DNA of 64,000 bases from a virus, in IMG/VR virus record IMGVR_UViG_3300032313_000518, positions 1 through 64,000 of that record; one strand, written 5' to 3'. A model generated the notes under the pieces. It was not told the DNA's origin, ran no database searches, and saw nothing but the letters and a program-made list of their open reading frames with translations. Every line of letters starts with the position of its first letter. Positions within the stretch are counted from its first letter, which is position 1. Of the stretch, positions 1-64,000 are shown in pieces. Both the position numbers and the translations under genes were made by a program.

Positions 1-186
1 ATTAAGGCTGGAACACCAATCATTTGTTTTGAAAGATTCCGCATTCCATATCGTACTAAGGCCCAAAGGCAAGCGATTAGAGAGTTTATCGGATTGTATA
101 AGACTTCCGCTGTTGAGGAGGCCTTGGCAGCCGGAAGAGGTTTGGAAGCTGGTATTCCTTCTTATGTTTTAAAATTCATTTCTTAA
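1..186 (+). CDS. partial hypothetical protein (5' end outside window)
   Basis: Frame 1 is open from base 1 (IKAGTPIICFERFRIP...VLKFIS) to TAA at 184-186; codon style matches neighbouring early genes. Confidence 0.7.
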   Translation: MKAGTPIICFERFRIPYRTKAQRQAIREFIGLYKTSAVEEALAAGRGLEAGIPSYVLKFIS

Positions 187-198
187 CCCCCATTTATT

Positions 199-441
199 AT
201 GAGATATTCAGATAGTAAGATTACGGATTTAGTTAAGGTTGTTGGTGAGGAAACATCAGAGAACTTATCTCCAACCTTACGAGCGAAGCTGGTAGGTATC
301 AATGAGTATGCTGGTGTATGTACTATGGAGGTAGTTCCTTCTCCCTATCCAGCTCATTCATTCTCAGCTTCTAATAACCATAGAGCTGGTGAGAGGTATG
401 AGAGACCTTTAGAGTATGTATGGAACGCTTTCTTTTTTTAA
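199..441 (+). CDS. hypothetical early protein
   Basis: 80 aa ORF preceded by the recurring AACCCCC..TTATTATG leader. Confidence 0.75.
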   Translation: MRYSDSKITDLVKVVGEETSENLSPTLRAKLVGINEYAGVCTMEVVPSPYPAHSFSASNNHRAGERYERPLEYVWNAFFF

Positions 442-454
442 AAATAAATGAGAA

Positions 455-535
455 AAAGCTTGTTTATATCAGATTTTTTGCTTACCTTTATTAAGTGAGA
501 GAGAGACAGTTCTCCTCCTATTAACCCCCTTTGAT
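455..535 (+). promoter_or_regulatory. early promoter cassette (CTTG-N20-TACCTTTA, GAGAGA-GACAG-TTCTC hairpin, C-tract)
   Basis: CTTG 459-462, TACCTTTA 483-490; closely similar copies at 894, 9942 and 10216. Confidence 0.85.
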
Positions 536-742
536 ATGTATATTCCTAATTTGTCTTCTATGAGTGTTGTTGAGTATGTTGACTTCTTAGAGACTCGTTC
601 TCTTCATATGGGTATCGATGCTTTTGACTTGAATATTGAGTATGGTATCACTATGGGTATTATTAGTGATGAGAGATATGAAAGGGCTAAAGGTGAGTTA
701 CTTCGTAGATGGGCCAAAGGAGAAGTCTTTGGACATTCATAA
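536..742 (+). CDS. hypothetical early protein, paralog of 2116..2367
   Basis: Shared motif S..YV.F.E.R.....I.....N.EY.I..G..S..RYE.A. Confidence 0.75.
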   Translation: MYIPNLSSMSVVEYVDFLETRSLHMGIDAFDLNIEYGITMGIISDERYERAKGELLRRWAKGEVFGHS

Positions 743-791
743 GATATAGATTTGTTTGTTTTTTTGAGTTAATGATTTCGCCATTTTGTTT

Positions 792-820
792 AAACCCCTC
801 CGGTACTGCTGGTGGGGTTT
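792..820 (+). terminator. stem-loop, probable intrinsic terminator
   Basis: AAACCCC-T-CCGG...CTGG-T-GGGGTTT followed by GTTGT. Confidence 0.6.
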
Positions 821-887
821 GTTGTATGTGGAGGCCCCGGTAGCTACCGCAAAATAAATAATTGAAAAAAAAGCAAAAATAATTGTT

Positions 888-969
888 AAAAGGCTTGTTT
901 ATATCATAACTTTTACTTACCTTTATTATATGTGAGAGAGACAGTTCTCCACTTAAAACCCCCCTTATT
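888..969 (+). promoter_or_regulatory. early promoter cassette
   Basis: CTTG 894-897, 20 nt, TACCTTTA 918-925, GAGAGAGACAGTTCTC, AACCCCCC before ATG 970. Confidence 0.85.
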
Positions 970-1557
970 ATGGCTTCTGCTAAAAACACTACGAAATTTA
1001 TGTTAATGGGTATCACTTACGAATTACCCTCTGCTTGTTTAAGAACTACCAACTATTGGGGTGAGGCTCGTACCAACCCTATTATCACTATTGGGCGTAA
1101 GGAAGTTCCTCTGATGTTCAAACAATTTATGAAAGTTAAATATCCTAATATGTTAGTGTGGGGTAAATCCTCTACCTTCGCTAATGGTTCATCTTCTGAC
1201 TTGTATGCTTGTAACGCTGATGGTTCGGAGTTGGAATGGAGTTCTGAAGAGTATAAAGATATTTCTTCATTCTGTAATATGTTCAAAGGTGGACACTACG
1301 ATGGTATGCATGATTGTTATGAGTACGCTGAGAATGGTAAGAGTGATAACGGAACTGAATTAGAGTTCAACGCTAAGTATGTTTCCTTTAATGGTAAAGC
1401 CCCCTTCGGTACTTGGCCTGAAGCATTACGTTCTCTAAAGGGTATGTTGGCTGGAGAATATGTGTGGGGTGTGTTGACTGTGGAGAAAGCAATTGAGAAG
1501 TTAAAAGGATATTCCTACACCGAAGCTACCATCGCCAAAGCGGTGGCTAGCTTGTAA
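970..1557 (+). CDS. LPD29-like (large polyvalent protein-associated domain 29) early protein
   Basis: KYP..VW.KSSTFANGSSSDLY and FKGGHYDGMHDCYEY resemble LPD29 motifs (S.GSS.D / G.FDGM.D.YEY). Confidence 0.55.
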   Translation: MASAKNTTKFMLMGITYELPSACLRTTNYWGEARTNPIITIGRKEVPLMFKQFMKVKYPNMLVWGKSSTFANGSSSDLYACNADGSELEWSSEEYKDISSFCNMFKGGHYDGMHDCYEYAENGKSDNGTELEFNAKYVSFNGKAPFGTWPEALRSLKGMLAGEYVWGVLTVEKAIEKLKGYSYTEATIAKAVASL

Positions 1558-1598
1558 TCGGACACTAATAAAAATAAATTTACTTAAAACCCCTATAT

Positions 1599-1796
1599 AT
1601 GAAATACCCCAATGGTTACTTACCTAAAATTCAATACTACACTAAGGAGATAAACGAATTGTCATTCTCCCTTCAGTACGGAAACCCAAAATACATAGGG
1701 GGACTAACCACTAAATTAAACAGCCACCTACGGAAACTGGAATATTTTATCAAAAGACATTGTGAGGAGAGTGGAGGCATTGTGGGTGTGTTGTAG
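1599..1796 (+). CDS. hypothetical protein
   Basis: 65 aa ORF with AAAACCCC leader. Confidence 0.65.
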   Translation: MKYPNGYLPKIQYYTKEINELSFSLQYGNPKYIGGLTTKLNSHLRKLEYFIKRHCEESGGIVGVL

Positions 1797-1831
1797 TACT
1801 CTGCGGAGGCGGCTTGTCCAACACCTCCTAC

Positions 1832-1980
1832 CAGGGGGGGACTGGTTACTTGTAAAAGGTCTTACAACTTTTTTTTGACAGGGGGGCCCTTATCTCCTTT
1901 CGCCCCGAGCCTGGTTTTTTTCTATGGGGTTTACTTTTTTTGAGACAGAGTAGACTCTTGGTTTACCCTAAAGGGAAAGG
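1832..1980 (+). terminator. cluster of hairpins and T-tracts (tandem terminators or structured DNA)
   Basis: CCAG..CTGG; TTGTAA..TTACAA then a T-tract; CAGG..CCTG then a T-tract; AGAGT..ACTCT; CCCT..AGGG. Confidence 0.5.
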
Positions 1981-2036
1981 TTTTTAGATAGTACCTATCC
2001 AGCTAACCTATTTAATAAAATAAATTTACCTAAATG

Positions 2037-2068
2037 TTTGGAATTCTCATTTATTTTACTTACCTTTA
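2037..2068 (+). promoter_or_regulatory. early promoter TTTG-N20-TACCTTTA
   Basis: TTTG 2037-2040, TACCTTTA 2061-2068. Confidence 0.8.
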
Positions 2069-2115
2069 ATATGTGGTTGAGAGACAACAAACCTTCCCTC
2101 CCTCCACTCTATGAT

Positions 2116-2367
2116 ATGAAAAATGGATTAGATTTAAAACCATCAACAATTAAACGTCTTTCATTAGAACGTTACGTTGAGTTTATTGAAAAGAGAGCAA
2201 AAGCATTCCATATAACACCTAAACGAGCCAATTCCGAATACTATATAAATGAAGGTGTGGTTTCCTATGATAGATATGAAGAGGCTATGGAGTTGATTCA
2301 AAAACGGATTAACGTTAGGAACTCAATGGCAATATCGGATTACATTGATTTTCAAATAGGAAGATAA
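2116..2367 (+). CDS. hypothetical early protein, paralog of 536..742
   Basis: Start moved to ATG 2116, downstream of the promoter; aligns with 536..742. Confidence 0.7.
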   Translation: MKNGLDLKPSTIKRLSLERYVEFIEKRAKAFHITPKRANSEYYINEGVVSYDRYEEAMELIQKRINVRNSMAISDYIDFQIGR

Positions 2368-2372
2368 AAGAT

Positions 2373-2492
2373 ATGAACAAAGAAATGGATTTTGTATTAA
2401 AGGTAAATGGGCAATACCTCATACTAACATCTCTTCAATATGAGAAGTGGTTGATGTATGGGACATTACCAAAAGAACAAATTAACAAATAG
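2373..2492 (+). CDS. small hypothetical protein (39 aa)
   Basis: MNKEMDFVLKVNGQYLILTSLQYEKWLMYGTLPKEQINK; AAGATATG start context like its neighbours. Confidence 0.5.
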   Translation: MNKEMDFVLKVNGQYLILTSLQYEKWLMYGTLPKEQINK

Positions 2493-2505
2493 ATATGAAT
2501 AATAC

Positions 2506-2606
2506 AGTCAGGTGGCGGAATTGGTAGACGCATAAGACATTACATATATGTCGAAGAACAGGTCACTAGGTGATACTTCATACAGGTTCGAGTCCTGTCC
2601 TGACTA
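2506..2606 (+). ncRNA. tRNA-like RNA (Leu-type D arm, acceptor stem and T arm; aberrant, enlarged anticodon/variable region)
   Basis: AGTCAGG/CCTGACT acceptor stem, GCG-GAATTGGTAGA-CGC D arm, ACAGG-TTCGAGT-CCTGT T arm; 101 nt; GACAT-TACATAT-ATGTC hairpin lacks U33; no encoded CCA. Confidence 0.8.
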
Positions 2607-2701
2607 CGAGGTTCAATCCATACATGGGTTTTGTGTATTGTATGGTGTGAGGTTTAGTAACACGTAAGTGCCCTTCTATATTAGATAAAAATGCACGCTA
2701 T

Positions 2702-2814
2702 AGTCAGGTGGCGGAATTGGTAAGACGCTGCTCGTAGAGAGTTGATTGGTTCTGTTCGATTCAGACGTTGGAAATGGTGTTCCACAAATATAGGTTCGAA
2801 TCCTGTCCTGACTA
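2702..2814 (+). ncRNA. tRNA-like RNA with three internal hairpins in place of the anticodon/variable arms
   Basis: Same acceptor stem and near-identical D/T arms as 2506 copy; 113 nt; internal CTC/GAG, TCTG/CAGA and TGGAA/TTCCA stems. Confidence 0.8.
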
Positions 2815-2833
2815 CAATTAATAAATAAAAGAT

Positions 2834-3070
2834 ATGAATACATTAGAAATAGTTGGTTACTTCGCAATGGGTATGAGTGTACTCTCCTTTGCGTTCTCTA
2901 AACAAAAGCTGGTTCGGATAGTAAACTTCTTTGCCTGCTTAGTTTGGGTTTGGTATGGGTTTCTAATTCAGAATAACCCTACTATCATTGTAAACGTTAT
3001 GGTATCGATGGTACACCTCTATTGGTTTATTAATCGTTGGTGTAGAATCAGTAAGTTAAATCGTAAATAG
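2834..3070 (+). CDS. small 3-TM membrane protein (YgjV / PQ-loop-like)
   Basis: IVGYFA..SVLSF...VRIVN..AC..WVWYGFLI...P.II.N pattern. Confidence 0.6.
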   Translation: MNTLEIVGYFAMGMSVLSFAFSKQKLVRIVNFFACLVWVWYGFLIQNNPTIIVNVMVSMVHLYWFINRWCRISKLNRK

Positions 3071-3073
3071 GAT

Positions 3074-3361
3074 ATGCTAACGATACATAATTACAAAAAG
3101 CTGGAAGGCCAAAAGACCGGAGTAGGTAATTGGTATGTTGGTGCTATCTGGGAACAAAATAAAGAGTATGCAATAAACCTACGCTCACCCGAACACCAAG
3201 AGACTGTATATCTAAGTAGGATTGCTAAAGAATATCCCGATGGTAGGAAGGTGTACCAATACTATGATAGATTGGGTAGTGTTACTCTACGGAGTGTAAC
3301 CATTGATTTTATAAAAACTCAATCTAACTTATTACGTTCACTTAAATCATTTTGTTTATAG
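3074..3361 (+). CDS. MLTIxN-family paralog 1
   Basis: Begins MLTIHNYKKL; shares W/Y/R pattern with other members. Confidence 0.8.
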   Translation: MLTIHNYKKLEGQKTGVGNWYVGAIWEQNKEYAINLRSPEHQETVYLSRIAKEYPDGRKVYQYYDRLGSVTLRSVTIDFIKTQSNLLRSLKSFCL

Positions 3362-3365
3362 GATT

Positions 3366-3656
3366 ATGCTAACGATACGGAACTACCATAGATTATGTGA
3401 TAAACCCATTGGAGGGGATGGATGGAAAGTCCTATTTTGTGCGGAGGGGGATAACCACTACGAAATTAAATTAGTGTGTGTGGGTAAAACATCCGTAACT
3501 ATATTTTTGGAACGTAACGCCGAAAGGGCAAACGATGGTAGGATGGCATATATGTTTAAGGATAGGGATGGTGAGGGAGATAGTGTGGGTGTAACTGCGG
3601 ATTGGATTGCGGATATGGATAACATGCTAAAGATATTAGACGGATTTACATTTTAA
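3366..3656 (+). CDS. MLTIxN-family paralog 2
   Basis: Begins MLTIRNYHRL; aligns end to end with paralog 1 (DGR..Y...DR.G...VT.D.I). Confidence 0.8.
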   Translation: MLTIRNYHRLCDKPIGGDGWKVLFCAEGDNHYEIKLVCVGKTSVTIFLERNAERANDGRMAYMFKDRDGEGDSVGVTADWIADMDNMLKILDGFTF

Positions 3657-3659
3657 GAT

Positions 3660-4181
3660 ATGAAACAACGAAAGAAGAGTTTTAAAGAGTTATTGGATTA
3701 CATATGTGAATCCAAAATCATGTTGGAACAAAACCCAAATCTATATAGGTTTATTATAGATGGGGTTCGAAACAACATATTCTATATGACATCTACCAAT
3801 GAGTTCTTTACCGGAAAATATTCCTTTGAAGCCTTTGACTGGATACGAAGTGGGGGTAAGATATCGGAGTTGTGTAAGGAGCATCACTATTCTCTAAAGC
3901 GATTGTGTACCGAAATTATGTATTCAAACCTAAGTAGGGATGTGATATCGGATATGATTAAATCCAAAGGAACATTTAACCTAACTACAAAGGATGAGAA
4001 TCATATACTAAAAAGAAATAGACAATCTTATGAAAAGAGCGAAATTACTATAAATACATACAATGGTTGGTTGTGTAAGGAATTGGGTTCATATCCATCA
4101 ACCGAAACGGAGTATGTAGATTCCATACCTGAAATGTATGTTGATTGGATTGAAGAAAAACGAGATACAAGATTCTGGTAA
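3660..4181 (+). CDS. hypothetical protein inserted in paralog array (possible HNH-like nuclease)
   Basis: 173 aa; KEHHY...TTKDENHILK weakly resembles a His-Me nuclease core. Confidence 0.55.
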   Translation: MKQRKKSFKELLDYICESKIMLEQNPNLYRFIIDGVRNNIFYMTSTNEFFTGKYSFEAFDWIRSGGKISELCKEHHYSLKRLCTEIMYSNLSRDVISDMIKSKGTFNLTTKDENHILKRNRQSYEKSEITINTYNGWLCKELGSYPSTETEYVDSIPEMYVDWIEEKRDTRFW

Positions 4182-4182
4182 C

Positions 4183-4500
4183 ATGCTAACCATAAAGAAC
4201 TACAAAAAGATAAAGGATACCGAATTTAGTGTTGGCTTCACCGGTTGGGTGGTAGCCGATATTAGAGAAGAACCTGCATTCTATAAGATAGGGTTTTTCC
4301 CTAAAGTAGATGGGGTATTCGCAATCCATAAGGTAGAGTGGTTATACATATGGAGAAACCTAAGTGAGAATGGGTATGAGTATCAAATTGATTGTATAGG
4401 TTTACCTCTTAGGAAATGGGCGATTCATTATCAATACTTAAAAGACCCAAAAGAATTGATTTACTTTCTTTCAAAACGAATCTTATATAAGTTATGCTAA
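4183..4500 (+). CDS. MLTIxN-family paralog 3
   Basis: Start corrected to ATG 4183 (MLTIKNYKKI). Confidence 0.8.
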   Translation: MLTIKNYKKIKDTEFSVGFTGWVVADIREEPAFYKIGFFPKVDGVFAIHKVEWLYIWRNLSENGYEYQIDCIGLPLRKWAIHYQYLKDPKELIYFLSKRILYKLC

Positions 4501-4844
4501 GGATACAAAATAAGAATAAGTTGGTTGGGGAATCGTTGGTGGTTACGGATGCGGATGGTAATCTAATTGTGTGGATAATTGAAGGAGTGCATGATTATGG
4601 ACCCGATGGTCATTATCAAATCCTATTAAGAACATCCGGCCCACAAGCGAATAAGGTATTCATACTATCCAAGGAGGAGGGGTTTGTGGAGGGAAACGCT
4701 AACTATAAGATTAAGGATGCATTTGAACCATTCAATTCGGTTTGGGTCAATTACTCTAACATAGCTAATATATCATCTATGGTAAGAACATTAAGACGAA
4801 TTATATCACATGCTAACAATCCAAAACGTTCGAAGAGATATTGA
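4494..4844 (+). CDS. MLTIxN-family paralog 4
   Basis: Begins MLRIQNKNKL. Confidence 0.75.
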   Translation: MLRIQNKNKLVGESLVVTDADGNLIVWIIEGVHDYGPDGHYQILLRTSGPQANKVFILSKEEGFVEGNANYKIKDAFEPFNSVWVNYSNIANISSMVRTLRRIISHANNPKRSKRY

Positions 4845-5148
4845 TTATAAGGATGGGTATCAAATTGATGAATTCCAATTGATAGATGGGGGATTATCCG
4901 GCGCTTCTTCTGGGAATTTGGAGAATCCATTCTACACTTTCTATTGGTCTATGTGGGATGATAAGAGACGATTTAAGGTGGTAGTGAAGAGGGAGCCGAT
5001 AGATGAGGTGTACTATCATCTTTGGATTGAGGATTTAAGAATGGATGTTAGGATTCACAATGTTCGGGTTAAGAGTAGCTTGTTTACGGATAGGGAAAGG
5101 TTCTATAAGTGGATGGTGGATAGGATTAGTGATTCACTATCAAATTAA
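4810..5148 (+). CDS. MLTIxN-family paralog 5
   Basis: Begins MLTIQNVRRD. Confidence 0.75.
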   Translation: MLTIQNVRRDIDYKDGYQIDEFQLIDGGLSGASSGNLENPFYTFYWSMWDDKRRFKVVVKREPIDEVYYHLWIEDLRMDVRIHNVRVKSSLFTDRERFYKWMVDRISDSLSN

Positions 5149-5210
5149 ACGTTTACCAAAAAAATCTTAAATTCGACACGAAGGAGAGTGGGTGATATAA
5201 TTAAACTGAT

Positions 5211-5555
5211 ATGCTAACAATAAAGAACATTAAATCACTAAAAGGAACTCAATGTAATGGGTGGATAATTAAATTTATTAGTGAAGGTATCTATTTATAC
5301 GATGATGATGATTTGAACATTATTCAAACGGAATACTATTCGATTACATTTGTATCGGGGTTGGGTTCGAACATAGGTAGGATACTCATTGGTAGAGAAT
5401 ACGATACAGCGTATAAAACACAATATAGGTATATACTTTATTTGAATCAAAAGAAGTTCGATACCGGTGGGATAAGTAAATATGGGTTGCAAGATAAGGA
5501 TGGGTTTATCCAATCCGTAGTAGATACATTGGATTATCAATTAAAAAATAAATAA
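5211..5555 (+). CDS. MLTIxN-family paralog 6
   Basis: Begins MLTIKNIKSLKG..NGW. Confidence 0.8.
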   Translation: MLTIKNIKSLKGTQCNGWIIKFISEGIYLYDDDDLNIIQTEYYSITFVSGLGSNIGRILIGREYDTAYKTQYRYILYLNQKKFDTGGISKYGLQDKDGFIQSVVDTLDYQLKNK

Positions 5556-5680
5556 GATATGAAACCATTTTTAAACAATTTACTATTACTATCATCTATT
5601 ACCTTTATATGGGTAATGGTATTTCCATTTTGGGTTATTAAAGAAATTATATTTAGAATTAAAAACAATAAACATACGCT

Positions 5681-5944
5681 ATGAAAGAATTTAAAGATTT
5701 AGAATTTAAGGAATTACCCGATGGTAGTGGTATATACTCCCGCACTATGTTTAAAAACGGATTTGGTTCAAGTGTAATAAGACACAAATACTCATATGGA
5801 GGAAAGGATGGATTGTATGAGTTAGCAGTATTGGATACCGATGGTGAATTACATTACGATAATCCAGTTGCCGAAGGTGATGTACATGGTTATTTAACTG
5901 AAGATGATGTTACCGAATTACTAAAGAGAATCCAGCTACTATAA
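5681..5944 (+). CDS. conserved phage hypothetical protein
   Basis: FKNGFGSSVIRH.YSYGG..GLYELAVL motif, common in phage small proteins. Confidence 0.75.
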   Translation: MKEFKDLEFKELPDGSGIYSRTMFKNGFGSSVIRHKYSYGGKDGLYELAVLDTDGELHYDNPVAEGDVHGYLTEDDVTELLKRIQLL

Positions 5945-5945
5945 A

Positions 5946-6326
5946 ATGCTAACAATACAAAACTTTGAGGAACGATTGACTCCTTTAATTTTCAAAGCCA
6001 GCTTTTTAGGTTGGTACATAATGGATGCAGTTGAAATATACAATGATTACTATCTTATACAATTACAAAAGAATTCGACAGATGATTTTAATTGGGTTGC
6101 TCTTTGGTTAGATAAAGAGGTTGATACCGATTTTCCAAATGATGATGATTCCGATGGTATGTATAAACTTAAATTTGTAGGTGAAGATGGGATAGTTATA
6201 TACGAACATTGGTTATCTCATAAATGGTTAAAGAAAACAACCGCCATCGGATTTATGAATAAGATGGCTAATATTATTGAGAGTTTTGTAATTAAACATC
6301 CAAACAATAAATGGCCAGTAGTATGA
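5946..6326 (+). CDS. MLTIxN-family paralog 7
   Basis: Begins MLTIQNFEER...GWYI. Confidence 0.75.
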   Translation: MLTIQNFEERLTPLIFKASFLGWYIMDAVEIYNDYYLIQLQKNSTDDFNWVALWLDKEVDTDFPNDDDSDGMYKLKFVGEDGIVIYEHWLSHKWLKKTTAIGFMNKMANIIESFVIKHPNNKWPVV

Positions 6327-6610
6327 AACTAACTATAAAGAACTACGATAAGATTATAGGTTGTGTTGTGGGTAAGTACCAAGTTGCACAAGTCAGACAA
6401 TTGAGTAAGTTGTATGAGATTGCCTTTAGAGGTAAGAATCGAAGATACCATAAGATTGTAACCATATATAGAGAACCATTGGAGGAATACGAACAATCAG
6501 TTTACAAAGTAGTATGTAGTGGTAGGTGGACAACTATTTGGAATATTACATTAAAGGATAAGATTGCTACCTTACAATATATTTCACATTGGCTTGAAAA
6601 TTTATTGTAA
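6323..6610 (+). CDS. MLTIxN-family paralog 8
   Basis: Start corrected to ATG 6323 (MKLTIKNYDKI), ATGA overlap with previous stop. Confidence 0.75.
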   Translation: MKLTIKNYDKIIGCVVGKYQVAQVRQLSKLYEIAFRGKNRRYHKIVTIYREPLEEYEQSVYKVVCSGRWTTIWNITLKDKIATLQYISHWLENLL

Positions 6611-6614
6611 ATAA

Positions 6615-6646
6615 TTAGGAAATGTGGGTTTTTTTACTTACCTTTA
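6615..6646 (+). promoter_or_regulatory. early promoter TTAG-N20-TACCTTTA
   Basis: TTAG 6615-6618, TACCTTTA 6639-6646; C-tract before ATG 6672. Confidence 0.8.
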
Positions 6647-6671
6647 TTCTATAATTAAAACCCCCAATAGT

Positions 6672-7334
6672 ATGAAGATTATTTTGAATAAAGGTCAAAA
6701 GTTGTGGTTCACTTCCGATACCCACTTTAATCACTCAAATATTTGTAGAGGCACTACCGAATGGGATAAGAGCAAACCGAATCACTTTAGAGATTTCTAT
6801 ACTTTGGGTGAGATGAACGATAGGTTAGTTGCTGGTATCAATGCAGCAGTTGGTGAGAACGATATTTTATTCCACTTAGGAGATTGGTCTTTTGGTGGGT
6901 TCGAATCTATTAGAGAGTTTCGTAGCAGATTGAATTGTAAGAACATCCATTTAGTATTAGGAAACCACGACCACCACATTGGAAGAAATAAAGATGGGGT
7001 GCAGGATTGTTTCATTAGTGTAAACCATTTAGTTAATTTAGTTGTTAAGTGGAATATAGGAACTCTAAATCAAAAGGAAGCACAATTTGTGTTGATGCAC
7101 TTTCCAATTGCTAGTTGGGAAAATTTAGGTAAAGGTGTTATTCACTTACATGGACACGTTCACTTACCTAACCATCGTAGAGTTGGTAGTGGTAAAATTA
7201 TGGATGTGGGAGTTGATGGAAATGGGTTGAATCCAATCAGTTTAGAGGAGGTATTGAGTATTATGGAGAAACAACCAATCGGTAGTATGATGCCAAATGA
7301 CCACCACACTATTGTAGAAAATTATTTAAGATAA
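6672..7334 (+). CDS. calcineurin-like metallophosphoesterase
   Basis: SDTHFNH, HLGDW, GNHD, HLHGHVH, DVGVD motifs; start corrected to 6672. Confidence 0.9.
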   Translation: MKIILNKGQKLWFTSDTHFNHSNICRGTTEWDKSKPNHFRDFYTLGEMNDRLVAGINAAVGENDILFHLGDWSFGGFESIREFRSRLNCKNIHLVLGNHDHHIGRNKDGVQDCFISVNHLVNLVVKWNIGTLNQKEAQFVLMHFPIASWENLGKGVIHLHGHVHLPNHRRVGSGKIMDVGVDGNGLNPISLEEVLSIMEKQPIGSMMPNDHHTIVENYLR

Positions 7335-7338
7335 AATT

Positions 7339-7755
7339 ATGATACCAAAAATATTAACATTAGTAAGAGGATTGCCAGGTAGTGGTAAATCAACATTCGC
7401 CAATACTATTACAAATAAATTTTCAATATGTGAAGCTGATAAGTTTTTTTATGATAAGGAAGGTAACTATAACTTTGATGGTTCTAAATTGAGGCAAGCG
7501 CATGAATGGTGTAGAAACCAAGTTGAGACTCGTATGAAAGATAACCAATTAAATCCTCAATTTTATCCAGAGATTGTAGTATCAAATACATTTACGCAAG
7601 AGTGGGAAATGGAAGCATACTATAAGTTAGCAGAACAATACGGATATAAAGTATTCAGTATTATTGTTGAGAATAGACATGGTGGTGTGAATGAGCACGG
7701 AGTACCTGCTGATAAGTTAGAACAAATGCGTAATAGATTTGAAGTAAAATTATGA
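7339..7755 (+). CDS. P-loop kinase (polynucleotide kinase / AAA_33-like)
   Basis: RGLPGSGKST Walker A; EAD; AHEWC; VVSNTFTQ.WEM; HGVP. Confidence 0.85.
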   Translation: MIPKILTLVRGLPGSGKSTFANTITNKFSICEADKFFYDKEGNYNFDGSKLRQAHEWCRNQVETRMKDNQLNPQFYPEIVVSNTFTQEWEMEAYYKLAEQYGYKVFSIIVENRHGGVNEHGVPADKLEQMRNRFEVKL

Positions 7756-8924
7756 AATACGATTTAGAAGTTTTATCGGATTATATCAATAGAGGTTTGG
7801 TGATTAAACAAAATCATCCTACACTACCTTTATCTATATACAACTATTCCCGTGAATGCCAATACAATGGTATGTGGGATGATATTACTTTGAATTGCAG
7901 AGGATTGGTTTTGGATAACGAAGGTAATGTTGTTGCTAAACCTTTTCCAAAGTTCTTTAACTACGAAGAGCACAAACCAGAGGATATCCCAAATGAAAAC
8001 TTTGAGGTTTATGAGAAGATGGATGGTTCATTGGGTATATTCTTTTACTATGAGGAAGAGTTGAGTGATGAAAGAAGATATAACATATGGTTTAATAACA
8101 ATTACGAAACAGGTATGGAAAGGTTCTTTGACCCAAACAACTTACCCAACTTCGATGACCCATACTATGAACCTACACCAAAAATAAAAGGTGAATGGCA
8201 TATGGCAACTCGTGGTTCATTTACTTCCGAACAAGCAATCAAAGGCATGGAGATTGCAAAGAGATACAACTACGATAAGAAATGCGTACCTGGCTACACA
8301 TACCTTTTTGAAATCATTTATCCTGAAAATCGTATAGTTGTGGATTATGGAAAGGAAGAGCGATTGGTATTATTAGGTGTGATGAATCGAAGAGGTGAAG
8401 AGTTTCCTTATGAAGAGCTTGTGGAAGATGGTTGGGATATCGTAATGAAGTATAAGACTTGGGGAGAAGATTGGGAAACTTTGAAAAAAGAAATATCCAA
8501 AGACAATGAAGGATATGTAATTCGTTTTTCAGGCGGTATGCGAATGAAGATTAAAGGTGATGAGTATGTTCGTCTACATAGAATCTTAACTAATTTTTCC
8601 ACCAAAGATATATGGGAACTGTTAAGAAATAACGAACAGTTAGAACCATTTTTGGAAAGAGTACCTGATGAGTTTGATGTTTGGGTAAGGGAAGTTGTTA
8701 GGGATTTACAAACTCAATATAATACCATCTTAAACGATTACCGAACTATTTTATTTAATATATGGCATCCTGATAAGAAGGTATTTGCCGAATACGCTAA
8801 AAGATATCCACACCCATCTTTGTTGTTTGCTTTGTACGATGGTAAGAATGAATCTGCATATGATTACGTTTGGAAAATGATTAAACCAAAGTATGAAAAA
8901 CCTTTCAAAAAAGATGAAAAATAA
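7752..8924 (+). CDS. RNA ligase, T4 Rnl1 (RnlA) family
   Basis: CRGLVLD, PF.KFFNY.E, motif I EKMDGS, ATRGSF, FEII.PENRIVV.Y, EGYV, KIK. Confidence 0.9.
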   Translation: MKYDLEVLSDYINRGLVIKQNHPTLPLSIYNYSRECQYNGMWDDITLNCRGLVLDNEGNVVAKPFPKFFNYEEHKPEDIPNENFEVYEKMDGSLGIFFYYEEELSDERRYNIWFNNNYETGMERFFDPNNLPNFDDPYYEPTPKIKGEWHMATRGSFTSEQAIKGMEIAKRYNYDKKCVPGYTYLFEIIYPENRIVVDYGKEERLVLLGVMNRRGEEFPYEELVEDGWDIVMKYKTWGEDWETLKKEISKDNEGYVIRFSGGMRMKIKGDEYVRLHRILTNFSTKDIWELLRNNEQLEPFLERVPDEFDVWVREVVRDLQTQYNTILNDYRTILFNIWHPDKKVFAEYAKRYPHPSLLFALYDGKNESAYDYVWKMIKPKYEKPFKKDEK

Positions 8925-8935
8925 TTGATAAAAAG

Positions 8936-8967
8936 CTTGTATATGTCAATCTTTTTACTTACCTTTA
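8936..8967 (+). promoter_or_regulatory. early promoter CTTG-N20-TACCTTTA
   Basis: CTTG 8936-8939, TACCTTTA 8960-8967. Confidence 0.8.
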
Positions 8968-9067
8968 CTGTGTACTAAGAGATACACACTATGAAAGTTT
9001 TATTATTTGATTCGGTTTGGTTTGGTTTGAGAGTGTTAAAAATGTTAGGATACTAAACAATAGACAT

Positions 9068-9250
9068 ATGAAATGGTTTTACAGCGAAATGGGTAGTGTG
9101 AATAAGAAGACTGGAAAGTATAAGCACTATAAAGTAACAGTTGAAGATTGGAAGATTATGGGTTGTAACTGCGAAGCTAGAGATTTTCGTAAATATACAC
9201 CCTGTAAACATATGATTTCAATCCATAATAAGTTAGGACATAGTTTATAA
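9068..9250 (+). CDS. SWIM zinc-finger protein
   Basis: GCNCEARDFR..PCKHM (CxC-x-CxH). Confidence 0.75.
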   Translation: MKWFYSEMGSVNKKTGKYKHYKVTVEDWKIMGCNCEARDFRKYTPCKHMISIHNKLGHSL

Positions 9251-9268
9251 AAAATAATTAAGAAAAAG

Positions 9269-9300
9269 CTTGACATTATCAATTTTTTTGCATACCTTTA
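9269..9300 (+). promoter_or_regulatory. early promoter CTTG-N20-TACCTTTA
   Basis: CTTG 9269-9272, TACCTTTA 9293-9300. Confidence 0.8.
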
Positions 9301-9322
9301 TTAAGTAATAAATAACAAACAT

Positions 9323-9589
9323 ATGAACATTCAATTCAAAAAACCCAACAAAAATCATCCCCAACCATTTATCCGTCATTCGAACTTTTCGATTATGAAA
9401 GCTGAAACTGAAAAGTATCCCGAAATGGTTGAAATCCTAAGAGGACCTTCTTACGCTAGAAAATTCTTTGGTAAGAAATTCATAAACATTGAATCTGCTA
9501 TCAAAAGTGTAGATTTGATATGTGCAGAACGTATGATTGCAAAGCAGTCAATGGTTGAAACCGAGTCAATAGAGAACGCTTGGTGTTAA
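9323..9589 (+). CDS. hypothetical protein
   Basis: 88 aa ORF directly after promoter. Confidence 0.7.
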   Translation: MNIQFKKPNKNHPQPFIRHSNFSIMKAETEKYPEMVEILRGPSYARKFFGKKFINIESAIKSVDLICAERMIAKQSMVETESIENAWC

Positions 9590-9613
9590 ACCTTAAAAAA
9601 AACTTAAAGAATA

Positions 9614-9645
9614 TTAGGATTTTTGATATTTTTTTTGTATATTTG
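9614..9645 (+). promoter_or_regulatory. Bacteroidota-type promoter TTAG-N20-TATATTTG
   Basis: Matches the TAnnTTTG -7 consensus. Confidence 0.8.
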
Positions 9646-9680
9646 TATAATTATAATTAATAACCTTAAACAAAAGTAAA

Positions 9681-9845
9681 ATGAAAAAATTATTAGCATT
9701 AGCGTTTATCGCATCTGGATTAGTATTAGCAGCATGTGGTGAATCAAAACAAGAAGTTGCAAGTGATTCGTTAGCAGTTGATACAATTGCAGTTGATAGT
9801 GTAGCAGCAGATTCAGCAGCAGTTGATACAGCAGTTGCAAAGTAA
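9681..9845 (+). CDS. small lipoprotein (54 aa) with five D-S/T-hydrophobic motifs
   Basis: MKKLLALAFIASGLVLAA-C-GESKQEVASDSLAVDTIAVDSVAADSAAVDTAVAK; lipobox LAAC; own promoter and terminator; not in the ORF track. Confidence 0.85.
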   Translation: MKKLLALAFIASGLVLAACGESKQEVASDSLAVDTIAVDSVAADSAAVDTAVAK

Positions 9846-9872
9846 AAATTAAATTTTGATTGTGAATAATGG

Positions 9873-9904
9873 AAAGGGATAGACTTTTAGTTTATCCCTT
9901 TTTT
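9873..9904 (+). terminator. intrinsic terminator
   Basis: AAAGGGATAGAC-TTTTA-GTTTATCCCTTT followed by T-tract. Confidence 0.85.
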
Positions 9905-9941
9905 GTTGCCTAAAAATAATTTAAAAATATTTTGGTAAAAG

Positions 9942-10019
9942 CTTGTTTATATCGATTTTTTTACTTACCTTTATTATATGTGAGAGAGACAGTTCTCTTC
10001 CTTTTAACCCCACATTGAT
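9942..10019 (+). promoter_or_regulatory. early promoter cassette
   Basis: CTTG 9942, TACCTTTA 9966-9973, GAGAGAGACAGTTCTC, AACCCC. Confidence 0.85.
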
Positions 10020-10211
10020 ATGAATTATCCAAAAAAACTTAATGAGTATGTTCACTTCATCACTATCATCTATGGTGGTACAATGCGTAAAGAAGGTATC
10101 ATAGAATGTATTATGGCTAACACTATTGGTTACGCTAATGGATTAGTATCCCGTACTACTTATAGAGGAGCCGAAAAACATTTTGTAAATTTATTAAAAA
10201 ATATTTCGTAA
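10020..10211 (+). CDS. hypothetical early protein
   Basis: 63 aa ORF after promoter cassette. Confidence 0.7.
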   Translation: MNYPKKLNEYVHFITIIYGGTMRKEGIIECIMANTIGYANGLVSRTTYRGAEKHFVNLLKNIS

Positions 10212-10215
10212 AAGG

Positions 10216-10295
10216 CTTGTTTAATTCAATAATTTTACTTACCTTTATTATATGAGAGTGAGGGATGTTCCTCCTCCATTAACCCCCCCTTTGTT
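10216..10295 (+). promoter_or_regulatory. early promoter cassette
   Basis: CTTG 10216, TACCTTTA 10240-10247, GAGG..CCTC hairpin, long C-tract. Confidence 0.85.
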
Positions 10296-10523
10296 ATGAA
10301 TATTAGAAATTATTATGTGAATGAGTTCCCATCAGATGAGTTAGGTTTAGAGATTGACCCAAAAGCCAACTTCGAATCTTTATGGCTCGCAATTCGTGGT
10401 GATATGGTCTATGAATACATTGGTGTTTCTGATAGTGTGATACGAGAGAGATTGTTTGAAAAGTTTTCCGAACTCACCGGTCATACTTACGATTACATTT
10501 ATCAAGAATGGTTAAACGCCTAA
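10296..10523 (+). CDS. hypothetical early protein
   Basis: 75 aa; Y.YIGVSDSVIRERLF..Y..IY..WL. Confidence 0.75.
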   Translation: MNIRNYYVNEFPSDELGLEIDPKANFESLWLAIRGDMVYEYIGVSDSVIRERLFEKFSELTGHTYDYIYQEWLNA

Positions 10524-10728
10524 TCAAATTTTAATTTTAAATTTATTTCTTAATTATTGTTTCACTAAAATAAAATGTTATGCAAGAAGTACCTAAATTA
10601 CCCTTCACAACAATGGATTACATTGTACATGGATTTCATTTAGTATGTTTACTTTCAATCATTGTATTGGGAGTAGCATATATTATTCACGATTTCAAAA
10701 CATATAAACCCAAAGATAGATTTTAGAT

Positions 10729-10977
10729 ATGGCAGTATATAAACAACTTATGGTAATACTTATCGGACTATTTATAGGAGTGGTTTCAATAAGTATAGTT
10801 GCATTTGTACCTAGCAAATCGGATAAAGCTAAGTACACCATTACATCAGAAAACGGAAAAACCTATTATGCAAATACATTTAGAGTGTATGGTAGAGGAG
10901 TTATGTTTGATGATATTTATGGTAACACAATCATCGTTCAGGGTGACTTGGAAATTAAATGTAAAAAAACTGAATGA
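10729..10977 (+). CDS. membrane-anchored hypothetical protein
   Basis: N-terminal hydrophobic helix. Confidence 0.65.
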   Translation: MAVYKQLMVILIGLFIGVVSISIVAFVPSKSDKAKYTITSENGKTYYANTFRVYGRGVMFDDIYGNTIIVQGDLEIKCKKTE

Positions 10978-11273
10978 AACTATTAAGTAAAACAAAAGAA
11001 ATATTTGAGGCTTGGGCAATATCGTTTAATCCAAATGATGCCCAAGCTGAATTAGCATCAGAACGTATTCAGATTTGTGATGCCTGTGAACATAAAGCAT
11101 TAGAACCTTACATTCATTGTAATCAATGCGGATGTGCTCTTAAAGCAAAGATATACACCCCTAAAACGTTTATGGATGAAGGTGGTTCATGTCCTAAAGC
11201 AAGATGGAAAGCAGTTGAAATTGAATACCTTAAAACAAAAAATTTAAATCGTTATAACGAACTAAACAAATGA
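10974..11273 (+). CDS. Cys-rich zinc-binding protein (DUF6171-like)
   Basis: ER..IC..CEH...C..CGC.LKAK....CP..RW. Confidence 0.7.
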   Translation: MKLLSKTKEIFEAWAISFNPNDAQAELASERIQICDACEHKALEPYIHCNQCGCALKAKIYTPKTFMDEGGSCPKARWKAVEIEYLKTKNLNRYNELNK

Positions 11274-11416
11274 TAGAATTTGTAAAGCATGCATTGGGGT
11301 TATGTGGGGAACATTGGCATCCTAACCTATTTACAATAATAGCAAGTGGATTTGGATTATTACCGGCATTGGAATATGTTAAATACAAATACTTTAAGAA
11401 TGGAAGAACCAAATAG
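11270..11416 (+). CDS. small membrane protein (48 aa)
   Basis: MIEFVKHALGLCGEHWHPNLFTIIASGFGLLPALEYVKYKYFKNGRTK; start overlaps upstream stop. Confidence 0.6.
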   Translation: MIEFVKHALGLCGEHWHPNLFTIIASGFGLLPALEYVKYKYFKNGRTK

Positions 11417-11666
11417 TGAAGTAGAAGTATTGGAAAAAATTGAGAAGCAACATCAAATCGTAGTTTACAATGATAATGTAAATACGTTTGAACACGTCAT
11501 TATGTGTTTAATAATTATATGTTCGCATGAAATGGAACAGGCGGAACAATGTGCAATGATGATACACCACAAAGGAAAATGTGGGGTTAAATCAGGTGGT
11601 ATGGATGAATTACTTCCTATTGCTGAAGCATTGGATAGGGAAGGATTGCACATACAAATCGTTTAA
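11400..11666 (+). CDS. clpS: ATP-dependent Clp protease adaptor ClpS
   Basis: IVVYNDNVNTFEHVI.CL...C.H..EQAEQCA..IH.KGKC.VKSG; start set at ATG 11400. Confidence 0.9.
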   Translation: MEEPNSEVEVLEKIEKQHQIVVYNDNVNTFEHVIMCLIIICSHEMEQAEQCAMMIHHKGKCGVKSGGMDELLPIAEALDREGLHIQIV

Positions 11667-11678
11667 TTTATATCCTTT

Positions 11679-11686
11679 ATATTTAT
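11679..11686 (+). promoter_or_regulatory. putative late promoter ATATTTAT
   Basis: Same intergenic octamer at 18986, 20574, 26070, 26689, 33881, 40905, 48824, 49893, 51838, 53316, 57149 and 63861. Confidence 0.65.
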
Positions 11687-11858
11687 ATTCAAATGTAATA
11701 TAAGTGGAGACAATGAAAATTAACGTATTAGAAACAAACCAAACTTTGAAGTATAATAATCGATTTGATTTCTTAAATAAAATTGTATCGTTACAATCTA
11801 AAAAAGGAAAAGCAATCAAAAACCAATCCCCACAACGTAGAGCTAAAAAGATTAAAAA

Positions 11859-12611
11859 ATGATTAAGTTAAAATCCATATTATCCGAAGACCTTCGTAAT
11901 TGGTTTGGTAAAGGTAAGGAGGGTTCAACTACCGGTGGTGGGTGGGATAGATACGATTCTACTGGAAAGAAAGTTGGTAAGTGTGGTGATTCAAAAGAAG
12001 GAGACCCTTATGCAGCTTGTTTATCAAAAGAGAAAGCAGCCAAATTAGGTAAAGATGGAATTGCATCATTTGTAAAAAGAAAAAGAGCTGCACAATCTAA
12101 AGCAGGTGATTCTGAAAAAGGTGGTGAACAAAAGAAAGGACAGAAACCCACATTTGTAAAAACAGGAGCTAGTGAGGGATTGGATGAGAAGTGGTCTCAA
12201 AAATATAAAAAATCAATTAATTGTAGTAATCCGAAAGGATTCTCACAAAAAGCACATTGCCAGGGTAGAAAGAAAAACGAATTGGTTGAAGAGGCAATGG
12301 AATTATTTTTAGAGAAGAATTGTCCAACCGATTCGGCAAAGTGGTCAGCATCTAAAGCAGCAGCTAAAAAGAAGTTTGATGTATATCCATCAGCTTATGC
12401 AAATGGTTGGGCGGCAAAGAACTACAAATCAAAAGGTGGTGGTTGGAAAGTGTGTAAAGAAAGTGTTATAAAAGAAGAGGAGTCTGAAATGAATCCAAAG
12501 GTATTAGATATATCATCTGAACAAGATAAGAAAAGAAAGGAATTGGATATATACGATGAACCTAATTATGATAGTACATATTATTACACCGGAATGCAAG
12601 GTAAGAGTTAA
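11859..12611 (+). CDS. basic modular protein, probable virion internal (head) protein
   Basis: MIKLKSILSE N-terminus; modules LRNWF..GGW, KWSQKYKKSINCSNPKGFSQKAHC and KKFDVYPSAYANGW separated by xxE junctions. Confidence 0.65.
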   Translation: MIKLKSILSEDLRNWFGKGKEGSTTGGGWDRYDSTGKKVGKCGDSKEGDPYAACLSKEKAAKLGKDGIASFVKRKRAAQSKAGDSEKGGEQKKGQKPTFVKTGASEGLDEKWSQKYKKSINCSNPKGFSQKAHCQGRKKNELVEEAMELFLEKNCPTDSAKWSASKAAAKKKFDVYPSAYANGWAAKNYKSKGGGWKVCKESVIKEEESEMNPKVLDISSEQDKKRKELDIYDEPNYDSTYYYTGMQGKS

Positions 12612-12642
12612 AAAAGAAAGGGAAGATTTACTTCCCTTTTTT
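12610..12642. terminator. bidirectional terminator between convergent genes
   Basis: AAAGGGAAG-ATTTA-CTTCCCTTT flanked by A and T tracts. Confidence 0.85.
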
Positions 12643-12645
12643 ATT

Positions 12646-13056
12646 TTAATCCATTAACAACTTATCATCATCTTTACTACTTTGATTTGTAAATATATTA
12701 TTAGTTGTTGGTATTGTATATGTACTACCATTTCCGCTACTATCGGTGTAAGTTAAAGTTGCACCATTTGGAAATTGTGTTGTAGTAACCGAACCTCCTG
12801 TTGTAATAGTTCCTGAAGAACTAGTTCCACTCAATGGCATAATATTTGGAGTTCCAGTTGATATCCAGCCACCACCTAATTGTGGTACTATTGCCGGTGT
12901 TCCAAAGCCACCATTACTAATAGGAAATCCAATAGGAGTATCCTCTACTTCTTTTAATTTTTCTCTGATTGAATCGAATTGTCTTTTGGTGATATTGTAT
13001 CCATCTACCGCATCTAAAAAACCTTTCAACCATTGTGTGTATTCTTGACTAGTCAT
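12646..13056 (-). CDS. hypothetical protein with T/G/S-rich tail
   Basis: MTSQEYTQWLKGFLDA N-terminal helix followed by low-complexity sequence. Confidence 0.7.
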   Translation of the reverse strand: MTSQEYTQWLKGFLDAVDGYNITKRQFDSIREKLKEVEDTPIGFPISNGGFGTPAIVPQLGGGWISTGTPNIMPLSGTSSSGTITTGGSVTTTQFPNGATLTYTDSSGNGSTYTIPTTNNIFTNQSSKDDDKLLMD

Positions 13057-13067
13057 AATATATTCTT

Positions 13068-13607
13068 TTATAAAAGTGATAAAATTGTATCTATACTTTT
13101 TTCGTTTACTTTAATCGGATAATAATCAATATCGTATTGTTTTAATATTGTTGTTATATCATCATCAATCTCTTTACTTTCTTCCAAACCCTGAAATCTA
13201 CCATCGGGCTGAAACATAGAGTCATCTCTTTCCAATACAATGTTAATAGAGTTGTACTGCTTATGTAAATCAACTACAAACTCATCGAATGTAAATCCGT
13301 AAAACGATGATGGATAATCATAATGAGTAGAGTATCGATTCTTATAAACCAAACTTAACATAATAGGTGAATCCACCACAATATAATCAACTTGCTCATA
13401 TAACCTTGCTATGTTCCTATGCTGATTAGCCAATACATACAATTGGTCTTTCACCATTTCGTAACTCTTATCCCACGCTAATAACTTTGGAAACTCATAT
13501 GGCATTTCTACATTCATATTAAGTTTCTTCATTTCATAATATAGACCGGCGGCTTGTGTGGATTTTCCAATGCCAGGTCCTCCAAATAAATTAATTATCT
13601 TTGTCAT
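13068..13607 (-). CDS. P-loop nucleotide kinase (NadR/AAA_28-like)
   Basis: NLFGGPGIGKST, E.PK.LAW, VDSP, GRFQ..EES. Confidence 0.85.
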   Translation of the reverse strand: MTKIINLFGGPGIGKSTQAAGLYYEMKKLNMNVEMPYEFPKLLAWDKSYEMVKDQLYVLANQHRNIARLYEQVDYIVVDSPIMLSLVYKNRYSTHYDYPSSFYGFTFDEFVVDLHKQYNSINIVLERDDSMFQPDGRFQGLEESKEIDDDITTILKQYDIDYYPIKVNEKSIDTILSLL

Positions 13608-13611
13608 AAAT

Positions 13612-13640
13612 AAAAAGGGAGGGTGTTTATCCCCTCCCCT
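13612..13640 (-). terminator. intrinsic terminator after TBDR
   Basis: GGGAGGG..CCCTCCC stem with plus-strand A5 (U-tract on minus). Confidence 0.75.
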
Positions 13641-13646
13641 TAATTA

Positions 13647-16600
13647 TTAGTTAAATAGGTATCTTACACCCAATTGAATTTGGTAGCGAGAACCAAATCC
13701 TACGTTATCTCTGAATGAATCAGTAAACGGAACTTTGTTTCTTCCATCCAAATAAGGGAATGAGAAGATTGGTGTTTTACCATCAGTATCCAATTTAACA
13801 AAGTTAAGAGGAGTGATTGTTGTAGGTAATTGTTGAACACCTAATTTGCTACTAATAAAGTTTGTGAAGTTATATACATCAGCAGTAAAACGCAATGTAT
13901 GCTTTATAGCTCCAACTTTAATGTAAACGTCTTGCGTTAAATTCAAATCTAATCTATGAACCCACGGAAGAACCAATGCTTGTCTTTCCGCCATCATACC
14001 TCTACGAGTTGAAAGGTAAGGATTGTTTGAAATGAAAGCATCCAATTGAGACCATAATTCAGCTTGTGTTCTTGTATCAGCTACACCACTTACCGCAGAT
14101 GCATTAGTTAATTTAATTTGAGATGCATCTTTAGGAACGAAGATTATATCGTTACCATTGAAACCATCGTTATTCAAATCACCACCATATGTGTATGAAA
14201 GAGATGCCTGTGGAGCATTTGGTGAAGCCTCATATAATAAACCAATTGAAGTTTTTGTATTCTTAATAAACTCTTTACCATAATTCACACTTGCAATAAT
14301 TCTATGTGGTAAGTAGTTGTTTGAAAAACCTGCTTCAAAGTTGTTAGGGTCAGTACCAGTCGGTCTAGCTCCCCACATTGTAAATGCAGTAGAACCATTG
14401 ATTGTTGCATCTACTGCCGTTTGACGAGTATAAGAAGCGTTTACACCTAAGTTATTGAATTGTCTTTGGATTTGTAATGTTCCAAATAAAGTATGGCCAA
14501 TGTTTGCATTAGTCATATAGATTGCGTTACCAATGTTTGGATTTTGTGGAGTTTGAGCTGCACCAACCGCATCATATACCGAACGTTTAACAAAACGAGT
14601 TCTACCATCACTTAATGTTGTGTTACCCTCCGAAGGTAATGCAACGTTTTGGAAAACAGTAGCGTTGATATTTTGGATATAAGTTCCCTCCGCAGTTACG
14701 GTCCAACCTAATACTTTCTTATCAACTGCTAATGTAGATTTCCAAACCTGTGGGAATTTATAATTAGGGTCAGTTACGTTAAGAGAATATGATTTGGATA
14801 AACCTGGCGTTGGAGTTGGTCTATACTTATCAATATCCGGTGAGAACACATATCCAGTTCCATTTGTAATAGAGCCAAATAATGCCATACCACTATTAGA
14901 TGCCTGATTTGAAATCCATACAAATGGCGGAGGTCCTTGGAATAAACCAGTACCACCTCGTATTTGTAAAGTTTGGTCATCATTCACATCCCAGTTAAAT
15001 CCAACTCTTGGTGATATTTGTAGTGAAGCAGATGGTGCTAAACCTGTGTTTAATTTCGTACCATTATAGAACTTATCTAAACCTGCAACTACTGGATTGA
15101 AAAGGAAGTTATCAGCAAACGAAACATAATCAGCTCTAATACCATATGTTAAAGTTAGATTATCTTTTATTCTAAACTTATCCTGCGCAAATAAACTCAA
15201 CTCCGTATTCTTTGGTCCAACCAAAGGAAACCCACCACTCAATGAATATGATAAATCATAGAATGCTGCTGGTTTTGTTCCTGCTGCCGAAGCGTAGAAA
15301 TCTGCTAAACTATTGAAACGATACGCACCTGCGAATGAAGGTGAGAAACCATTTGAATAAGTTTTGAATGAGTTTTGTGTACCAAATGTAAATTCGTGCT
15401 TACCTTTATATAAGTTGAAAATGTTATTAATTTGGATTACATCACTATTTAATACGTTACCATATGTAAATCTTTCATAACCAAATGTTGTATAAGGTAA
15501 ACCATTACCATCTAAGATATCCACTTGTGGGAAATTACCAACACTTAAAGGTGCTCTATAATCTCTCAATTGAGTATATCCAATTTGTAATTTATTATTT
15601 GCTGAATTAGAGAAACGAGTATTCAATTCACCAATTAAGATATCCGCATCATTGTTGATAACATAACCACTACCAAAGAAAGGCATTGCGGTGTTACCCG
15701 GTCTTCTACCATTTGATGAGTTGATTGAACCACTATTAGATGCTGGGATATCTGCTGAAGAACGTAACATTGTATATTTCAATGAGAACGAATTCTTTGC
15801 ATTAATATTCCAATCCAACTTTGTAGTTAATCTTTGTGATTTAGAACCATACTGATAACCCTGATATGAACCCGGATTATAATTGTATTTATCGATTAAG
15901 AATTTTTGTAAAGCATCTAAATCAGCTGCTTTAGCTTGTGAGATATTGATACCATTGGGATTGTTGTTAGCATCAGATGCTGTCCATTGTGTACCCGGCT
16001 CCATTCTTTCTTCTTGCTCTCCGTTTAGGAAGAAGAACAACTTATCCTTAACAATCGCACCACCTGTGGTGAAACCTTTAAGGTCATATGTAAATGGTTG
16101 TTGTGGTAAAGTGATATCACCCACCTTATAACCTTGTAAATCTTTATTCTTAAAATATTGGTAAACCGAACCAAATGCCTGATTCTTACCACTACGAGTT
16201 ACTGTATTCACCGAGCCACCTGCGAATCCACCATACTTAACATCAAAAGGAGAAACGTTTACTTGAATTTGTTCAATCGCATCCAATGAGATTGGTTGTG
16301 CTCCCGTCTGTCCTCCCAATGTTCCATCACCCAATCCAAATGAGTTATTGAAGTTCGCACCATCCAATGTTACGTTGTTCAATTGAGAACTCATACCGCC
16401 AAACGATAAGTTGTTTTGCGATGGTACTAATTTAACTAAATCTTTCCAACTACGATTTACGTTTGGTACTGATTCGATTAATCTTCTATTGATAATCTCC
16501 TGCGAACCATTACGGCTTGAGTTGAAAACTTTGTTTTGACCTGATACAACTACAACTTCATTTAACGTAGTAGATGATTCCACTAAATTAAAATTAGCTT

Positions 16601-16907
16601 TGTGTGTCTGTCCTAACAATAATGTAATATCATTTTGTGTTTCGGTTTTGTAACCTACAAATGATACTGTCACTACATACGGTCCTCCAATTTTTAAGTT
16701 TGGTAGGTTATATCTTCCATCAGCACGAGTGGTTGTACCATACTTCGTACCGGTTGGTTGATGGGTAGCTTGTACAGTTGCACCTGCAATAGCTTCCTTA
16801 CCTGCCAAAACATTCCCTTGAATTTCTGATGTAGTTTCTTGTGCTTTTGCTACAAATGTTGATACGAATACCAACAAAAGTAACATTAGATTTTTTAACT
16901 TTCTCAT
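13647..16907 (-). CDS. TonB-dependent outer-membrane receptor (Oar-like, N-terminal carboxypeptidase-regulatory-like domain)
   Basis: Signal peptide; GATV.ATH.PTGT.YGT.T.ADGRY; plug PISLDAIEQIQV..SPFDV..GGF.GG.VN.VT.SG.N; SPRVGFNWD; C-terminal QLGVRYLFN. Confidence 0.92.
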   Translation of the reverse strand: MRKLKNLMLLLLVFVSTFVAKAQETTSEIQGNVLAGKEAIAGATVQATHQPTGTKYGTTTRADGRYNLPNLKIGGPYVVTVSFVGYKTETQNDITLLLGQTHKANFNLVESSTTLNEVVVVSGQNKVFNSSRNGSQEIINRRLIESVPNVNRSWKDLVKLVPSQNNLSFGGMSSQLNNVTLDGANFNNSFGLGDGTLGGQTGAQPISLDAIEQIQVNVSPFDVKYGGFAGGSVNTVTRSGKNQAFGSVYQYFKNKDLQGYKVGDITLPQQPFTYDLKGFTTGGAIVKDKLFFFLNGEQEERMEPGTQWTASDANNNPNGINISQAKAADLDALQKFLIDKYNYNPGSYQGYQYGSKSQRLTTKLDWNINAKNSFSLKYTMLRSSADIPASNSGSINSSNGRRPGNTAMPFFGSGYVINNDADILIGELNTRFSNSANNKLQIGYTQLRDYRAPLSVGNFPQVDILDGNGLPYTTFGYERFTYGNVLNSDVIQINNIFNLYKGKHEFTFGTQNSFKTYSNGFSPSFAGAYRFNSLADFYASAAGTKPAAFYDLSYSLSGGFPLVGPKNTELSLFAQDKFRIKDNLTLTYGIRADYVSFADNFLFNPVVAGLDKFYNGTKLNTGLAPSASLQISPRVGFNWDVNDDQTLQIRGGTGLFQGPPPFVWISNQASNSGMALFGSITNGTGYVFSPDIDKYRPTPTPGLSKSYSLNVTDPNYKFPQVWKSTLAVDKKVLGWTVTAEGTYIQNINATVFQNVALPSEGNTTLSDGRTRFVKRSVYDAVGAAQTPQNPNIGNAIYMTNANIGHTLFGTLQIQRQFNNLGVNASYTRQTAVDATINGSTAFTMWGARPTGTDPNNFEAGFSNNYLPHRIIASVNYGKEFIKNTKTSIGLLYEASPNAPQASLSYTYGGDLNNDGFNGNDIIFVPKDASQIKLTNASAVSGVADTRTQAELWSQLDAFISNNPYLSTRRGMMAERQALVLPWVHRLDLNLTQDVYIKVGAIKHTLRFTADVYNFTNFISSKLGVQQLPTTITPLNFVKLDTDGKTPIFSFPYLDGRNKVPFTDSFRDNVGFGSRYQIQLGVRYLFN

Positions 16908-16944
16908 ACTTTTTTTGTTTTTGTTTTGTTTGTTTAATTAAAAT

Positions 16945-16972
16945 AAAAAAGGTGTAGGGACATCCCACACCT
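16945..16972 (-). terminator. terminator-like hairpin in the TBDR 5' leader
   Basis: Minus strand AGGTGTGGGATGTCCCTACACC-TTTTTT, about 40 nt upstream of the ATG. Confidence 0.75.
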
Positions 16973-16976
16973 GCTT

Positions 16977-17072
16977 AAAGATAGAATAGTTGCCTGTTAG
17001 AAGGCTCGTTTAAAAATGTAACTTTTTTTAGATTTATTTGTTTGTCTAACATAGGCAATGTTTTCTATCCTT
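16977..17072 (-). ncRNA. structured RNA candidate (long interrupted hairpin with central bubble; overlaps a 25-codon uORF at 17052-16975)
   Basis: GATAGAA/TTCTATC, TTGCCT/AGGCAA and GTTAGA/TCTAAC stems; apical TAAAAA/TTTTTA. Confidence 0.55.
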
Positions 17073-17103
17073 TTATAACTATTTGATAGATATAAAATTT
17101 TAA

Positions 17104-17135
17104 CAAAGATACGAAGAAAAAATGAAAAATCCTAA
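17104..17135 (-). promoter_or_regulatory. Bacteroidota-type promoter TTAG-N20-TATCTTTG driving TBDR leader
   Basis: Reverse complement of CAAAGATA 17104-17111 and CTAA 17132-17135; upstream direct repeat TTAGTAT..CCAATAT twice (about 17144-17178). Confidence 0.8.
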
Positions 17136-17211
17136 TTTTTTGTTTAGTATTTTACCAATATGATTAGTATGCCCAATATTAAAAAATAATTAAAAAATAT
17201 TTGGTAAAAAA

Positions 17212-17243
17212 TTAGGAAATGTAAAAACTTTTTATTACCTTTA
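17212..17243 (+). promoter_or_regulatory. early promoter TTAG-N20-TACCTTTA
   Basis: TTAG 17212, TACCTTTA 17236-17243. Confidence 0.8.
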
Positions 17244-17269
17244 CTATGTAATAAATGATAAAATAAGAT

Positions 17270-17590
17270 ATGAAAAATTACAATAACCCCATCGTTGAAA
17301 AGTTTATTGAAAAAGTGAATGCTGAAATCGAAGAGTATTATTCAACTCACTTATCAAACCTAACACCCAAACCAATGGAGATGCGTGTTGGTACTAAGTT
17401 TATCAAATTAATTAGTAACGGAAGCGTATGGGGATTTATCTCCCGATATGATGGTGATTACAAAGGAGTTCCAATTAAGAAAGGTGATTTAATGAAATCT
17501 GCTTCCCGTAATGCTCCTGCCAAACATAGTAGAGGTAACATCGTTGATGGAACTGCTCGTTATGGTGTGTATGGAGTTCAGTACCTATAA
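17270..17590 (+). CDS. conserved phage hypothetical protein
   Basis: G.KFIKL..GSVWGFI...GDLMK.AS..APAKH.RGNI motif, widespread in large phages. Confidence 0.75.
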   Translation: MKNYNNPIVEKFIEKVNAEIEEYYSTHLSNLTPKPMEMRVGTKFIKLISNGSVWGFISRYDGDYKGVPIKKGDLMKSASRNAPAKHSRGNIVDGTARYGVYGVQYL

Positions 17591-17600
17591 AAAATAAAGA

Positions 17601-18977
17601 GTGCAGTTAAGACCAAATCAAATAGAACCTGTTAAAAAGGGAGTGGAATTCTTTAAGCAAAAGAAAGCCGTTCCCTCAATTATTGTTGCTCCAACGGCAT
17701 TCGGTAAATCAATCGTTATCGCTCAGATAGCAAAAGAAGTTGGAGAGAAGTTATTAGTTATCCAACCATCCAAAGAGCTATTAGAGCAGAACTATAATAA
17801 GTTTATAGGGTTAGGTGGTGAGGCATCAATCTATTCGGCTGCTATGGGAGAGAAGGAGATTGGACATGTTACCTATGCAACCATTGGTTCGATTGTAAAC
17901 ATCGCATACAAGTTTAAGGATATGGGTATCACCAAAGTCATTATCGATGAGTGTGATAGATTCCCAAGAGACCCTAAGGGAATGATGAGAAGATTTTTAG
18001 ATGCTGCAAAAACAACTCACGTATTAGGATTAACCGCAACTCCATTAAAGTTACAAACTAATATGGGGGATGATGGAAGACCTTTTTCTAAATTGGTAAT
18101 GTTGACATCCCGTTCTAAAAAGGGTATATTCTTTAAGGAGGTACTTCATGTAGCTCAAATTAAAGAGATGGTTGATTTACAATTTTGGTCTCCTCTAAAA
18201 TATGAATCATATGATTTTAATACTGGGGATTTAGTTTACAATTCGACCAACGCAGAGTTCACCGATGAATCAATTCAAAAAGCTTACAAAAATCAAGATA
18301 TTGGTGGTAAAATAATGAAGAAGATTTCGGATATGCCTGATAGAAAATCTATATTAGTTGCCGTACCCTCAATTGATGATGCTAAATTATTATCAACAAA
18401 ATTACCATCATGTGAAGCAGTATATAGCGGAATGCCTGATAAGGATAGAGATAGGATTATTGATGATTTTAAAAACCTAAGATTACGAATTGTAGTTCAA
18501 GTTACTATTCTTTCGGTAGGATTTGACCATCCTCAATTAGATTGTATCATTACAGGTAGACCTACTGCATCTTTAAGTTGGTGGTATCAATTTGTGGGAA
18601 GAGTAACTCGTATCCACTCCGAAAAGCCAAATGGATTGGTTATAGATTTTGTAGGTAGTGTTCCGAAATTTGGAAAGGTTGAGGATTTATACTTTAAGAA
18701 AGAAGGTGTGATGTGGAAACTCTATGGGGAAGGTCAAAAGTTGTTGACTGGTATTCCATTGCATGAAGTTGGATTACATATAGAAGGAAAGAAATCTCCT
18801 TACGAATTAGCAGAAGAAAGTCCTGATGTGATTATGACATTTGGCAAATACAAAGATACACCAATCAGAAAAATACCTATATGGTATAGAAAGTGGATGT
18901 TGGAGAACATTACTTGGAATCAATTTAATCAAGCCATAAAAGCTGAATTACTCCGATTAAAAAATATTGGAATTTAA
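17601..18977 (+). CDS. superfamily II DNA/RNA helicase (RadD/YejH-like) with C-terminal FGKYK domain
   Basis: LRPNQ, APTAFGKS, DECD, GLTATP, LSVGFDHP.LD, QFVGRVTR; tail MTFGKYKD.PI..IP.WY.KW. Confidence 0.9.
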   Translation: MQLRPNQIEPVKKGVEFFKQKKAVPSIIVAPTAFGKSIVIAQIAKEVGEKLLVIQPSKELLEQNYNKFIGLGGEASIYSAAMGEKEIGHVTYATIGSIVNIAYKFKDMGITKVIIDECDRFPRDPKGMMRRFLDAAKTTHVLGLTATPLKLQTNMGDDGRPFSKLVMLTSRSKKGIFFKEVLHVAQIKEMVDLQFWSPLKYESYDFNTGDLVYNSTNAEFTDESIQKAYKNQDIGGKIMKKISDMPDRKSILVAVPSIDDAKLLSTKLPSCEAVYSGMPDKDRDRIIDDFKNLRLRIVVQVTILSVGFDHPQLDCIITGRPTASLSWWYQFVGRVTRIHSEKPNGLVIDFVGSVPKFGKVEDLYFKKEGVMWKLYGEGQKLLTGIPLHEVGLHIEGKKSPYELAEESPDVIMTFGKYKDTPIRKIPIWYRKWMLENITWNQFNQAIKAELLRLKNIGI

Positions 18978-18997
18978 TCTATTCAATATTTATTGGT

Positions 18998-19243
18998 ATG
19001 TTGAATAAATTTAGATACTACATATCAAGATATTGGGTTACTATATCGTTTATAGTATTAGCAATTTATTTTTATCCAACACATACTGAAATAACTCAAT
19101 GTGGTCCAATGATATTGGATTCAAATAATAATCATAAAACATTATTTGGATTAGGTGAAATGAGCTGGATGTGGTTATTGATGGCAGTAGCACATGGTGC
19201 TAACTATTGTTATTGCGATATAAAAAAATTAATAAAAAAATAA
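18998..19243 (+). CDS. membrane protein
   Basis: Two hydrophobic segments, GEMSWMWLLMAVAH; ATATTTAT 4 nt before ATG. Confidence 0.65.
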   Translation: MLNKFRYYISRYWVTISFIVLAIYFYPTHTEITQCGPMILDSNNNHKTLFGLGEMSWMWLLMAVAHGANYCYCDIKKLIKK

Positions 19244-19244
19244 A

Positions 19245-19478
19245 ATGTCATATTTCGTACACAAACAACTAATACCCATTGATTCAAATGTGGGTGACCC
19301 GAATTGGGCAAAAAGACAGATATGGGTTTTACGCCTAAATCCAAATGATACCATTGATGAATTTGATACTATCGATGAAGCACAAGTTAAAGTTGGATTA
19401 TTAATGAATGAAGACCCTTCTGGTAGAATCTACAAAGTTGTAGAACGATTGGAAGATGGTACATTCTCCGATATTTAA
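19245..19478 (+). CDS. hypothetical protein
   Basis: 77 aa ORF. Confidence 0.7.
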   Translation: MSYFVHKQLIPIDSNVGDPNWAKRQIWVLRLNPNDTIDEFDTIDEAQVKVGLLMNEDPSGRIYKVVERLEDGTFSDI

Positions 19479-19493
19479 AAAAATAATAAACAT

Positions 19494-19636
19494 ACATGCG
19501 GTAACACTTCCCTGGTTTGCACTGTGTCACATGTCTGCCTGCGAAAAGTTGTCAAAAGATTGAAATTAAAAATTTTGCCTGAACCAATAATCTTCCAACT
19601 TTTTTAGGTGATTAAAGTATAGTATCCGAAGGACAC
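19494..19636 (-). ncRNA. structured intergenic RNA candidate
   Basis: Minus strand: GTGTCC/GGATAC, AAAAGTTG/CAACTTTT plus AAGATT/AATCTT, ACATGTG/CGCATGT plus ACAC/GTGT; G-U pairs favour the minus strand. Confidence 0.55.
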
Positions 19637-19716
19637 ATTTATATATATGACCATCTTTTACCAAACGAAAGAAAAAAATCAAAAAATATTAAAAAAATAA
19701 AATATAGTTTGTTTTG

Positions 19717-19748
19717 TTTGGATTTATCAATTTTTATTCTTATCTTTG
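19717..19748 (+). promoter_or_regulatory. Bacteroidota-type promoter TTTG-N20-TATCTTTG
   Basis: Full consensus match. Confidence 0.85.
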
Positions 19749-19770
19749 TAAATTAACTAAAACAAAATAT

Positions 19771-20130
19771 ATGTTACACTCGAATTTTGAAGACCCTTCA
19801 ATTGTTGAATTAGCCGAAAAGGATTATCCTGAAACTACTGCTGAATACAAACGAATTATGTATGAGCAATATGAATTGTTCTGCCGTAAACAATCAAACT
19901 ACGGACCGGGAAACATTTCGGTAGGAACTGAATGTAGAAGTGATGCGGATGTAAAGTTATCATTGACTGGATTGTGGTTTAGAATTAATGATAAGATTAA
20001 TCGTTTAAAACAAATGATTATTATTGGAGCACAAGATAATGTTGGAGAATCTCTAACGGATACATATCAAGACCTTTCAGTATATGGTATCATCGCTCAA
20101 ATTGTACAAAACAAAAAGTGGGGTAAGTAA
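19771..20130 (+). CDS. nucleotide modification associated domain 1 (Nmad1/DUF1599) protein
   Basis: KQ.NYG..NI, R.NDKINRL, ESL.DT..DL..Y.II. Confidence 0.8.
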   Translation: MLHSNFEDPSIVELAEKDYPETTAEYKRIMYEQYELFCRKQSNYGPGNISVGTECRSDADVKLSLTGLWFRINDKINRLKQMIIIGAQDNVGESLTDTYQDLSVYGIIAQIVQNKKWGK

Positions 20131-20570
20131 TGGAGTGGGGTGAATACTTTATTAATATAGCCGAACAGGTTAAATTAAAATCAAAAGATAACAACACCAA
20201 AATAGGAGTGGTTATAGTTGGTAAAGATAATGAGATTGTTTCTACCGGCTATAACTCCTTTCCAAGAGGTATTGATGATAGTGTAGAAGAACGACAAGAA
20301 AAACCTGAAAAGTATTTTTGGTTTGAGCATGCAGAACGTAACGCAATCTACAACGCAGCACGAATTGGAGTATCAACTTTAGGAACTACAATGTATATGA
20401 CTTGTGGTATCAGTTGTGCGGATTGTGCTAGAGCTATTATCAATGCAGGAATTTCAAAGATTGTACTTCGTAGTGGGAAAGGTGCAATGAGTCCAAAGTG
20501 GGTAGAATCATCACAACGTTCAAATCAAATGTTTAAAGAAGCCGGAATCCAAATCGAATATTATGATTAA
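20130..20570 (+). CDS. dCMP deaminase
   Basis: S.D..TKIG.VIV, TGYN.FPRG, HAERNAI, CADCARAII. Confidence 0.92.
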   Translation: MEWGEYFINIAEQVKLKSKDNNTKIGVVIVGKDNEIVSTGYNSFPRGIDDSVEERQEKPEKYFWFEHAERNAIYNAARIGVSTLGTTMYMTCGISCADCARAIINAGISKIVLRSGKGAMSPKWVESSQRSNQMFKEAGIQIEYYD

Positions 20571-20585
20571 TTCATATTTATTTGT

Positions 20586-21941
20586 ATGGAATACAGACCA
20601 ATAGCAGATTTAGATAATCTATACCCATTAACCGAAAATCCTGAATTAACACCATATAATACTGTAGCTAAAGATTTGGTTAGTTTTACAGGGTTATATC
20701 CTGATGTTAATAAAATTGATATTGCAATAAAATCCATAAAAGATATACAAATTGTTGCTAACACAAATTTTCAATTTATAATAGCCGTTAAAAAATATAA
20801 TATTGATGAACCTGAAAAAATTCAATATTTTACATCTCCAAGTTTTTATTCTTTATTGGAAACCGCTTTATATGAATCAAATCATTACTTTATAAATTCT
20901 GCTCAAGGTAAATTTTTATATTATAGTTTACCATTATCTTCAAAAAGAACTTTATCAATTGATGCTAAATATGTAGTTGAGTTTGTACTTGAAGAAACAT
21001 TAAAATTATTTTCAACACCAACAGACCCAAAGAAAAAATCAATGAGGAAACTGGAAAATGAAGCAGGTGTTAATTTTAAAAAAAATATATATTTTAATTA
21101 TTCAGATAATTCAATTGATTATTATTCTTTAATTAAATATATTGATTGGGTTGTATCTTCTGAAAATTTGACAGAAATAATTGAGCAAAATGGAGTATTG
21201 GAAGCAAGTGCTTTATGTGATTTTGCATATGGTAGATTAAATAGTAATGGTGAATTTATCACTAAAGCTGCATATGATTTAGAAACAAAACTTCAAGATT
21301 TACAAGATGAGTTAGATGCTCTTAATGTTGATATTGGTAAAGTGGAATATGCAATAAAGAACCCAACTAATGCTGAGTTAAATTTATCTAATGTTGCACT
21401 TGGTGCATTAGCTGGAGTAGCTGGTGCTGCTGTTATTGGAGCTGGTATTGGTGCATTGGGAGCTACTGCATTGGCAACAGCTGCTGGAGCAATTGCTGGA
21501 GTTCCTGTTGTTACGGGATTAAGTACAGTATTAGCAGGTGCATTATCTGGAGCAGCATTAGGACCTATTGGAATAGCTGCTGGTTTGGTGGTTGGTGGTT
21601 TGTTTGCAATATTTGGTAGTAATAAGAATAAAAATGCACAACAAAAAGCAATAAATGAATTTGTTCAAAATCTCAAAGGTGAATTAGCAAAATTAAAAGC
21701 AAGAAAAACTGAAATAGAAACTCAAATAGAAAAATTAAAACAAAATATAACTGTGTTAGGTGATACTAAATTAAATCCATCTGGGATTAATAAATTTGAT
21801 TTAAGTACAACTTATATTGTAAAAAACACACCACCCCCACCACCAATGTCAGGTACTATTGATGCACCATCTGGTGGAAACCAAGGTGGAGGAACGCCGG
21901 GCGGACCAGGATTTAATGATAGTGGTACATATGGTTCATAA
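20586..21941 (+). CDS. hypothetical protein: coiled coils flanking a long Gly/Ala hydrophobic hairpin
   Basis: About 75 aa G/A-rich hydrophobic stretch (GPIGIAAGLVVGGLF) between heptad regions; late motif 4 nt before ATG. Confidence 0.75.
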   Translation: MEYRPIADLDNLYPLTENPELTPYNTVAKDLVSFTGLYPDVNKIDIAIKSIKDIQIVANTNFQFIIAVKKYNIDEPEKIQYFTSPSFYSLLETALYESNHYFINSAQGKFLYYSLPLSSKRTLSIDAKYVVEFVLEETLKLFSTPTDPKKKSMRKLENEAGVNFKKNIYFNYSDNSIDYYSLIKYIDWVVSSENLTEIIEQNGVLEASALCDFAYGRLNSNGEFITKAAYDLETKLQDLQDELDALNVDIGKVEYAIKNPTNAELNLSNVALGALAGVAGAAVIGAGIGALGATALATAAGAIAGVPVVTGLSTVLAGALSGAALGPIGIAAGLVVGGLFAIFGSNKNKNAQQKAINEFVQNLKGELAKLKARKTEIETQIEKLKQNITVLGDTKLNPSGINKFDLSTTYIVKNTPPPPPMSGTIDAPSGGNQGGGTPGGPGFNDSGTYGS

Positions 21942-22525
21942 TGTTTTATGTAAGATGTGGAAATATAGAATCTAATATACCTTGGGGTAGACCTAATGTT
22001 GAGGCATTGAAAAATTGGTACACTCAATTATCTCAATTAAATTCAAATACAAATAAATTCAAATTTAATATAGTTGGTGGATTTGCGGAAAAACTATCAA
22101 ACCCTAATATAGATACTTGGGATATTGATATTGCATTAACATCTGATATTATAGAAGATTATAATCAAATAAAAACTTTATTGGATGATGCAACTAAATT
22201 AGCTTTTGAAAATAAAATACTATTGGATATATATTGGGTTAATCATCAGCTATTTGATTTCCACCAAAACTTATCAGCAGATACGAATTTAGAAAATATT
22301 GACAAATCTAAATTAATTTTAATAAGAAATTTTTATGATTTTGAAATAACTAAAAATGGTAATACAACTTATATAGATTTGCGTAATAATCAACAAGTTA
22401 GGGAATTAATTGATGGATTATATATGTTTTATGGATACAATGAATCTACTATAAATAAGGTAATAAGCCGAATAAAGGATAATATTTACAAACGTAATAT
22501 TGTAGAAATACAATCTATTTATTGA
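21941..22525 (+). CDS. Pol-beta superfamily nucleotidyltransferase-like protein
   Basis: IVGGF...TWDIDI...LLDIYW. Confidence 0.55.
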   Translation: MFYVRCGNIESNIPWGRPNVEALKNWYTQLSQLNSNTNKFKFNIVGGFAEKLSNPNIDTWDIDIALTSDIIEDYNQIKTLLDDATKLAFENKILLDIYWVNHQLFDFHQNLSADTNLENIDKSKLILIRNFYDFEITKNGNTTYIDLRNNQQVRELIDGLYMFYGYNESTINKVISRIKDNIYKRNIVEIQSIY

Positions 22526-22565
22526 TTTTACAAATACTTATTAGTAATAAAACTAAGTTTTGCCT

Positions 22566-22931
22566 ATGGCATATTCTAAGGTACATTGGAAAAAGTATTT
22601 AGATAGTTCACATCCTACTATCAATCAATACCTTAGTGTATTTGGTGATAACTTCATCAAACAAACTCACCACCGAATCAAACAAGCTCACAAAAGAAAG
22701 TTGCCCGAAATCGTTCTCATTCGATTTAAGGATTCCGATATTGTTTCCATCGTAAAAAGTAAACATTATATTTCAGTATTGGAAAATCTTCTAAACTTAT
22801 GCATTAAGTTAGAGAAGTATGAGTTGTGTGGGGATATACATCAAACATTGGATTTATTAAAAAGTAAAAATAAGATTAGAATCGCACTAGGTGTGGTTGG
22901 TAAAACTAATCCGGTTACGTTAGTGAACTAA
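22566..22931 (+). CDS. hypothetical protein with UVR-like helix
   Basis: CIKLEKYELCGDIHQ; ATACTTAT at 22534. Confidence 0.7.
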   Translation: MAYSKVHWKKYLDSSHPTINQYLSVFGDNFIKQTHHRIKQAHKRKLPEIVLIRFKDSDIVSIVKSKHYISVLENLLNLCIKLEKYELCGDIHQTLDLLKSKNKIRIALGVVGKTNPVTLVN

Positions 22932-22943
22932 ATAGTAATCAAT

Positions 22944-23783
22944 ATGGGAAAGAGACAACCAAAAACTCTGGATGAAGTAAGAGAGGCAATAAACGTTTTG
23001 CCAAAAGTAGTAAAAAAGATTAAATTCAAAACAAAAAATCAAAAGAGGTTTTTTAAAGCAATTGAAAGTGATGGAAATAATATTGTAATGGCTCATGCAT
23101 TAGCAGGGGCAGGTAAGACCTACGTTGCAATACAAAAAGGATTGGAGTTACTATTCCACAAATCATCACCAATTGAAAAACTTATTATTATGAACCCAAC
23201 GGTTGATGTGGGTGGTGAGGATAAGTTGGGTTTCTTACCCGGAGATTTGATGGAGAAGATTGAAGTACACAACGAATCTGCTCTATACATTTTAGATAAG
23301 ATAATAGGATTGGCAGAAACTCGTAGATTAATTGCACAAGGAAAGATTGAGTTCAAAGTACTTAACTTTTTGAGAGGAAACAATATGGAGAAATCGTATG
23401 TTATATTGGATGAAGCACAAAACGCATCACCTCTACAACTTAAAACATTAGTAACCCGTATTACGGATGATTCAAAACTTATCATTCAGGGTGACCTTTC
23501 ACAATGTGATAAGTATAGAAATAATGGAACACCTGCTTACCAAAAGAGTGGGTTCTACGATGTGTGGAAACGATTGGCAGGATTGAAGGGAGTTTATCAA
23601 ATAGAGTTTACTAAAGATGATTGTATCCGTTCTGGTATTGTTAAAAGAATATTGGAAAGATATGAATTGGAAGAGGAAATATATTTGGGAGAAAACAACG
23701 CATACGAAATATATGTTGATTATAATCCAGCCGTAGAGATATTGGATATAGAAGAGTACCAGTTTGTTGATGAAATACAATAA
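22944..23783 (+). CDS. phoH: PhoH-like ATPase
   Basis: KTKNQ, AGAGKT, LGFLPGDL.EK, FLRG, ILDEAQN, TRI...SKLII.GD..QCD, DCIRSGIV. Confidence 0.93.
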   Translation: MGKRQPKTLDEVREAINVLPKVVKKIKFKTKNQKRFFKAIESDGNNIVMAHALAGAGKTYVAIQKGLELLFHKSSPIEKLIIMNPTVDVGGEDKLGFLPGDLMEKIEVHNESALYILDKIIGLAETRRLIAQGKIEFKVLNFLRGNNMEKSYVILDEAQNASPLQLKTLVTRITDDSKLIIQGDLSQCDKYRNNGTPAYQKSGFYDVWKRLAGLKGVYQIEFTKDDCIRSGIVKRILERYELEEEIYLGENNAYEIYVDYNPAVEILDIEEYQFVDEIQ

Positions 23784-23831
23784 TTTTTGTCAGTAAAATT
23801 TTAATAAAAGTAAAAAATAAAGGGGTAAAAA

Positions 23832-23863
23832 TTTGGTAATTTCAATTATTTTTCGTATATTTG
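23832..23863 (+). promoter_or_regulatory. Bacteroidota-type promoter TTTG-N20-TATATTTG
   Basis: Consensus match. Confidence 0.85.
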
Positions 23864-23891
23864 AAAGTACTAATGATTTACCCCTTTTATT

Positions 23892-24347
23892 ATGAATAAA
23901 AAAGTTATTTGGATTGATATGGATGGTGTTCTGGTTGATTTTGGCGGACACGTTGAAAATATAATGAGAAACAATCCCCATCTAAACGAAGAATATGAAG
24001 GAAGAGAAGATGAAATTCCAAACATATTCAGAAACGCTCCCCCAATCGAAGGGGCAATTGAAGCAGTAAGAAAATTAGAAGAGAGTGGAAAGTATGAGTT
24101 GTATATCGCAACTGCAGCTCCGTGGGGAAATCCTTCTGCTGCTATGGATAAGAGATTATGGATTGTGGAGTACTTTGGTGAGTTGTTCGTTAAAAGAATG
24201 GCAATCACTCACTTAAAGAATATGTTGATTGGGGATTACCTAATTGATGATAGAACTAAGAATGGTGCAGGTGAGTTTAACGGAACTCATATTCACTTTG
24301 GACAAAACGGAACTGATTGGAGTGAAGTTTTAAGATTGTTACTATAA
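23892..24347 (+). CDS. 5'(3')-deoxyribonucleotidase (NT5C, HAD family)
   Basis: IDMDGVLVDF, TAAPW, K..W...FG, GDYLIDDR.KNG. Confidence 0.9.
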   Translation: MNKKVIWIDMDGVLVDFGGHVENIMRNNPHLNEEYEGREDEIPNIFRNAPPIEGAIEAVRKLEESGKYELYIATAAPWGNPSAAMDKRLWIVEYFGELFVKRMAITHLKNMLIGDYLIDDRTKNGAGEFNGTHIHFGQNGTDWSEVLRLLL

Positions 24348-24350
24348 TAA

Positions 24351-24743
24351 ATGAGAACTAAAGAATTTAAATTACCAACTACACCCATAACCGAAAAAAC
24401 ATTTATTAGGCAAGGGTGGGAAAAGACTCATATTGGTGATAGGTATATTGATGATGAGGGATTTGAAGAAGATGCCGAAGAGTTTGAAGAGGATGGAGAG
24501 ATAGAAGATGATGATGCATATTATTGGACACTCCCATTACCAAAGAGTAGAAGGGAAGACCCATATGCGGTTGTACTAACATCAAACGCAACTGATGAGT
24601 TAAGTGTTGTTAGAGAGTGTGGATTGCAAGATGGTTCGTTTATTGTTGAAATATTTGATTCAGATGGATTAGGATTATGTACAAACGAAGAAGAGTTAGA
24701 AGTATTGTATAGAGCATTAACAGGAGAAGAAATAGAAGATTAA
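24351..24743 (+). CDS. acidic hypothetical protein
   Basis: 130 aa, D/E-rich. Confidence 0.7.
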   Translation: MRTKEFKLPTTPITEKTFIRQGWEKTHIGDRYIDDEGFEEDAEEFEEDGEIEDDDAYYWTLPLPKSRREDPYAVVLTSNATDELSVVRECGLQDGSFIVEIFDSDGLGLCTNEEELEVLYRALTGEEIED

Positions 24744-24745
24744 TT

Positions 24746-25354
24746 ATGAAATTTGAAGAATTTAAAATGAATGCCGATTGGGAAGATTGGATGAAAAATA
24801 TGTTCCATAGTTTTTATACAGAAATATGGGATGACCACGAATACGATAGATTTGGTATTGAAATTTCCGAAGGAGATGTTGTGGTAGATTTGGGTGCAAG
24901 TATTGGATTGTTTTCACAATATGCAGTTAGTAAAGGTGCATCAAAAGTATTTGCTTTTGAATGTATGGATGAAAGGTTTGAATTGATTAAAGAAAACATT
25001 TCAAATACGGATAAGATTACACCAATGTATGGATTGATTTCTGATAAAGCAGATGGTGATAACTACAATTTAGAAAGAATCTTTAAGGATTGTAATGTAG
25101 ACCATATTGATTTTATGAAGGTAGATGTGGATGGTTATGAGTATCCGTTCATATTAAATGCATCTGATGAATTATTTAAGAAAGTAGATAAGTGGGCAAT
25201 GGAAGTTCACATTTGGGGGATGTTTGATAACCGAGCAGATGAGTACATAAAGATGATGCAGATTATAGAGAAGTTCAGTAAGAATGGATATAAGGTAGCT
25301 TGTGAGCACGTTCATAAGAATACAAATCTTTATATGCTATACGCTTCAAAATAA
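24746..25354 (+). CDS. FkbM-family SAM-dependent methyltransferase
   Basis: VVVDLGASIGLFS, KVFAFE, IDFMKVDVDGYEY, MEVH. Confidence 0.85.
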   Translation: MKFEEFKMNADWEDWMKNMFHSFYTEIWDDHEYDRFGIEISEGDVVVDLGASIGLFSQYAVSKGASKVFAFECMDERFELIKENISNTDKITPMYGLISDKADGDNYNLERIFKDCNVDHIDFMKVDVDGYEYPFILNASDELFKKVDKWAMEVHIWGMFDNRADEYIKMMQIIEKFSKNGYKVACEHVHKNTNLYMLYASK

Positions 25355-25355
25355 A

Positions 25356-25387
25356 TTTGGAAATATCAAAAAGTTTTATTATATTTG
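25356..25387 (+). promoter_or_regulatory. Bacteroidota-type promoter; probably a leaderless transcript
   Basis: TTTG-N20-TATATTTG ends 4 nt before ATG 25392. Confidence 0.75.
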
Positions 25388-25391
25388 TAAC

Positions 25392-26054
25392 ATGAGAAAT
25401 TATACTGAACAACAATTACAAGATAACTACGAAAAGTTCCTAAACTTTATTCGTAAAGCATTCGCTAACCAGCCGGAACGAATGGAGAAATTATTACATA
25501 TGTATTCCGAAGAACAATTGGGTATGGAATTAATAATGGCGCCAGCAAGTGGTAAAGCTCATTTTCATTCTGCATATGTTGGTGGTTATATTGACCACGT
25601 TATGAATGTGTGTAAAAATTCAATAGGACAAATGAATCAATTTAAAGCCAATGGTGGTACTATTGATTTTGAGGTTGAGGAATTACTATTCGCAGCATTA
25701 CATCACGACTTAGGAAAGTTAGGAGATTTGGGTAAACCATATTATGTAGAACAAGAATCAGATTGGCATCGTAAGAATCAAGGTTCCCTATTCAAACAAA
25801 ATCCAAACATTAATTATTTTGATGTAACGCATAGAGCTTTATGGTTATTACAAGAATATGGGATTAAGTTTACCCAAAAAGAAATGTTGGGTATTATGTT
25901 GGCGGATGGTTTGTATAATAAAGGAAACGAAAAATACTTTATTTCATATGATGAAAACTTCCAATTAAAAACCGAATTACCATATTTGTTACATTGGGCA
26001 GACCATATGAGTTGCCGTATTGAAAATAGTGAATATAAGAATGGGGTTGTTTAA
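25392..26054 (+). CDS. HD-domain phosphohydrolase
   Basis: APAS...HSAY.GGY.DH, LHHDLGK, LLHWAD. Confidence 0.88.
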   Translation: MRNYTEQQLQDNYEKFLNFIRKAFANQPERMEKLLHMYSEEQLGMELIMAPASGKAHFHSAYVGGYIDHVMNVCKNSIGQMNQFKANGGTIDFEVEELLFAALHHDLGKLGDLGKPYYVEQESDWHRKNQGSLFKQNPNINYFDVTHRALWLLQEYGIKFTQKEMLGIMLADGLYNKGNEKYFISYDENFQLKTELPYLLHWADHMSCRIENSEYKNGVV

Positions 26055-26079
26055 TTTTTAGACAACCTTATATTTATAT

Positions 26080-26154
26080 AGGATGGAGCTGGCCAGCACA
26101 TCCTCGTATTATCCAAATGGAAATACAAACTTAACGCTTAAACAAGGTAAAAAA
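26080..26154 (+). promoter_or_regulatory. structured 5' leader of hsp20
   Basis: AGGATG..GCT-GGCC-AGC..CATCCT and GTATT.TCC-AAAT-GGA-AATAC hairpins right after ATATTTAT 26070. Confidence 0.5.
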
Positions 26155-26634
26155 ATGAAAAATCAAATCCAAAGGGGTTTCCCTATCCCCACATTTAGGG
26201 ACGAGTTCTTCTCACCATTAGATACTTTATTCGATAAAGTATTATCGGAATCATTTCCTGAATTATCAAAGGAAATTGGTATCAACCCATTCCAACAAAA
26301 TGCTTATCCAAAATGTGACATCATTAACTTTGATGACCGTATTGAGATTGTAGCAGAAGTTCCTGGTCTAACCAAAGAACAAATTACCATTGATGTAGAT
26401 GGTGATGTAATTACATTAAAAGGAGAAAAAGCAAACAAAGCAAACGAAAAAGAAGGTGGTACATATCTTCGTAGAGAAGTTAAACGTTCATCGTTTCTAA
26501 GAAGTTTTACTGCTGATTCTAAAATTTTTGATTTAGATAATGTGAAAGCATCATTTGAAGATGGGGTATTGGAATTGCAGATACCAAAGAGGGAACCTGA
26601 ACAACCAAAAAAGAGAACTATTACGATAGGTTAA
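26155..26634 (+). CDS. small heat-shock protein Hsp20
   Basis: YPKCDI, AEVPGL.KE.I.I, YLRREV.RSSF.RSF, ASFEDGVLEL.IPK. Confidence 0.93.
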   Translation: MKNQIQRGFPIPTFRDEFFSPLDTLFDKVLSESFPELSKEIGINPFQQNAYPKCDIINFDDRIEIVAEVPGLTKEQITIDVDGDVITLKGEKANKANEKEGGTYLRREVKRSSFLRSFTADSKIFDLDNVKASFEDGVLELQIPKREPEQPKKRTITIG

Positions 26635-26648
26635 TAATTAAATAATAT

Positions 26649-26680
26649 GGGAGTGGGTGTCAAAACTCACTTCCTTTTTA
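26649..26680 (+). terminator. intrinsic terminator
   Basis: GGGAGTGGGT..ACTCACTTCC followed by T-tract. Confidence 0.8.
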
Positions 26681-26710
26681 TTTTCCTTATATTTATACTA
26701 AAGAATTTAT

Positions 26711-26890
26711 ATGAAACCCGAATACAAACAAAAGGCTCAAGAGAATTTAGAAGCTATTTCAAAGAGAGCAAAAGTTATTTCCGAAATGTTGCATGGTGAG
26801 AGACCGGCTAATGAGGAAGAAGCTAAGAGATTGGCAAGAGAGATTGAAAGATTAGTTGAACTTACTACAAACATAGTAGATTTATCATAA
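26711..26890 (+). CDS. small helical hypothetical protein (59 aa)
   Basis: MKPEYKQKAQENLEAISKRAKVISEMLHGERP...VDLS; after ATATTTAT 26689; not in the ORF track. Confidence 0.65.
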   Translation: MKPEYKQKAQENLEAISKRAKVISEMLHGERPANEEEAKRLAREIERLVELTTNIVDLS

Positions 26891-26893
26891 TAT

Positions 26894-28129
26894 ATGAATT
26901 GGCTTAAAGTACTTTTGTTTATGGCTGCTACTGCAGTGGCTGGAACTGGAGCATACTTTTCGGTAACTGGTTTGGGTGTTCTATTTAGTGGAGCATCTAC
27001 GGCTGTTATTGTTATGGCATCTGCATTGGAGTTCGCTAAATTAGTAACTGCATCATATTTAGAACAAAAATGGAGAGAAACCACATTATTTTTAAAAGTT
27101 TACTTAACATCAGCCGTATTTATACTAATGCTCATCACATCAGCTGGTATCTTTGGTTATTTATCTAATGCTTTTCAGCAACAAAATATCAAACTACAAC
27201 AAGTAGATAGAGAAATTTTGGTATTTCAAACAAAAATTGACCAAAATACCGCTCAAATAGAGCAATTATCAACTCAAATTAGTGAATCAAACAAAAATCA
27301 GACAACAATATTGGGTAAAGGTAAGGTGAACAACCGACTTTTACGTTCAATTGATAACAGAGACCGTCAAATTAGCAAAATTAACAATAACATTGCCAAA
27401 TTACAAGAAGATAACGCTAAAAACAACGAAGAAATCAACAAAATCCGGTTAAATAACTTGGATTTGGAGAAAGAAGTGGGTGGATTTAAGTTTGTTGCCC
27501 AAACATTTGATGTAGAATTGGATAAAGTAGTAAAATGGTTTATGTTTTTGATTGTTTTTGTGTTTGACCCACTTGCAATCGCTTTAGTGTTGGCATTAAA
27601 CAAACTTTTAAAGGAAAATAAGCCAAAAATTGAAGAAAACGAACCTTTAGTGGAAAAAAATTACGAAGTTTACGGAGATAGTGGAAAAATTCCATCAATA
27701 AATGATATTTTAAGTGTTAATGTGGAAAATAATCAACAAATGGGTTTATATGAACCACCATTTGATAATCCATTAATAGATAATGAAGAAATATTTACCG
27801 AAGATGATAAGAAAGCATTAGAATCCGAAATCACCGATGAAATATTATTAAATCTGCAAACCGATTACTCAAAAAGACCGATTGATGTGGATGGTGATGG
27901 TACTGTTGATGGATATGATACCGATGGTGATGGTTTAATTAATATTATCAGAGCAGAGCACCCAAGTAGAGCTGAAGAGGTTAAAACAAAACTACCATAC
28001 TATGCAAGGGGTGATTTTAATTGGTCTGATAGAAAAAATTGGATAAATGACCAAAATGCAGTGAACTATTGGATTAAGCATATTAAACAATCTCAATATC
28101 CTGAAGATTTCTCTGGAAAATCTTACTAA
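26894..28129 (+). CDS. multi-TM coiled-coil membrane protein with Ca-binding-like DxDGDG repeats
   Basis: SV.GL..LF.GA, LE.AKLV, TSAGIFGYLS, coiled coil, VFDPLA, DVDGDGTVDGYDTDGDG. Confidence 0.8.
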   Translation: MNWLKVLLFMAATAVAGTGAYFSVTGLGVLFSGASTAVIVMASALEFAKLVTASYLEQKWRETTLFLKVYLTSAVFILMLITSAGIFGYLSNAFQQQNIKLQQVDREILVFQTKIDQNTAQIEQLSTQISESNKNQTTILGKGKVNNRLLRSIDNRDRQISKINNNIAKLQEDNAKNNEEINKIRLNNLDLEKEVGGFKFVAQTFDVELDKVVKWFMFLIVFVFDPLAIALVLALNKLLKENKPKIEENEPLVEKNYEVYGDSGKIPSINDILSVNVENNQQMGLYEPPFDNPLIDNEEIFTEDDKKALESEITDEILLNLQTDYSKRPIDVDGDGTVDGYDTDGDGLINIIRAEHPSRAEEVKTKLPYYARGDFNWSDRKNWINDQNAVNYWIKHIKQSQYPEDFSGKSY

Positions 28130-28132
28130 AAA

Positions 28133-28164
28133 TTAGGATTTCTCATAAATAATTCGTATATTTG
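28133..28164 (+). promoter_or_regulatory. Bacteroidota-type promoter TTAG-N20-TATATTTG
   Basis: Consensus match. Confidence 0.8.
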
Positions 28165-28186
28165 TTTTCATCATTCAAATAACACT

Positions 28187-29077
28187 ATGAATTTAGGATA
28201 CGCCTGTATCAATATGAGTTTAGGTAAGAACGTAACTACAAATCGTTCTATGGTTAAACGTACATTTAATGAAAAAGGTTTAGATTACGTTTCCGAACTT
28301 GCGTTAGCAAATTCTAAAGATGTACTCAAAATATTAGTGTGGAATAAGAACAATAATATAAAGTTCTTCCGTTTATCATCAGCGCTCGTTCCTTGGGGTG
28401 ATGGCTTGGACCTAACAACCTTAAAAGACTATGATGAGATAAGTATCGCACTTCGTAGAGCAGGTGATTATGCTAAAGCAAATGGTATTAGAATCACATC
28501 ACACCCCGGCCCCTTTGTAGTTCTAACTTCACCCAAAGAAAATGTGGTAGAAGCAGCTATTAAAGATTTAGAGTTACATGGTAAGATATTTGATTTGTTA
28601 GGGTTATCACAAACTCCTTATAACAAAATAAACATACATTGTAATGGTGTTTACGGAGATAAGTTATCTGCAATGGATAGATTTTGTGAAAATTATCTTA
28701 GATTATCCGATAGTGTTAAGAAACGTTTGACTGTTGAGAACGATGATAAAGCAACAATGTACAATGTAAAAGATTTAATGTACATTCATAATAAAATTAA
28801 CATTCCAATTGTATTTGATTACCATCACCACACATTCAATACAGGTGATTTAACTGAAGAAGAAGCACTTAAACTTGCTATCGCAACTTGGGGTGATATT
28901 ACGCCGGTTGTTCACTATTCAGAATCAAAAGCATTGCATGAAGAAAATAATAAACTAAAGCCACAAGCTCATTCAGATTATATCAAATCACTTCCAAATA
29001 CATACGGATTGAACGTAGATATTATGGTTGAAGCAAAAGCTAAAGAGTTAGCAATATTACCATTTATTAAAAAGTAA
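28187..29077 (+). CDS. uvsE: UV damage endonuclease UvdE/UvsE
   Basis: LGYACIN, FFRLSS, HPGPF..L.S, INIH, ENDD, FDYHHH, HYSE, AHSD, EAKAKE. Confidence 0.93.
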   Translation: MNLGYACINMSLGKNVTTNRSMVKRTFNEKGLDYVSELALANSKDVLKILVWNKNNNIKFFRLSSALVPWGDGLDLTTLKDYDEISIALRRAGDYAKANGIRITSHPGPFVVLTSPKENVVEAAIKDLELHGKIFDLLGLSQTPYNKINIHCNGVYGDKLSAMDRFCENYLRLSDSVKKRLTVENDDKATMYNVKDLMYIHNKINIPIVFDYHHHTFNTGDLTEEEALKLAIATWGDITPVVHYSESKALHEENNKLKPQAHSDYIKSLPNTYGLNVDIMVEAKAKELAILPFIKK

Positions 29078-29078
29078 A

Positions 29079-29693
29079 ATGTACATACCTCAATTAACCG
29101 AAGTAAATCTATTTGACCCATTAATATTTAAATCACATTTTTATCAATGGGATTGGAAAAAAATAGAACCATTATGTGAACAATGGATAGGTGAGAAGCC
29201 AACAAAAATTTATTTAGAACAAGGAAATGCTGCAAGTTCTGTAGCTAATGTAAATGAATTGAGACCACATCAACATCCTGAATTTGCATCATTTTATAAA
29301 TGGGTAAGGCCAATTGCAGATAATATAATGTTTAAAAAATGGAAATTATCAACAGGTTTTGATTATAAAATAGTTAATTCTTGGGTAAATGTACATGGTG
29401 AGGGTGGTATGACTGAAATCCACGACCACGGACCTACTACATTGGTTATAACAGCCTATTTAAATTTACCTGAAAATGGAGGGTTTATACAATTCAAAGA
29501 CCCATTGGAATATCATCATGCACATTTAATAAAAGAATTTGATACTGAATTGGGGTCTTGGAGAACATTTCCTGCTAAAACAGGTGATGTAGTTATGTTT
29601 CCTGGTTGGTTACGGCATAGGACTGAAGCAAATAAATCAAAAGAAAAAAGATGGGTATTAACAACAAATATAAATTGTATTATAACAGATTAA
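29079..29693 (+). CDS. 2OG-Fe(II) oxygenase (TIGR02466-like)
   Basis: SWVN, HDH, YL..PE.GG.I.F.DP, FPGWL.H.T, R. Confidence 0.85.
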   Translation: MYIPQLTEVNLFDPLIFKSHFYQWDWKKIEPLCEQWIGEKPTKIYLEQGNAASSVANVNELRPHQHPEFASFYKWVRPIADNIMFKKWKLSTGFDYKIVNSWVNVHGEGGMTEIHDHGPTTLVITAYLNLPENGGFIQFKDPLEYHHAHLIKEFDTELGSWRTFPAKTGDVVMFPGWLRHRTEANKSKEKRWVLTTNINCIITD

Positions 29694-29705
29694 AAAAATA
29701 AAATT

Positions 29706-30107
29706 ATGGATACGAACACAACATTAAAAATTACACTAGGTACAATACTAATAGTGGGAATTATAGCAATTACAATAGTATCAATAGGATTTAGTATGAA
29801 TAATAAAGATAAACCAATAGTTGCAATGAGTAGAGAAAACTATCAGATTCAAACTCATACAATAGATTCATTGACTAGAGTAGTTGATAGTTTAGAAATG
29901 GAAATACATTCACAAGCACAAAAGTTTGATAATAAAGAAAAAAAATACAAAGAAATCCTATTTGAATATGAATTAGGTATTGATAGAATCAAAAACTATC
30001 ATCCAAAAGCATATGAGGATTTCCATAGGATATTAGCATATAGAGAAGATTATAGTAGAGAAGCAGAAATTGAAAACAAAAAAAGATTAAATGAATACAA
30101 TAGATAA
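29706..30107 (+). CDS. membrane-anchored coiled-coil protein
   Basis: N-terminal TM helix followed by heptads. Confidence 0.7.
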   Translation: MDTNTTLKITLGTILIVGIIAITIVSIGFSMNNKDKPIVAMSRENYQIQTHTIDSLTRVVDSLEMEIHSQAQKFDNKEKKYKEILFEYELGIDRIKNYHPKAYEDFHRILAYREDYSREAEIENKKRLNEYNR

Positions 30108-31284
30108 AAAGTATCAACAATTACTTAATGATATTATTGAATTTGGTGTAGAAAAAAAAGATAGAACCGGAACAGGTACTATATCAGAGTTTGGACATCA
30201 AATACGACATAAGATGAGTGAGGGGTTTCCATTACTTACTACAAAAAAGATGCATTGGAATTCCATTGTGACAGAACTCCTATGGTTTTTAAGAGGTGAT
30301 ACTAACATCAAATTCCTATTGGATTACGATTGCCACATTTGGGATGGTGATACATATAAGAACTATGTAAGTAAAGTTGAAGAATATACATCTACATTAA
30401 ATGTTCCTAATGATATATCCGAATTTCAAGAAGTAATGGATTCAGTAGGAAACCAAATAAAGAGTAGTGTATTATCAAAAGAAGAATTCATTAAACAAAT
30501 CAAAACCAATAATGAGTTTGCAAAGAAGTGGGGAGATTTAGGACCAATCTATGGTAAGCAGTGGAGACAGTGGCAAGGTTGGATGGATATTAATGGTAAT
30601 GAAAAAGGTTCATTGTGGTATGACCAAATCCTACAATTAGTTCATTCCCTTAAAACAAATCCCGATAGTAGAAGATTAATGGTATCAGCTTGGAATGTAG
30701 CAGAGTTAGACCAAATGGTTTTACCACCTTGCCATTATGGATTTCAAGTTTATACAAGAGAATTAAGTTGGGAAGAAAGATATGTAATCTTGAAAAATAA
30801 AACAAATGAAGACCCGTTGAAGTATTCAAAATTAGATAATGGTGATTATGACCAGTATCCGAAAGAAATGACCACAAAATGGATGGATGAATTAAACATA
30901 CCAACCAGAGCAATCTCTTTAATGTGGAATCAACGTTCAGTAGATACATTTTTGGGATTACCATTTAATATAGCATCTTATGCATTACTATTAGAGATTA
31001 TTGCGAAAGAAGTAAATATGGTGCCGGAAGATTTGATTGGTAATTTGGGAGATGTGCATTTATATAAAAACCATATCGAACAAGCCAAAGAACAAATCAG
31101 TAGAGAACCATATAGTTTACCAACAATTCAAATCACCGAAAGGAATTGGTATCAGCACGAAAAAGTAAAAGAGAATTTAGGACCAAAAACATTTAGAGAT
31201 ATAATACTATCTTATAGACCTGATTGTTTTGAACTAATAGGTTACGAATCACATCCAAAAATTAAAGCACCATTATCAAATTAA
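30091..31284 (+). CDS. thyA: thymidylate synthase
   Basis: DRTGTGT, FPLLTTK, ELLWF, GPIYG.QWR, SRR, LPPCH, QRSVD.FLGLPFNIASY, GDVHLY.NH. Confidence 0.96.
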   Translation: MNTIDKKYQQLLNDIIEFGVEKKDRTGTGTISEFGHQIRHKMSEGFPLLTTKKMHWNSIVTELLWFLRGDTNIKFLLDYDCHIWDGDTYKNYVSKVEEYTSTLNVPNDISEFQEVMDSVGNQIKSSVLSKEEFIKQIKTNNEFAKKWGDLGPIYGKQWRQWQGWMDINGNEKGSLWYDQILQLVHSLKTNPDSRRLMVSAWNVAELDQMVLPPCHYGFQVYTRELSWEERYVILKNKTNEDPLKYSKLDNGDYDQYPKEMTTKWMDELNIPTRAISLMWNQRSVDTFLGLPFNIASYALLLEIIAKEVNMVPEDLIGNLGDVHLYKNHIEQAKEQISREPYSLPTIQITERNWYQHEKVKENLGPKTFRDIILSYRPDCFELIGYESHPKIKAPLSN

Positions 31285-31295
31285 AAAATAATAAT

Positions 31296-31868
31296 ATGAA
31301 AATTAAAAAAATTGAGCAATCGCCTGTTACAAAAGAAGATATTGCAAAGTATAAAGAATTGGTACAACATAGAGAAGGTATGATGCATACTGCTAATGAT
31401 GTTGGAATGAATAAAAGAATTGTTACCTTTAGACCCGATACAAAAGATACCGAACTTACATTAGTAAATCCTCGTATTGTAGACGGTTCTGATAATGCAG
31501 TTGTTTATTTTGAAAAGGATAACTACAAAGATAAAATCCGCAAGACTGTTCGATTATCACATTTAGTTATTGAAACTGATAATTTGGGTAAGATGGAATT
31601 CAAATCAGATAAAACAAATTGGAAAAACGCAGATGAGTTTATGGAAGATGCTGGTTTATTTGAATCGGTTCATATTCAAAAACTAATTGATGCTATTGAT
31701 GGTATTGAATTAACACATCCATCTCGTCAATACAAAGAGACAGTTAGTGTAAAGAAAAAGTTGGGAAGAAACGAAAGAGTTATGTTACAATCGCCTGAAG
31801 GTGAGATGGCATTTGTGAAAGCAAAACAAGCAGATTCATATTACCAATTGGGATATAGAGCAATTTAA
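31296..31868 (+). CDS. peptide deformylase-like protein with degenerate catalytic motifs
   Basis: AN.VG..KRI, LVNPRI, TVR...V, ID.IDGI framework, but no EGCLS and no HExxH; C-terminal KLGRNE. Confidence 0.65.
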   Translation: MKIKKIEQSPVTKEDIAKYKELVQHREGMMHTANDVGMNKRIVTFRPDTKDTELTLVNPRIVDGSDNAVVYFEKDNYKDKIRKTVRLSHLVIETDNLGKMEFKSDKTNWKNADEFMEDAGLFESVHIQKLIDAIDGIELTHPSRQYKETVSVKKKLGRNERVMLQSPEGEMAFVKAKQADSYYQLGYRAI

Positions 31869-31871
31869 TTT

Positions 31872-32132
31872 ATGGCAAAGTTAATATTTAATATAGATAA
31901 CGATAACTTCAGAGAAGCATCAAACATAGAACTTGTTGTGCCGGATGATATGGATATTTGGGAATACAAAATAATGTGTACCCGATTAGCTTCCGCAATG
32001 GGATATACCGAATCAACTATCAAAAGAGCATTCGGAGAAGAGGAATACAATCACACCGAAGATGAGTTACGATTCAGAGAATTTTTAGAAATAATCAATG
32101 TTTACACCGGTTCACTAATAAACACAATATAA
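31872..32132 (+). CDS. hypothetical protein
   Basis: 86 aa ORF in operon. Confidence 0.7.
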   Translation: MAKLIFNIDNDNFREASNIELVVPDDMDIWEYKIMCTRLASAMGYTESTIKRAFGEEEYNHTEDELRFREFLEIINVYTGSLINTI

Positions 32133-32377
32133 TGAACGAATTAGAAAGACAAATATTATCATCACAAATTTTAGTAGAATCGTTGGCAGATATACTAATC
32201 CAAAAAGGAATTATGACTCAAGCTGAAATTCAAGAGTTATGCCAAGAAAGAGTTGATTCACTAACTTCAGAATTAAAGAGGGAACAAAAGAAGCAAGTAA
32301 AGAAAACAAAAACAAAACAATCCGATTCAGAGATACTTACATCAATGTTTATGGGTAATCAAATTGGGGAAGCATAA
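32132..32377 (+). CDS. hypothetical protein
   Basis: 81 aa ORF with TAATG coupling. Confidence 0.7.
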   Translation: MNELERQILSSQILVESLADILIQKGIMTQAEIQELCQERVDSLTSELKREQKKQVKKTKTKQSDSEILTSMFMGNQIGEA

Positions 32378-32392
32378 AAACTTTCCCAATAA

Positions 32393-32424
32393 TTTGGTTT
32401 ATTCAAAATAATGTTGTATCTTTG
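32393..32424 (+). promoter_or_regulatory. Bacteroidota-type promoter TTTG-N20-TATCTTTG upstream of the sigma-factor operon
   Basis: Consensus match. Confidence 0.85.
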
Positions 32425-32445
32425 TAAGATATAAACAAATAAATT

Positions 32446-32712
32446 ATGATATTGTTATATACAATCCTAACAATCTCCATTCTATTGAATATCCTCCTTT
32501 TTATAAGAGGAATGATATTAGTGAGACAAAACGAACAATTAGCAGATGCAGTTATCGAATCTGATAATGTGGTTGAAGAATCACAAGCAACATTAGAGAA
32601 GATGTTAGAAGAGATGAGAACCCTTGATATAAAAGGTTCTTTTGAAGCAGATGATGAAGTAGGTACTGTATTTACGGAACTGAAAGAACTCATCCAAAAA
32701 TATAAAAACTAA
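32446..32712 (+). CDS. membrane-anchored hypothetical protein
   Basis: TM helix plus KGSFEADDEVG.VF. Confidence 0.7.
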   Translation: MILLYTILTISILLNILLFIRGMILVRQNEQLADAVIESDNVVEESQATLEKMLEEMRTLDIKGSFEADDEVGTVFTELKELIQKYKN

Positions 32713-32720
32713 TCTAATAG

Positions 32721-33470
32721 ATGCCAAGAAAGAAAAAAAGTAAAATATACTTTTCGCAAGATACCGAAAACGCAATTATAGAGTATAATAAATCAAAAGA
32801 TTATGTAAGAAGAAATAGGATATATGTAGAAAGTATTCAGTATCCTTTTGAAAAGTTAGCAGAAAATATTCTAAACACATTTAAGTTCACATACTTCGAT
32901 GTACCTAAAGCAGATGTTCAAAGAGAGGTGGTATCTACTCTAATTGAAAAAATACATATGTTCAAAGAAGGACGGGGTAAAGCGTTCTCTTACTTTAGTA
33001 TTGTTGCTAAGAACCACTTAATCTTAAAGAACAACGGAAACTATAAAAGGTTTAAGAAAACTGCTTTATTATCCGAAATGCCGGAGACTTGGAATCCACC
33101 AAATGATTTTGAAGAAACTCAAGCAGGTGCAGAGTTTATGGAGTTCAGAGATTTAATGTTGGCTTATTGGGATAAACATCTAACAAGAGTATTCACAAAG
33201 AAAAGAGATATCCAAATTGCAGATGCAGTATTAGAACTATTCCGTAGAAGTCAATACATCGAAAACTTTAATAAGAAACATCTATATCTCCTTATTAGAG
33301 AAATGACAGATTGTAAGACACACTACATTACAAAAGTGGTAAACGAAATGAAGAAACATCAGACAAAGATGTTAAATGATTACTTAGACCACGGATATGT
33401 AAAGGATGAGAATAACGATTTTTGGGAAGAGGAATATTTATATGAAACGGAACAAATAGACGAAGATTAA
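32721..33470 (+). CDS. phage late-transcription sigma factor (T4 gp55-like)
   Basis: YF.....AI.EY, LAENI...F.F, F...GKAFSYFSIVAKN (compare gp55 AFAYFT.I). Confidence 0.7.
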   Translation: MPRKKKSKIYFSQDTENAIIEYNKSKDYVRRNRIYVESIQYPFEKLAENILNTFKFTYFDVPKADVQREVVSTLIEKIHMFKEGRGKAFSYFSIVAKNHLILKNNGNYKRFKKTALLSEMPETWNPPNDFEETQAGAEFMEFRDLMLAYWDKHLTRVFTKKRDIQIADAVLELFRRSQYIENFNKKHLYLLIREMTDCKTHYITKVVNEMKKHQTKMLNDYLDHGYVKDENNDFWEEEYLYETEQIDED

Positions 33471-33472
33471 AA

Positions 33473-33844
33473 ATGGAAGATATAGCATCAATGTTTTTTC
33501 ACAGTAGAACACAAGCACACGAATTTCATACGAAAGTAACTGGACCTGGTTCTCTTGCTATACATAACGCATTACAACAATATTACGAAGATGTAGTACC
33601 ATTAATAGATGGAATAATAGAAGCATATCAGGGTATGTATGGTTTAATTTCTTACAAAAAAGTTGCAGGTGTTGATAATGATGCTACTAAAGAAAACATA
33701 TTAAATTATTTTGATGATTTGATTAAGTTTTTGGAAACAAAAAGAAAAGATGAAAAACTACAAGTAAGTTGGATTCAGAATGAGTTGGATAATTTAGCAA
33801 AACTCTTATACTCAACTAAATATAAACTAACTTATTTAGGATAA
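33473..33844 (+). CDS. ferritin/Dps-like protein (DUF5856-like)
   Basis: QAH.FH, H.AL..YYE, D...E.YQG.YG, QN.LD...LLYST.YKL. Confidence 0.75.
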   Translation: MEDIASMFFHSRTQAHEFHTKVTGPGSLAIHNALQQYYEDVVPLIDGIIEAYQGMYGLISYKKVAGVDNDATKENILNYFDDLIKFLETKRKDEKLQVSWIQNELDNLAKLLYSTKYKLTYLG

Positions 33845-33870
33845 TAAAAAAATAAGAAATTACTAAAATT

Positions 33871-33907
33871 AAGGTGTTTGATATTTATATTCGGACACCT
33901 TTTTTTA
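33871..33907 (+). terminator. terminator hairpin whose loop carries the ATATTTAT late motif
   Basis: AAGGTGTTTGA..TCGGACACCTT followed by T-tract; ATATTTAT 33881-33888. Confidence 0.75.
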
Positions 33908-33963
33908 TGTCCAACTAATATGTTATAGAATTAAAAATTAAACTGGGGTCAATACCTATTTTT

Positions 33964-34632
33964 ATGAAAAATAATGTAACATCAATTGGTTCAAACATTA
34001 GTGAGTTAGGTACTAACTTTCTATTGTTCATCGTATCTTCTATTGTAGCAATAGGATTATGTACTCAAGCATATTTTGTGTATCTTAACGTTTCTGGTAA
34101 CAATGAAACTGCAAAAAACTTATCAACTAAATTTGATGAGAAGTTTAATGGATATTACAAAAACACACCTGGTAATATATTCTATAATGATGATAGTATA
34201 TACTATATGGAAGAAAATGAAGTGTGGGTTGATGGTGTAACTAATCAGGTTAAGATTGGTAAGTTAGCCGGAAATCGTAATTTAGAATTTGGAGTTAAAA
34301 ACATATTAGAAGAATATATCCAAGAAACAGGATATGCTCTTACTGAAAACGCAAGTAAAAAAATTAAAGTTGAGATAATCTATTTAGATGTACTCACAAC
34401 AAAAAAGAACATATCGGTTTTTCATAGTAATGAAGAAGAGGTAGTTATTCGTTTACGTGGAATGTTATATAAAGATGGTAAAAAAGTGAAAGATGTTATA
34501 GTGGAGGAATCATCATCGGAAGTATCAATGTCAACGCTGATAGTAGACGGTGGTGGTAAGTTCAATCAAACTTCTTTAAGCAATGCGCTGAAGAAAGGTT
34601 CTGGTAAACTTATTACTAAACTATTTCAGTAA
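33964..34632 (+). CDS. exported/membrane protein with CsgG/TolB-N-like alpha-beta domain
   Basis: TM helix; GVKNILEE..., beta-hairpins, KFNQTSLSNALKK resembling KFNQSTIG.STKKA of 40937. Confidence 0.55.
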   Translation: MKNNVTSIGSNISELGTNFLLFIVSSIVAIGLCTQAYFVYLNVSGNNETAKNLSTKFDEKFNGYYKNTPGNIFYNDDSIYYMEENEVWVDGVTNQVKIGKLAGNRNLEFGVKNILEEYIQETGYALTENASKKIKVEIIYLDVLTTKKNISVFHSNEEEVVIRLRGMLYKDGKKVKDVIVEESSSEVSMSTLIVDGGGKFNQTSLSNALKKGSGKLITKLFQ

Positions 34633-36255
34633 ATGAAAAATTTCTTATTGGCTCTGGTACTATCACTAGTATCATTAACATCTTTTGGTCAATTAATCAT
34701 TAACCAAGAGGTAACTAACTCTAAACCTTATAGAGTTGGTGATACACTAACGGTAAGGTATAACGTTATTAAAGGAACTACAAACCCTAGATTTCTTTGG
34801 ATGCGTTATCAATACTCAAACAAACACCTACAAAAATTAGGTAATACTGTATTCTCACAAGGAGCAACTGCACAAAATTTTGAAGCAACTTGGCCCAACT
34901 ATATGTTCACACAAAACCCAGCAATTGGAGTTGGTGAATTGGATAAACAATATGGTTCAACCCCTTGGAACTATACCGCAAACAATGATTGGATAGCGAA
35001 GCAATTTACAACACAAAGAGCAGATGCGGTAATTGATGGTTTGTGGGCAACTGAAAAGTACATCTTATTAGAAAACTCAACATATCAAGCAATACACAAA
35101 TTGGATTTAGCAACTGCAAATGGAACAAACGATGCGGCAATTACACCAATTGGTTCTCAAGTTCTTCAATTATCATTTGCTGATGCAGATGTAAAGCACG
35201 TATCGGCATTTAGAGTAAGAGTTGGATATCCAGCTAACTTTCCAATTACTTCATTATCAGTATTAATCCAACCATTAAACACAGATGGAACTACCAATTT
35301 TACTGCTCCACAAATAGCAAAGAAATCATTAAACTCAGCAGGAATTGCAGATTTTGAACAATTTAATATTGGTGATAAATTTGGTGTATATATTGTTCCA
35401 ACTACTGGAGCAGATTATCTAAACAATGTAATAACTGTTACCGATGCTTATAGAGCATTTTTAGCAGTAACCGATGTTGGATTAAATGGAACATCATCCG
35501 TATTTCAATATCCTGCAATTGAAAAAATGATTGGTAATGTAACAATTGGAGATGGTGATTTTAACAACAACGATGCTTACTATTTATTTGCACATATTTT
35601 AGGACAAGATGTGACAGCAAAAGCAAACATAACTAAACAAAGTGCAAATCCATTACGATTTATATCAGTAAAACAATCAGTATATCCTACTATTACAAAT
35701 GCAGCAACTAACAATTCAGTAAACATAACATCTGCAAATCAAACTGAAATATTCTCTTATGCATTTAGTGGTGATTTGGACTTCTCTCATTCATCTAACC
35801 CAGCTATACCAATAACAAATAGTGTAGGTGGGCAAGGAACAATGAATAGAACGATAACTAATAAAGGAATATATTCAAATCAATTAGCTGGAAATGCAAC
35901 ATTAAGTTTATCATCTAAAATTGAAAACAACAAAGTTATCCTAAGTGGTAACTTAACGCAAGCTGGATTAGCAGGTTTGGAAGTTATTTTGAAATATGAT
36001 AATTCTAAATTAACTTTGGATGGTATTGTATTTGATGCGGGTTCATCTATAACTAACTTCTCAACGGATAAAGATGGTAGATTAACGTTTGGTTCAATGG
36101 ACCAAATTAAAACTGCTAGAATCAAAACGGGTACACCATACAAATTAACTTTCACATCCAATGTTCCCTTAACAAATACTGCAGGTTTATTTTATACTGA
36201 ATTAGCAGATGCAGTTGATGGAAACGGAAATAAGATTGGATTAAATGTAGAGTAA
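34633..36255 (+). CDS. secreted cohesin / dockerin-like / cohesin protein
   Basis: Signal peptide; VGDTLTV..YQY.N..L; TVTDAY, GNV..GDGDFNNNDAY; C-terminal GLEVILKYDNSKL cohesin-like domain. Confidence 0.65.
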   Translation: MKNFLLALVLSLVSLTSFGQLIINQEVTNSKPYRVGDTLTVRYNVIKGTTNPRFLWMRYQYSNKHLQKLGNTVFSQGATAQNFEATWPNYMFTQNPAIGVGELDKQYGSTPWNYTANNDWIAKQFTTQRADAVIDGLWATEKYILLENSTYQAIHKLDLATANGTNDAAITPIGSQVLQLSFADADVKHVSAFRVRVGYPANFPITSLSVLIQPLNTDGTTNFTAPQIAKKSLNSAGIADFEQFNIGDKFGVYIVPTTGADYLNNVITVTDAYRAFLAVTDVGLNGTSSVFQYPAIEKMIGNVTIGDGDFNNNDAYYLFAHILGQDVTAKANITKQSANPLRFISVKQSVYPTITNAATNNSVNITSANQTEIFSYAFSGDLDFSHSSNPAIPITNSVGGQGTMNRTITNKGIYSNQLAGNATLSLSSKIENNKVILSGNLTQAGLAGLEVILKYDNSKLTLDGIVFDAGSSITNFSTDKDGRLTFGSMDQIKTARIKTGTPYKLTFTSNVPLTNTAGLFYTELADAVDGNGNKIGLNVE

Positions 36256-38189
36256 TGAGAAAACTGCTTGTTGTAATATTAATATTATTATCCAGTAGTA
36301 TATCCATAGCACAATCCATTACACAACCAACCGCTAGAAAGTTTGAATTAAACCTAAGTGGGCAGGCGTGTAGTGGATTTGTTTTGAATGGATTTACTTC
36401 TACTGATATTTTGTTGGCATCCATAGGGTTTATTAATCCACCAGCAGGTACAACATTCAATTTAACCACAACAACGGGATTATCACCCGCATCTGGATTT
36501 ACTTTAAGTGGTAATAAAAGTAAATTAGTTTTTACGGGTACAATGGCAAACATAAACAATGCATTGGCAACCTTAAAAATAAATACGGGTGCAACTGCGG
36601 GTAGTGTTCAGGTATCCGTATCAGCAACTATAAATCCAACTGGGTTTTATTATAATCCAATAAACGGACACTTTTACAAACCTGTAACAACCGGTGTTAC
36701 CTATACTGCAGCTAGAGCGGCAGCATTAACAACAACATTCAAAGGACAAACAGGATATTTGGTAACAATTACTTCTGCTGATGAAAATTCTTTTATATTT
36801 GTTAATGTACCACAAGCTAACATATGGTTTGCGGCAACGGATGAAGTAACGGATGGAACTTGGGTAATCGATGCAGGACCTGAAAAAGGAACTGTAATGA
36901 AAACATCGAATGGGCAAACTGCCGGAAACAGACCTGGTGTATATAACAACTGGGCAGGTGGTGAACCCAATGGATACAATCATAGTGAGGATTATGCAGT
37001 AACTAATTGGAATGGGCAATCAACTTGGAATGATTTATCAAATAATTGGAGTAACCCATACATAATTGAATATGGAACTTGGACTAATCCAGATTCACAA
37101 ACATTTACTGATTTTTATTCAGCAAACGTAATAAACCCCATAGACGTACCATCATCAAAAGTTAATTTTTATTTTGGTGGTAATATAAATCCATCACAAT
37201 GGTCTATAAAAGCATATACTGCAAATGGTGTAACTCCTGTTAGTACAACTACTGGTTTAACTTTGGGTGCAAATGGCAGTGTGGTTAATACAACGGATTT
37301 TGTTAAATCTAAAACTGATATGGTACTATATTTATCAAAACTACCATCCGCCACTTTAACAAGTCTATATGGTAGTGTATTAACTGTTGGTGATGCGTAT
37401 TTGGCATTTCAAGAGTTATCTGATAGAGGATTAACTGGAACTGAAAGTAAAGCATTTACAAGTGGAGTACAATTTTTAAATGGAGATGTAGATGGTAACA
37501 ATGTATTTAATGAAATAGATTCCTACAAAATATTACAACACGTTATAGGTAGTACACCAATTGTTTCTACTTGGAGTGAAAGTAATTTATTTAGATTTGT
37601 AAAAAAATCTACATTCGATGGTATAACTAAAGCAAATTGGGCAACAACCAATACACCATATTCAGCAATTTATCCTTTGGCAGTTAATGCAACTATAAAT
37701 GATTATGTGTACGATGTGGTGGTGGCATTAAAGGGTGATGTAAACCTTTCACATACAGTAGCACAAAATAGACCTACTACTCAAAGTACAAATCGTACAA
37801 TGAATTTAAGTATGCCTATGGAAGTATCAACCTATGTATCAAGCGAAATAGTGGATGGTAAGGTAGTAGTAACTATAAAAGTTAATACATTGGGGCAATT
37901 GGTAAAAGGGATTCAATTAAAGTTAAACTATGATAGTGATATTTTAAAATATGAAAATACCGAATATACAACTTCTGGTAATCCTTTAAACTTTTCAAAT
38001 GATATTGGCAACTGCATAAGTTTTGGTTCTTTAATTTATAATAGTAATGGTTTATTAAACAATAATACGGAATACAAATTAACATTTACACCAAAAGAAG
38101 TCATAACTAATACAATTGGTTTAACATCAATTGAGGGAATTGATGCGGTAAATGTGAGTGGTTCAACTCTTAAAATTAAAAACTTATAA
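36255..38189 (+). CDS. secreted adhesin: Ig-like + C-type lectin + dockerin-like + cohesin-like
   Basis: NGHFY, GYLVTITS.DEN, W..ATD...GTW, YNNW..GEPN, WNDL; GDVDGNNVFNEIDSYKILQH; GIQLKLNYDSDIL. Confidence 0.75.
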   Translation: MRKLLVVILILLSSSISIAQSITQPTARKFELNLSGQACSGFVLNGFTSTDILLASIGFINPPAGTTFNLTTTTGLSPASGFTLSGNKSKLVFTGTMANINNALATLKINTGATAGSVQVSVSATINPTGFYYNPINGHFYKPVTTGVTYTAARAAALTTTFKGQTGYLVTITSADENSFIFVNVPQANIWFAATDEVTDGTWVIDAGPEKGTVMKTSNGQTAGNRPGVYNNWAGGEPNGYNHSEDYAVTNWNGQSTWNDLSNNWSNPYIIEYGTWTNPDSQTFTDFYSANVINPIDVPSSKVNFYFGGNINPSQWSIKAYTANGVTPVSTTTGLTLGANGSVVNTTDFVKSKTDMVLYLSKLPSATLTSLYGSVLTVGDAYLAFQELSDRGLTGTESKAFTSGVQFLNGDVDGNNVFNEIDSYKILQHVIGSTPIVSTWSESNLFRFVKKSTFDGITKANWATTNTPYSAIYPLAVNATINDYVYDVVVALKGDVNLSHTVAQNRPTTQSTNRTMNLSMPMEVSTYVSSEIVDGKVVVTIKVNTLGQLVKGIQLKLNYDSDILKYENTEYTTSGNPLNFSNDIGNCISFGSLIYNSNGLLNNNTEYKLTFTPKEVITNTIGLTSIEGIDAVNVSGSTLKIKNL

Positions 38190-39088
38190 TGAAAAAGTTT
38201 ATAATTACTCTTATCTTTATACTTACAGTACAAATGTGGGGATATTCTCAAACTGTATCAATACCGGATACTATGCAACTATCCGCAAAGGAATTATTTG
38301 ATGAAAGCGATGATTGGAATGATTTGGGTATATTAGAATCTTATATTGATTTTTCAAAAGATGTTCTATCATCATCTAATCTATCAGTTGGTATAATTGG
38401 AAGGCAAGTATCAACTACTATAAATTTAGGATATAGTAAGTGGTCTAAAAATGGTATGTATGGGCATTCATTTTCAACATCAATAAATCCAATATGGAAA
38501 TACTATGGGTTGGGTTATGGATTTAGTAAAAATACGGATAAAAGAACAACAACTTTACAATCATTTTATTCAACCGATTTTGATTTTCAAAAAGATATTA
38601 ACCTTTCATTCATAGATGTTTATAGAACTAAAAAGTGGGGAACATTTGGATATAGTTTAATAGCATCAAAAACATATTGGGGTTCTTATGAGGGAGAGTG
38701 GGAAGGAAAATATACAGTAGATTCGGATGGCAACTTTTTGGATTTGATATATCCAACAATTCCTGCATCATCTCAATTAACTTATAAAGGAATGTTGATG
38801 TACACTTATACATTTAAAACAAAGATGGTTGATATATCGCCACAACTATTTGGTATGAGTGATGTTTATGTAGATTTTAAAGATGGTACTGAATCTGATT
38901 TGGCTTATGTAAATGATTTCAATTTAGACTTGTATTATGGTACATCTTTGGATTGGAAACTAACTAAAAGATTCGTATTGAATACTAACATTAGATTTAA
39001 TAAGACTTGGGATAAATTATCAAAATCCGTTGGTTATAAAAAGAGTAACCCAATAATGTTTATGATTGGAACAAACTTTCAATTTTAA
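38189..39088 (+). CDS. outer-membrane beta-barrel protein
   Basis: Signal peptide, alternating aromatic strands, C-terminal MIGTNFQF. Confidence 0.7.
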   Translation: MKKFIITLIFILTVQMWGYSQTVSIPDTMQLSAKELFDESDDWNDLGILESYIDFSKDVLSSSNLSVGIIGRQVSTTINLGYSKWSKNGMYGHSFSTSINPIWKYYGLGYGFSKNTDKRTTTLQSFYSTDFDFQKDINLSFIDVYRTKKWGTFGYSLIASKTYWGSYEGEWEGKYTVDSDGNFLDLIYPTIPASSQLTYKGMLMYTYTFKTKMVDISPQLFGMSDVYVDFKDGTESDLAYVNDFNLDLYYGTSLDWKLTKRFVLNTNIRFNKTWDKLSKSVGYKKSNPIMFMIGTNFQF

Positions 39089-39091
39089 GGT

Positions 39092-39436
39092 ATGAAGTGG
39101 AGTAAAATTATAATTTGGTGTTGTGTACTTTCTATAATATCTTGTCAAAATGAATATATAGTAGAACCACAAATAATTGATATTTTTAAAGTAGAACAAT
39201 CTACTCTATCAAATAAAAGTGAAATTAGTTTTAATGTGCAAAAGGAAGGGATATACATTGTAACTATGGTAGATAAAAATACCAATCAAGTTCTAAGTAG
39301 AGAAAAAATAAAATGTATTATAGGTAAAAATAAAATAAAGGTTTATACGAAAACAATACCAAGTCAATATTTATATTTGACATTGGAAGATAGTTTTGAT
39401 AATCAGTTAGGAAAAACAACAATAACAATAAAATAA
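39092..39436 (+). CDS. lipoprotein with small Ig-like (T9SS-CTD-like) domain
   Basis: IISC lipobox; GIY.V...D; G.N..KVYT..IPS..LYLTL.D. Confidence 0.65.
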   Translation: MKWSKIIIWCCVLSIISCQNEYIVEPQIIDIFKVEQSTLSNKSEISFNVQKEGIYIVTMVDKNTNQVLSREKIKCIIGKNKIKVYTKTIPSQYLYLTLEDSFDNQLGKTTITIK

Positions 39437-39438
39437 AG

Positions 39439-39810
39439 ATGAAAAAAGTATTAGGATTATTAGCAATGATTTGCATAGTTGCAAGTTGTACCAATGAAGA
39501 TTTGTTAGTACCAACAACAACGGAAGTAACTGAAAAATTACAAATAGTTGGCAATATGGGTATTAAAGTAGAAACTCCATTTGTAAAAAATGAAGTTGCT
39601 ATGAATGTAAAAGCTGAAACTGCTGGAACATATGTAGTAAAGATATTAAACATAGCAAACAAATCAGTATCAAAAGAAGAAGTAACTATAAAAGCTGGTA
39701 ACAATCTATTAAAGATTTATGCAAACGCTTTACCATCTTCAGCATATAGAATTGGTCTATTCGATTTAGAAGGAAACTTACTTGGGATAGCAGATTTTAA
39801 CAAGTTATAA
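39439..39810 (+). CDS. lipoprotein, paralog of 39092..39436
   Basis: VASC lipobox; GTYVVKI, SKE.V...G.N.LKIY..ALPSS.Y..L.D..GN.LG. Confidence 0.7.
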   Translation: MKKVLGLLAMICIVASCTNEDLLVPTTTEVTEKLQIVGNMGIKVETPFVKNEVAMNVKAETAGTYVVKILNIANKSVSKEEVTIKAGNNLLKIYANALPSSAYRIGLFDLEGNLLGIADFNKL

Positions 39811-39837
39811 TTAAAACAAATATAAATAAAGAATAAA

Positions 39838-40164
39838 ATGTCAGAGGAAACAGAAAACTCAGGAGGCGGTTCATTAAAGAGTATTTTAATTGGACTTGCT
39901 AGCACAGTCGCATTGGGAGTTGGTGGTTATGTAACCAAACAACTAACAGGTGAAAAAGATGAGCCGGCAGCTGCAACATCAGCACCAGCACCGGTAATCA
40001 ACATTACCAATTCACAAACGCAACAACAATCTGCTGGTGGTAAAACTATAATCATCAACAAAGGTGGTAATGGAAACGGAGCAGCAGCGCCAGCAGCAGC
40101 ACCAACTCCTAAACCAAAGAAAAAAGAAGGAGACGAGTTCAAAGAAGAAAAACCACAATGGTAA
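39838..40164 (+). CDS. single-TM protein with low-complexity tail
   Basis: ILIGLASTVALGVGGY; APVINITNSQTQQQ. Confidence 0.7.
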   Translation: MSEETENSGGGSLKSILIGLASTVALGVGGYVTKQLTGEKDEPAAATSAPAPVINITNSQTQQQSAGGKTIIINKGGNGNGAAAPAAAPTPKPKKKEGDEFKEEKPQW

Positions 40165-40170
40165 TATAGT

Positions 40171-40506
40171 ATGGAGAATCAACAACCGGATGGATTTAAG
40201 CAACTCTTAAATCAAATGATGAAACGCAGGTGGTTAATTACATTAATTGTGTTAATTACTTTTATGTTTACTACATTTGGAATTATGATTTCTATTCATA
40301 TAGATACGGCTGTTGGACAAGAATGGAAAGAATTATTATTACTTTTATTAGGGGCATTTATTGGTTCTTATGGTAAGATTATAGATTACTGGTTTTCTGA
40401 TACTGATAAAGATAAGATGTTAGTTCAGAAAATGGATGAAGAAGATGGAGTATCTCTTTCAAATACCGGTGGAGCAGCAGAATCATCGGAAGAAGAATTA
40501 GGTTAA
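40171..40506 (+). CDS. 2-TM membrane protein (holin-like) with EEELG tail
   Basis: WKELLLLLLGAFIGSYGKIIDYWFS. Confidence 0.7.
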   Translation: MENQQPDGFKQLLNQMMKRRWLITLIVLITFMFTTFGIMISIHIDTAVGQEWKELLLLLLGAFIGSYGKIIDYWFSDTDKDKMLVQKMDEEDGVSLSNTGGAAESSEEELG

Positions 40507-40580
40507 ATTTTATAATAATAAGTTACACCCAAATACGTTTTAATAATTGGTTATATTAAATAACAATTAAATAAAAGATT

Positions 40581-40868
40581 ATGGGATTTTTTAAAGAATT
40601 ATTCAGCGATGACAATCAAATAAATGAGAAATCGGTAGTTGGATTCGCATCATTCGCAGTAATGGTAATATGTATCGCTGTTGATTTAGTAACCGGATAT
40701 ATTGGAAAAGAATTAGTGATTAACGAATATGTGTTTAACGCATTTCTAACACTAACATTGGGTTCATTCGGTATTGGTTCAGTTGATAAGTTTATCAACA
40801 AAAAAGCTGAAAATGATAAAGCTAAAATTGAAGCAGATAGTTCATCCGATGAGGAAGAGTTAGGATAG
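40581..40868 (+). CDS. 2-TM membrane protein with EEELG tail
   Basis: NEKSVVGF..F, LGSFGI..VDKF. Confidence 0.7.
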   Translation: MGFFKELFSDDNQINEKSVVGFASFAVMVICIAVDLVTGYIGKELVINEYVFNAFLTLTLGSFGIGSVDKFINKKAENDKAKIEADSSSDEEELG

Positions 40869-40871
40869 TAC

Positions 40872-40904
40872 AAAAGGGAGAAAGTTTTTTTCTCCCTTTT
40901 TTTT
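40872..40904 (+). terminator. intrinsic terminator, followed by late motif at 40905
   Basis: AAAAGGGAGAAA..TTTCTCCCTTTT followed by T-tract. Confidence 0.85.
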
Positions 40905-40936
40905 ATATTTATACATAAACAAAAACAAAATTATGT

Positions 40937-41656
40937 ATGAAAAAATTATTGCTATTATTAAGTTTATGTTCGTTAAGCAGTGTTGCAGTAGGACAAACGG
41001 TAGGAAAAACTCAAACTGAAAACTACAAAGCATCATTTGAAACGAAGGTTGACATTAGTGAGTTGATGGACTATGATGGACCAACAATTCCAGTACAAAT
41101 CTTAAAATGTGGAATCAGCGATGAAATTTTGGAACAGTATCCGGAACTTAAAGAAAAGAAGGTGGGCCTTGGTGTTGCTAATATATCTATGGAATACCTT
41201 GAAAATCTCAATCGTTTTACTTTTACTGAAGATAAGACGGAGTTAAAGAACAGAATGGTTGCTCAATTCAAAGCATCCCAATCTGGTATCTCTCAGGACA
41301 AATTAGATGGTAGAGGTAAAATTCGTTTAGCACATTACTTTGTTACAATCGAAGTATATGATTTCTCCGTTTCCGAAGATGAGACAGTTAATCTAAAAGA
41401 TGGAGTAAAGAATAAGATGGTTACTCGTCTGGGTTTGCAAGTTCGTTTTACTGATGCTGAAACCGGAGAGGTATTTGGCGCAAGTGGTTTGGGTGAAGCA
41501 ACTACAACCAGAGAGTTATCTTTAATATCCGATGCAACAATCGATGATGTTAAATTTAACCAATCAACAATCGGAACATCTACAAAGAAAGCATTAGATA
41601 TTGCTTGTAGTAGAATTCTTCTTCGTATGATAAAGAAGGGGAAGTTCCCAAAATGA
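40937..41656 (+). CDS. CsgG/HfaB-like exported protein
   Basis: Signal peptide; GLGVANI..E.L...NRF...E, A.YFV...VYDF, GLQVRF.DAETGEV..ASG.GEA. Confidence 0.7.
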   Translation: MKKLLLLLSLCSLSSVAVGQTVGKTQTENYKASFETKVDISELMDYDGPTIPVQILKCGISDEILEQYPELKEKKVGLGVANISMEYLENLNRFTFTEDKTELKNRMVAQFKASQSGISQDKLDGRGKIRLAHYFVTIEVYDFSVSEDETVNLKDGVKNKMVTRLGLQVRFTDAETGEVFGASGLGEATTTRELSLISDATIDDVKFNQSTIGTSTKKALDIACSRILLRMIKKGKFPK

Positions 41657-41662
41657 TAAATT

Positions 41663-42403
41663 ATGACTAAAAGAGAAGTATTATATAATGCTAGTTTAGC
41701 AGTATTAGCATATTCAAAAGAAGAGCAAATTAAGTGGAGTGATTATGGGTTAGAGTTAGTGAAGTGGATTCACAACGATAAATCAGATACACAGGGATTT
41801 GTAGCAACGCGGGATAAAGCAATCTATGTTGTGTGGAGAGGTAGTGAATCAAAGAAGGATTTTCAAAATGATGCTTCAATTGATAAAGTACCATTTATAA
41901 ACGATGGAGAGAAAGTACACATTGGATTTAAATATTGTTGGGAATCGGTAGTGGGTGATACCTATGATGCAATCGATATTGCAATAGAAAACCTACAAGG
42001 AGAAACTACGGATATTGTAGTTTGTGGACATAGTTTGGGTGGAGCAATAGCAACATTGTATGCACACTCAATTAAGAAACACTATCCACATTACAACATT
42101 AAATCCGTAACAATTGGAAGTCCAAGAGTTGGCAACAAAACATTTAAGGACAATTACGATTCATATGAGATTGATACTTTGAGAGTGGTACACAATAACG
42201 ATTTGGTAACACATACACCATACATTAGATTTTATCACGTAAACTATCAATTAAGATTAGATAGTGATGGTAATGTATTAAAGAGAGATACATCATTAAA
42301 TGCATTATGGTTATACCTTAAAGCAATATTTTCAGGTAGTAATATCAAAGACCATATGGGTGATGGGTATATGAAAGCATTACAAAATTGGGTAACAAAA
42401 TAA
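41663..42403 (+). CDS. lipase, class 3
   Basis: V.RGSE, VH.GF, GHSLGGA.A.L, TIGSPRVGN, RVVH.ND.V...P, terminal DH. Confidence 0.92.
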   Translation: MTKREVLYNASLAVLAYSKEEQIKWSDYGLELVKWIHNDKSDTQGFVATRDKAIYVVWRGSESKKDFQNDASIDKVPFINDGEKVHIGFKYCWESVVGDTYDAIDIAIENLQGETTDIVVCGHSLGGAIATLYAHSIKKHYPHYNIKSVTIGSPRVGNKTFKDNYDSYEIDTLRVVHNNDLVTHTPYIRFYHVNYQLRLDSDGNVLKRDTSLNALWLYLKAIFSGSNIKDHMGDGYMKALQNWVTK

Positions 42404-42406
42404 TAT

Positions 42407-42715
42407 ATGTCAACAATAAGGGTTACATTATATGAGGATGAAGAAGTATTAGTGGAATGTGATTATCTTTTCAATAGAACTAAAGTTGCTATGCATATAA
42501 GTTTTAATGAAGAAGTATGGTCACATTCTTTTTTTAAAAGAATGAAATATTTATATATTGATATTCTTCAAAACTTTAAGAATGAGGGTTATAACGAAAT
42601 ATACGGAGCACCCCCAAACGGAAATATTAAAGCAAAGAAATTAGCACAAATGTTTGGATTCAAAGATTTTTTTGAAAACAACGAGTTATATTTAATGAGA
42701 ATGGAAATAAACTAA
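42407..42715 (+). CDS. GNAT-fold-like protein
   Basis: GY..IYG...N.KAKKLAQMFGFK resembles GNAT motif B. Confidence 0.5.
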   Translation: MSTIRVTLYEDEEVLVECDYLFNRTKVAMHISFNEEVWSHSFFKRMKYLYIDILQNFKNEGYNEIYGAPPNGNIKAKKLAQMFGFKDFFENNELYLMRMEIN

Positions 42716-42727
42716 ACAACTAAAATT

Positions 42728-43528
42728 ATGGGAAGTGCTGGAAAAGCAATTGAAAACGCATTTGTAGATGCGGGAAATGCAATTAACGATAATGTTATTA
42801 AACCAATCGCAGATGTAGTAGTAGATGCGGGAAATGTGATTAATGATAATGTAATTCAACCAATCGCAGGTGGTATAAACACTGCAATAGGTAGTGTAGA
42901 AGATGCATACAACTATTCAGTAGCATTTGCTACCGATAGTGCACATAGAGTAGAAAGCGCAGCTTGTACTATTGCAAGTACTACTGAAGAATTTGCAAAG
43001 GTAGGATTCGATGTAACTCAAAACGAATTTGTTCAATTATCTAAACAAGCCGAACAACAAATTGTTGCAGGTGTTGAAATAGTGGCAGCAGGTGCAGTAG
43101 CTGCATATAATTGGGCAGATGCAAATGCTTGTACAATTGGAATAACTGCAGCAATCTCTACGGGTTGTGTTTTAGCATTTACACCGGCACAACCTGCTGG
43201 AGCAGCAACTTCAACTACATTATCATTGATGGCTACGCCGGTTCTTTACGTTGCAGATATGGCAGCTAAAATGGCAGTATCAACGGCAATGGGTGTAATA
43301 GTGGCAGATGGATTTTTAGCAATACCTGGTGTTGGTGGAAATGTTGACCCACAATTATTAAGAAATGTATGTTCAAATTGTATCTATTATAGTTTAGATT
43401 CAGCTGCATTATGGGCAACGCCTGCTGGAGTTGGTATCGCAATAGGAGCTGCAGTAGCACCAGTTGTTGCATCTTTGGTATGTACTAGAACTTGTCCTAA
43501 TGGATTCAGTAAAGCATTGGGTGCATAA
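42728..43528 (+). CDS. Ala-rich protein with amphipathic N-terminal repeat and Cys-rich hydrophobic C-terminus
   Basis: 19-aa repeat VDAGN.INDNVI.PIA twice; C-terminal half has six Cys among TM-like helices. Confidence 0.75.
   Translation: MGSAGKAIENAFVDAGNAINDNVIKPIADVVVDAGNVINDNVIQPIAGGINTAIGSVEDAYNYSVAFATDSAHRVESAACTIASTTEEFAKVGFDVTQNEFVQLSKQAEQQIVAGVEIVAAGAVAAYNWADANACTIGITAAISTGCVLAFTPAQPAGAATSTTLSLMATPVLYVADMAAKMAVSTAMGVIVADGFLAIPGVGGNVDPQLLRNVCSNCIYYSLDSAALWATPAGVGIAIGAAVAPVVASLVCTRTCPNGFSKALGA
42764..42869 (+). repeat. 57-nt tandem duplication within CDS
   Basis: GTAGATGCGGGAAATG...CCAATCGCAG at 42764 and 42821. Confidence 0.85.
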
Positions 43529-43612
43529 TACAAACTTAACAATTTGATAATATTAAAAGTATAATTTTATTAAGGTAGTTTCCTATATATTGGTGAAAAT
43601 TAAAACATCAAT

Positions 43613-46096
43613 ATGAGGAAACTACTTTTATTATTAACGTTACTAATTCCCATAATATCCTTTTCACAAACCTTATCGGGTAAAACAAAATCAAATAAAG
43701 AAGAACTCATTGGAGTTACAATTTGGCTAACTAACAAAAATACAAATAAAAAAATTGGAAGTACATCTGATATCGAATCCAAATATCAATTCCAAAATGT
43801 AGTAGCTGGAAACTATTCAATCAAAGCATCATTTGTTGGATATAAAGAATATACAAAAGATATTACAATTAATGGAGATACCAATTTAGATATCCTAATT
43901 GAAGAAGATACAAAAGTATTGCAAGAAGTTGTAGTAAAGCAAGTAGCAAAGAAAGAAACTGCAACCGCACTTATCAATACACTTAAAGCATCTTACATTG
44001 TAGCAGATGGTTTATCAATCGAATCAATAAAGAAAACACCAGATAGAACTGTTGGAGATGCACTTAAAAGAGTTAGTGGTGTAACAATCCAAAACGATAA
44101 GTTTGTTTTAGTTAGAGGTTTAGCTGATAGATACAACTCGGCTCTACTAAACAAATCAATCCTACCATCAACCGAACCCGATAGAAGAGCATTCTCATTT
44201 GATATTATACCAACATCACTAATAGATAATATTATCATCAACAAAGGAGCATCGGCAAACCTACCGGGTGATTTCGCAGGAGGTTTGGTACAAATTACAA
44301 CAAAGGAAGTTAGTGGTGATTTCTTAAATGTATCATTGGGAGGAAGTTGGGGTTCACTATCAACGGGACAGAATTTTAGATTGGTAGACCCAATACAATT
44401 CCCATCAACGTTCCCATCAACAAACGGATATAGGATTGCTGGATTGGGTGATAGAAGAGCATACACTAAACTAATAGGTTCGCCACAATCCGAAGAGTTT
44501 TCATCTATTCCAAACTTAAATGGTAACTTATCATTTGGTGTTGTAAAAAACAAATGGAACATCTTATTCAGTTCAACAGCAAGAAATACATATTCAGCTA
44601 ATACAACCGAAAGAATCGATTATCAATCATCAACTGAATTAGCATACAATTACAAAGACTTAAATTACTCAAATGTACAATCTCTAAATGGATTATTGAA
44701 CATAGTTTATTTAGGAGAGAATCGTTATAGTTGGAAAACACTTGCTAACTACCAAAACGAAAAATCATTTTTAAGTAGAGTTGGTGAGAACTATGATAAT
44801 GTTCAGTATGTAGATAGTAAATCATCCAACTCAATTCAAAAGTTAGTATTCAATACACAATTTGAAGGTAAGATTAAAACATTGGATTTTAATGTAGGAT
44901 ATAATCTTATGTTGAGAGACCAACCTGATTATAGAGTAACACCTTACATATCATCTTTATATACATCAACACCTTATTCAATAGCATGGAGAGATACCTA
45001 TCGTTTTTGGAGTGTAATGGATGAAAACTCATTCAATGGGGGATTAAACAAATCCATAGGAGATATTCGTTTAGGAGTGGGTTACTTGAAGAAATTGAGA
45101 AACTTCAAAGCAAGAATATTCAGATACGAATCAATGGATTTATTAAATGAGATTACAAACAACACCGATAGATATACTGCCGATTTTGATTTGGCAAATG
45201 GATATGTGATGTATGAAAAAGAAATCAATGACCTAAAAGTAAATACAGGTTTTAGAACAGAATACAATTTATTCAAAGTTCAAACATCTGATTTTAGTGG
45301 ACAACGGATTTCAGTAGATAGAGAGTATTTGGATTTACTCCCATCATTAAACGCAACATATTCAACATCAGAAAAAACAAAGGTTAGATTATCGGTAAGT
45401 AAAACATTAGCAAGACCAGAGTTTAGAGAGGTAGCTAATTTTGCGTATTATGACTTTGTTAGAAACGCACAACTATTAGGAAATCCAAACTTACAAAAAA
45501 CGGATATATTCAATTCAGATATAAAGTTCGAGTTGTATCCTAAATCAGGTGAGAATATATCAATCGGTTTTTTTGGTAAGAAGTTCTTCAATCCAATTGA
45601 GCAAGTTGTAGCAGATGGTTCAGTTCCATCAAATCTATTATTAACATATAAAAATCCAAATGAAGCATTGGTATATGGAGTTGAAATTGAACTTCGTAAA
45701 AAATTAAATGATTGGTTAGATTTATATTCAAACACATCATTCATCAATTCGGAAGTTGATATAAATGGAATTAAAAGACAATTGCAAGGACAATCAAACT
45801 ATGTAGTAAATGGTGGATTGAACTTACATAAAAACAACAATACGTTCAACATATCATACAATAGAGTTGGAGATAGAATATCAGCAGTAGGATTTCAAGG
45901 ATACCCCGATATATTTGAAAACTCTCGTGATGTAGTTGATATTGTTATTCTTCGTAAAATTAAAAACGGAGAAATTAAATTAGCAGTATCGGATATATTC
46001 AGACAACCATTTGAGTATTACCAAAAACCAAATAGAACTTTAATTAAAACAAACAACGAAACAACAGTTTCACTAACACTAAATTACAACCTATGA
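43613..46096 (+). CDS. TonB-dependent receptor
   Basis: Signal peptide, CarboxypepD-reg domain, plug DALKRVSGVTI...VRGLADRYN...PSTEPDRR..FD.IP..LID, PGDFAGG, ARPEFRE, GNP.L; C-terminal YNL. Confidence 0.92.
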   Translation: MRKLLLLLTLLIPIISFSQTLSGKTKSNKEELIGVTIWLTNKNTNKKIGSTSDIESKYQFQNVVAGNYSIKASFVGYKEYTKDITINGDTNLDILIEEDTKVLQEVVVKQVAKKETATALINTLKASYIVADGLSIESIKKTPDRTVGDALKRVSGVTIQNDKFVLVRGLADRYNSALLNKSILPSTEPDRRAFSFDIIPTSLIDNIIINKGASANLPGDFAGGLVQITTKEVSGDFLNVSLGGSWGSLSTGQNFRLVDPIQFPSTFPSTNGYRIAGLGDRRAYTKLIGSPQSEEFSSIPNLNGNLSFGVVKNKWNILFSSTARNTYSANTTERIDYQSSTELAYNYKDLNYSNVQSLNGLLNIVYLGENRYSWKTLANYQNEKSFLSRVGENYDNVQYVDSKSSNSIQKLVFNTQFEGKIKTLDFNVGYNLMLRDQPDYRVTPYISSLYTSTPYSIAWRDTYRFWSVMDENSFNGGLNKSIGDIRLGVGYLKKLRNFKARIFRYESMDLLNEITNNTDRYTADFDLANGYVMYEKEINDLKVNTGFRTEYNLFKVQTSDFSGQRISVDREYLDLLPSLNATYSTSEKTKVRLSVSKTLARPEFREVANFAYYDFVRNAQLLGNPNLQKTDIFNSDIKFELYPKSGENISIGFFGKKFFNPIEQVVADGSVPSNLLLTYKNPNEALVYGVEIELRKKLNDWLDLYSNTSFINSEVDINGIKRQLQGQSNYVVNGGLNLHKNNNTFNISYNRVGDRISAVGFQGYPDIFENSRDVVDIVILRKIKNGEIKLAVSDIFRQPFEYYQKPNRTLIKTNNETTVSLTLNYNL

Positions 46097-47295
46097 AAAA
46101 ATTATTAGTATTGTTCGCAAGTTTAACAATCTTTGGATGTTCTAAAGATTTGGGTGGAGAAGTTACACCAATCAATGTACCAACCTCAACAACTTTGAGT
46201 GGTAACATCACATCAACTACAACTCTTACATCGGATAAAGAGTGGGTATTAAAAGGATATGTTTATGTAACCGATGGTGCTAAACTTATCATTCAACCTG
46301 GCACAACAATCAAATCTGATATAAGTGAGAAAGGTGCATTGTGTATTGAAAGAGGAGCACAAATTGTAGCAGAAGGTACTGTAGCAAAACCAATCATATT
46401 CACATCTGGTAGACCTGCTGGAGAAAGAACACCTGGTGATTGGGGTGGTATTGTAATATTGGGTAGAGCAAAAACCAATAGAACGGCAGAACCAACTATC
46501 GAAGGTGGTATCGGAAGACCTTATGGTGGAACAAACGATTTAGATAATAGTGGTGTTCTAAAATATGTAAGAATTGAATACGCTGGAATTGCAGCAATGC
46601 CAAACTCTGAAATCAACGCACTAACATTGGGTGGAGTTGGTAGTGGAACAATTATTGAGAATGTTCAAACTATCTACGCTAACGATGATGCATTTGAATT
46701 CTTTGGTGGAACTGTAAATGCTAAAAACTTATATGCATATGGAACTGCGGATGATGATTATGATTTTGATTTTGGATATAGAGGAAAAGTATCTTTTTCA
46801 GTATCAAAGAGAGACCCACAATTCGTAGATAATGGTGATGCGGGAAATGGTGTAGAGTGTGATAATGATGGAACAGGTTCAACAGCAGAACCATTTACAC
46901 ATCCTATTTTAGATAATATGATTTTAGTTGGGCCTAACGATGCAACATCTTTAGCAAACCACAATTTAGCAATGAGATGGAGAAGAGCAACTCAATTTGA
47001 GGTTTACAATTCTACAATCATTGGATATATGAAAGGTGGTTTCTCAATGGAAAGTAATGAAACTGCACAATTCTACAAAGATGGTGTAAGTAAGTTTCAG
47101 AACAATAAAATTGGTTCATACAACTTATTAAACTTTATCAGTAAGGCAACTACTATTATTACATCGGATGTAGTTAAAACAAAAGCATTAAGTGAAGGTA
47201 ATACTGAAATAACTTTAACTCCAACCGAAATAGAAACCTTATCTAAACCAATTTGGACAGCAGGTTGGACTAAATTCCCAACGAAAGGAAACTAA
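46093..47295 (+). CDS. beta-helix surface lipoprotein partnering the TBDR
   Basis: IFGC lipobox; L.IQPGT.I, A.GT...PIIFTS, GDWGGIVILG.A, DNSGVLKYVRIEYAG, EINALTLGGVG.GT, DD.FEFFGGTVN. Confidence 0.85.
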   Translation: MKKLLVLFASLTIFGCSKDLGGEVTPINVPTSTTLSGNITSTTTLTSDKEWVLKGYVYVTDGAKLIIQPGTTIKSDISEKGALCIERGAQIVAEGTVAKPIIFTSGRPAGERTPGDWGGIVILGRAKTNRTAEPTIEGGIGRPYGGTNDLDNSGVLKYVRIEYAGIAAMPNSEINALTLGGVGSGTIIENVQTIYANDDAFEFFGGTVNAKNLYAYGTADDDYDFDFGYRGKVSFSVSKRDPQFVDNGDAGNGVECDNDGTGSTAEPFTHPILDNMILVGPNDATSLANHNLAMRWRRATQFEVYNSTIIGYMKGGFSMESNETAQFYKDGVSKFQNNKIGSYNLLNFISKATTIITSDVVKTKALSEGNTEITLTPTEIETLSKPIWTAGWTKFPTKGN

Positions 47296-47296
47296 A

Positions 47297-48010
47297 ATGA
47301 AAGATAAATTAACTATCATCATCCCATCAAAAAACGAAAGCGATACTTTATATGATTGCTTACAATTTTTGTATAATCAAACGGATATAGATGGTTTTAG
47401 AGTTATAGTAGCAGATATATCAGATGACCCATATTCGGTTGGTATTTTATATAAAGCAAGAAGTAATTTCAAAGATAAATTAAAAATTGAAGTAATAAAA
47501 GGTGGGTATCCATCGGAAGGTAGATTGGCAGGTTCTAAACTTGCCAATACTCCTTACATTCTGTTTTTAGATGCAGATGTATTTCTTACAAACCATAGTT
47601 TGTTAAGTGATATATTCAAAAAGTTGGAAACAACAAAGATAGAACTATTAACTACACCATTTCAAACTTCTAAAAAATGGAATTGGGTGTTTCGTATTTT
47701 TGATATATTCCAATGGTTGAGTGTAAAGATAAACTCACCATTTGCAGTAGGTGGATTTCAGTTATGGGATAGACAAGCATATTGGAAAGTAGGGGGATAT
47801 AAAAAAGATGAATTGTTTGCGGAAGATTATTCACTTTCATCAAAATCAAATCCAAAGTATTTTCATATACATAAAACAAACGGAGTTTGGACATCACCTC
47901 GTAGATTTCAAAACAAAGGAGTATTCTATATGGTTTCTTTAATGATGCAAAGTTACATCAACAGAAATAATCCTGAATTTTTCAAACAACATCACAATTA
48001 TTGGGTTTAA
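47297..48010 (+). CDS. glycosyltransferase family 2
   Basis: IIIPSKNE, VIVAD, LFLDADV, GGY..ELFAEDY, TSPRRF. Confidence 0.9.
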   Translation: MKDKLTIIIPSKNESDTLYDCLQFLYNQTDIDGFRVIVADISDDPYSVGILYKARSNFKDKLKIEVIKGGYPSEGRLAGSKLANTPYILFLDADVFLTNHSLLSDIFKKLETTKIELLTTPFQTSKKWNWVFRIFDIFQWLSVKINSPFAVGGFQLWDRQAYWKVGGYKKDELFAEDYSLSSKSNPKYFHIHKTNGVWTSPRRFQNKGVFYMVSLMMQSYINRNNPEFFKQHHNYWV

Positions 48011-48107
48011 TTATGGGCACTATATTTCCTTTTCTTTTTGGATTTGCAGTTGTTATAGCAGGTTGTATTGTTATGATGATTGTAGACCAAATTTCTAAAA
48101 AAAGATA

Positions 48108-48818
48108 ATGTACAAATATATCATAGTATCAGATTTACATTTAGGTACTAAACATAGTAAAGCAAAGGAGTTCTTACAATTCATAGAAGAGAACCCATGC
48201 GAACAACTTATTCTCAATGGGGATATAGTTGATGGATGGGCATTGCAAAGAGGAACTAAATGGAGAACATCTCACACAAAGGTAATTGCTAAACTAATAA
48301 AACTATCCACAAAGCAAAAGGTAGTTTGGATACGGGGAAATCACGATGATTTTCTTAAAGATTTTATTGGTACTAATTTGGGTAATATAAAAATCAGAGA
48401 AGATTATATTATTACCGCAGATAAAAGATACTTCATATTTCACGGAGATATTATAGATGTATTTATTACAAAATACAAATGGTTATCACAAATAGGAGCG
48501 GTTGGATACGATTTTGCTTTATTACTAAATGACGTGTATAATTGGTATCGTAAGTGGAGAAATCTACCTTATTATTCAATATCACAAAGAATAAAAGAGG
48601 GTGTTAAAATAGCAACCAATTATGTTAATGATTTTGAAACAACCGCAATCCGAATGGCAGGTGATAAGATGTGTGATGGTGTTATTTGTGGACACATTCA
48701 CCAACCCGCTGACAGAATGATTGGTAAAAAACACTATCTCAATTCAGGAGATTGGGTTGAGAATATGACAGCAATCTGTATAAATGATAACAATAATATA
48801 ACAATTAAAAGAATATAA
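48108..48818 (+). CDS. PlcP-like phospholipase C (UDP-2,3-diacylglucosamine hydrolase-like metallophosphoesterase)
   Basis: SDLHLGT, LNGDIVDGW.L, GNHDD, HGDIID, R....YYSIS..IK..VK.A..Y..DFE, DGVICGHIH, N.GDWVE..TA. Confidence 0.75.
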   Translation: MYKYIIVSDLHLGTKHSKAKEFLQFIEENPCEQLILNGDIVDGWALQRGTKWRTSHTKVIAKLIKLSTKQKVVWIRGNHDDFLKDFIGTNLGNIKIREDYIITADKRYFIFHGDIIDVFITKYKWLSQIGAVGYDFALLLNDVYNWYRKWRNLPYYSISQRIKEGVKIATNYVNDFETTAIRMAGDKMCDGVICGHIHQPADRMIGKKHYLNSGDWVENMTAICINDNNNITIKRI

Positions 48819-48852
48819 TTGTGATATTTATATATACAAACTAAACAAATAA

Positions 48853-49893
48853 ATGTCATCCTCAAAAACTCTGTTTATATTAAAAAGAAAACAAAACTAT
48901 AATCTTTCAACCGATTATAGTGTTGGATTAAGCACCGGCCTGTACAATTCGGCTCAATTTATGAATCAAATGCTATTAGATGGCGGGTTTGATTCTCAAA
49001 TGGTAGTTGTAAATGATAATAACGATATAGATAGAGAAGTAACTCTACACAAACCAACCCACGTTATTATTGAAGCTCTTTGGGTTGTTCCATCTAAATT
49101 CGAAGTTCTTTGCAAATTACATCCAAACGTTAAATGGGTAATTCGTTTACATAGCGAAATACCATTTTTAGCAAATGAAGGAATGGCAATGGATTGGATT
49201 GGGGAATATAGTAAATTTGATAATATTATTATTTCTTGCAACTCACCACAAACTACCAAAGATATTGAGTTTTATATGAGTACAAAATTGGGTATTAAAA
49301 AGAATATAGCTTTTTTACCAAATTTTTATCCACAACAATATAAAACTAAATCATTCAATAAGAAAGGTGATACGATTCACATAGGATGTTTTGGTGCAAT
49401 TAGACCTCTAAAAAATCATCTTATACAAGCATTTGCAGCAATTAAGTTTGCAGATGAAATTGGTAAAAAATTACATTTCCATATCAATTGCGATAGAGTT
49501 GAACAAAAAGGAGAACCAATATTAAATAACTTAATAAGTATGTTCAATCATTTAGAACATAAAGGTCATAAGTTAGTTCATCATGAGTGGAGTGTTAGAG
49601 AGCAATTTATTCAATTATGTTCTACGATGGATATTGGAATTCAGATATCATTTAATGAAACTTTTAATATTGTAGGAGCTGATATAGTTTCACAAGGAGT
49701 TCCTTTGGTATCTTCACCTGAAATCCCTTGGGCTAATTCATTATTTACTGCAAGACAAACTAATACTGATGATATTGTAGATTCACTATTATGTACTTAC
49801 GCATATCCAAAAATAAATGTATTATTAAATCAAAGAGGTCTTGAAAAATATACAAATAAAACAAAACATATTTGGTTTAAGTTTTTCAAATGA
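48853..49893 (+). CDS. GT-B (GT4-like) glycosyltransferase
   Basis: IGCFGAIRPLKNH, SFNETFNIV.AD..S.GVP.V. Confidence 0.7.
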   Translation: MSSSKTLFILKRKQNYNLSTDYSVGLSTGLYNSAQFMNQMLLDGGFDSQMVVVNDNNDIDREVTLHKPTHVIIEALWVVPSKFEVLCKLHPNVKWVIRLHSEIPFLANEGMAMDWIGEYSKFDNIIISCNSPQTTKDIEFYMSTKLGIKKNIAFLPNFYPQQYKTKSFNKKGDTIHIGCFGAIRPLKNHLIQAFAAIKFADEIGKKLHFHINCDRVEQKGEPILNNLISMFNHLEHKGHKLVHHEWSVREQFIQLCSTMDIGIQISFNETFNIVGADIVSQGVPLVSSPEIPWANSLFTARQTNTDDIVDSLLCTYAYPKINVLLNQRGLEKYTNKTKHIWFKFFK

Positions 49894-49935
49894 TATTTAT
49901 ATCCGGTTACACTTTTAAATATAAATCGGATATGA

Positions 49936-51546
49936 TTGAAAAAGTTAAAAGTTTTATTAAGTGTATTATTCATATTCTGTCTAGCTTCCAAAGCTAACGG
50001 ACAAACAACATTTACACAAACATTTATAGATAAGTGTACTGGAGAAGTAAAACTCGCCACCACTACCTATGTCAATGGAAATGCCTTTGTATCATTCTAT
50101 GACCAAATGAAAGTATTCTCACCCGAAGAAGTTCAAAGTGGTGCAATGAAAATTTGGTTACAAGCAGTTTACCTTGCTTATGCAAATAAGACTTGTGCAA
50201 CTGCAACGGTAGTTCAACAAACCATTCAACAAACGGTAAACCAAGCAGTTCAACAAGCAGCATCTCAAGCGGCTCAACAGGCAGCAGCTCAAGCCGCATC
50301 ACAAGCAGCAGCTCAAGCGGCTTCACAAGCAGCAGCTTCAGCCGCACAATCGGCAGCAGCTTCGGCAGCTCAATCAGCGGCAAGTTCAGCTGCATCATCT
50401 GCTGCTTCTTCTGCGGCAAGTTCAGCGGCAAGTTCAGCTGCATCATCTGCCGCTTCTTCTGCGGCTAGTGGAGCGGCTTCATCGGCAGCTGGTTCTGCGG
50501 CTAGTGGAGCAGCAGCTTCGGCAGCCGGAGCGGCAGTACCACCACCCCCACCAACTCCATCCGCACCTGCTCCTAGCGCTCCGGCTCCTTCTGGTGGAGG
50601 TTCACCTACCCCATCATCAAATAGTTCTTCTGGTGGAGGAAACGGAGGTGGTAGTTCATCACCAAAAGCAGAAGCAAAAGCTGAGGCAAAAGCTGAGGCA
50701 AAAGCCGAAGCTAAAGCTGAATCAAAATCGGAAAGTAAGAGTGAATCTAAATCAGAATCCAAATCCGAATCCAAAGAAGAAAGTAAATCCGAAAGTAAAA
50801 GTGAGGAAAAGAAAGAAGAATCAAAATCGGAATCTAAAAAAGAAGAAAAGAAAGAAGAGAAAAAGGAAGAGAAGAAACAAAAAGCAGCACCAATAAATCC
50901 ATTATTATTGGCATCGGATTTAAGTGTAGTAGAATCCGAACCTGGTAGTTGGCAGGCAATCCTATCAACTGGTGTATCTCGTTCATCAATGGCTGGAGAT
51001 GAAAGTTATTCAGCTAGTTCAATGATTTGGAGTAATCTAAAACAATTTGCCCTAAGTGGTGGTTATACTAAGATGAACTTCAAAGATGGAGCATTACATT
51101 CTATGAACTCATACTCACTAACTGGTGCATATTTGGATAGAACCTATATGAGTTTAGTTGGATTGACAGTAATAATACCACACCCAAAGATTGGAGTATA
51201 TGGATACAATGTTGGTTTAGTTAATCTATTCTCACCAAAAGAAGGTGGGGGATATGGATATAGTGTAAGTAATTCTGGTGTTCTATTTTGGACTAAACCA
51301 TATCAAACTACAAAGAAATTAACACTATCACCGCAAGTGTTTACAATGTTACCTGGTGGAAGTTGGGATACAACCAATGGTACATTCACTTATAGTTCCG
51401 ATGTTGGATTATTATTGGGTACTTCGATTGATTACAAAATCAGTAAACGTTTTGGATTTAGTTTTAATTACAAAATCAATACGTCTACTGCTGCAGGGGC
51501 TCCGATATTAAGTAACTTTTTAATTGGTTCTAGATTGATGCTTTAA
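49936..51546 (+). CDS. exported protein: N-terminal domain, long low-complexity linker, C-terminal beta-barrel
   Basis: Signal peptide (KANG/Q); AASQ, ASSA, Pro/Ser, AEAK, ESKS and EEKK tracts; C-terminal strands ending IGSRLML. Confidence 0.8.
   Translation: MKKLKVLLSVLFIFCLASKANGQTTFTQTFIDKCTGEVKLATTTYVNGNAFVSFYDQMKVFSPEEVQSGAMKIWLQAVYLAYANKTCATATVVQQTIQQTVNQAVQQAASQAAQQAAAQAASQAAAQAASQAAASAAQSAAASAAQSAASSAASSAASSAASSAASSAASSAASSAASGAASSAAGSAASGAAASAAGAAVPPPPPTPSAPAPSAPAPSGGGSPTPSSNSSSGGGNGGGSSSPKAEAKAEAKAEAKAEAKAESKSESKSESKSESKSESKEESKSESKSEEKKEESKSESKKEEKKEEKKEEKKQKAAPINPLLLASDLSVVESEPGSWQAILSTGVSRSSMAGDESYSASSMIWSNLKQFALSGGYTKMNFKDGALHSMNSYSLTGAYLDRTYMSLVGLTVIIPHPKIGVYGYNVGLVNLFSPKEGGGYGYSVSNSGVLFWTKPYQTTKKLTLSPQVFTMLPGGSWDTTNGTFTYSSDVGLLLGTSIDYKISKRFGFSFNYKINTSTAAGAPILSNFLIGSRLML
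50220..50880 (+). repeat. coding tetrapeptide repeats (QAAS, ASSA, AEAK, SESK, EEKK)
   Basis: 12-nt periodicity with synonymous codon variation. Confidence 0.85.
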
Positions 51547-51683
51547 GAAATAACTTCTTTATCTATATGTAAAGGTTCAGTATGTTGTCTTTGCTTTCTA
51601 ACACCATAATGAGTTGTTGTTTTTGCAATTGTAGCTCCTAAAGAACCACAAATTAAAATTATTGTAATTAATAAATTTATCAT
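51543..51683 (-). CDS. small membrane/exported peptide (46 aa)
   Basis: MINLLITIILICGSLGATIAKTTTHYGVRKQRQHTEPLHIDKEVIS; minus-strand ATACTTAT at 51723-51730. Confidence 0.55.
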   Translation of the reverse strand: MINLLITIILICGSLGATIAKTTTHYGVRKQRQHTEPLHIDKEVIS

Positions 51684-51865
51684 TTTTTTGTATTATTTGT
51701 ATTGTTTTATCACTTTTCTAATATAAGTATTGGAAAAATACTAAAAAGATAATAAAAATAGGATTTTCCCAATAAGTTAAAAAAGGTTCTTTATATAATA
51801 CAAAAATATTATAATTTTATTGATTATTAAGTATTTAATATTTATTGGTGTAAAAAATATACATT

Positions 51866-52492
51866 ATGAACACGTTTCTTAAATTAGGTGTAATCGTTAT
51901 AGCAATCGCAGTTGGAATATTTATATTCCGTGAATGTTCTTCATCGGATACGCCGGGTGAAACTGTGAATGTGGATGGTAAAAAGTATGAGTTAATAAAA
52001 CACAAAATTGATACTTTTGTTGTTGAGCACACTCAAATAAAATATAAAAGAGGACAAGATATCTACCACGAAACAATTGTGGAAAAAGAAAAGAGAGTAG
52101 AAGTACCTATTTATATTAAATCTGATAGTGAAAGAATTGTCAGAGAGTATCATCAAAAAGTTTTGTATAAAGATAAGTTAGTATTAGAAAATAATTTGGG
52201 AACAATTGAATTAACTGATACTATATCTATGAATAAGATTATTGGCAGAAAGTGGAACGCTCAAATAAGAGAAAGAACCATAACTGATACCAAAATAGTA
52301 AAAGAGTTACCAAAGAATCAAGTCTACATTGGAGCACAAACTATAATTGGGAATTCAACTGTAATGGCTGGACCACAACTTACATTGAAAACTAAAAAAG
52401 ATAATATGTATGGTGCCGGAGTATTGATTGATGGTAATGGAAACAAATACTTAGGAGTTTCAGTTGGTTGGAAAATTAGACTTAAAAAATAA
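51866..52492 (+). CDS. membrane-anchored protein with C-terminal beta-hairpins (possible spanin-like lysis protein)
   Basis: N-terminal TM then Cys; ends YLGVSVGWKIRLKK. Confidence 0.5.
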   Translation: MNTFLKLGVIVIAIAVGIFIFRECSSSDTPGETVNVDGKKYELIKHKIDTFVVEHTQIKYKRGQDIYHETIVEKEKRVEVPIYIKSDSERIVREYHQKVLYKDKLVLENNLGTIELTDTISMNKIIGRKWNAQIRERTITDTKIVKELPKNQVYIGAQTIIGNSTVMAGPQLTLKTKKDNMYGAGVLIDGNGNKYLGVSVGWKIRLKK

Positions 52493-52493
52493 A

Positions 52494-53300
52494 ATGCTCA
52501 ACGAGTGTATCATTGTATCTAAAGAAGTTGGTGATAAGTTCATCTTAGCTAAAAATAGAGATAGAGCTTACAAACCAAAATTAGAAATTATCCACACTAT
52601 CATAAATGGTGTGGAGGTTGCATACATTCACGATATGATTACCGATTGGAGTGAGGGTATGAACGAGTTTGGAATTGGTATTGTAAATTCAGCTCTAATG
52701 GTAGGACATGATGAGGCAGAAGCAAAGTTGGTAAAGAAGAGTGGTAAACCATCCAAAGATGGAAAGAAAATTAGAACTGCACTTTCACAAAAAACTTTAA
52801 GAGAAGCAATCAAAGCAGCAGTATTAACTGATGGTGGTGTAAACGGACATACATTTGTTTCATCTCCAAAGTATATGGTTAGTATTGAAAAGACATCAAA
52901 ACACAGACCTAATATTATTTTACACAATATGGAAAATCCAGTTGTTCGTACAAATCACGGACATATGTTTACTGATGCTGGATACACACATGGACAAAAA
53001 TACTTATCATCTAAAATGAGAAAGATATCAGCTGAAAAATCAGTTGATAAAGTTGAAGATTGGAAAGAGATTGCAAATGCAATGAGAAAAGAATTCTTTC
53101 CAAAACAATCTCAACTTAATATGGCAAGAAAATCTAAAGAGATGTTCACATCATCTCAAACTGTACTTAACCTTACTGATAGAATATTACAAATAGAATA
53201 TTTTACTGATAACGTCCAAGAGTTTGTTGGTATAACTAATAAGTTACCAAAGGACTACAAAGCTAAAATCAGTATCGTAGTAAAACCAATTCAATCCTAA
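52494..53300 (+). CDS. Ntn-hydrolase (peptidase C45 / NRDE-like)
   Basis: C.IV.....LAKNRDR, EGMNE.G..IVN, RTNHG, T.SQ. Confidence 0.75.
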   Translation: MLNECIIVSKEVGDKFILAKNRDRAYKPKLEIIHTIINGVEVAYIHDMITDWSEGMNEFGIGIVNSALMVGHDEAEAKLVKKSGKPSKDGKKIRTALSQKTLREAIKAAVLTDGGVNGHTFVSSPKYMVSIEKTSKHRPNIILHNMENPVVRTNHGHMFTDAGYTHGQKYLSSKMRKISAEKSVDKVEDWKEIANAMRKEFFPKQSQLNMARKSKEMFTSSQTVLNLTDRILQIEYFTDNVQEFVGITNKLPKDYKAKISIVVKPIQS

Positions 53301-53351
53301 CTTTTTATAGTTTAGATATTTATATACAAGCAATATATAAATAAAATTACT

Positions 53352-53744
53352 ATGTCAACCGATTTCGAATTATTCAAAGGTAAAACATTAGGTTCACTTT
53401 TTGAGGACATCTATAATAACCAAACACAAAAGAAAGCAAAAATATCCGAACTAATCATTGAACTAAAAAAAATGGTTAGACACGCAGGTGATATGGCTGT
53501 TATAGGTCCTTTAATTAGAGATTTAATAGATACATCGGTAAAGAATGATGACCAATTGGTTAAGTTGGCAAACCTTGCTCAAAAACTAATAGTATCTGAA
53601 AAAAAATCGGAGGGGGATGATGGATTCCTTTCAGCATTTGAAAAAGAACAATTACTAAAAGATATTGAAGATACTCAATTAGAATTAGAAAGAGTAGATG
53701 AATTAGAAAACGAAATAGAGGAGCTTAAATTAAAAGTTAAATAA
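53352..53744 (+). CDS. conserved helical late protein
   Basis: F.GK.L..LF.DIY.N, VKND.QL.KLA; late motif at 53316. Confidence 0.7.
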   Translation: MSTDFELFKGKTLGSLFEDIYNNQTQKKAKISELIIELKKMVRHAGDMAVIGPLIRDLIDTSVKNDDQLVKLANLAQKLIVSEKKSEGDDGFLSAFEKEQLLKDIEDTQLELERVDELENEIEELKLKVK

Positions 53745-54977
53745 ATGTCGGAAAGAACAGACGCACTTGCAAATTTAGATAAAGAATTATTAAAAAAAGG
53801 TGTTGATTTGGTCACTATTGGATATGTTCATGATGTGATTTTAGATGAAACGCATCCAAAAGCCGAAGGTAATTCCGCTTATATTGGTGCTATTTTATAT
53901 TCAAATTCAACTACCATTTCTGGTGATACTGATTTATTTATAGCACTACCAATAGATAGAAATATAAAAAATTTACCAGTAAAAAATGAAAGAGTTCAAA
54001 TACATCATTTTGGTCAAAGTGAAAAATACTCTTTAATAGAAAATTCATCAAATCCATCGGTAACTGCAAATGAAAGTCAAATAGCAGGAGCTATAGCTGG
54101 TGGTTCTACTGGAAACCAACCACCACCCAAAATTGATATAGATGTAGCTGTAACTGAAACTGCAAAAACAAATACGGATACTTCTAAAAAATACAATGGG
54201 TATGGTAAATATTATAAAGGTCAAATAGGAATTCATAATTTAAAAATGTACGAAGGTGATAATGTAATTCAAAGTAGATTTGGACAATCGATACGTTTTA
54301 GTGGTTATAATAATCCAAACAGTACATTTTCACCAACAATCATTATTAGAAATAAAGAAACTTCACTAAATCAAGGTAACACCAAAGCCAAGATATCAGT
54401 AGAGGAGGATATAAATAGGGATGGTAGTAGTATAGTATTATCTTCCAATGAATACCAATTACCATTTCAGCCTGGTAATTTAGATGAAAAAGGAAATAGT
54501 GATTGGAGTGAAAATGCAAGTCCAATAAGTTGGCTGCCAGGTACATTTCCATCAAAATTGGTTGGTGACCAAATTTTAATAAATTCTGGTAGAATTATAA
54601 TATCATCAAAATCAGCAGAAATGCTTTTTTATTCTAAAAAAGATTATGGATTTATATCAGAGGGAATGCTTCACATAGATAATAAGCAAGGTATAAGAGC
54701 AATTGTTGGTGATAAAATACTTATAAAAACAAATAGTCAAGATATAAAATTTATAACAGACCAAGGAAAAATTGAATTAGGTAATATTAATTTAGAACCA
54801 TTGGTTATGGGAAATAAATTGGTAAATATTTTAAAAGATTTAATAAGTTTAATTACTCAACAGCAATATCTAACTCCATCTGGTCCAAGTGCGGAAGGGC
54901 CGGTAAACAAACCGCAATTTGATTCTCTAGCATCTAAATTAGATACTATATTAAGTGCTTTAAATAAAACATCATAA
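53745..54977 (+). CDS. baseplate hub/spike (gp5-like) protein
   Basis: OB-like N-terminus LP..NE.V; EGD..IQSRFGQSIRF; QILINSGRI; EPLV.GNKL...TPSGPS. Confidence 0.65.
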   Translation: MSERTDALANLDKELLKKGVDLVTIGYVHDVILDETHPKAEGNSAYIGAILYSNSTTISGDTDLFIALPIDRNIKNLPVKNERVQIHHFGQSEKYSLIENSSNPSVTANESQIAGAIAGGSTGNQPPPKIDIDVAVTETAKTNTDTSKKYNGYGKYYKGQIGIHNLKMYEGDNVIQSRFGQSIRFSGYNNPNSTFSPTIIIRNKETSLNQGNTKAKISVEEDINRDGSSIVLSSNEYQLPFQPGNLDEKGNSDWSENASPISWLPGTFPSKLVGDQILINSGRIIISSKSAEMLFYSKKDYGFISEGMLHIDNKQGIRAIVGDKILIKTNSQDIKFITDQGKIELGNINLEPLVMGNKLVNILKDLISLITQQQYLTPSGPSAEGPVNKPQFDSLASKLDTILSALNKTS

Positions 54978-54978
54978 T

Positions 54979-57126
54979 ATGTCTTGGGACACATTTAAAG
55001 AAACTATATTAATAGTTGCAAACAATCCTAAAAGTATACCTGATAGAAATACTGTTGCAAAACTTTATGCAAATGCATATGATACTGCTATAAAAAATGG
55101 AGGAGATACTAAAAACCAAACCCGTTTAATTAAAGGTAATGTTGAAAGTATGAGAGTAGCGTTTTTAGCTGCATTGGAAAAGGGTGTTACAACCTATGGA
55201 CCTTATGATTTAGTTGCTCAAATGGGAGATGGTGTTAAGGCATATTGGGCAAATGCTACAATGGATAAGTATCCGGTTCCAATTGAATTACCCAATGGTG
55301 CGGTTGCCAACATAAACATTGTAGAAAATAACATAATTGAGGTAGGTGAGTGGTTAGAACCACTATCAACACCATCTGCACCAAAGCCAGCAAATACACC
55401 ACCTCCTGCACCAAAACAAAACCCAAAACCTTCCGATGATTATAATTTAAGAAAAATGTTGGATGATGCTGGTTATGCGGCCATAAAAAAATATGAAGAT
55501 GAGGATGGTTGTGTTTCTTTAATAAGTGGTAAAACGGGATTGCAACTTACGGATTATAAAAAAGTTGGATGTGGTGGGTATAACCCTGGACAAGATGCTC
55601 AAGAAAGAATTATAAAAGAAAGAATAAAAAATGTATTAGGATTTGATGTTTGGGCTAAAATACCACCCATATTTAGAATGCAAATATATTCATTTATGTA
55701 TAATGCCGATTCTACTGCAGATACGGCAACTGTAAAGGGTGACAAATTCAGATGGATTGCTGGCTTGTTGCAGGCAGCAAAAAATGAAACATCTCAATAT
55801 AGAGCAAGCGTTAGAACGAATCAAATAATAAGAGATTTTGAAATACCTTATTTGAAAACATTAACAACTGCTGATTTTCAAAAAATCTATCCAACTTATC
55901 TTAAAGTTTTAGATGAGATGTACAAAGCCATTAGTGATGCTGAGTTACAATCGTTAGCAAATAAAACAACAAATGCAGAAAAAGCATTAGTTGTAAAGAA
56001 AGCATCAGGTTATAATCTTACTTGGAAAGATAGACCTTCTAAAATTCAAACACATTACGAATCCTCTATTTTTGGAAAAAAAGATAAATCACCGCAAGAA
56101 GTTGGACAAACTAATGACCCATCGAAACAAACAACGGAAGAACCAACATCTAATATTCCATTAAAATCAGGTCCTATTCCACCAACAAATAATACTTCAC
56201 TATTTGTTGATTATTTTATAAGAACCGCAATTGACCATTTAAATACAATAAAAGGAATAATTATTACACAATCAAGTTATGGTATAATTAATGGACCTGG
56301 TGTATTAAATTGGAAAGGATATACGGTAAAAGGTACTGTTCAGACAAGACAAATTATTTCAGTTGGTGATTTTACAGACAAATTAAAAGATTATTTAATA
56401 TCTCAAGGTATTGTAGAAACAGAAGAAATAGTAGATGAAAATTCAGATGAAAAGGGAGGTGATGCCGTAACCTACACAAAATATAAAGGAGGAAGCAAAC
56501 AACAAAAAAATGCAATGGCAAGTGCACTATTAAATGTACACAAAATCGGTACATATACAGATTATAAAGATTGGAAACAACCAAAGGGTAAAAATAATTT
56601 TTCAGTAGGATTTGATGTGGGACTTTGTGCTCAATGGACATTTAATATAGCTAAAAATTATGTTTTTTATCTTAATGGGTTTGGTTCAAAATCAGATGGT
56701 CCTGCTTATAGAGCAGGTGCTAATGCAAATGAACGTGGATACTGGACTTCATTAAAATTTTTAGGTTATAGATTGGATATTGATACTACGTTTGAATCCA
56801 AAGCACCTTTAGTAGCATTATTATCAGATGCTGAAAAATTTAATATAGGTGATGTTGCTGTATATTTTGGAACAGATGGTATAGAATTACCAGGTCATAC
56901 ACAAATATTTACAGGTGGATATGGTAGCGATTATCCTAAAGCCGGATATGGTACAGCAGCACCCAATCGTCCCAAGAAAAAATATTTAGAAAAGGGAGGG
57001 TGGGATAATGTTTCAAATTGGGAAACTGATGCTTACAACAACTATGGGAGTTCAATGGTTTATAGAAGTAAATCCAGTTCATCAAAAACTTGGAGATTAT
57101 TGATATTTAGAGCACCATCCAAATAA
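54979..57126 (+). CDS. tail-associated protein with C-terminal CHAP/NlpC-like amidase
   Basis: GLCAQWT...GANAN...GDVAVY...GHTQIFTG. Confidence 0.6.
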   Translation: MSWDTFKETILIVANNPKSIPDRNTVAKLYANAYDTAIKNGGDTKNQTRLIKGNVESMRVAFLAALEKGVTTYGPYDLVAQMGDGVKAYWANATMDKYPVPIELPNGAVANINIVENNIIEVGEWLEPLSTPSAPKPANTPPPAPKQNPKPSDDYNLRKMLDDAGYAAIKKYEDEDGCVSLISGKTGLQLTDYKKVGCGGYNPGQDAQERIIKERIKNVLGFDVWAKIPPIFRMQIYSFMYNADSTADTATVKGDKFRWIAGLLQAAKNETSQYRASVRTNQIIRDFEIPYLKTLTTADFQKIYPTYLKVLDEMYKAISDAELQSLANKTTNAEKALVVKKASGYNLTWKDRPSKIQTHYESSIFGKKDKSPQEVGQTNDPSKQTTEEPTSNIPLKSGPIPPTNNTSLFVDYFIRTAIDHLNTIKGIIITQSSYGIINGPGVLNWKGYTVKGTVQTRQIISVGDFTDKLKDYLISQGIVETEEIVDENSDEKGGDAVTYTKYKGGSKQQKNAMASALLNVHKIGTYTDYKDWKQPKGKNNFSVGFDVGLCAQWTFNIAKNYVFYLNGFGSKSDGPAYRAGANANERGYWTSLKFLGYRLDIDTTFESKAPLVALLSDAEKFNIGDVAVYFGTDGIELPGHTQIFTGGYGSDYPKAGYGTAAPNRPKKKYLEKGGWDNVSNWETDAYNNYGSSMVYRSKSSSSKTWRLLIFRAPSK

Positions 57127-57181
57127 ATCCCAAAAATAAACAATTTAAATATTTATATTAACAACAACGAAAGATAATCAA

Positions 57182-57688
57182 ATGAATACGGATAAATTAT
57201 TAAAAGCTATTCAAATTCTTATCAAAGAGGAGTTAAAACAACAACTCCCTGCTTTGATTAAAGAAGGAGTAAAAGCGGAAATGAAAAAGGTTTTAGCGGA
57301 AGGAAATACTAAACCGCAACCTAAAAAAGAAAGTGAAGGTTTTTCAATGGCTAAAGCAATATTGGGAGATGATACTATTAAAGAATCGCTTGAAACTAAA
57401 GTAGTATCAAACAAACAATTTAGTAAAAACCCAATGATTAACCAAATTCTAAATGAAACTGCAATGGCTCCTGTGAGCAACGATGGCGGATTTAGAACAA
57501 TGAATTTTGGACAGGGTGATATGGGGTCTGTTGTAGGTAGAACCGCAGTAGCTGAAAAAATGGGATATGGTGATTTAGCTAGAGGACCTCAACCAAGTGG
57601 ATTGGGTGTTCAAACTGGAGTGCCTGAATTAGATAAAGCATTGAATAGAGATTATTCGGAATTAGTAAAACGATTTAATAAAAAATAA
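57182..57688 (+). CDS. conserved late hypothetical protein
   Basis: SKNP.INQILNETA; ALNRDYSELVK. Confidence 0.7.
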   Translation: MNTDKLLKAIQILIKEELKQQLPALIKEGVKAEMKKVLAEGNTKPQPKKESEGFSMAKAILGDDTIKESLETKVVSNKQFSKNPMINQILNETAMAPVSNDGGFRTMNFGQGDMGSVVGRTAVAEKMGYGDLARGPQPSGLGVQTGVPELDKALNRDYSELVKRFNKK

Positions 57689-58116
57689 TGGCAGTAATAT
57701 TAGGTAAAAAATTAGTTAAAGATACTAAAAATTATAATGATTATGCAGTTGGTATAACATTGCCAATACAAATTGGAAATACTGCATTTAATCAATCATT
57801 TAGTGTTACCGAACAAGTAAAATCTAATATTAAAAACTTACTATTAACAAAGAAATATGAAAGAGTTATGCAACCTGAATTAGGAAGTGGATTGCAAGAA
57901 CTTTTGTTTCAATTTAACAATGATGATTTGGCTGGGGATATTGAAGATACAATAGTAAACGCATTATCTTTGTGGCTTCCATATGTAACAGTTGATACTA
58001 TATTGATTGAGCAGTCAAACGAATTAAAAGATATGAATTCATTAAATGTTTCTGTTAAATTTAAAATATTAAATAATCCATCTCTTGAGGTAGTAACATT
58101 TAAAGTAAGGGTATAA
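57688..58116 (+). CDS. baseplate wedge subunit gp25-like
   Basis: QVKSNIKNLLLT.K.ER.MQP.LGS.L..LLF, WLPYV. Confidence 0.9.
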   Translation: MAVILGKKLVKDTKNYNDYAVGITLPIQIGNTAFNQSFSVTEQVKSNIKNLLLTKKYERVMQPELGSGLQELLFQFNNDDLAGDIEDTIVNALSLWLPYVTVDTILIEQSNELKDMNSLNVSVKFKILNNPSLEVVTFKVRV

Positions 58117-58120
58117 TTAT

Positions 58121-60154
58121 ATGGCAATAACTACAACAAATAAAAACTTTAAAAATAAAGGAAAAGATATAAAATATCTTGGTAAAGATTTTACTAGCTT
58201 TAGAAGTAATTTAATAGAATTCGCTAAAACATATTTTCCTAAATCATATTCTGATTTTAATGAAACTTCACCAGGTATGATGTTTATTGAAATGGCGTCA
58301 TATGTTGGTGATGTTCTTTCATATTATGTAGATGATACTTTTAAAGAATCATTAATGCCATATGCAGAAGATATTCAAAGTGTAATTGCATTATCTCAAT
58401 TTTTAGGGTATAAACCAAAAGTAACGGCTCCTGCAATTACTGATATAGCTGTCTATCAATTAGTTCCATCGATTGGTACCGGTACATCAAATATACCCGA
58501 TTCAAAATATTATTTAAGAATAAAAGAAGGAATGGTTGTGGAATCAACCAATACTATTCAATTCAGAACAACTAGTTTATTGGATTTTTCAGATTCAAAT
58601 AATAGACAAATAACTGTTTACCAAAGAGATTCAAATACAGGAGAACCAACTTTTTATTTGGTAAAAAAATACGTTCAGGTTATATCTGCAATACAAAAAC
58701 AAGAAACTTTTACATTTGGTACATATCAACCATTTCAAACTATTGATTTGATTGATACGAATGTAATACAAATATATGATGTAAGAGATTCTAATAATAA
58801 CAAATATTATGAAGTTCCGTATTTAGGACAGGAGATGATATTTGTTGATGAACCAAATAATGAAATAAACGATCCTGATTTGGTTCAATTTAAAGACACA
58901 GTACCTTATGTATTAAAAACTATAAAAACGCCAAAACGATTTGTAGCTAAAGTAAATCAAGATAGTACAACTACATTACAATTTGGAGCAGGTGACCCAT
59001 CTGCTAGTGATGAACAATTAATTCCAAATCTTAAAAACGTTGGATTGGGATTACCAAACTCTATTAGTAGATTAGAAGAATCATTTGACCCAACAAATTT
59101 CTTAAAAACAAAAACTTATGGTACATCTCCATCAAATACTAATATAATTGTTAAGTATTATGTAGGTGGTGGGGTTGAATCTAATGTAGCACAGCGTACT
59201 ATAACAAAAATAGCATCTGTTGAATATGATGAAAATTCTTCAACATTTACAAATCAACAATTACCCGTTTATAATTCAATAAAAAAATCATTATCAGTTG
59301 ATAATGAAATGCCTGCGGTTGGTGGTCGTGGTGGTGAAACCATAGAAGAAATTAGACAAAATGCATTAGCAAACTTTGGCGCACAAAATAGAGCAGTAAC
59401 TGCACGAGATTATCAAGTAAGAGCATTATCTTTACCATCTAAATATGGTGGTATAGCTAAAGTATATGCAACTGCAGATGGTACATTAGATAATAATTCA
59501 CCCGCATCTATATTATCATCACCAAATCATTTACAAGAGTTTACTGATTTAGTAATGAGTTTTGTAAATAAACCTGACATACAAGAACCAACATCAGCTG
59601 TAGTTAAGCAAGAACTTACTAAATATTTAGTTGGTAAAGAATCTAATTTAAAAGAAAAAAATAATCCATTTGCAATTAATCTTTATTTGTTGGGTTATAA
59701 TTTAAACAATCAATTAACAAATTTAAATAGAGCAGTAAAGGAAAATCTTAAAACATACTTAAATGAATACAGAATAATGACCGATGCTATTAATATAAGT
59801 GACGGATTTGTTATTAATATAGGAATTGATTTTGAGATAATTACTTATAAAAATTATAATAAGAGTGAAGTTTTAACAAATGTAATTACTGAATTAAAAA
59901 ATTATTTCAATATTGATAATTGGACATTTAATCAAACTATAAATTTAAGTGAGGTTGAGTTAATGATTGCAAATATAGAGGGAGTATCATCAGTACCAAT
60001 GTTAAAAATAACAAATAAATGTGGTGGTAACTATTCAAGTAATTCATATAATATAGATGCGGCAACTAAAAGTAAGGTAGTATATCCATCGTTAGACCCA
60101 TCGGTTTTTGAAGTTAAGTTTCCGGATTCAGACATTAAAGGAAGAGCAAAATAA
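58121..60154 (+). CDS. baseplate wedge protein (T4 gp6 / baseplate J-like)
   Basis: KDF...R..L...AK.YFP..Y.DF...SPG...IE..SYVGDVLS.Y.D; FG.G; GG...E..EEIR..A......Q.RAVT..DY. Confidence 0.9.
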   Translation: MAITTTNKNFKNKGKDIKYLGKDFTSFRSNLIEFAKTYFPKSYSDFNETSPGMMFIEMASYVGDVLSYYVDDTFKESLMPYAEDIQSVIALSQFLGYKPKVTAPAITDIAVYQLVPSIGTGTSNIPDSKYYLRIKEGMVVESTNTIQFRTTSLLDFSDSNNRQITVYQRDSNTGEPTFYLVKKYVQVISAIQKQETFTFGTYQPFQTIDLIDTNVIQIYDVRDSNNNKYYEVPYLGQEMIFVDEPNNEINDPDLVQFKDTVPYVLKTIKTPKRFVAKVNQDSTTTLQFGAGDPSASDEQLIPNLKNVGLGLPNSISRLEESFDPTNFLKTKTYGTSPSNTNIIVKYYVGGGVESNVAQRTITKIASVEYDENSSTFTNQQLPVYNSIKKSLSVDNEMPAVGGRGGETIEEIRQNALANFGAQNRAVTARDYQVRALSLPSKYGGIAKVYATADGTLDNNSPASILSSPNHLQEFTDLVMSFVNKPDIQEPTSAVVKQELTKYLVGKESNLKEKNNPFAINLYLLGYNLNNQLTNLNRAVKENLKTYLNEYRIMTDAINISDGFVINIGIDFEIITYKNYNKSEVLTNVITELKNYFNIDNWTFNQTINLSEVELMIANIEGVSSVPMLKITNKCGGNYSSNSYNIDAATKSKVVYPSLDPSVFEVKFPDSDIKGRAK

Positions 60155-61224
60155 TGGCATACTATTTTTTAACAGCATCAAAAGATGCATCGGTTTATTT
60201 ACAACAGCCTAACCAAAATACTGGGCTTGATGAAATATTAGAAATTAGTAAAGTTTATTATGGTAACATAAAAGATGTTGCTAGAAGTATAATTAAATTT
60301 GATGTTGGATTTTTATCATCATCAATTTCAACCGGTACAATTGGATTGGATTCTGCTAATTTAATTTTAAGAGAAACTGAAAGTGAAGAACTTCCATTAG
60401 AATATACTATATATGCAAATCCACTTTCTGGAAGTTGGGATATGGGTATTGGTACACGATTTGATAATGTATCTACGGCTGGTGTAACTTGGAATTACAG
60501 AGAGGGTGATACTAAAAAAGACTGGTTAGAAAATAATCTTAATTTAGGAACTGATGCCAATCCAAATAATGGAACTGGTGGAACTTGGTGGACTGGTTAT
60601 GGTGGTACTCAATCATATAGTTACCAAACAGCGGATATTAATATGGATGTTAAATCTATATTAAACGCATGGATGAGTAGTTCTATTCCAAATGATGGAT
60701 TTTTATTAAGATATTCCGATGTGGTTGAAAATAATACTGAAGATTATGGAATACTTAAATTTTTTAGTAAAGAAACACATACTATATATCAACCTAAAAT
60801 TAGTATTGGGTGGAATGACCAATCATTTGTAACAGCTTCATTGACTGCTTTGACTTCCGAAGATATTAAAGTTAGTATATCTAATCTAAAAAAAGAATAT
60901 AAATTAGGTAGTACTCCAAAATTAAGAATATTAGCTAGAGAACTATATCCATTAAAAACTTTTACAAATACATTCGCTTATAATAGCGTTAAGTACTTAC
61001 CACAAACAACATATTATCAGATAAAAGATTTTTCATCTGATGATGTAATAGTACCATTTTCGGACTATTCAAAAGTAAGTTGTGATTCAAATGGAAATTA
61101 TATAAATTTAAATCTTTCAAATTGGGAGGCTAATAGAACATATAAAATAGAATTTAAAATTGAACAAAATGGTGGTGTTCAATATTTTGATAATAGTATA
61201 ACATTTGATATAGTCAAATACTAA
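60154..61224 (+). CDS. virion structural protein (DNRLRE-like domain)
   Basis: KDA.VY..PN.NTG.DEILE, RS.IKFD, W.MG.G, N.GF, FFS.ETHTIY.P. Confidence 0.7.
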   Translation: MAYYFLTASKDASVYLQQPNQNTGLDEILEISKVYYGNIKDVARSIIKFDVGFLSSSISTGTIGLDSANLILRETESEELPLEYTIYANPLSGSWDMGIGTRFDNVSTAGVTWNYREGDTKKDWLENNLNLGTDANPNNGTGGTWWTGYGGTQSYSYQTADINMDVKSILNAWMSSSIPNDGFLLRYSDVVENNTEDYGILKFFSKETHTIYQPKISIGWNDQSFVTASLTALTSEDIKVSISNLKKEYKLGSTPKLRILARELYPLKTFTNTFAYNSVKYLPQTTYYQIKDFSSDDVIVPFSDYSKVSCDSNGNYINLNLSNWEANRTYKIEFKIEQNGGVQYFDNSITFDIVKY

Positions 61225-61226
61225 AA

Positions 61227-62231
61227 ATGGTAGTAGACACTAGTGGTTTAAAAAACGAACAAAAAATTAAAGAACTTTTAATTAAAGGTTCTGAAGCAAT
61301 CACGACTAAAAATGATTTTGGTGTTCATATATTTAGTGGTTCTGCTATGGATGATGGAATCATATCTGCCAAACTACAAAAACCAAAATATGATAATTCT
61401 GAAATTCAAAAAACAGTCGATGTTCGAATAATAGAATTATTACCCCCATCCACTCCTGATGTTCCTGATACTGTTTTGAGAAGCGTATATAATCCCGTAA
61501 CTCAATCTGTAATAGATTTAACTTTTCAAGTTCAAACATTAAATGGTATTGTAAGTAATTTAACTGCAAAAGTTAAAGAAATAGAAATAGTTTCTCAAAG
61601 TTTAAAAATTGATATTGATTCAAAGGAATTAATAGTTGCAACTGCACAAAATCAAACCACACAAACAAATACAAAGATATCAACAACTGTTATTAATTTG
61701 CAAAATGCAATACAAAAAGCAACTAACGAAGCACTACAAAGAGTTTCACTTTTTGCAAGAAATCAATCGTTGCAAACGGAAAATGAAAATTTAAAAGACC
61801 AATTATTTGGAAAAGCTGCAAAAATAGCAGAAGGAGCTAAAGTTGGGCAAGATTTCTCTGTTAAATCAATTGCTAAATCTGATACAAATTTAGGTGATTT
61901 GGCATTTACTGCAAAGTGGGATGGTAATGGTGGTGTAACATGGATAAATGGGCCGGATATTGAAGTATATAATTTTACAAAAGATGCAATAACATTATCA
62001 TTTTTTCCAAGCGGACAAGTTGGTGATGTATTCTACACTCCAAGTTCAGTAACGTTACAACCATCCGAAACTAAAATTGTAAAAATAGCAACAAAACCAA
62101 ATGTTATATCTGATAAACCACCAAGAAGTGCTAATCAAGGTGATGTTACTTATACAGCTGCATTAACTGTTAAATCAAAAACATCATCAGCTACACTATC
62201 AGCTACATTTAAGAAAATAGGATTTGTATAA
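61227..62231 (+). CDS. virion protein with coiled coil and C-terminal Ig-like domain
   Basis: Heptads, then IEVYN.T...ITL...SVTLQP.ETK.V. Confidence 0.65.
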   Translation: MVVDTSGLKNEQKIKELLIKGSEAITTKNDFGVHIFSGSAMDDGIISAKLQKPKYDNSEIQKTVDVRIIELLPPSTPDVPDTVLRSVYNPVTQSVIDLTFQVQTLNGIVSNLTAKVKEIEIVSQSLKIDIDSKELIVATAQNQTTQTNTKISTTVINLQNAIQKATNEALQRVSLFARNQSLQTENENLKDQLFGKAAKIAEGAKVGQDFSVKSIAKSDTNLGDLAFTAKWDGNGGVTWINGPDIEVYNFTKDAITLSFFPSGQVGDVFYTPSSVTLQPSETKIVKIATKPNVISDKPPRSANQGDVTYTAALTVKSKTSSATLSATFKKIGFV

Positions 62232-62242
62232 ATTAAAATAAA

Positions 62243-63853
62243 ATGGCATTACAAACATTTAAGGAGGTAATACAAAACAAAGGATATAGAATTAGTTCTA
62301 AAGATAGACAAATTTTTGAAAAAGAAAATTTGCAATCTTTCTTTGGATTAAGTGATTCTGATGTAATTGAATTTGTAGTTTATGATGCAAACGATAATCA
62401 ATTATCACAAGCTAATTATGGATTGGTTAGATATATAAAATTATCAACCCAAAATATTAAAGATTATATCTTAATTCCAACTGGTACTGTTTTTCAAAAA
62501 TACAAATTCCCAAAAGAATATTTTATTGATGTAGAACGATTACTTAAAGAAGCTGGATATACAAATGGTATATTTAAAACACAAGTAACATTATTAAATA
62601 AAAGGGTTGGTAGTGGTGAAGAACCAAATAATAAATTATGGATTTCCGAAATATCACCATCTAGAACAGAGATAAGATTATATCCTCTTAAAAAAGGTTT
62701 AGAAGAACATGCTGATTTGCAAGAAAGATTTAATATATTTACAAATAATAAAAATTTTAGAGAGGATACTATATACAATATATCTACTTTTTTAGAAAAA
62801 ATAAAAGCCGATTATATAACCGAACTTATTAAAAATAAATATACGGCAAAATGGTTTGATACATTAAGAGCTGAATTTAAAATAGCAAATTTTGATGAAT
62901 TTGCTACAAAGATAAGAAATGTATTTGTACAAGCATCTGAATATGAATTTTCTAATAGATTTTCAACAATAGGACAGCCTAATTATGGACAGGTAAAATC
63001 AACTAAACAAAATTTAGATTTATCTGTATTGGATATAACAAATACTTGTAAAAGAATTTTAACAGAAGTTATAAGTCATTATTTATTGTATCCTGATGTT
63101 AAAACAAAAGCAACTTTTGATTATGGATTTAATGTAAGTAATGATTATGTTACATCCGTATTACAAAGAAATGAAAGTGATACTGTGATAAATACGTTAT
63201 TTCCGGTTCTTAGACAAACTACTATTTTAAAAGCTCCTGCTACTCCATTGGATACGGCTGTAACAAAGGAAGACCCAAGTAAACCAGCAGGTCCTGTTAT
63301 TATAATAGAACAACCAAATCCAGAAAAACCAAAAACACCAGGCACAAATAATCCATACGATGGACAAATTGATAAACCAAGCGATGCACCGCAAAGACCA
63401 AAACCACCGGTAGGAGGACCTCCAAAAGCAAATCCAATCGAAACCGACCCATTTGGAAATCCGACAGGTGGAGTTGCTGATCCTGTTCCACCACTTGGTG
63501 GCGGTGGAAATACTATTCCACCGGAGGGTGGAGCAACTACAAATCCATTGGAGGAAAATCCCGATGGAACTTTAACTGGTGGAGGAACTACTCCTACTGA
63601 TATACCTACTGCGGGTGGGGGAACTACTGGTGCACCAACCAATCCTTTTGCTGGAATTTATATACCTCCTATTCAAATAGCAATAGGTCCGCAAATACCT
63701 AATATTCCAAACCCACCATATGATGATAATCCGGTAATTACTGTACCTCCTGATAGTAATCCATATATTGATAATCCATTTACAAATCCTAGTGATTTAG
63801 GTGCAAGTCCAGTAGATGGTGGTTTGGGATATGATGGATATTTTGGAAGTTAA
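62243..63853 (+). CDS. virion/baseplate-associated protein with Pro/Gly-rich tail
   Basis: LWISEISPSRTEIRL motif; NPF/NP repeats. Confidence 0.7.
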   Translation: MALQTFKEVIQNKGYRISSKDRQIFEKENLQSFFGLSDSDVIEFVVYDANDNQLSQANYGLVRYIKLSTQNIKDYILIPTGTVFQKYKFPKEYFIDVERLLKEAGYTNGIFKTQVTLLNKRVGSGEEPNNKLWISEISPSRTEIRLYPLKKGLEEHADLQERFNIFTNNKNFREDTIYNISTFLEKIKADYITELIKNKYTAKWFDTLRAEFKIANFDEFATKIRNVFVQASEYEFSNRFSTIGQPNYGQVKSTKQNLDLSVLDITNTCKRILTEVISHYLLYPDVKTKATFDYGFNVSNDYVTSVLQRNESDTVINTLFPVLRQTTILKAPATPLDTAVTKEDPSKPAGPVIIIEQPNPEKPKTPGTNNPYDGQIDKPSDAPQRPKPPVGGPPKANPIETDPFGNPTGGVADPVPPLGGGGNTIPPEGGATTNPLEENPDGTLTGGGTTPTDIPTAGGGTTGAPTNPFAGIYIPPIQIAIGPQIPNIPNPPYDDNPVITVPPDSNPYIDNPFTNPSDLGASPVDGGLGYDGYFGS

Positions 63854-63895
63854 AAAAAATATATTTATAAAGTAATAACACATAAGAAATAACAA

Positions 63896-64000
63896 ATGCT
63901 AACAGAAGCAGAAAAAGCCGAAGCAAAACTAATTGGTCTTACAGAAGAACAATACCTAATGTTAAAAAAAAATAACACATTAGAATTGTATAAAGCTGCA
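63896..64000 (+). CDS. partial CDS running out of the window
   Basis: ATG 63896 MLTEAEKAEAKLIG...; late motif at 63861. Confidence 0.6.
   Translation, partial: MLTEAEKAEAKLIGLTEEQYLMLKKNNTLELYKAA

Follow-up and report, generated by a model that had tools for sequence, protein, structure and literature searches.

Polymorphic-toxin immunity arrays, such as those of the SUKH superfamily, are bacterial tandem sets of small, diverged, non-enzymatic paralogs that are thought to neutralise different protein targets, and we know of no shared DNA motif described at their gene starts. The bacteriophage T4 rearranges its genome via microhomologies of 6–10 bp, and amplifies its counter-defence gene tifA by microhomology (Srikant et al. 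2022, PMC9391042). T4-type phages also shuffle modules at repeated PeSL motifs, which are non-coding promoter plus stem-loop units flanking unrelated ORFans (Arbiol et al. 2010, PMC2839356; Comeau et al. 2014, PMC4122927). The T4 internal proteins IPI, IPII and IPIII harbor a capsid-targeting sequence, and the known members counter host defence (PMC3012670). The array described here resembles each of these systems in some respects and departs from each in others.

The array lies in a window of 64,000 nt, the whole stretch of DNA that was analysed, which is part of a 111-kb record. The carrier is an uncultured T4-like lake phage whose host is probably from Bacteroidota; T4-like markers in its genome (G000) are Gp23, at E 3.5e-76, and Peptidase_S77, at E 4.5e-27. 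Eight genes run head to tail on the + strand between 3074 and 6610, and they are the only copies in the record. As the initial annotation had reported, all eight ORFs are present and share their start: the proteins begin with M(K)L(T/R)IxN, and seven of the eight genes with ATGCTAA, the remaining one, p8, beginning with ATGAAACTAA (ATG AAA CTA ACT). The first two, p1 (3074–3361; 95 aa, pI 9.4) and p2 (3366–3656; 96 aa, pI 5.0), the latter being the most typical member of the family, are followed on the same strand by an unrelated interrupting ORF of 173 aa (3660–4181), for which no family was matched and which is kept in the relative L001 at 94% at the amino-acid level. Next come p3 (4183–4500; 105 aa), p4 (4494–4844; 116 aa), p5 (4810–5148; 112 aa), which is the most diverged member, and p6 (5211–5555; 114 aa). 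Two further + strand ORFs, a hydrophobic one of 41 aa (5559–5684) and one of 87 aa (5681–5944) belonging to phrog_4074, of unknown function, separate these from p7 (5946–6326; 126 aa, pI 4.8) and p8 (6323–6610; 95 aa), which carries the MKLTIKN variant of the start.

The starts of p3 and p8 had been described as hidden in the ORF track, and they are indeed internal ATGs of the listed ORFs 4138–4500 and 6311–6610. The genes are tightly packed: the stop TAA of p3 is the TAA within the ATGCTAA of p4, the start of p8 overlaps the stop of p7 as ATGA, and the 3' end of p4 runs in another frame through the 5' motif of p5 (..SHANNPKRSKRY), while relatives of p4 stop at ..SHANN. Early-promoter-like motifs both flank and interrupt the array. 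The proposed tie to an RNA-repair operon is confined to close relatives; no tRNA was found in the window by ARAGORN.

The shared gene start is an 18-nt motif with the consensus ATG CTA ACA ATA AAR AAC, exemplified by positions 3074–3091 and found, also on the + strand, at 3366, 4183, 4494, 4810, 5211, 5946 and 6326. Across the 111-kb record and a relative of 188 kb, exact ATGCTAACNATH occurs at family starts only. Conservation begins exactly at the ATG, and the sequences upstream differ. It extends to synonymous sites, as revealed by codon counts in which each group at 45% identity was represented once: Leu2 is encoded by CTA in 32 of 54 groups, against a background of 0.13 in gene bodies (p=2e-15), Thr3 by ACA in 32 of 38, Ile4 by ATA in 51 of 59 and Asn6 by AAC in 34 of 57. 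This synonymous conservation is limited to the first six codons; the codons of the conserved body residues Y32, L48, R50 and Y62 follow background usage, and only 3 of 26 internal Met-Leu pairs use CTA. The motif codons encode a structural N-terminal element, phi-x-I-x-N, and are constant at synonymous sites as well. A patch of 18 nt is short, yet it is longer than the microhomologies that T4 is known to use.

Comparison of copy number and breakpoints among related phages, to which the initial annotation had pointed, has revealed gain, loss and reordering of cassettes with junctions in the motif. With respect to L001, p1 and the pair p3 and p4 are indels delimited exactly by the 5' motif, the junctions of the window lying at 3074/3366 and 4183/4810; p1 is missing at the corresponding place in that relative. 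The cassette order varies among phages, and cassettes are found in new neighbourhoods, which indicates real exchange, beyond deletion. Inside arrays, 69 of the 120 counted HSP ends, which are not independent of one another, fall in the interval from -12 to +35 around a family ATG, a position that is partly expected for the ends of homology blocks because, with genes so packed, only whole-gene indels survive. The suggestion that the conserved 5' end joins cassettes is thus supported by junctions between phages that lie inside it. From the positions of these junctions and the conservation of synonymous sites we infer that recombination at the motif is their cause.

The current model, to which we give slightly better than even chances, is that we are dealing with old paralogs from an unannotated fold family, that their cassettes are exchanged at the motif patch, and that their products form a putative repertoire of binders. 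Whole one-gene cassettes would be gained, lost and reordered, with junctions in the ~20 nt that open each gene. Since the junctions fall in the gene start and its synonymous sites are constant, the 18-nt stretch is read as a homology patch, which would be used for cassette exchange by the very active recombination system of the phage, and the exchange itself would keep the patch uniform. The array is like the PeSL hyperplastic regions in that it forms a variable region of a T4-like genome where small accessory ORFs are found and where indel or replacement junctions fall in a short repeated motif, here at 3074/3366 and 4183/4810. Unlike PeSLs, its repeated unit is coding and consists of the first 18 nt, from the ATG, of a single paralogous family. 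A PeSL-type repeat of promoter plus terminator was considered and rejected, as the upstream sequences differ and the array holds a sole promoter-like hairpin (5596–5619, + strand), inside which the early-promoter-like TTACCTTTA is located.

It can be argued that the 18-nt motif is instead an mRNA signal, be it an optimised, A-rich, unstructured initiation region, suited to a host that lacks Shine-Dalgarno pairing and containing a +1-frame stop (A TGC TAA) at which any gene upstream can end and by which translation is coupled, or a repressor operator that shuts the whole family off together, and that the junctions reflect nothing but the survival of intact genes. Such a signal would explain why conservation begins exactly at the ATG and leaves the upstream sequence unconserved, why the motif is confined to family genes and why the favoured ACA, ATA and AAR codons are A-rich; moreover, in 12 of 80 cases the ORF upstream uses the TAA of ATG(C/T)TAA as its stop, and in 27 of 80 it ends 1 nt before the ATG. 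However, the two codon choices that deviate most from background, CTA over TTA and AAC over AAT, both favour C, not A or T, and TTA gives the same +1 stop, so that the C in CTA is not accounted for by the stop. In addition, a sister subfamily in the relative G001, whose members start with MEKINIEN..., has the protein element but lacks the DNA motif, and the presence of cassettes in new neighbourhoods speaks of exchange and not of deletion alone. We therefore regard an mRNA signal as rather unlikely. RegA (PF01818) has no match in G000 or in G001, which is 97% complete, and the control genomes likewise lack a match.

The AlphaFold models of p2 (pLDDT 94.7, pTM 0.84) and p5 (pLDDT 82.4, pTM 0.77) agree in the succession of their helices and strands, by which they were compared, and both pull out the same weakly similar PDB entries; the input alignment of the p5 model contained the rest of the family, which biases it towards the family fold. 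The two models predict a short N-terminal segment and a helix, a 5–6-stranded antiparallel sheet and a C-terminal helix, and so favour the early idea of one small fold, here alpha/beta, common to the eight. The C-terminal helix of p2 reads VTADWIxDMDNML, and the 'NMLK' at the C-terminus of this protein resembles the start motif, as a single case. Foldseek gave no match below E 1e-3 against PDB and BFVD, and all that the ESM Atlas returned were clusters without a name, none above 0.84. The best structural match of p2 has Z 6.1 (rmsd 3.6, 82 aligned residues) and that of p5 has Z 7.5 (rmsd 3.2, 93 aligned), weak values in a range that the tool calls common, and identity in the listed structural alignments is 3–17%. 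The weakly similar structures are RWD, Spc24-Spc25 and type III secretion chaperone-like folds (PDB 4nf9, 3vza, 1ttw, 3kxy and 4h5b), together with the Mediator structures 7emf_Q and 5n9j_A among alpha-beta-alpha folds. They share the general arrangement of the family, with one helix at the N-terminus, another at the C-terminus and an antiparallel sheet, and all of these structures, the listed Mediator ones included, are protein-binding modules; the likeness, with best Z values of 6.1 and 7.5, is weak.

The conserved N-terminus had also been proposed to be a targeting peptide. If it were a capsid-targeting sequence of the T4 type, the proteins would enter the head, undergo trimming by the prohead protease and be injected together with the DNA, disarming defences at once. 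The carrier is a T4-like phage that encodes a T4-type prohead protease, and the internal proteins of T-even phages are diverse, counter defences and have only the N-terminal targeting sequence in common (PMC3012670); like IPI, IPII and IPIII, the array proteins are small and very diverse, with a conserved N-terminus and little else in common. Unlike them, they have homologous bodies, a single fold and no protease site after the motif: of 221 members, 30 have (L/I/V)xE within residues 3–20 and 28 have it within a control stretch, and an enriched site at E27 falls within strand 2. In the predicted structure of p2, residues 1–10 have a mean pLDDT of 96, which speaks for a folded segment more than for a freely hanging tag. 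L2, I4 and N6 are held as phi-x-I-x-N in spite of 1–3 preceding residues in some members, and the I-x-I-x-N element is also retained in the MEKINIEN subfamily, so that an exact N-terminal position is not required. Finally, a peptide signal would leave the conservation of synonymous sites unexplained. A targeting role is thus disfavoured, and capsid targeting appears very improbable.

The eight proteins are homologous over their whole length, as judged by sequence profiles. Their pairwise identity is 14–35%. When the first 9–10 residues were removed, leave-one-out HMMs recovered p1, p2, p3, p4 and p6, with E values from 2e-6 to 5e-3; p5, p7 and p8 without their N-terminus were not recovered by leave-one-out HMMs made from the eight alone. 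In profile-profile comparisons, p3, p4, p6 and p7 match the p2 group at 90–94% probability, and p5 and p8 match the remaining family at 91–92%. The faint downstream pattern seen at the outset is real: members have in common W20, Y32 (100%), L48, R50 (95%), Y62 (94%) and the C-terminal helix. That the eight are otherwise unrelated ORFs sharing a chance or convergent N-terminal motif, as identities down to 14% and the failure of p5, p7 and p8 in the leave-one-out searches might suggest, is contradicted by subfamily profiles that still place all eight in the family once the first 10 residues are cut off, by the secondary-structure order common to the p2 and p5 models and by the 143 full-length relatives that the family profile retrieves, and has hardly any chance of being right.

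The array had been pictured as a gene accordion under diversifying selection, and on both counts the data point elsewhere. As in tifA amplification and poxvirus-type accordions, recombination at short repeats would create and delete tandem copies of a small gene, but those accordions consist of recent, near-identical copies, whereas the paralogs here are old, 14–35% identical, and each has its own group of orthologs in other phages. Four of five orthologous pairs, from p5–p8, have dN/dS of 0.08–0.17 (0.08 for p6 compared to L001), which does not agree with general diversifying selection. The ratio for p2 is 0.85, with changes concentrated in the final third of the gene, a pattern that resembles an allele swap. 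As each paralog is under purifying selection, each probably has its own job.

The exchanged cassettes would encode ~100-residue alpha/beta proteins, probably non-enzymatic, that are made early and serve as specific binders (inhibitors, adaptors or immunity-like proteins) of host or defence proteins. A binder or inhibitor role early in infection is plausible by analogy and from the anatomy of the family, which combines a conserved core with variable loops and charge and has no catalytic-looking conserved set: pI ranges from 4.8 to 9.6, and variation among 31 p2 orthologs falls in loops 50–59 and 67–73. Since similarity to known structures is weak, with no Z above 7.5, the term 'binder' rests on missing enzyme-like features. 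The SUKH-type immunity arrays are likewise made of small, diverged, non-enzymatic paralogs in tandem; they are bacterial, and the phage family differs from them in having no significant Pfam match. More tentatively, and with the chances tilted against it, the gene start may be a dedicated cassette-exchange signal, a coding counterpart of PeSLs or integron attachment sites, kept uniform across a group of uncultured phages to re-deal dozens of pooled binder cassettes, of one scaffold and many specificities, against variable host defence or surface proteins. If the patch reading holds, a phage repertoire would be built and re-dealt by means of a recombination patch inside genes, and the same 18 bases would be both a structural element of the protein and the joint between cassettes.

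The family extends well beyond this locus. Its profile collects 143 clusters at 50% identity whose representatives score below E 1e-3; at the stricter limit of E 1e-5 it collects 481 proteins. Every cluster bears the name 'hypothetical protein'. The eight proteins and 125 aligned members have no significant match in Pfam-A or PHROGs, only scattered single ones above E 1e-3; a sequence-profile search of the PDB gave none, prokaryote genomes held no family match, and cultured phages gave nothing by blastn of the region or tblastn of three family members. It was thus borne out that the family is not a recognised one, and HMM searches revealed it to be wide and unannotated, with no known domain matched. 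To our knowledge, anti-defence genes of Bacteroidota phages are almost unknown, and this large, unnamed and confidently foldable family is a good candidate for a set of counter-defence or host-takeover proteins, with a scaffold and a variable surface, in such phages. As its members are recognisable by their first six codons, cassette turnover in populations can be followed in metagenomes in a straightforward way. A locus search with p2 alone found one relative, and further homologous DNA was reached via a degenerate MLTIKNY pattern in which the Leu codon was left free; 16 of the 120 loci fetched in this way carry the family, which is absent from the other 104. The arrays comprise 3–14 head-to-tail genes in variable regions of uncultured, low-GC and mostly large phage contigs, the longest on other viral contigs reaching 14 and 13 copies.

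All eight genes, p1 to p8, lie on the plus strand at the positions proposed in the initial annotation (p1, 3074-3361; p2, 3366-3656; p3, 4183-4500; p4, 4494-4844; p5, 4810-5148; p6, 5211-5555; p7, 5946-6326; p8, 6323-6610), p3 and p8 starting at ATGs that lie inside longer listed ORFs. Seven of the eight begin with ATGCTAA, the remaining one with ATG AAA CTA ACT. The 110,968-base record holds these eight copies and none beyond the array, and exact matches to ATGCTAACNATH, in this record and in a 188-kb relative, fall at family starts only. In an alignment of the eight, identity to p1 is 14-35%, and M1, L2, I4, N6, Y32 and Y61 are invariant. Leave-one-out HMMs built from the eight with the first nine residues cut recovered p1, p2, p3, p4 and p6 (E 2e-6 to 5e-3) and missed p5, p7 and p8. 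Subfamily profiles drawn from outside relatives, with the first ten residues dropped, match p3, p4, p6 and p7 to the p2 group (90-94% probability), and p5 (92%) and p8 (91%) to the rest of the family; as these matches are obtained without the N-terminus, all eight are homologous along the body.

The family had not been recognised in the initial annotation, and profile searches reveal it to be large and unannotated. Among 1.84 billion cluster representatives, the profile of the eight finds 143 below E 1e-3, nearly all of 90-125 aa, covered end to end and starting with MLTI[KQE]N; of 5.8 billion proteins, 481 fall below E 1e-5 with a larger profile, all of metagenome origin, all named 'hypothetical' and none with a Pfam domain. 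Members of the family have no match in Pfam, in PHROGs or among PDB sequences, tblastn of three members against 50,697 cultured-phage records gave zero matches, and no relative of one abundant member was found in prokaryote genomes. Across 125 sequences, L2 (99%), I4 (98%), N6 (96%), Y32 (100%), R50 (95%) and Y62 (94%) are near-invariant, and W20, E27 and L48 are kept at 68-80%.

A single small fold for the eight, as originally proposed, agrees with this homology and with the structural models. The AlphaFold2 model of p2, built on the 125-sequence alignment, is confident (pLDDT 94.7, pTM 0.84); in it a short helix (7-10) is followed by an antiparallel set of five to six strands and by C-terminal helices. 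The model of p5, the most diverged copy, has the same order of elements (pLDDT 82.4), its input alignment including the rest of the family and thus biasing it towards the family fold. Foldseek found nothing below E 1e-3 in PDB and BFVD. In an exhaustive structural scan the best Z scores were 6.1 for p2 and 7.5 for p5; since these lie within the range that the tool calls common, they suggest a general alpha-beta-alpha arrangement and no more. The entries matched by both models are Mediator subunits, Knl1 RWD, Ctf19-Mcm21, DR_1245 and the type III secretion chaperones SycH and ExsC, with Spc24/25 as an extra match of p5; all are protein-binding modules.

Comparison with the syntenic locus L001 of the close relative (188-kb record, 97% complete) gives dN/dS values of 0.14 for p5, 0.08 for p6, 0.17 for p7 and 0.08 for p8, comparable to the 0.02-0.22 of neighbouring genes, and therefore the paralogs are old and maintained one by one; the array is not a recent accordion, and the diversifying selection that had been envisaged is not supported. 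For p2 (3366-3656 against L001 10001-10291) dN/dS is 0.85, and the gene is mosaic, with 4 differences in its first 63 residues and 15 of the 19 in the last 33, a pattern that suggests an allele swap and not general positive selection. The sites that vary across 31 p2 orthologs lie in loops 50-59 and 67-73, with some in the C-terminal helix.

The 5' end is conserved as nucleotides. With one representative for each of 60 groups at 45% identity, and the bodies of the same genes as background, Leu2 is CTA in 32/54 (background 0.13, p = 2e-15), Thr3 is ACA in 32/38 (0.42, p = 1e-7), Ile4 is ATA in 51/59 (0.57, p = 1e-6) and Asn6 is AAC in 34/57 (0.26, p = 9e-8), whereas at Y32, L48, R50 and Y62, body residues conserved to the same degree and serving as an internal control, codon choice follows the background (p = 0.07-0.28). 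CTA is found in 3 of 26 internal Met-Leu pairs, and a comparison of gene starts reveals no conservation upstream of the family ATGs. A constraint on nucleotides, or a homogenising process, thus acts on the first ~18 bases alone. The other reading of this end, a targeting peptide such as the T4-style capsid-targeting signal, is disfavoured, as the N-terminal residues of the p2 model are of high confidence, the phi-x-I-x-N element is kept even with 1-3 preceding residues and in the MEKINIEN subfamily of the relative (hhalign 88%), and no protease site follows it. A search for a RegA-type repressor, run without a positive control, found none.

Cassette shuffling at the conserved 5' end, the alternative raised in the initial annotation, is supported by indel ends, order changes among phages and block ends near ATGs. 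The window aligns to L001 in three blocks (2820-3094, 3365-4193 and 4810-9000), so that p1 (3074-3365) and p3+p4 (4183-4809) are indels, each with a motif copy at both ends and with flanking blocks that overlap the motif by 11-21 nt. The window reads p1 p2 [173-aa ORF] p3 p4 p5 p6 [87-aa ORF] p7 p8, and L001 reads p2 [173-aa ORF] p5 p6 [87-aa ORF] p7 p8. With g-numbers for other ortholog groups of the family, L052 and L019 combined read p1 g19 p2 g9 p5 g12 g27 p6 p7 p8, and L058 reads g19 p2 g47 p3 g9 p6 g46; the order of g23 and g24 differs between L078 and L120. Single cassettes are found again beside new neighbours, with homology that begins at the ATG and runs on into the next gene, as far as about +17. 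Within arrays, 69 of 120 block ends lie at -12 to +35 of a family ATG (~14% expected), a figure used for the direction of the effect and not for a p-value, as the ends are not independent. One such joint is directly visible in the tail of p4, where the final codons (..S H A N N) are the ATGCTAACAAT of the next cassette in another frame, so that this tail varies with the neighbour. The TAA within ATG(C/T)TAA is the stop of the upstream ORF in 12 of 80 cases. Rearrangement via 6-10-bp microhomologies is known in T4 (PMC9391042), and ORF shuffling at repeated promoter-stem-loop motifs in T4-type phages (PMC2839356, PMC4122927); what is new in the present case is a repeated motif that forms the coding start of the genes of a paralogous family, itself large and unannotated. 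Lateral transfer is suggested for p6 with its 87-aa neighbour, as the block (5211-5981) has 79% DNA identity to L058 11728-12515, with 92% for the 87-aa protein, and the adjoining kinase and RNA ligase have just 55% protein identity.

A degenerate DNA pattern for MLTIKNY, with the Leu codon free, retrieved 119 viral-contig stretches, and the family is present in 16 of 120 fetched loci, L001 included, always as head-to-tail arrays and at 28-36% G+C. The largest hold 14 (L026), 13 (L078), 9 (L120) and 8 copies (L019, L051 and L080 each), on contigs of 56-157 kb; the contigs of the remaining family loci measure 23.8-219 kb. L001 carries a second cluster (3576-5488; 154.5-156.4 kb of the relative), 5 kb upstream of the syntenic array, with two typical members and three of a diverged subfamily starting M(EK)KI(N/K)IENPN; the window's contig begins too late to reveal any counterpart. 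Interrupting or adjoining arrays are a UvdE endonuclease (L078 9032-9898), a weak GIY-YIG-like ORF (L058 12847-13320) and a 'Swiss army knife' RNA-repair-type HAD domain beside a DNA-ligase-like gene (L043 3827-4345 and 10-1119).

The genome to which the window belongs codes for a T4 Gp23 capsid protein and a T4-type prohead protease, for a baseplate wedge protein and a T4-type RNA ligase, and for a SusC-like TonB-dependent receptor. This receptor (1,085 aa, 13647-16907, minus strand) has CarboxypepD_reg, Plug and beta-barrel domains and points to a host from Bacteroidota. Profile search of the 97% complete relative found neither Gp23 nor Peptidase_S77, both found in the window's genome, which may reflect a limit of the search rather than true absence. 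There are 15 copies of the early-promoter-like TTACCTTTA in the window, where 1.9 would be expected; most precede plus-strand genes in the first 12 kb, with plus-strand copies at 482, 917, 2060, 5599, 6638, 8959, 9965 and 10239; the copy at 5599 lies within a hairpin (5596-5619), recalling the promoter-stem-loop unit. Downstream are the RNA-repair phosphoesterase (6624-7334), kinase (7339-7755) and RNA ligase (7752-8924). The proposed association of the array with such genes is confined to the close relatives L001, L019 and L058, although one distant array does have an RNA-repair-type HAD domain. The family may form a set of specific protein binders. In favour of this are the small size of the fold and its lack of an enzyme-like conserved set, the combination of a conserved core and variable loops, pI values that span 4.8 to 9.6 across the eight, the weak resemblance to protein-binding modules, tight packing in a region of TTACCTTTA motifs (plus strand, 2060, 5599 and 6638) and the accessory-gene setting.

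Directly upstream of the array, a 78-aa protein (2834-3070) with a weak Imp-YgjV match has relatives of 35-40% identity upstream of distant arrays in L078, L040 and L106. A pair of tRNA-like RNAs precedes it (Rfam tRNA matches at 2506-2606 and 2702-2814, not called by ARAGORN), and since the region 2143-2820 has no counterpart in L001, where ~200 nt stand instead, this pair is itself an indel.

What the first reader, a model, noticed from the sequence alone, without database searches (positions are those of the whole stretch)
43530..49893. Phage-borne phosphate-starvation module: TBDR, lipoprotein, glycosyltransferases and PlcP-like phospholipase
Seen: one run of TBDR, beta-helix lipoprotein, GT2 and metallophosphoesterase, followed by a GT4-like gene. 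Upstream is a weak -7 (TATATTGG 43586) with no -33 element but an 11-nt-spaced TTAACA/ATAATA repeat at 43536-43552. Known: the GDIxDGW, YxSxS..K..VK.A and NxGDWVE..TA motifs typify PlcP, which under P limitation strips phospholipid head groups so that glycosyltransferases can make P-free glycolipids from DAG. From memory, similar TBDR plus lipoprotein pairs are Pho-regulated in Flavobacterium and Caulobacter (unverified). Inference: the phage mines host membrane phosphorus for DNA synthesis while patching the membrane with glycolipid, possibly under host PhoB control. I know of no description of this as a phage auxiliary pathway.
Basis: partly seen in the sequence, partly recalled or inferred. 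Interest (0 to 1): 0.85.

Follow-up and report, generated by a model that had tools for sequence, protein, structure and literature searches.

The report
Phage-borne PlcP lipid-remodelling gene cassette
A large phage of Bacteroidota carries a true PlcP-type phospholipase C (not the lipid A enzyme LpxH it is usually labelled as), paired with a phage-specific glycosyltransferase and placed beside a host-derived outer-membrane transporter pair. This suggests the virus strips phosphorus from host membrane lipids and replaces them with glycolipid, but no activity has been measured.

Summary
The gene run is real and phage-borne. The window is an IMG/VR virus record with baseplate, helicase, thymidylate synthase and PhoH genes.

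**PlcP.** Gene 48108-48818 falls in the PlcP clade, not with LpxH.
- It is 39% identical to P. aeruginosa PA3219 (E 2.5e-56) and 37% identical to the S. meliloti SMc00171-type protein.
- It is 25% identical to E. coli LpxH.

**GT2.** The GT2 just upstream accompanies this PlcP in 75 of 80 viral contigs. It has no close relative in 301 Bacteroidota genomes. GT2, a 31-aa membrane ORF and PlcP together behave as a movable cassette, cleanly missing from 95-99% identical phages.

**TBDR and lipoprotein.** This pair is a host cassette found in 197 of 301 Bacteroidota genomes. It matches in domain make-up the Pi-starvation-induced Fjoh_0545/0546 pair of F. johnsoniae.

**GT-B.** The downstream gene has a GT4-like fold but is not consistently linked to PlcP.

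**Regulation.** PhoB control and the promoter motifs are unsupported.

No searched paper calls a phage gene PlcP; virome surveys list it as lpxH. All functions are inferred. I rate this a new variant of a known kind, interest about 0.68.

The parts
41663..42403 (+). Class-3 lipase (alpha/beta hydrolase, GHSLGG nucleophile elbow, no signal peptide). It is probably an accessory lipid enzyme of the module.
   Evidence: PF01764, 2.7e-30; sequence. In relatives L242, L086 and L087 it lies directly upstream of GT2-PlcP-GT-B. dN/dS is 0.14-0.25.
43613..46096 (+). TonB-dependent-receptor-type outer-membrane transporter, 827 aa. It is a compact version of a roughly 930-950 aa Bacteroidota protein.
   Evidence: Pfam CarbopepD_reg_2, Plug and OMP_b-brl_3. 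TIGR01782 scores 171 bits, below its cut-off. It is 25-39% identical to bacterial TBDRs that always precede a homologue of the lipoprotein. Its deletions are short and scattered. dN/dS is 0.11.
46093..47295 (+). Surface or outer-membrane lipoprotein with a right-handed beta-helix fold, partner of the TBDR.
   Evidence: Lipobox. Model pLDDT 85. All PDB hits are beta-helix pectate lyases or tailspikes, with weak E values near 0.01. Homologues occur in 197 of 301 Bacteroidota genomes at up to 62% identity, and sit beside a TBDR in 10 of 10 loci. dN/dS is 0.10.
47297..48010 (+). Phage-specific soluble GT2 glycosyltransferase (DxD motif FLDAD). It is the conserved partner of PlcP and the candidate DAG glycosyltransferase.
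   Evidence: PF00535, 6.7e-16; PF13506 (GT21) at 23.9 bits against a 21.7 cut-off. It lies at position -1 or -2 of PlcP in 75 of 80 viral loci. The best hit in 301 Bacteroidota genomes is 36 bits. It has more than 1,100 metagenomic relatives. dN/dS is 0.20-0.25.
48013..48108 (+). 31-aa single-pass membrane peptide ORF. Its stop codon overlaps the PlcP start (TAATG).
   Evidence: Read from the sequence. The peptide is 100% identical in L083, L084, L085 and L118 despite nucleotide changes, and 74-81% identical in L086, L087, L242 and L241.
48108..48818 (+). PlcP-clade metallophosphoesterase (predicted intracellular phospholipase C). It is not LpxH.
   Evidence: Tree and BLAST. Motifs and all seven metal-binding residues. 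The LpxH equivalog scores 50 bits against a 134 cut-off. Bacteroidota genomes hold a separate LpxH paralogue. dN/dS is 0.06-0.07.
48853..49893 (+). GT-B fold glycosyltransferase, GT4-like (E-x7-D variant of the EX7E motif). Its acceptor is unknown and it is only loosely linked to PlcP.
   Evidence: Atlas look-alikes are viral GT1/GT4 clusters. Model pLDDT 89. Closest to BshA and MshA at E about 5e-10 and TM 0.7; T4 alpha-glucosyltransferase is also among the hits. Of the 35 further viral loci retrieved with it, only about 7 have PlcP nearby.

Best explanation
This is a mosaic auxiliary-gene island in a large (probably about 190 kb) phage of Bacteroidota.

Its core is a mobile three-ORF cassette at 47297-48818: GT2, a 31-aa membrane peptide and PlcP.

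Proposed mechanism:
1. PlcP is a Mn-type metallophosphoesterase of the lipid-renovation phospholipase C family. It cleaves the phosphorylated head group from host glycerophospholipids and leaves diacylglycerol. This step is inferred from clade membership.
2. The GT2, which travels with PlcP in nearly all phages that have it, glycosylates that diacylglycerol into a phosphorus-free glycolipid. The inner membrane therefore stays intact while its phosphorus is diverted, after host phosphatases act, to phage nucleotide synthesis. This step is inferred from gene linkage and from the bacterial plcP-glycosyltransferase operon logic.
3. The cytoplasmic class-3 lipase and the GT4-like GT-B are accessory lipid or glycan enzymes of uncertain role.
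4. The TBDR plus beta-helix lipoprotein is a separately acquired host cassette. In F. johnsoniae a pair of the same domain make-up is Pi-starvation induced. In the phage it would add outer-membrane uptake capacity for a phosphorus-containing substrate during infection. This step is inferred.

Shown here: gene identities, clade membership, linkage, mobility and purifying selection.

Not shown: any enzyme activity, substrate, timing of expression or phosphate control.
For: **Phage context.**
- The window is an IMG/VR record of 110,968 b, 58% complete.
- It carries baseplate, helicase and thymidylate synthase genes and PhoH.

**PlcP identity.**
- A branch with 100% SH-aLRT support splits E. coli LpxH plus Bacteroidota paralogue A from a second group. 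That group holds P. aeruginosa PA3219 (beside agt1 and cyaB), the S. meliloti SMc00171-type protein (beside sinR and sinI), pelagiphage Mosig, Bacteroidota paralogue B and the phage clade.
- BLASTP E values are 2.5e-56 and 5.8e-52 to the two PlcPs, against 7.5e-5 to LpxH.
- Clade-specific motifs and the metal ligands are conserved.

**Context of bacterial paralogue B.**
- A GT-B glycosyltransferase lies directly downstream in 43 of 80 loci.
- Other neighbours are PhoD, PI-PLC, ppk and a TBDR.

**GT2-PlcP linkage and mobility.**
- The pair occurs in 75 of 80 viral loci, with PlcP identity ranging from 47% to 100%.
- The cassette is a clean indel between 95-99% identical phages.

**Selection.** dN/dS is 0.06-0.25 for all genes.

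**TBDR-lipoprotein.**
- It is a conserved Bacteroidota pair.
- It lies beside plcP-GT in L228, L007 and L002.
- It lies divergent to a PhoB/PhoR-like pair in L272 and L276.
- A pair of the same Pfam make-up, and PlcP itself, are Pi-starvation induced in F. johnsoniae (PMC8115612).

**Independent recurrence.** A second, distant phage group has Lipo-TBDR-GT2-PlcP-YceI.
Against: - No biochemical, lipidomic or expression data exist for any phage copy.
- The GT2 is a phage-specific family with no characterised member. It lacks the membrane segments of the known GT2/GT21 diacylglycerol glycosyltransferases (MgdA, Pgt), so its acceptor is a guess.
- The GT4-like gene is mostly found without PlcP and resembles many soluble-acceptor GT4 enzymes and a DNA glucosyltransferase.
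- TBDR-lipoprotein adjacency to plcP or phoBR in bacteria is infrequent: 2 of 80, 2 of 30 and 2 of 20 loci.
- Orthology to Fjoh_0545/0546 was not tested directly.
- The PhoB/PhoR-like neighbours score below the NCBIfam cut-offs.
- No phosphatase that would release Pi from the head group is evident in the island.
- The surrounding 20 kb is full of exported envelope proteins, which fits a surface-remodelling role equally well.
Confidence: 0.58

Rival explanations
1. Envelope or surface remodelling for superinfection exclusion or receptor masking. The GT2, the GT-B and the LpxH-like enzyme alter LPS, lipid A or surface glycans. The extra TBDR and lipoprotein change the outer-membrane protein landscape so that related phages cannot adsorb.
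For: - Phage glycosyltransferases commonly do this.
- There is a weak PHROG hit to GtrB-like O-antigen conversion (7e-4).
- The island sits in a roughly 20 kb stretch of exported and OM proteins, including a second TBDR at 13647-16907.
- Virome papers file the homologues under LPS biosynthesis.
Against: - The enzyme is in the PlcP clade, far from LpxH, and each Bacteroidota genome checked already has a separate LpxH paralogue.
- The GT2 has no membrane segments and there is no GtrA-type flippase.
- The bacterial relatives of PlcP sit in phosphate-stress neighbourhoods, not LPS loci.
Confidence: 0.2
2. Membrane demolition for lysis or egress. The cytoplasmic lipase and the phospholipase C degrade inner-membrane lipid late in infection to help release, and the glycosyltransferases do unrelated work.
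For: - Lipase_3 and PlcP are both lipid hydrolases without signal peptides.
- In another phage group a lysozyme lies 3-6 genes away.
- Lipid-degrading lysis accessories are known in mycobacteriophages (my own knowledge).
Against: - The near-obligate pairing of PlcP with a glycosyltransferase across very divergent phages argues that the product is used, not discarded.
- PlcP is the most constrained gene of the set (dN/dS 0.06), and it is found in many different genomic contexts away from lysis genes.
Confidence: 0.1
3. Host DNA carried by mis-assembly, or a prophage flank, rather than phage genes.
For: The TBDR and lipoprotein have close chromosomal relatives, up to 62% identical.
Against: - The same genes lie between phage genes on many independent IMG/VR contigs, some 130-270 kb long.
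- Phage PlcPs form their own clade.
- The GT2 has no close relative in the 301 Bacteroidota genomes sampled.
- G+C content is uniform across the island.
Confidence: 0.03

Closest known systems
Bacterial PlcP-glycosyltransferase lipid renovation pathway (S. meliloti SMc00171; Phaeobacter MED193_17359 with SAR11 Agt; P. aeruginosa PA3219 with Agt1/Agt2; F. johnsoniae Fjoh_4577)
   Same: - It has the same enzyme clade, with 37-39% identity to the two characterised PlcPs I could fetch, the same motifs and the same metal ligands.
- It has the same two-gene logic of a phospholipase C next to a glycosyltransferase (PMC4796936; P. aeruginosa locus).
   Different: - It is encoded by a phage.
- The partner is a small soluble phage-specific GT2 placed upstream, not a GT4 Agt or the GT28-like GT-B placed downstream in Bacteroidota.
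- A 31-aa membrane peptide is intercalated between the two genes.
- No Pho box or phosphate control has been shown.
LpxH (UDP-2,3-diacylglucosamine diphosphatase), the label these phage genes carry in IMG, GenBank and KEGG-based AMG surveys
   Same: It has the same calcineurin-like fold with a helical cap insertion. It gives a weak full-length match to the LpxH model (50 bits).
   Different: - It scores below the equivalog cut-off of 134 bits.
- It is 25% identical to E. coli LpxH.
- It is separated from LpxH by the longest branch in the tree.
- The genomes checked have a distinct true LpxH paralogue.
Pi-starvation-induced TBDT plus beta-helix lipoprotein pairs of Flavobacterium johnsoniae (Fjoh_0545/0546 'FII', Fjoh_3857/3856 'FI'; related to Caulobacter ElpS)
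   Same: - The TBDR has the same Pfam set (PF07715, PF13715, PF14905).
- The partner is a lipoprotein with a pectin-lyase-like beta-helix.
- The gene order is TBDR then lipoprotein.
- In two Flavobacteriaceae genomes the homologous pair abuts a PhoB/PhoR-like system.
   Different: - It is phage-encoded and shortened (827 and 400 aa, against about 940 and 440-500 aa).
- Direct orthology to the F. johnsoniae genes was not tested.
- Substrate and induction are unknown.
Known phage phosphorus and lipid auxiliary genes (pstS, phoA, phoH; cyanophage lipid desaturases); pelagiphage Mosig gp120
   Same: It follows the same strategy of carrying host P-stress or membrane genes. Mosig has a PlcP-clade gene divergent to pstS, and this phage also has phoH.
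   Different: It encodes a two-enzyme lipid head-group replacement pathway plus an outer-membrane transporter pair. No searched paper describes such a phage pathway.

Membership tests
PlcP (lipid-renovation phospholipase C, LpxH-like metallophosphoesterase) | Significant full-length similarity to experimentally characterised PlcP (Sebastian et al. used BLASTP E < 1e-40) | tested here: met
   39% identity and E 2.5e-56 to P. aeruginosa PA3219; 37% and 5.8e-52 to the S. meliloti SMc00171-type protein; tblastn E 2e-45 and 4e-42 against PLSDB.
PlcP (lipid-renovation phospholipase C, LpxH-like metallophosphoesterase) | Groups with PlcP and apart from LpxH in a phylogeny that contains both | tested here: met
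   A 100% SH-aLRT branch of length 3.4 separates the two groups, and the window protein lies in the PlcP half. This was a quick LG+G4 search without bootstrap.
PlcP (lipid-renovation phospholipase C, LpxH-like metallophosphoesterase) | Metallophosphoesterase metal ligands and PlcP-clade motifs (GDIxDxW, YxSxS..K..VK.A, NxGDWVE..TA) | tested here: met
   The alignment shows D9, H11, D39, N78, H112, H196 and H198 present. The motifs are shared with PA3219 and the S. meliloti PlcP and are absent from E. coli LpxH and Bacteroidota paralogue A.
PlcP (lipid-renovation phospholipase C, LpxH-like metallophosphoesterase) | Neighbouring glycolipid glycosyltransferase | tested here: inconclusive
   A glycosyltransferase is adjacent in 75 of 80 phage loci. 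It is a GT2 unrelated to agt or to the Bacteroidota GT-B partner, and its acceptor is unknown.
PlcP (lipid-renovation phospholipase C, LpxH-like metallophosphoesterase) | Phospholipase C activity on PE, PG or PC, and induction by phosphate starvation | not testable with these tools
   This needs an enzyme assay, lipidomics and transcriptomics.
LpxH (lipid A pathway) | Reaches the NCBIfam equivalog cut-off and clusters with E. coli LpxH | tested here: not met
   NF003743 scores 50.1 bits against a 134 cut-off. Identity to E. coli LpxH is 25% over half the protein. phmmer finds no PDB LpxH at E <= 0.01.
TonB-dependent transporter | N-terminal plug plus C-terminal beta-barrel with a signal peptide | tested here: met
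   Plug 3.1e-8, OMP_b-brl_3 1.7e-23 and CarbopepD_reg_2 9e-14. The signal peptide is visible. The TonB box was not examined, and TIGR01782 is below its cut-off.
Pho-regulon TBDT plus beta-helix lipoprotein pair (F. johnsoniae Fjoh_0545/0546 type) | Same domain architecture and gene order | tested here: met
   Pfam set as published. Beta-helix model. The TBDR-then-lipoprotein order is conserved in 10 of 10 bacterial loci.
Pho-regulon TBDT plus beta-helix lipoprotein pair (F. johnsoniae Fjoh_0545/0546 type) | Orthology to the induced F. johnsoniae genes, or linkage to phoBR | tested here: inconclusive
   The F. johnsoniae sequences could not be fetched. A PhoB/PhoR-like pair is adjacent in 2 of 20 Flavobacteriaceae loci, where PhoB/PhoR are among the top NCBIfam matches but all below cut-off. 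An OprP-like porin is adjacent in L229.
GT4 / Agt-type diacylglycerol glycosyltransferase (for 48853-49893) | GT-B fold of the GT4 type | tested here: met
   Foldseek top hits are BshA and MshA, E about 5e-10 and TM 0.7. There is no Pfam hit by sequence.
GT4 / Agt-type diacylglycerol glycosyltransferase (for 48853-49893) | Conserved linkage to plcP, or homology to plcP-adjacent bacterial glycosyltransferases | tested here: not met
   There is no BLAST match to the GT-B genes downstream of bacterial PlcP. Most of the viral loci retrieved with this gene lack PlcP within 6 kb.
GT2/GT21 diacylglycerol glycosyltransferases (MgdA, Pgt) (for 47297-48010) | GT2 catalytic domain with DxD; membrane-embedded C-terminal part | tested here: inconclusive
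   The GT2 domain and the FLDAD motif are present, and GT21 is just over its cut-off. The protein is only 237 aa with no hydrophobic segments. The nearest named look-alike clusters include GT21-type and carotenoid glycosyltransferases, which is a lead only.

The most novel reading that the evidence does not exclude
A phage-specific GT2-PlcP cassette is widespread: about 80 IMG/VR contigs were recovered here, and there are more than 1,100 GT2 relatives in metagenomes. It would let phages of Bacteroidota carry out lipid renovation themselves. The phage would convert host phospholipid into a phosphorus supply for virion DNA while rebuilding the membrane from glycolipid, and in some lineages would add a Pi-stress outer-membrane transporter pair. 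The many viral genes now catalogued as 'lpxH / LPS biosynthesis' would then be a previously unrecognised phosphorus-cycling function.
Probability: 0.45. Interest if true: 0.8.

Novelty: new variant of a known kind. Interest (0 to 1): 0.68.

Why it matters
Phosphorus often limits phage production, because virions are rich in DNA.

- **Known phage answers.** These act on uptake and regulation (pstS, phoA, phoH).
- **What this would add.** A phage-encoded phospholipase C with a glycosyltransferase would be a different route, mining the host's own membrane. It would link viral infection to the glycolipid signatures used as markers of P stress in natural waters.
- **Annotation.** It would correct a systematic error, since the viral 'lpxH' is really plcP.
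- **An open question made testable.** How virocells handle membrane lipids under low phosphate is explicitly described as little known in PMC12282109. A 1.5 kb cassette that is naturally present or absent in near-identical phages gives that question a direct handle.

Tried and rejected
- A DNA search of the INPHARED phage collection with the whole region found only a trivial 160-bp match.
- phmmer of the PlcP against PDB gave nothing.
- I tried to reach an alphaproteobacterial PlcP through a MAG labelled Thalassobius. The MAG turned out to carry the two-paralogue Bacteroidota pattern and is probably mis-binned. The anchors came instead from chromosome-sized or chromosome-derived records in PLSDB.
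- The JBC 2026 Burkholderia PlcP paper holds no motif or LpxH discussion, and the Mosig genome announcement does not mention the gene.
- I considered LpxH plus an LpxB-like GT-B as a lipid A module. I rejected this on the tree and because the GT-B resembles GT4, not GT19.
- I considered the beta-helix lipoprotein as a tailspike or depolymerase. I rejected this because it has a lipobox and 50-60% identical chromosomal relatives that always follow a TBDR.
- The genes around the bacterial TBDR-lipoprotein pairs are mostly housekeeping (RNase Y, Mpo1-like, dGTPase, dxs), so synteny gives little functional signal.
- The second TBDR (13647-16907) shares only N-terminal-domain similarity with TBDRs near bacterial plcP.
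- I could not test Pho boxes, because no Bacteroidota PhoB site model was at hand.

Full report
**What the window is.** It is the first 64 kb of an IMG/VR virus record of 110,968 b that CheckV rates 58% complete, which implies a genome near 190 kb. Phage hallmarks lie on both sides of the finding.
- A helicase lies at 17601-18977, a thymidylate synthase at 30091-31284 and a baseplate wedge protein at 58121-60154.
- PhoH lies at 22944-23783.
- G+C is uniformly low, 28-39%, across the island.
- The Bacteroidota-type N-terminal carboxypeptidase-regulatory domain on the TBDRs and the taxonomy of all bacterial relatives point to a Bacteroidota host.

**The observation.**
- Pfam confirms the TBDR (CarbopepD_reg_2, Plug, OMP_b-brl_3), the GT2 and the metallophosphoesterase.
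- The two genes without Pfam hits were resolved by structure prediction.
- The lipoprotein model (pLDDT 85) matches only right-handed beta-helix proteins, at weak E values.
- The last gene (pLDDT 89) is a GT-B fold nearest the GT4 enzymes BshA and MshA. A protein-language-model look-up agrees.
Its peptide is identical in four relatives despite nucleotide changes.
- The upstream hexamers exist at the stated positions. They are not a repeat, and promoter-like sites are not enriched over shuffled sequence. I give them no weight.

NCBIfam's LpxH equivalog matches full length but at 50 bits against a cut-off of 134.
- Every Bacteroidota genome I checked (8 of 8) has two LpxH-like paralogues.
- Paralogue A scores higher on the LpxH model and is about 24% identical to the window protein.
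- Paralogue B is 37-48% identical to the window protein.
- Two experimentally characterised PlcPs could be fetched from PLSDB records that are really chromosomal.
- One is P. aeruginosa PA3219, recognisable by its neighbours: a family-1 glycosyltransferase (agt1) and cyaB.
- The other is the S. meliloti SMc00171-type gene next to sinR and sinI.
- The window protein is 39% and 37% identical to them (E 2.5e-56 and 5.8e-52), against 25% and 7.5e-5 for E. coli LpxH.
- In a maximum-likelihood tree one long branch (3.4 changes per site, SH-aLRT 100) separates E. coli LpxH plus paralogue A from the rest.
- The rest comprises both PlcPs, pelagiphage Mosig gp120, paralogue B and all phage copies.
- I therefore file 48108 as a PlcP-clade enzyme. 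Activity is not shown.

**Context of the bacterial relatives.** In 43 of 80 Bacteroidota loci paralogue B is followed directly by a GT-B glycosyltransferase (Glyco_trans_1_3 / GT28-C).
- Other recurrent neighbours are a PhoD-like phosphatase, a Ca-dependent PI-PLC, polyphosphate kinase and TBDRs.
- This is the plcP-glycosyltransferase arrangement described by Sebastian et al. (PMC4796936).
- It fits Lidbury et al., who found Fjoh_4577 'PlcP' and a pf04101 glycosyltransferase strongly induced by Pi depletion (PMC8115612).

**The phage cassette.** Relatives of the window PlcP were found on 80 IMG/VR contigs at 47-100% identity, several of them 130-270 kb long.
- The best bacterial genome hit is 48%, and phage copies form their own clade, with support of 82-94.
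- In 75 of the 80 loci a homologue of the GT2 sits one or two genes upstream. No other neighbour is conserved.
- The GT2 has more than 1,100 metagenomic relatives. It has nothing better than 36 bits in 301 sampled Bacteroidota genomes.
- The pair is therefore phage-specific, not a copied host operon.
- Phages that are 95-99% identical in the flanking genes (L238-L240) lack exactly the segment from GT2 to PlcP. In them the lipoprotein is joined to the GT-B by 72 nt.
- Others (L242, L086, L087) have lipase-GT2-PlcP-GT-B without the TBDR pair.
- A distant phage group has lipoprotein-TBDR-GT2-PlcP-YceI.
- All genes are under purifying selection. PlcP is the most constrained, with dN/dS 0.06-0.07.

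**The TBDR and lipoprotein.** Homologues of the lipoprotein occur in 197 of 301 sampled Bacteroidota genomes (up to 62% identity) and in 72 of 81 Flavobacteriaceae genomes.
- In 10 of 10 fetched loci the lipoprotein directly follows a homologue of the TBDR. This is a host two-gene cassette, acquired more recently than PlcP.
- The phage TBDR is intact but compact, with short scattered deletions.
- The published Pi-induced Fjoh_0545/0546 pair has the same Pfam set and a pectin-lyase-fold lipoprotein.
- The cassette abuts plcP-GT in L228, L007 and L002, and a paralogous lipoprotein lies near plcP in L283.
- It abuts an OprP-like porin in L229.
- It abuts a two-component pair in L272 and L276 for which PhoB and PhoR are among the top NCBIfam matches, all below cut-off.
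- These linkages are recurrent but infrequent, and direct orthology to the F. johnsoniae genes could not be tested. The Pho connection is plausible, not shown.

**The GT-B.**
- Of the 35 further viral loci retrieved with this gene, only about 7 have PlcP nearby.
- It has no detectable similarity to the GT-B partners of bacterial PlcP.
- T4 DNA alpha-glucosyltransferase is also among its structural neighbours.
- Its place in the pathway is therefore open.

**Mechanism and rivals.**
- Best explanation (about 0.58): PlcP removes head groups from host phospholipid, the GT2 caps the diacylglycerol with sugar, and the freed phosphate esters feed nucleotide synthesis. The TBDR pair adds P-scavenging capacity at the outer membrane.
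- Main rival (about 0.2): surface or LPS remodelling for exclusion. The envelope-rich neighbourhood and the usual role of phage glycosyltransferases favour it. The clade membership and the soluble GT2 argue against it.
- Lysis-aid role: about 0.1.
- Assembly artefact: about 0.03.

**Novelty.** Full-text searches found no paper that links PlcP to phage genes or AMGs.
- Virome surveys list 'lpxH' under LPS biosynthesis.
- The cultured pelagiphage Mosig carries a PlcP-clade gene divergent to pstS, annotated as a UDP-2,3-diacylglucosamine hydrolase. Its genome announcement contains none of the five terms I searched for: phosphate, lipid, hydrolase, auxiliary and PhoH.
- The library covers open-access papers only.
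- I rate this a new variant of a known kind: the bacterial lipid-renovation pathway in a phage-specific form. Interest is 0.68. All function is inferred, but the cassette is widespread, mis-annotated and easy to test.

Noticed in passing
window 13647-16907 (-), with 13068-13607 (-): A second, larger TBDR-type OMP of 1086 aa (OMP_b-brl_4, CarboxypepD_reg and Plug) lies on the opposite strand, followed by an AAA_28 protein. Two TonB-dependent transporters in one phage is unusual.
   Followed up: partly
window 22944-23783: There is a PhoH-family gene (178 bits). No PstS-type binding protein was found anywhere in the 111 kb record.
   Followed up: yes
window 48013-48108: A conserved 31-aa single-pass membrane peptide lies between GT2 and PlcP. 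In L241 a 74% identical copy sits just upstream of the GT-B without PlcP.
   Followed up: partly
L239:4729-7038 against window 46093-49893: Near-identical phages differ by a clean 1.5 kb presence or absence of the GT2, peptide and PlcP cassette. This is a natural knock-out for ecological or experimental comparison.
   Followed up: yes
L181:4894-6729 (Pelagibacter phage Mosig, MT647606): A cultured SAR11 myophage has a PlcP-clade gene (47% identical to PA3219) divergently adjacent to a pstS-like phosphate-binding gene, with no glycosyltransferase nearby.
   Followed up: partly
L134:5043-11351 and relatives L127-L138: A distant phage group carries lipoprotein-TBDR-GT2-PlcP followed by a YceI-like lipid or isoprenoid-binding protein.
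   Followed up: partly
window 49936-51546 (homologue L242:7071-8681): This is an exported protein. In the L242 homologue it has a long Ala/Ser/Lys/Glu low-complexity linker and a C-terminal region that looks like an OM beta-barrel. There is a weak PHROG hit to tail-associated lysin.
   Followed up: no
window 2702-2814: Rfam scores a tRNA here (34.5 bits, 113 nt), but ARAGORN finds none. It is an oversized tRNA-like element.
   Followed up: no
window 6624-7334 and 7752-8924: A second, unrelated metallophosphoesterase lies next to a T4-type RNA ligase, possibly an RNA-repair pair.
   Followed up: no
L179 (CP090106.1) and L013 (CAKZMZ010000380.1): There are two database oddities. A PLSDB record named pSymB is 3.7 Mb and carries chromosomal sinI, sinR and plcP. 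A MAG labelled Thalassobius carries Bacteroidota-type PlcP and LpxH paralogues and is probably mis-binned.
   Followed up: no
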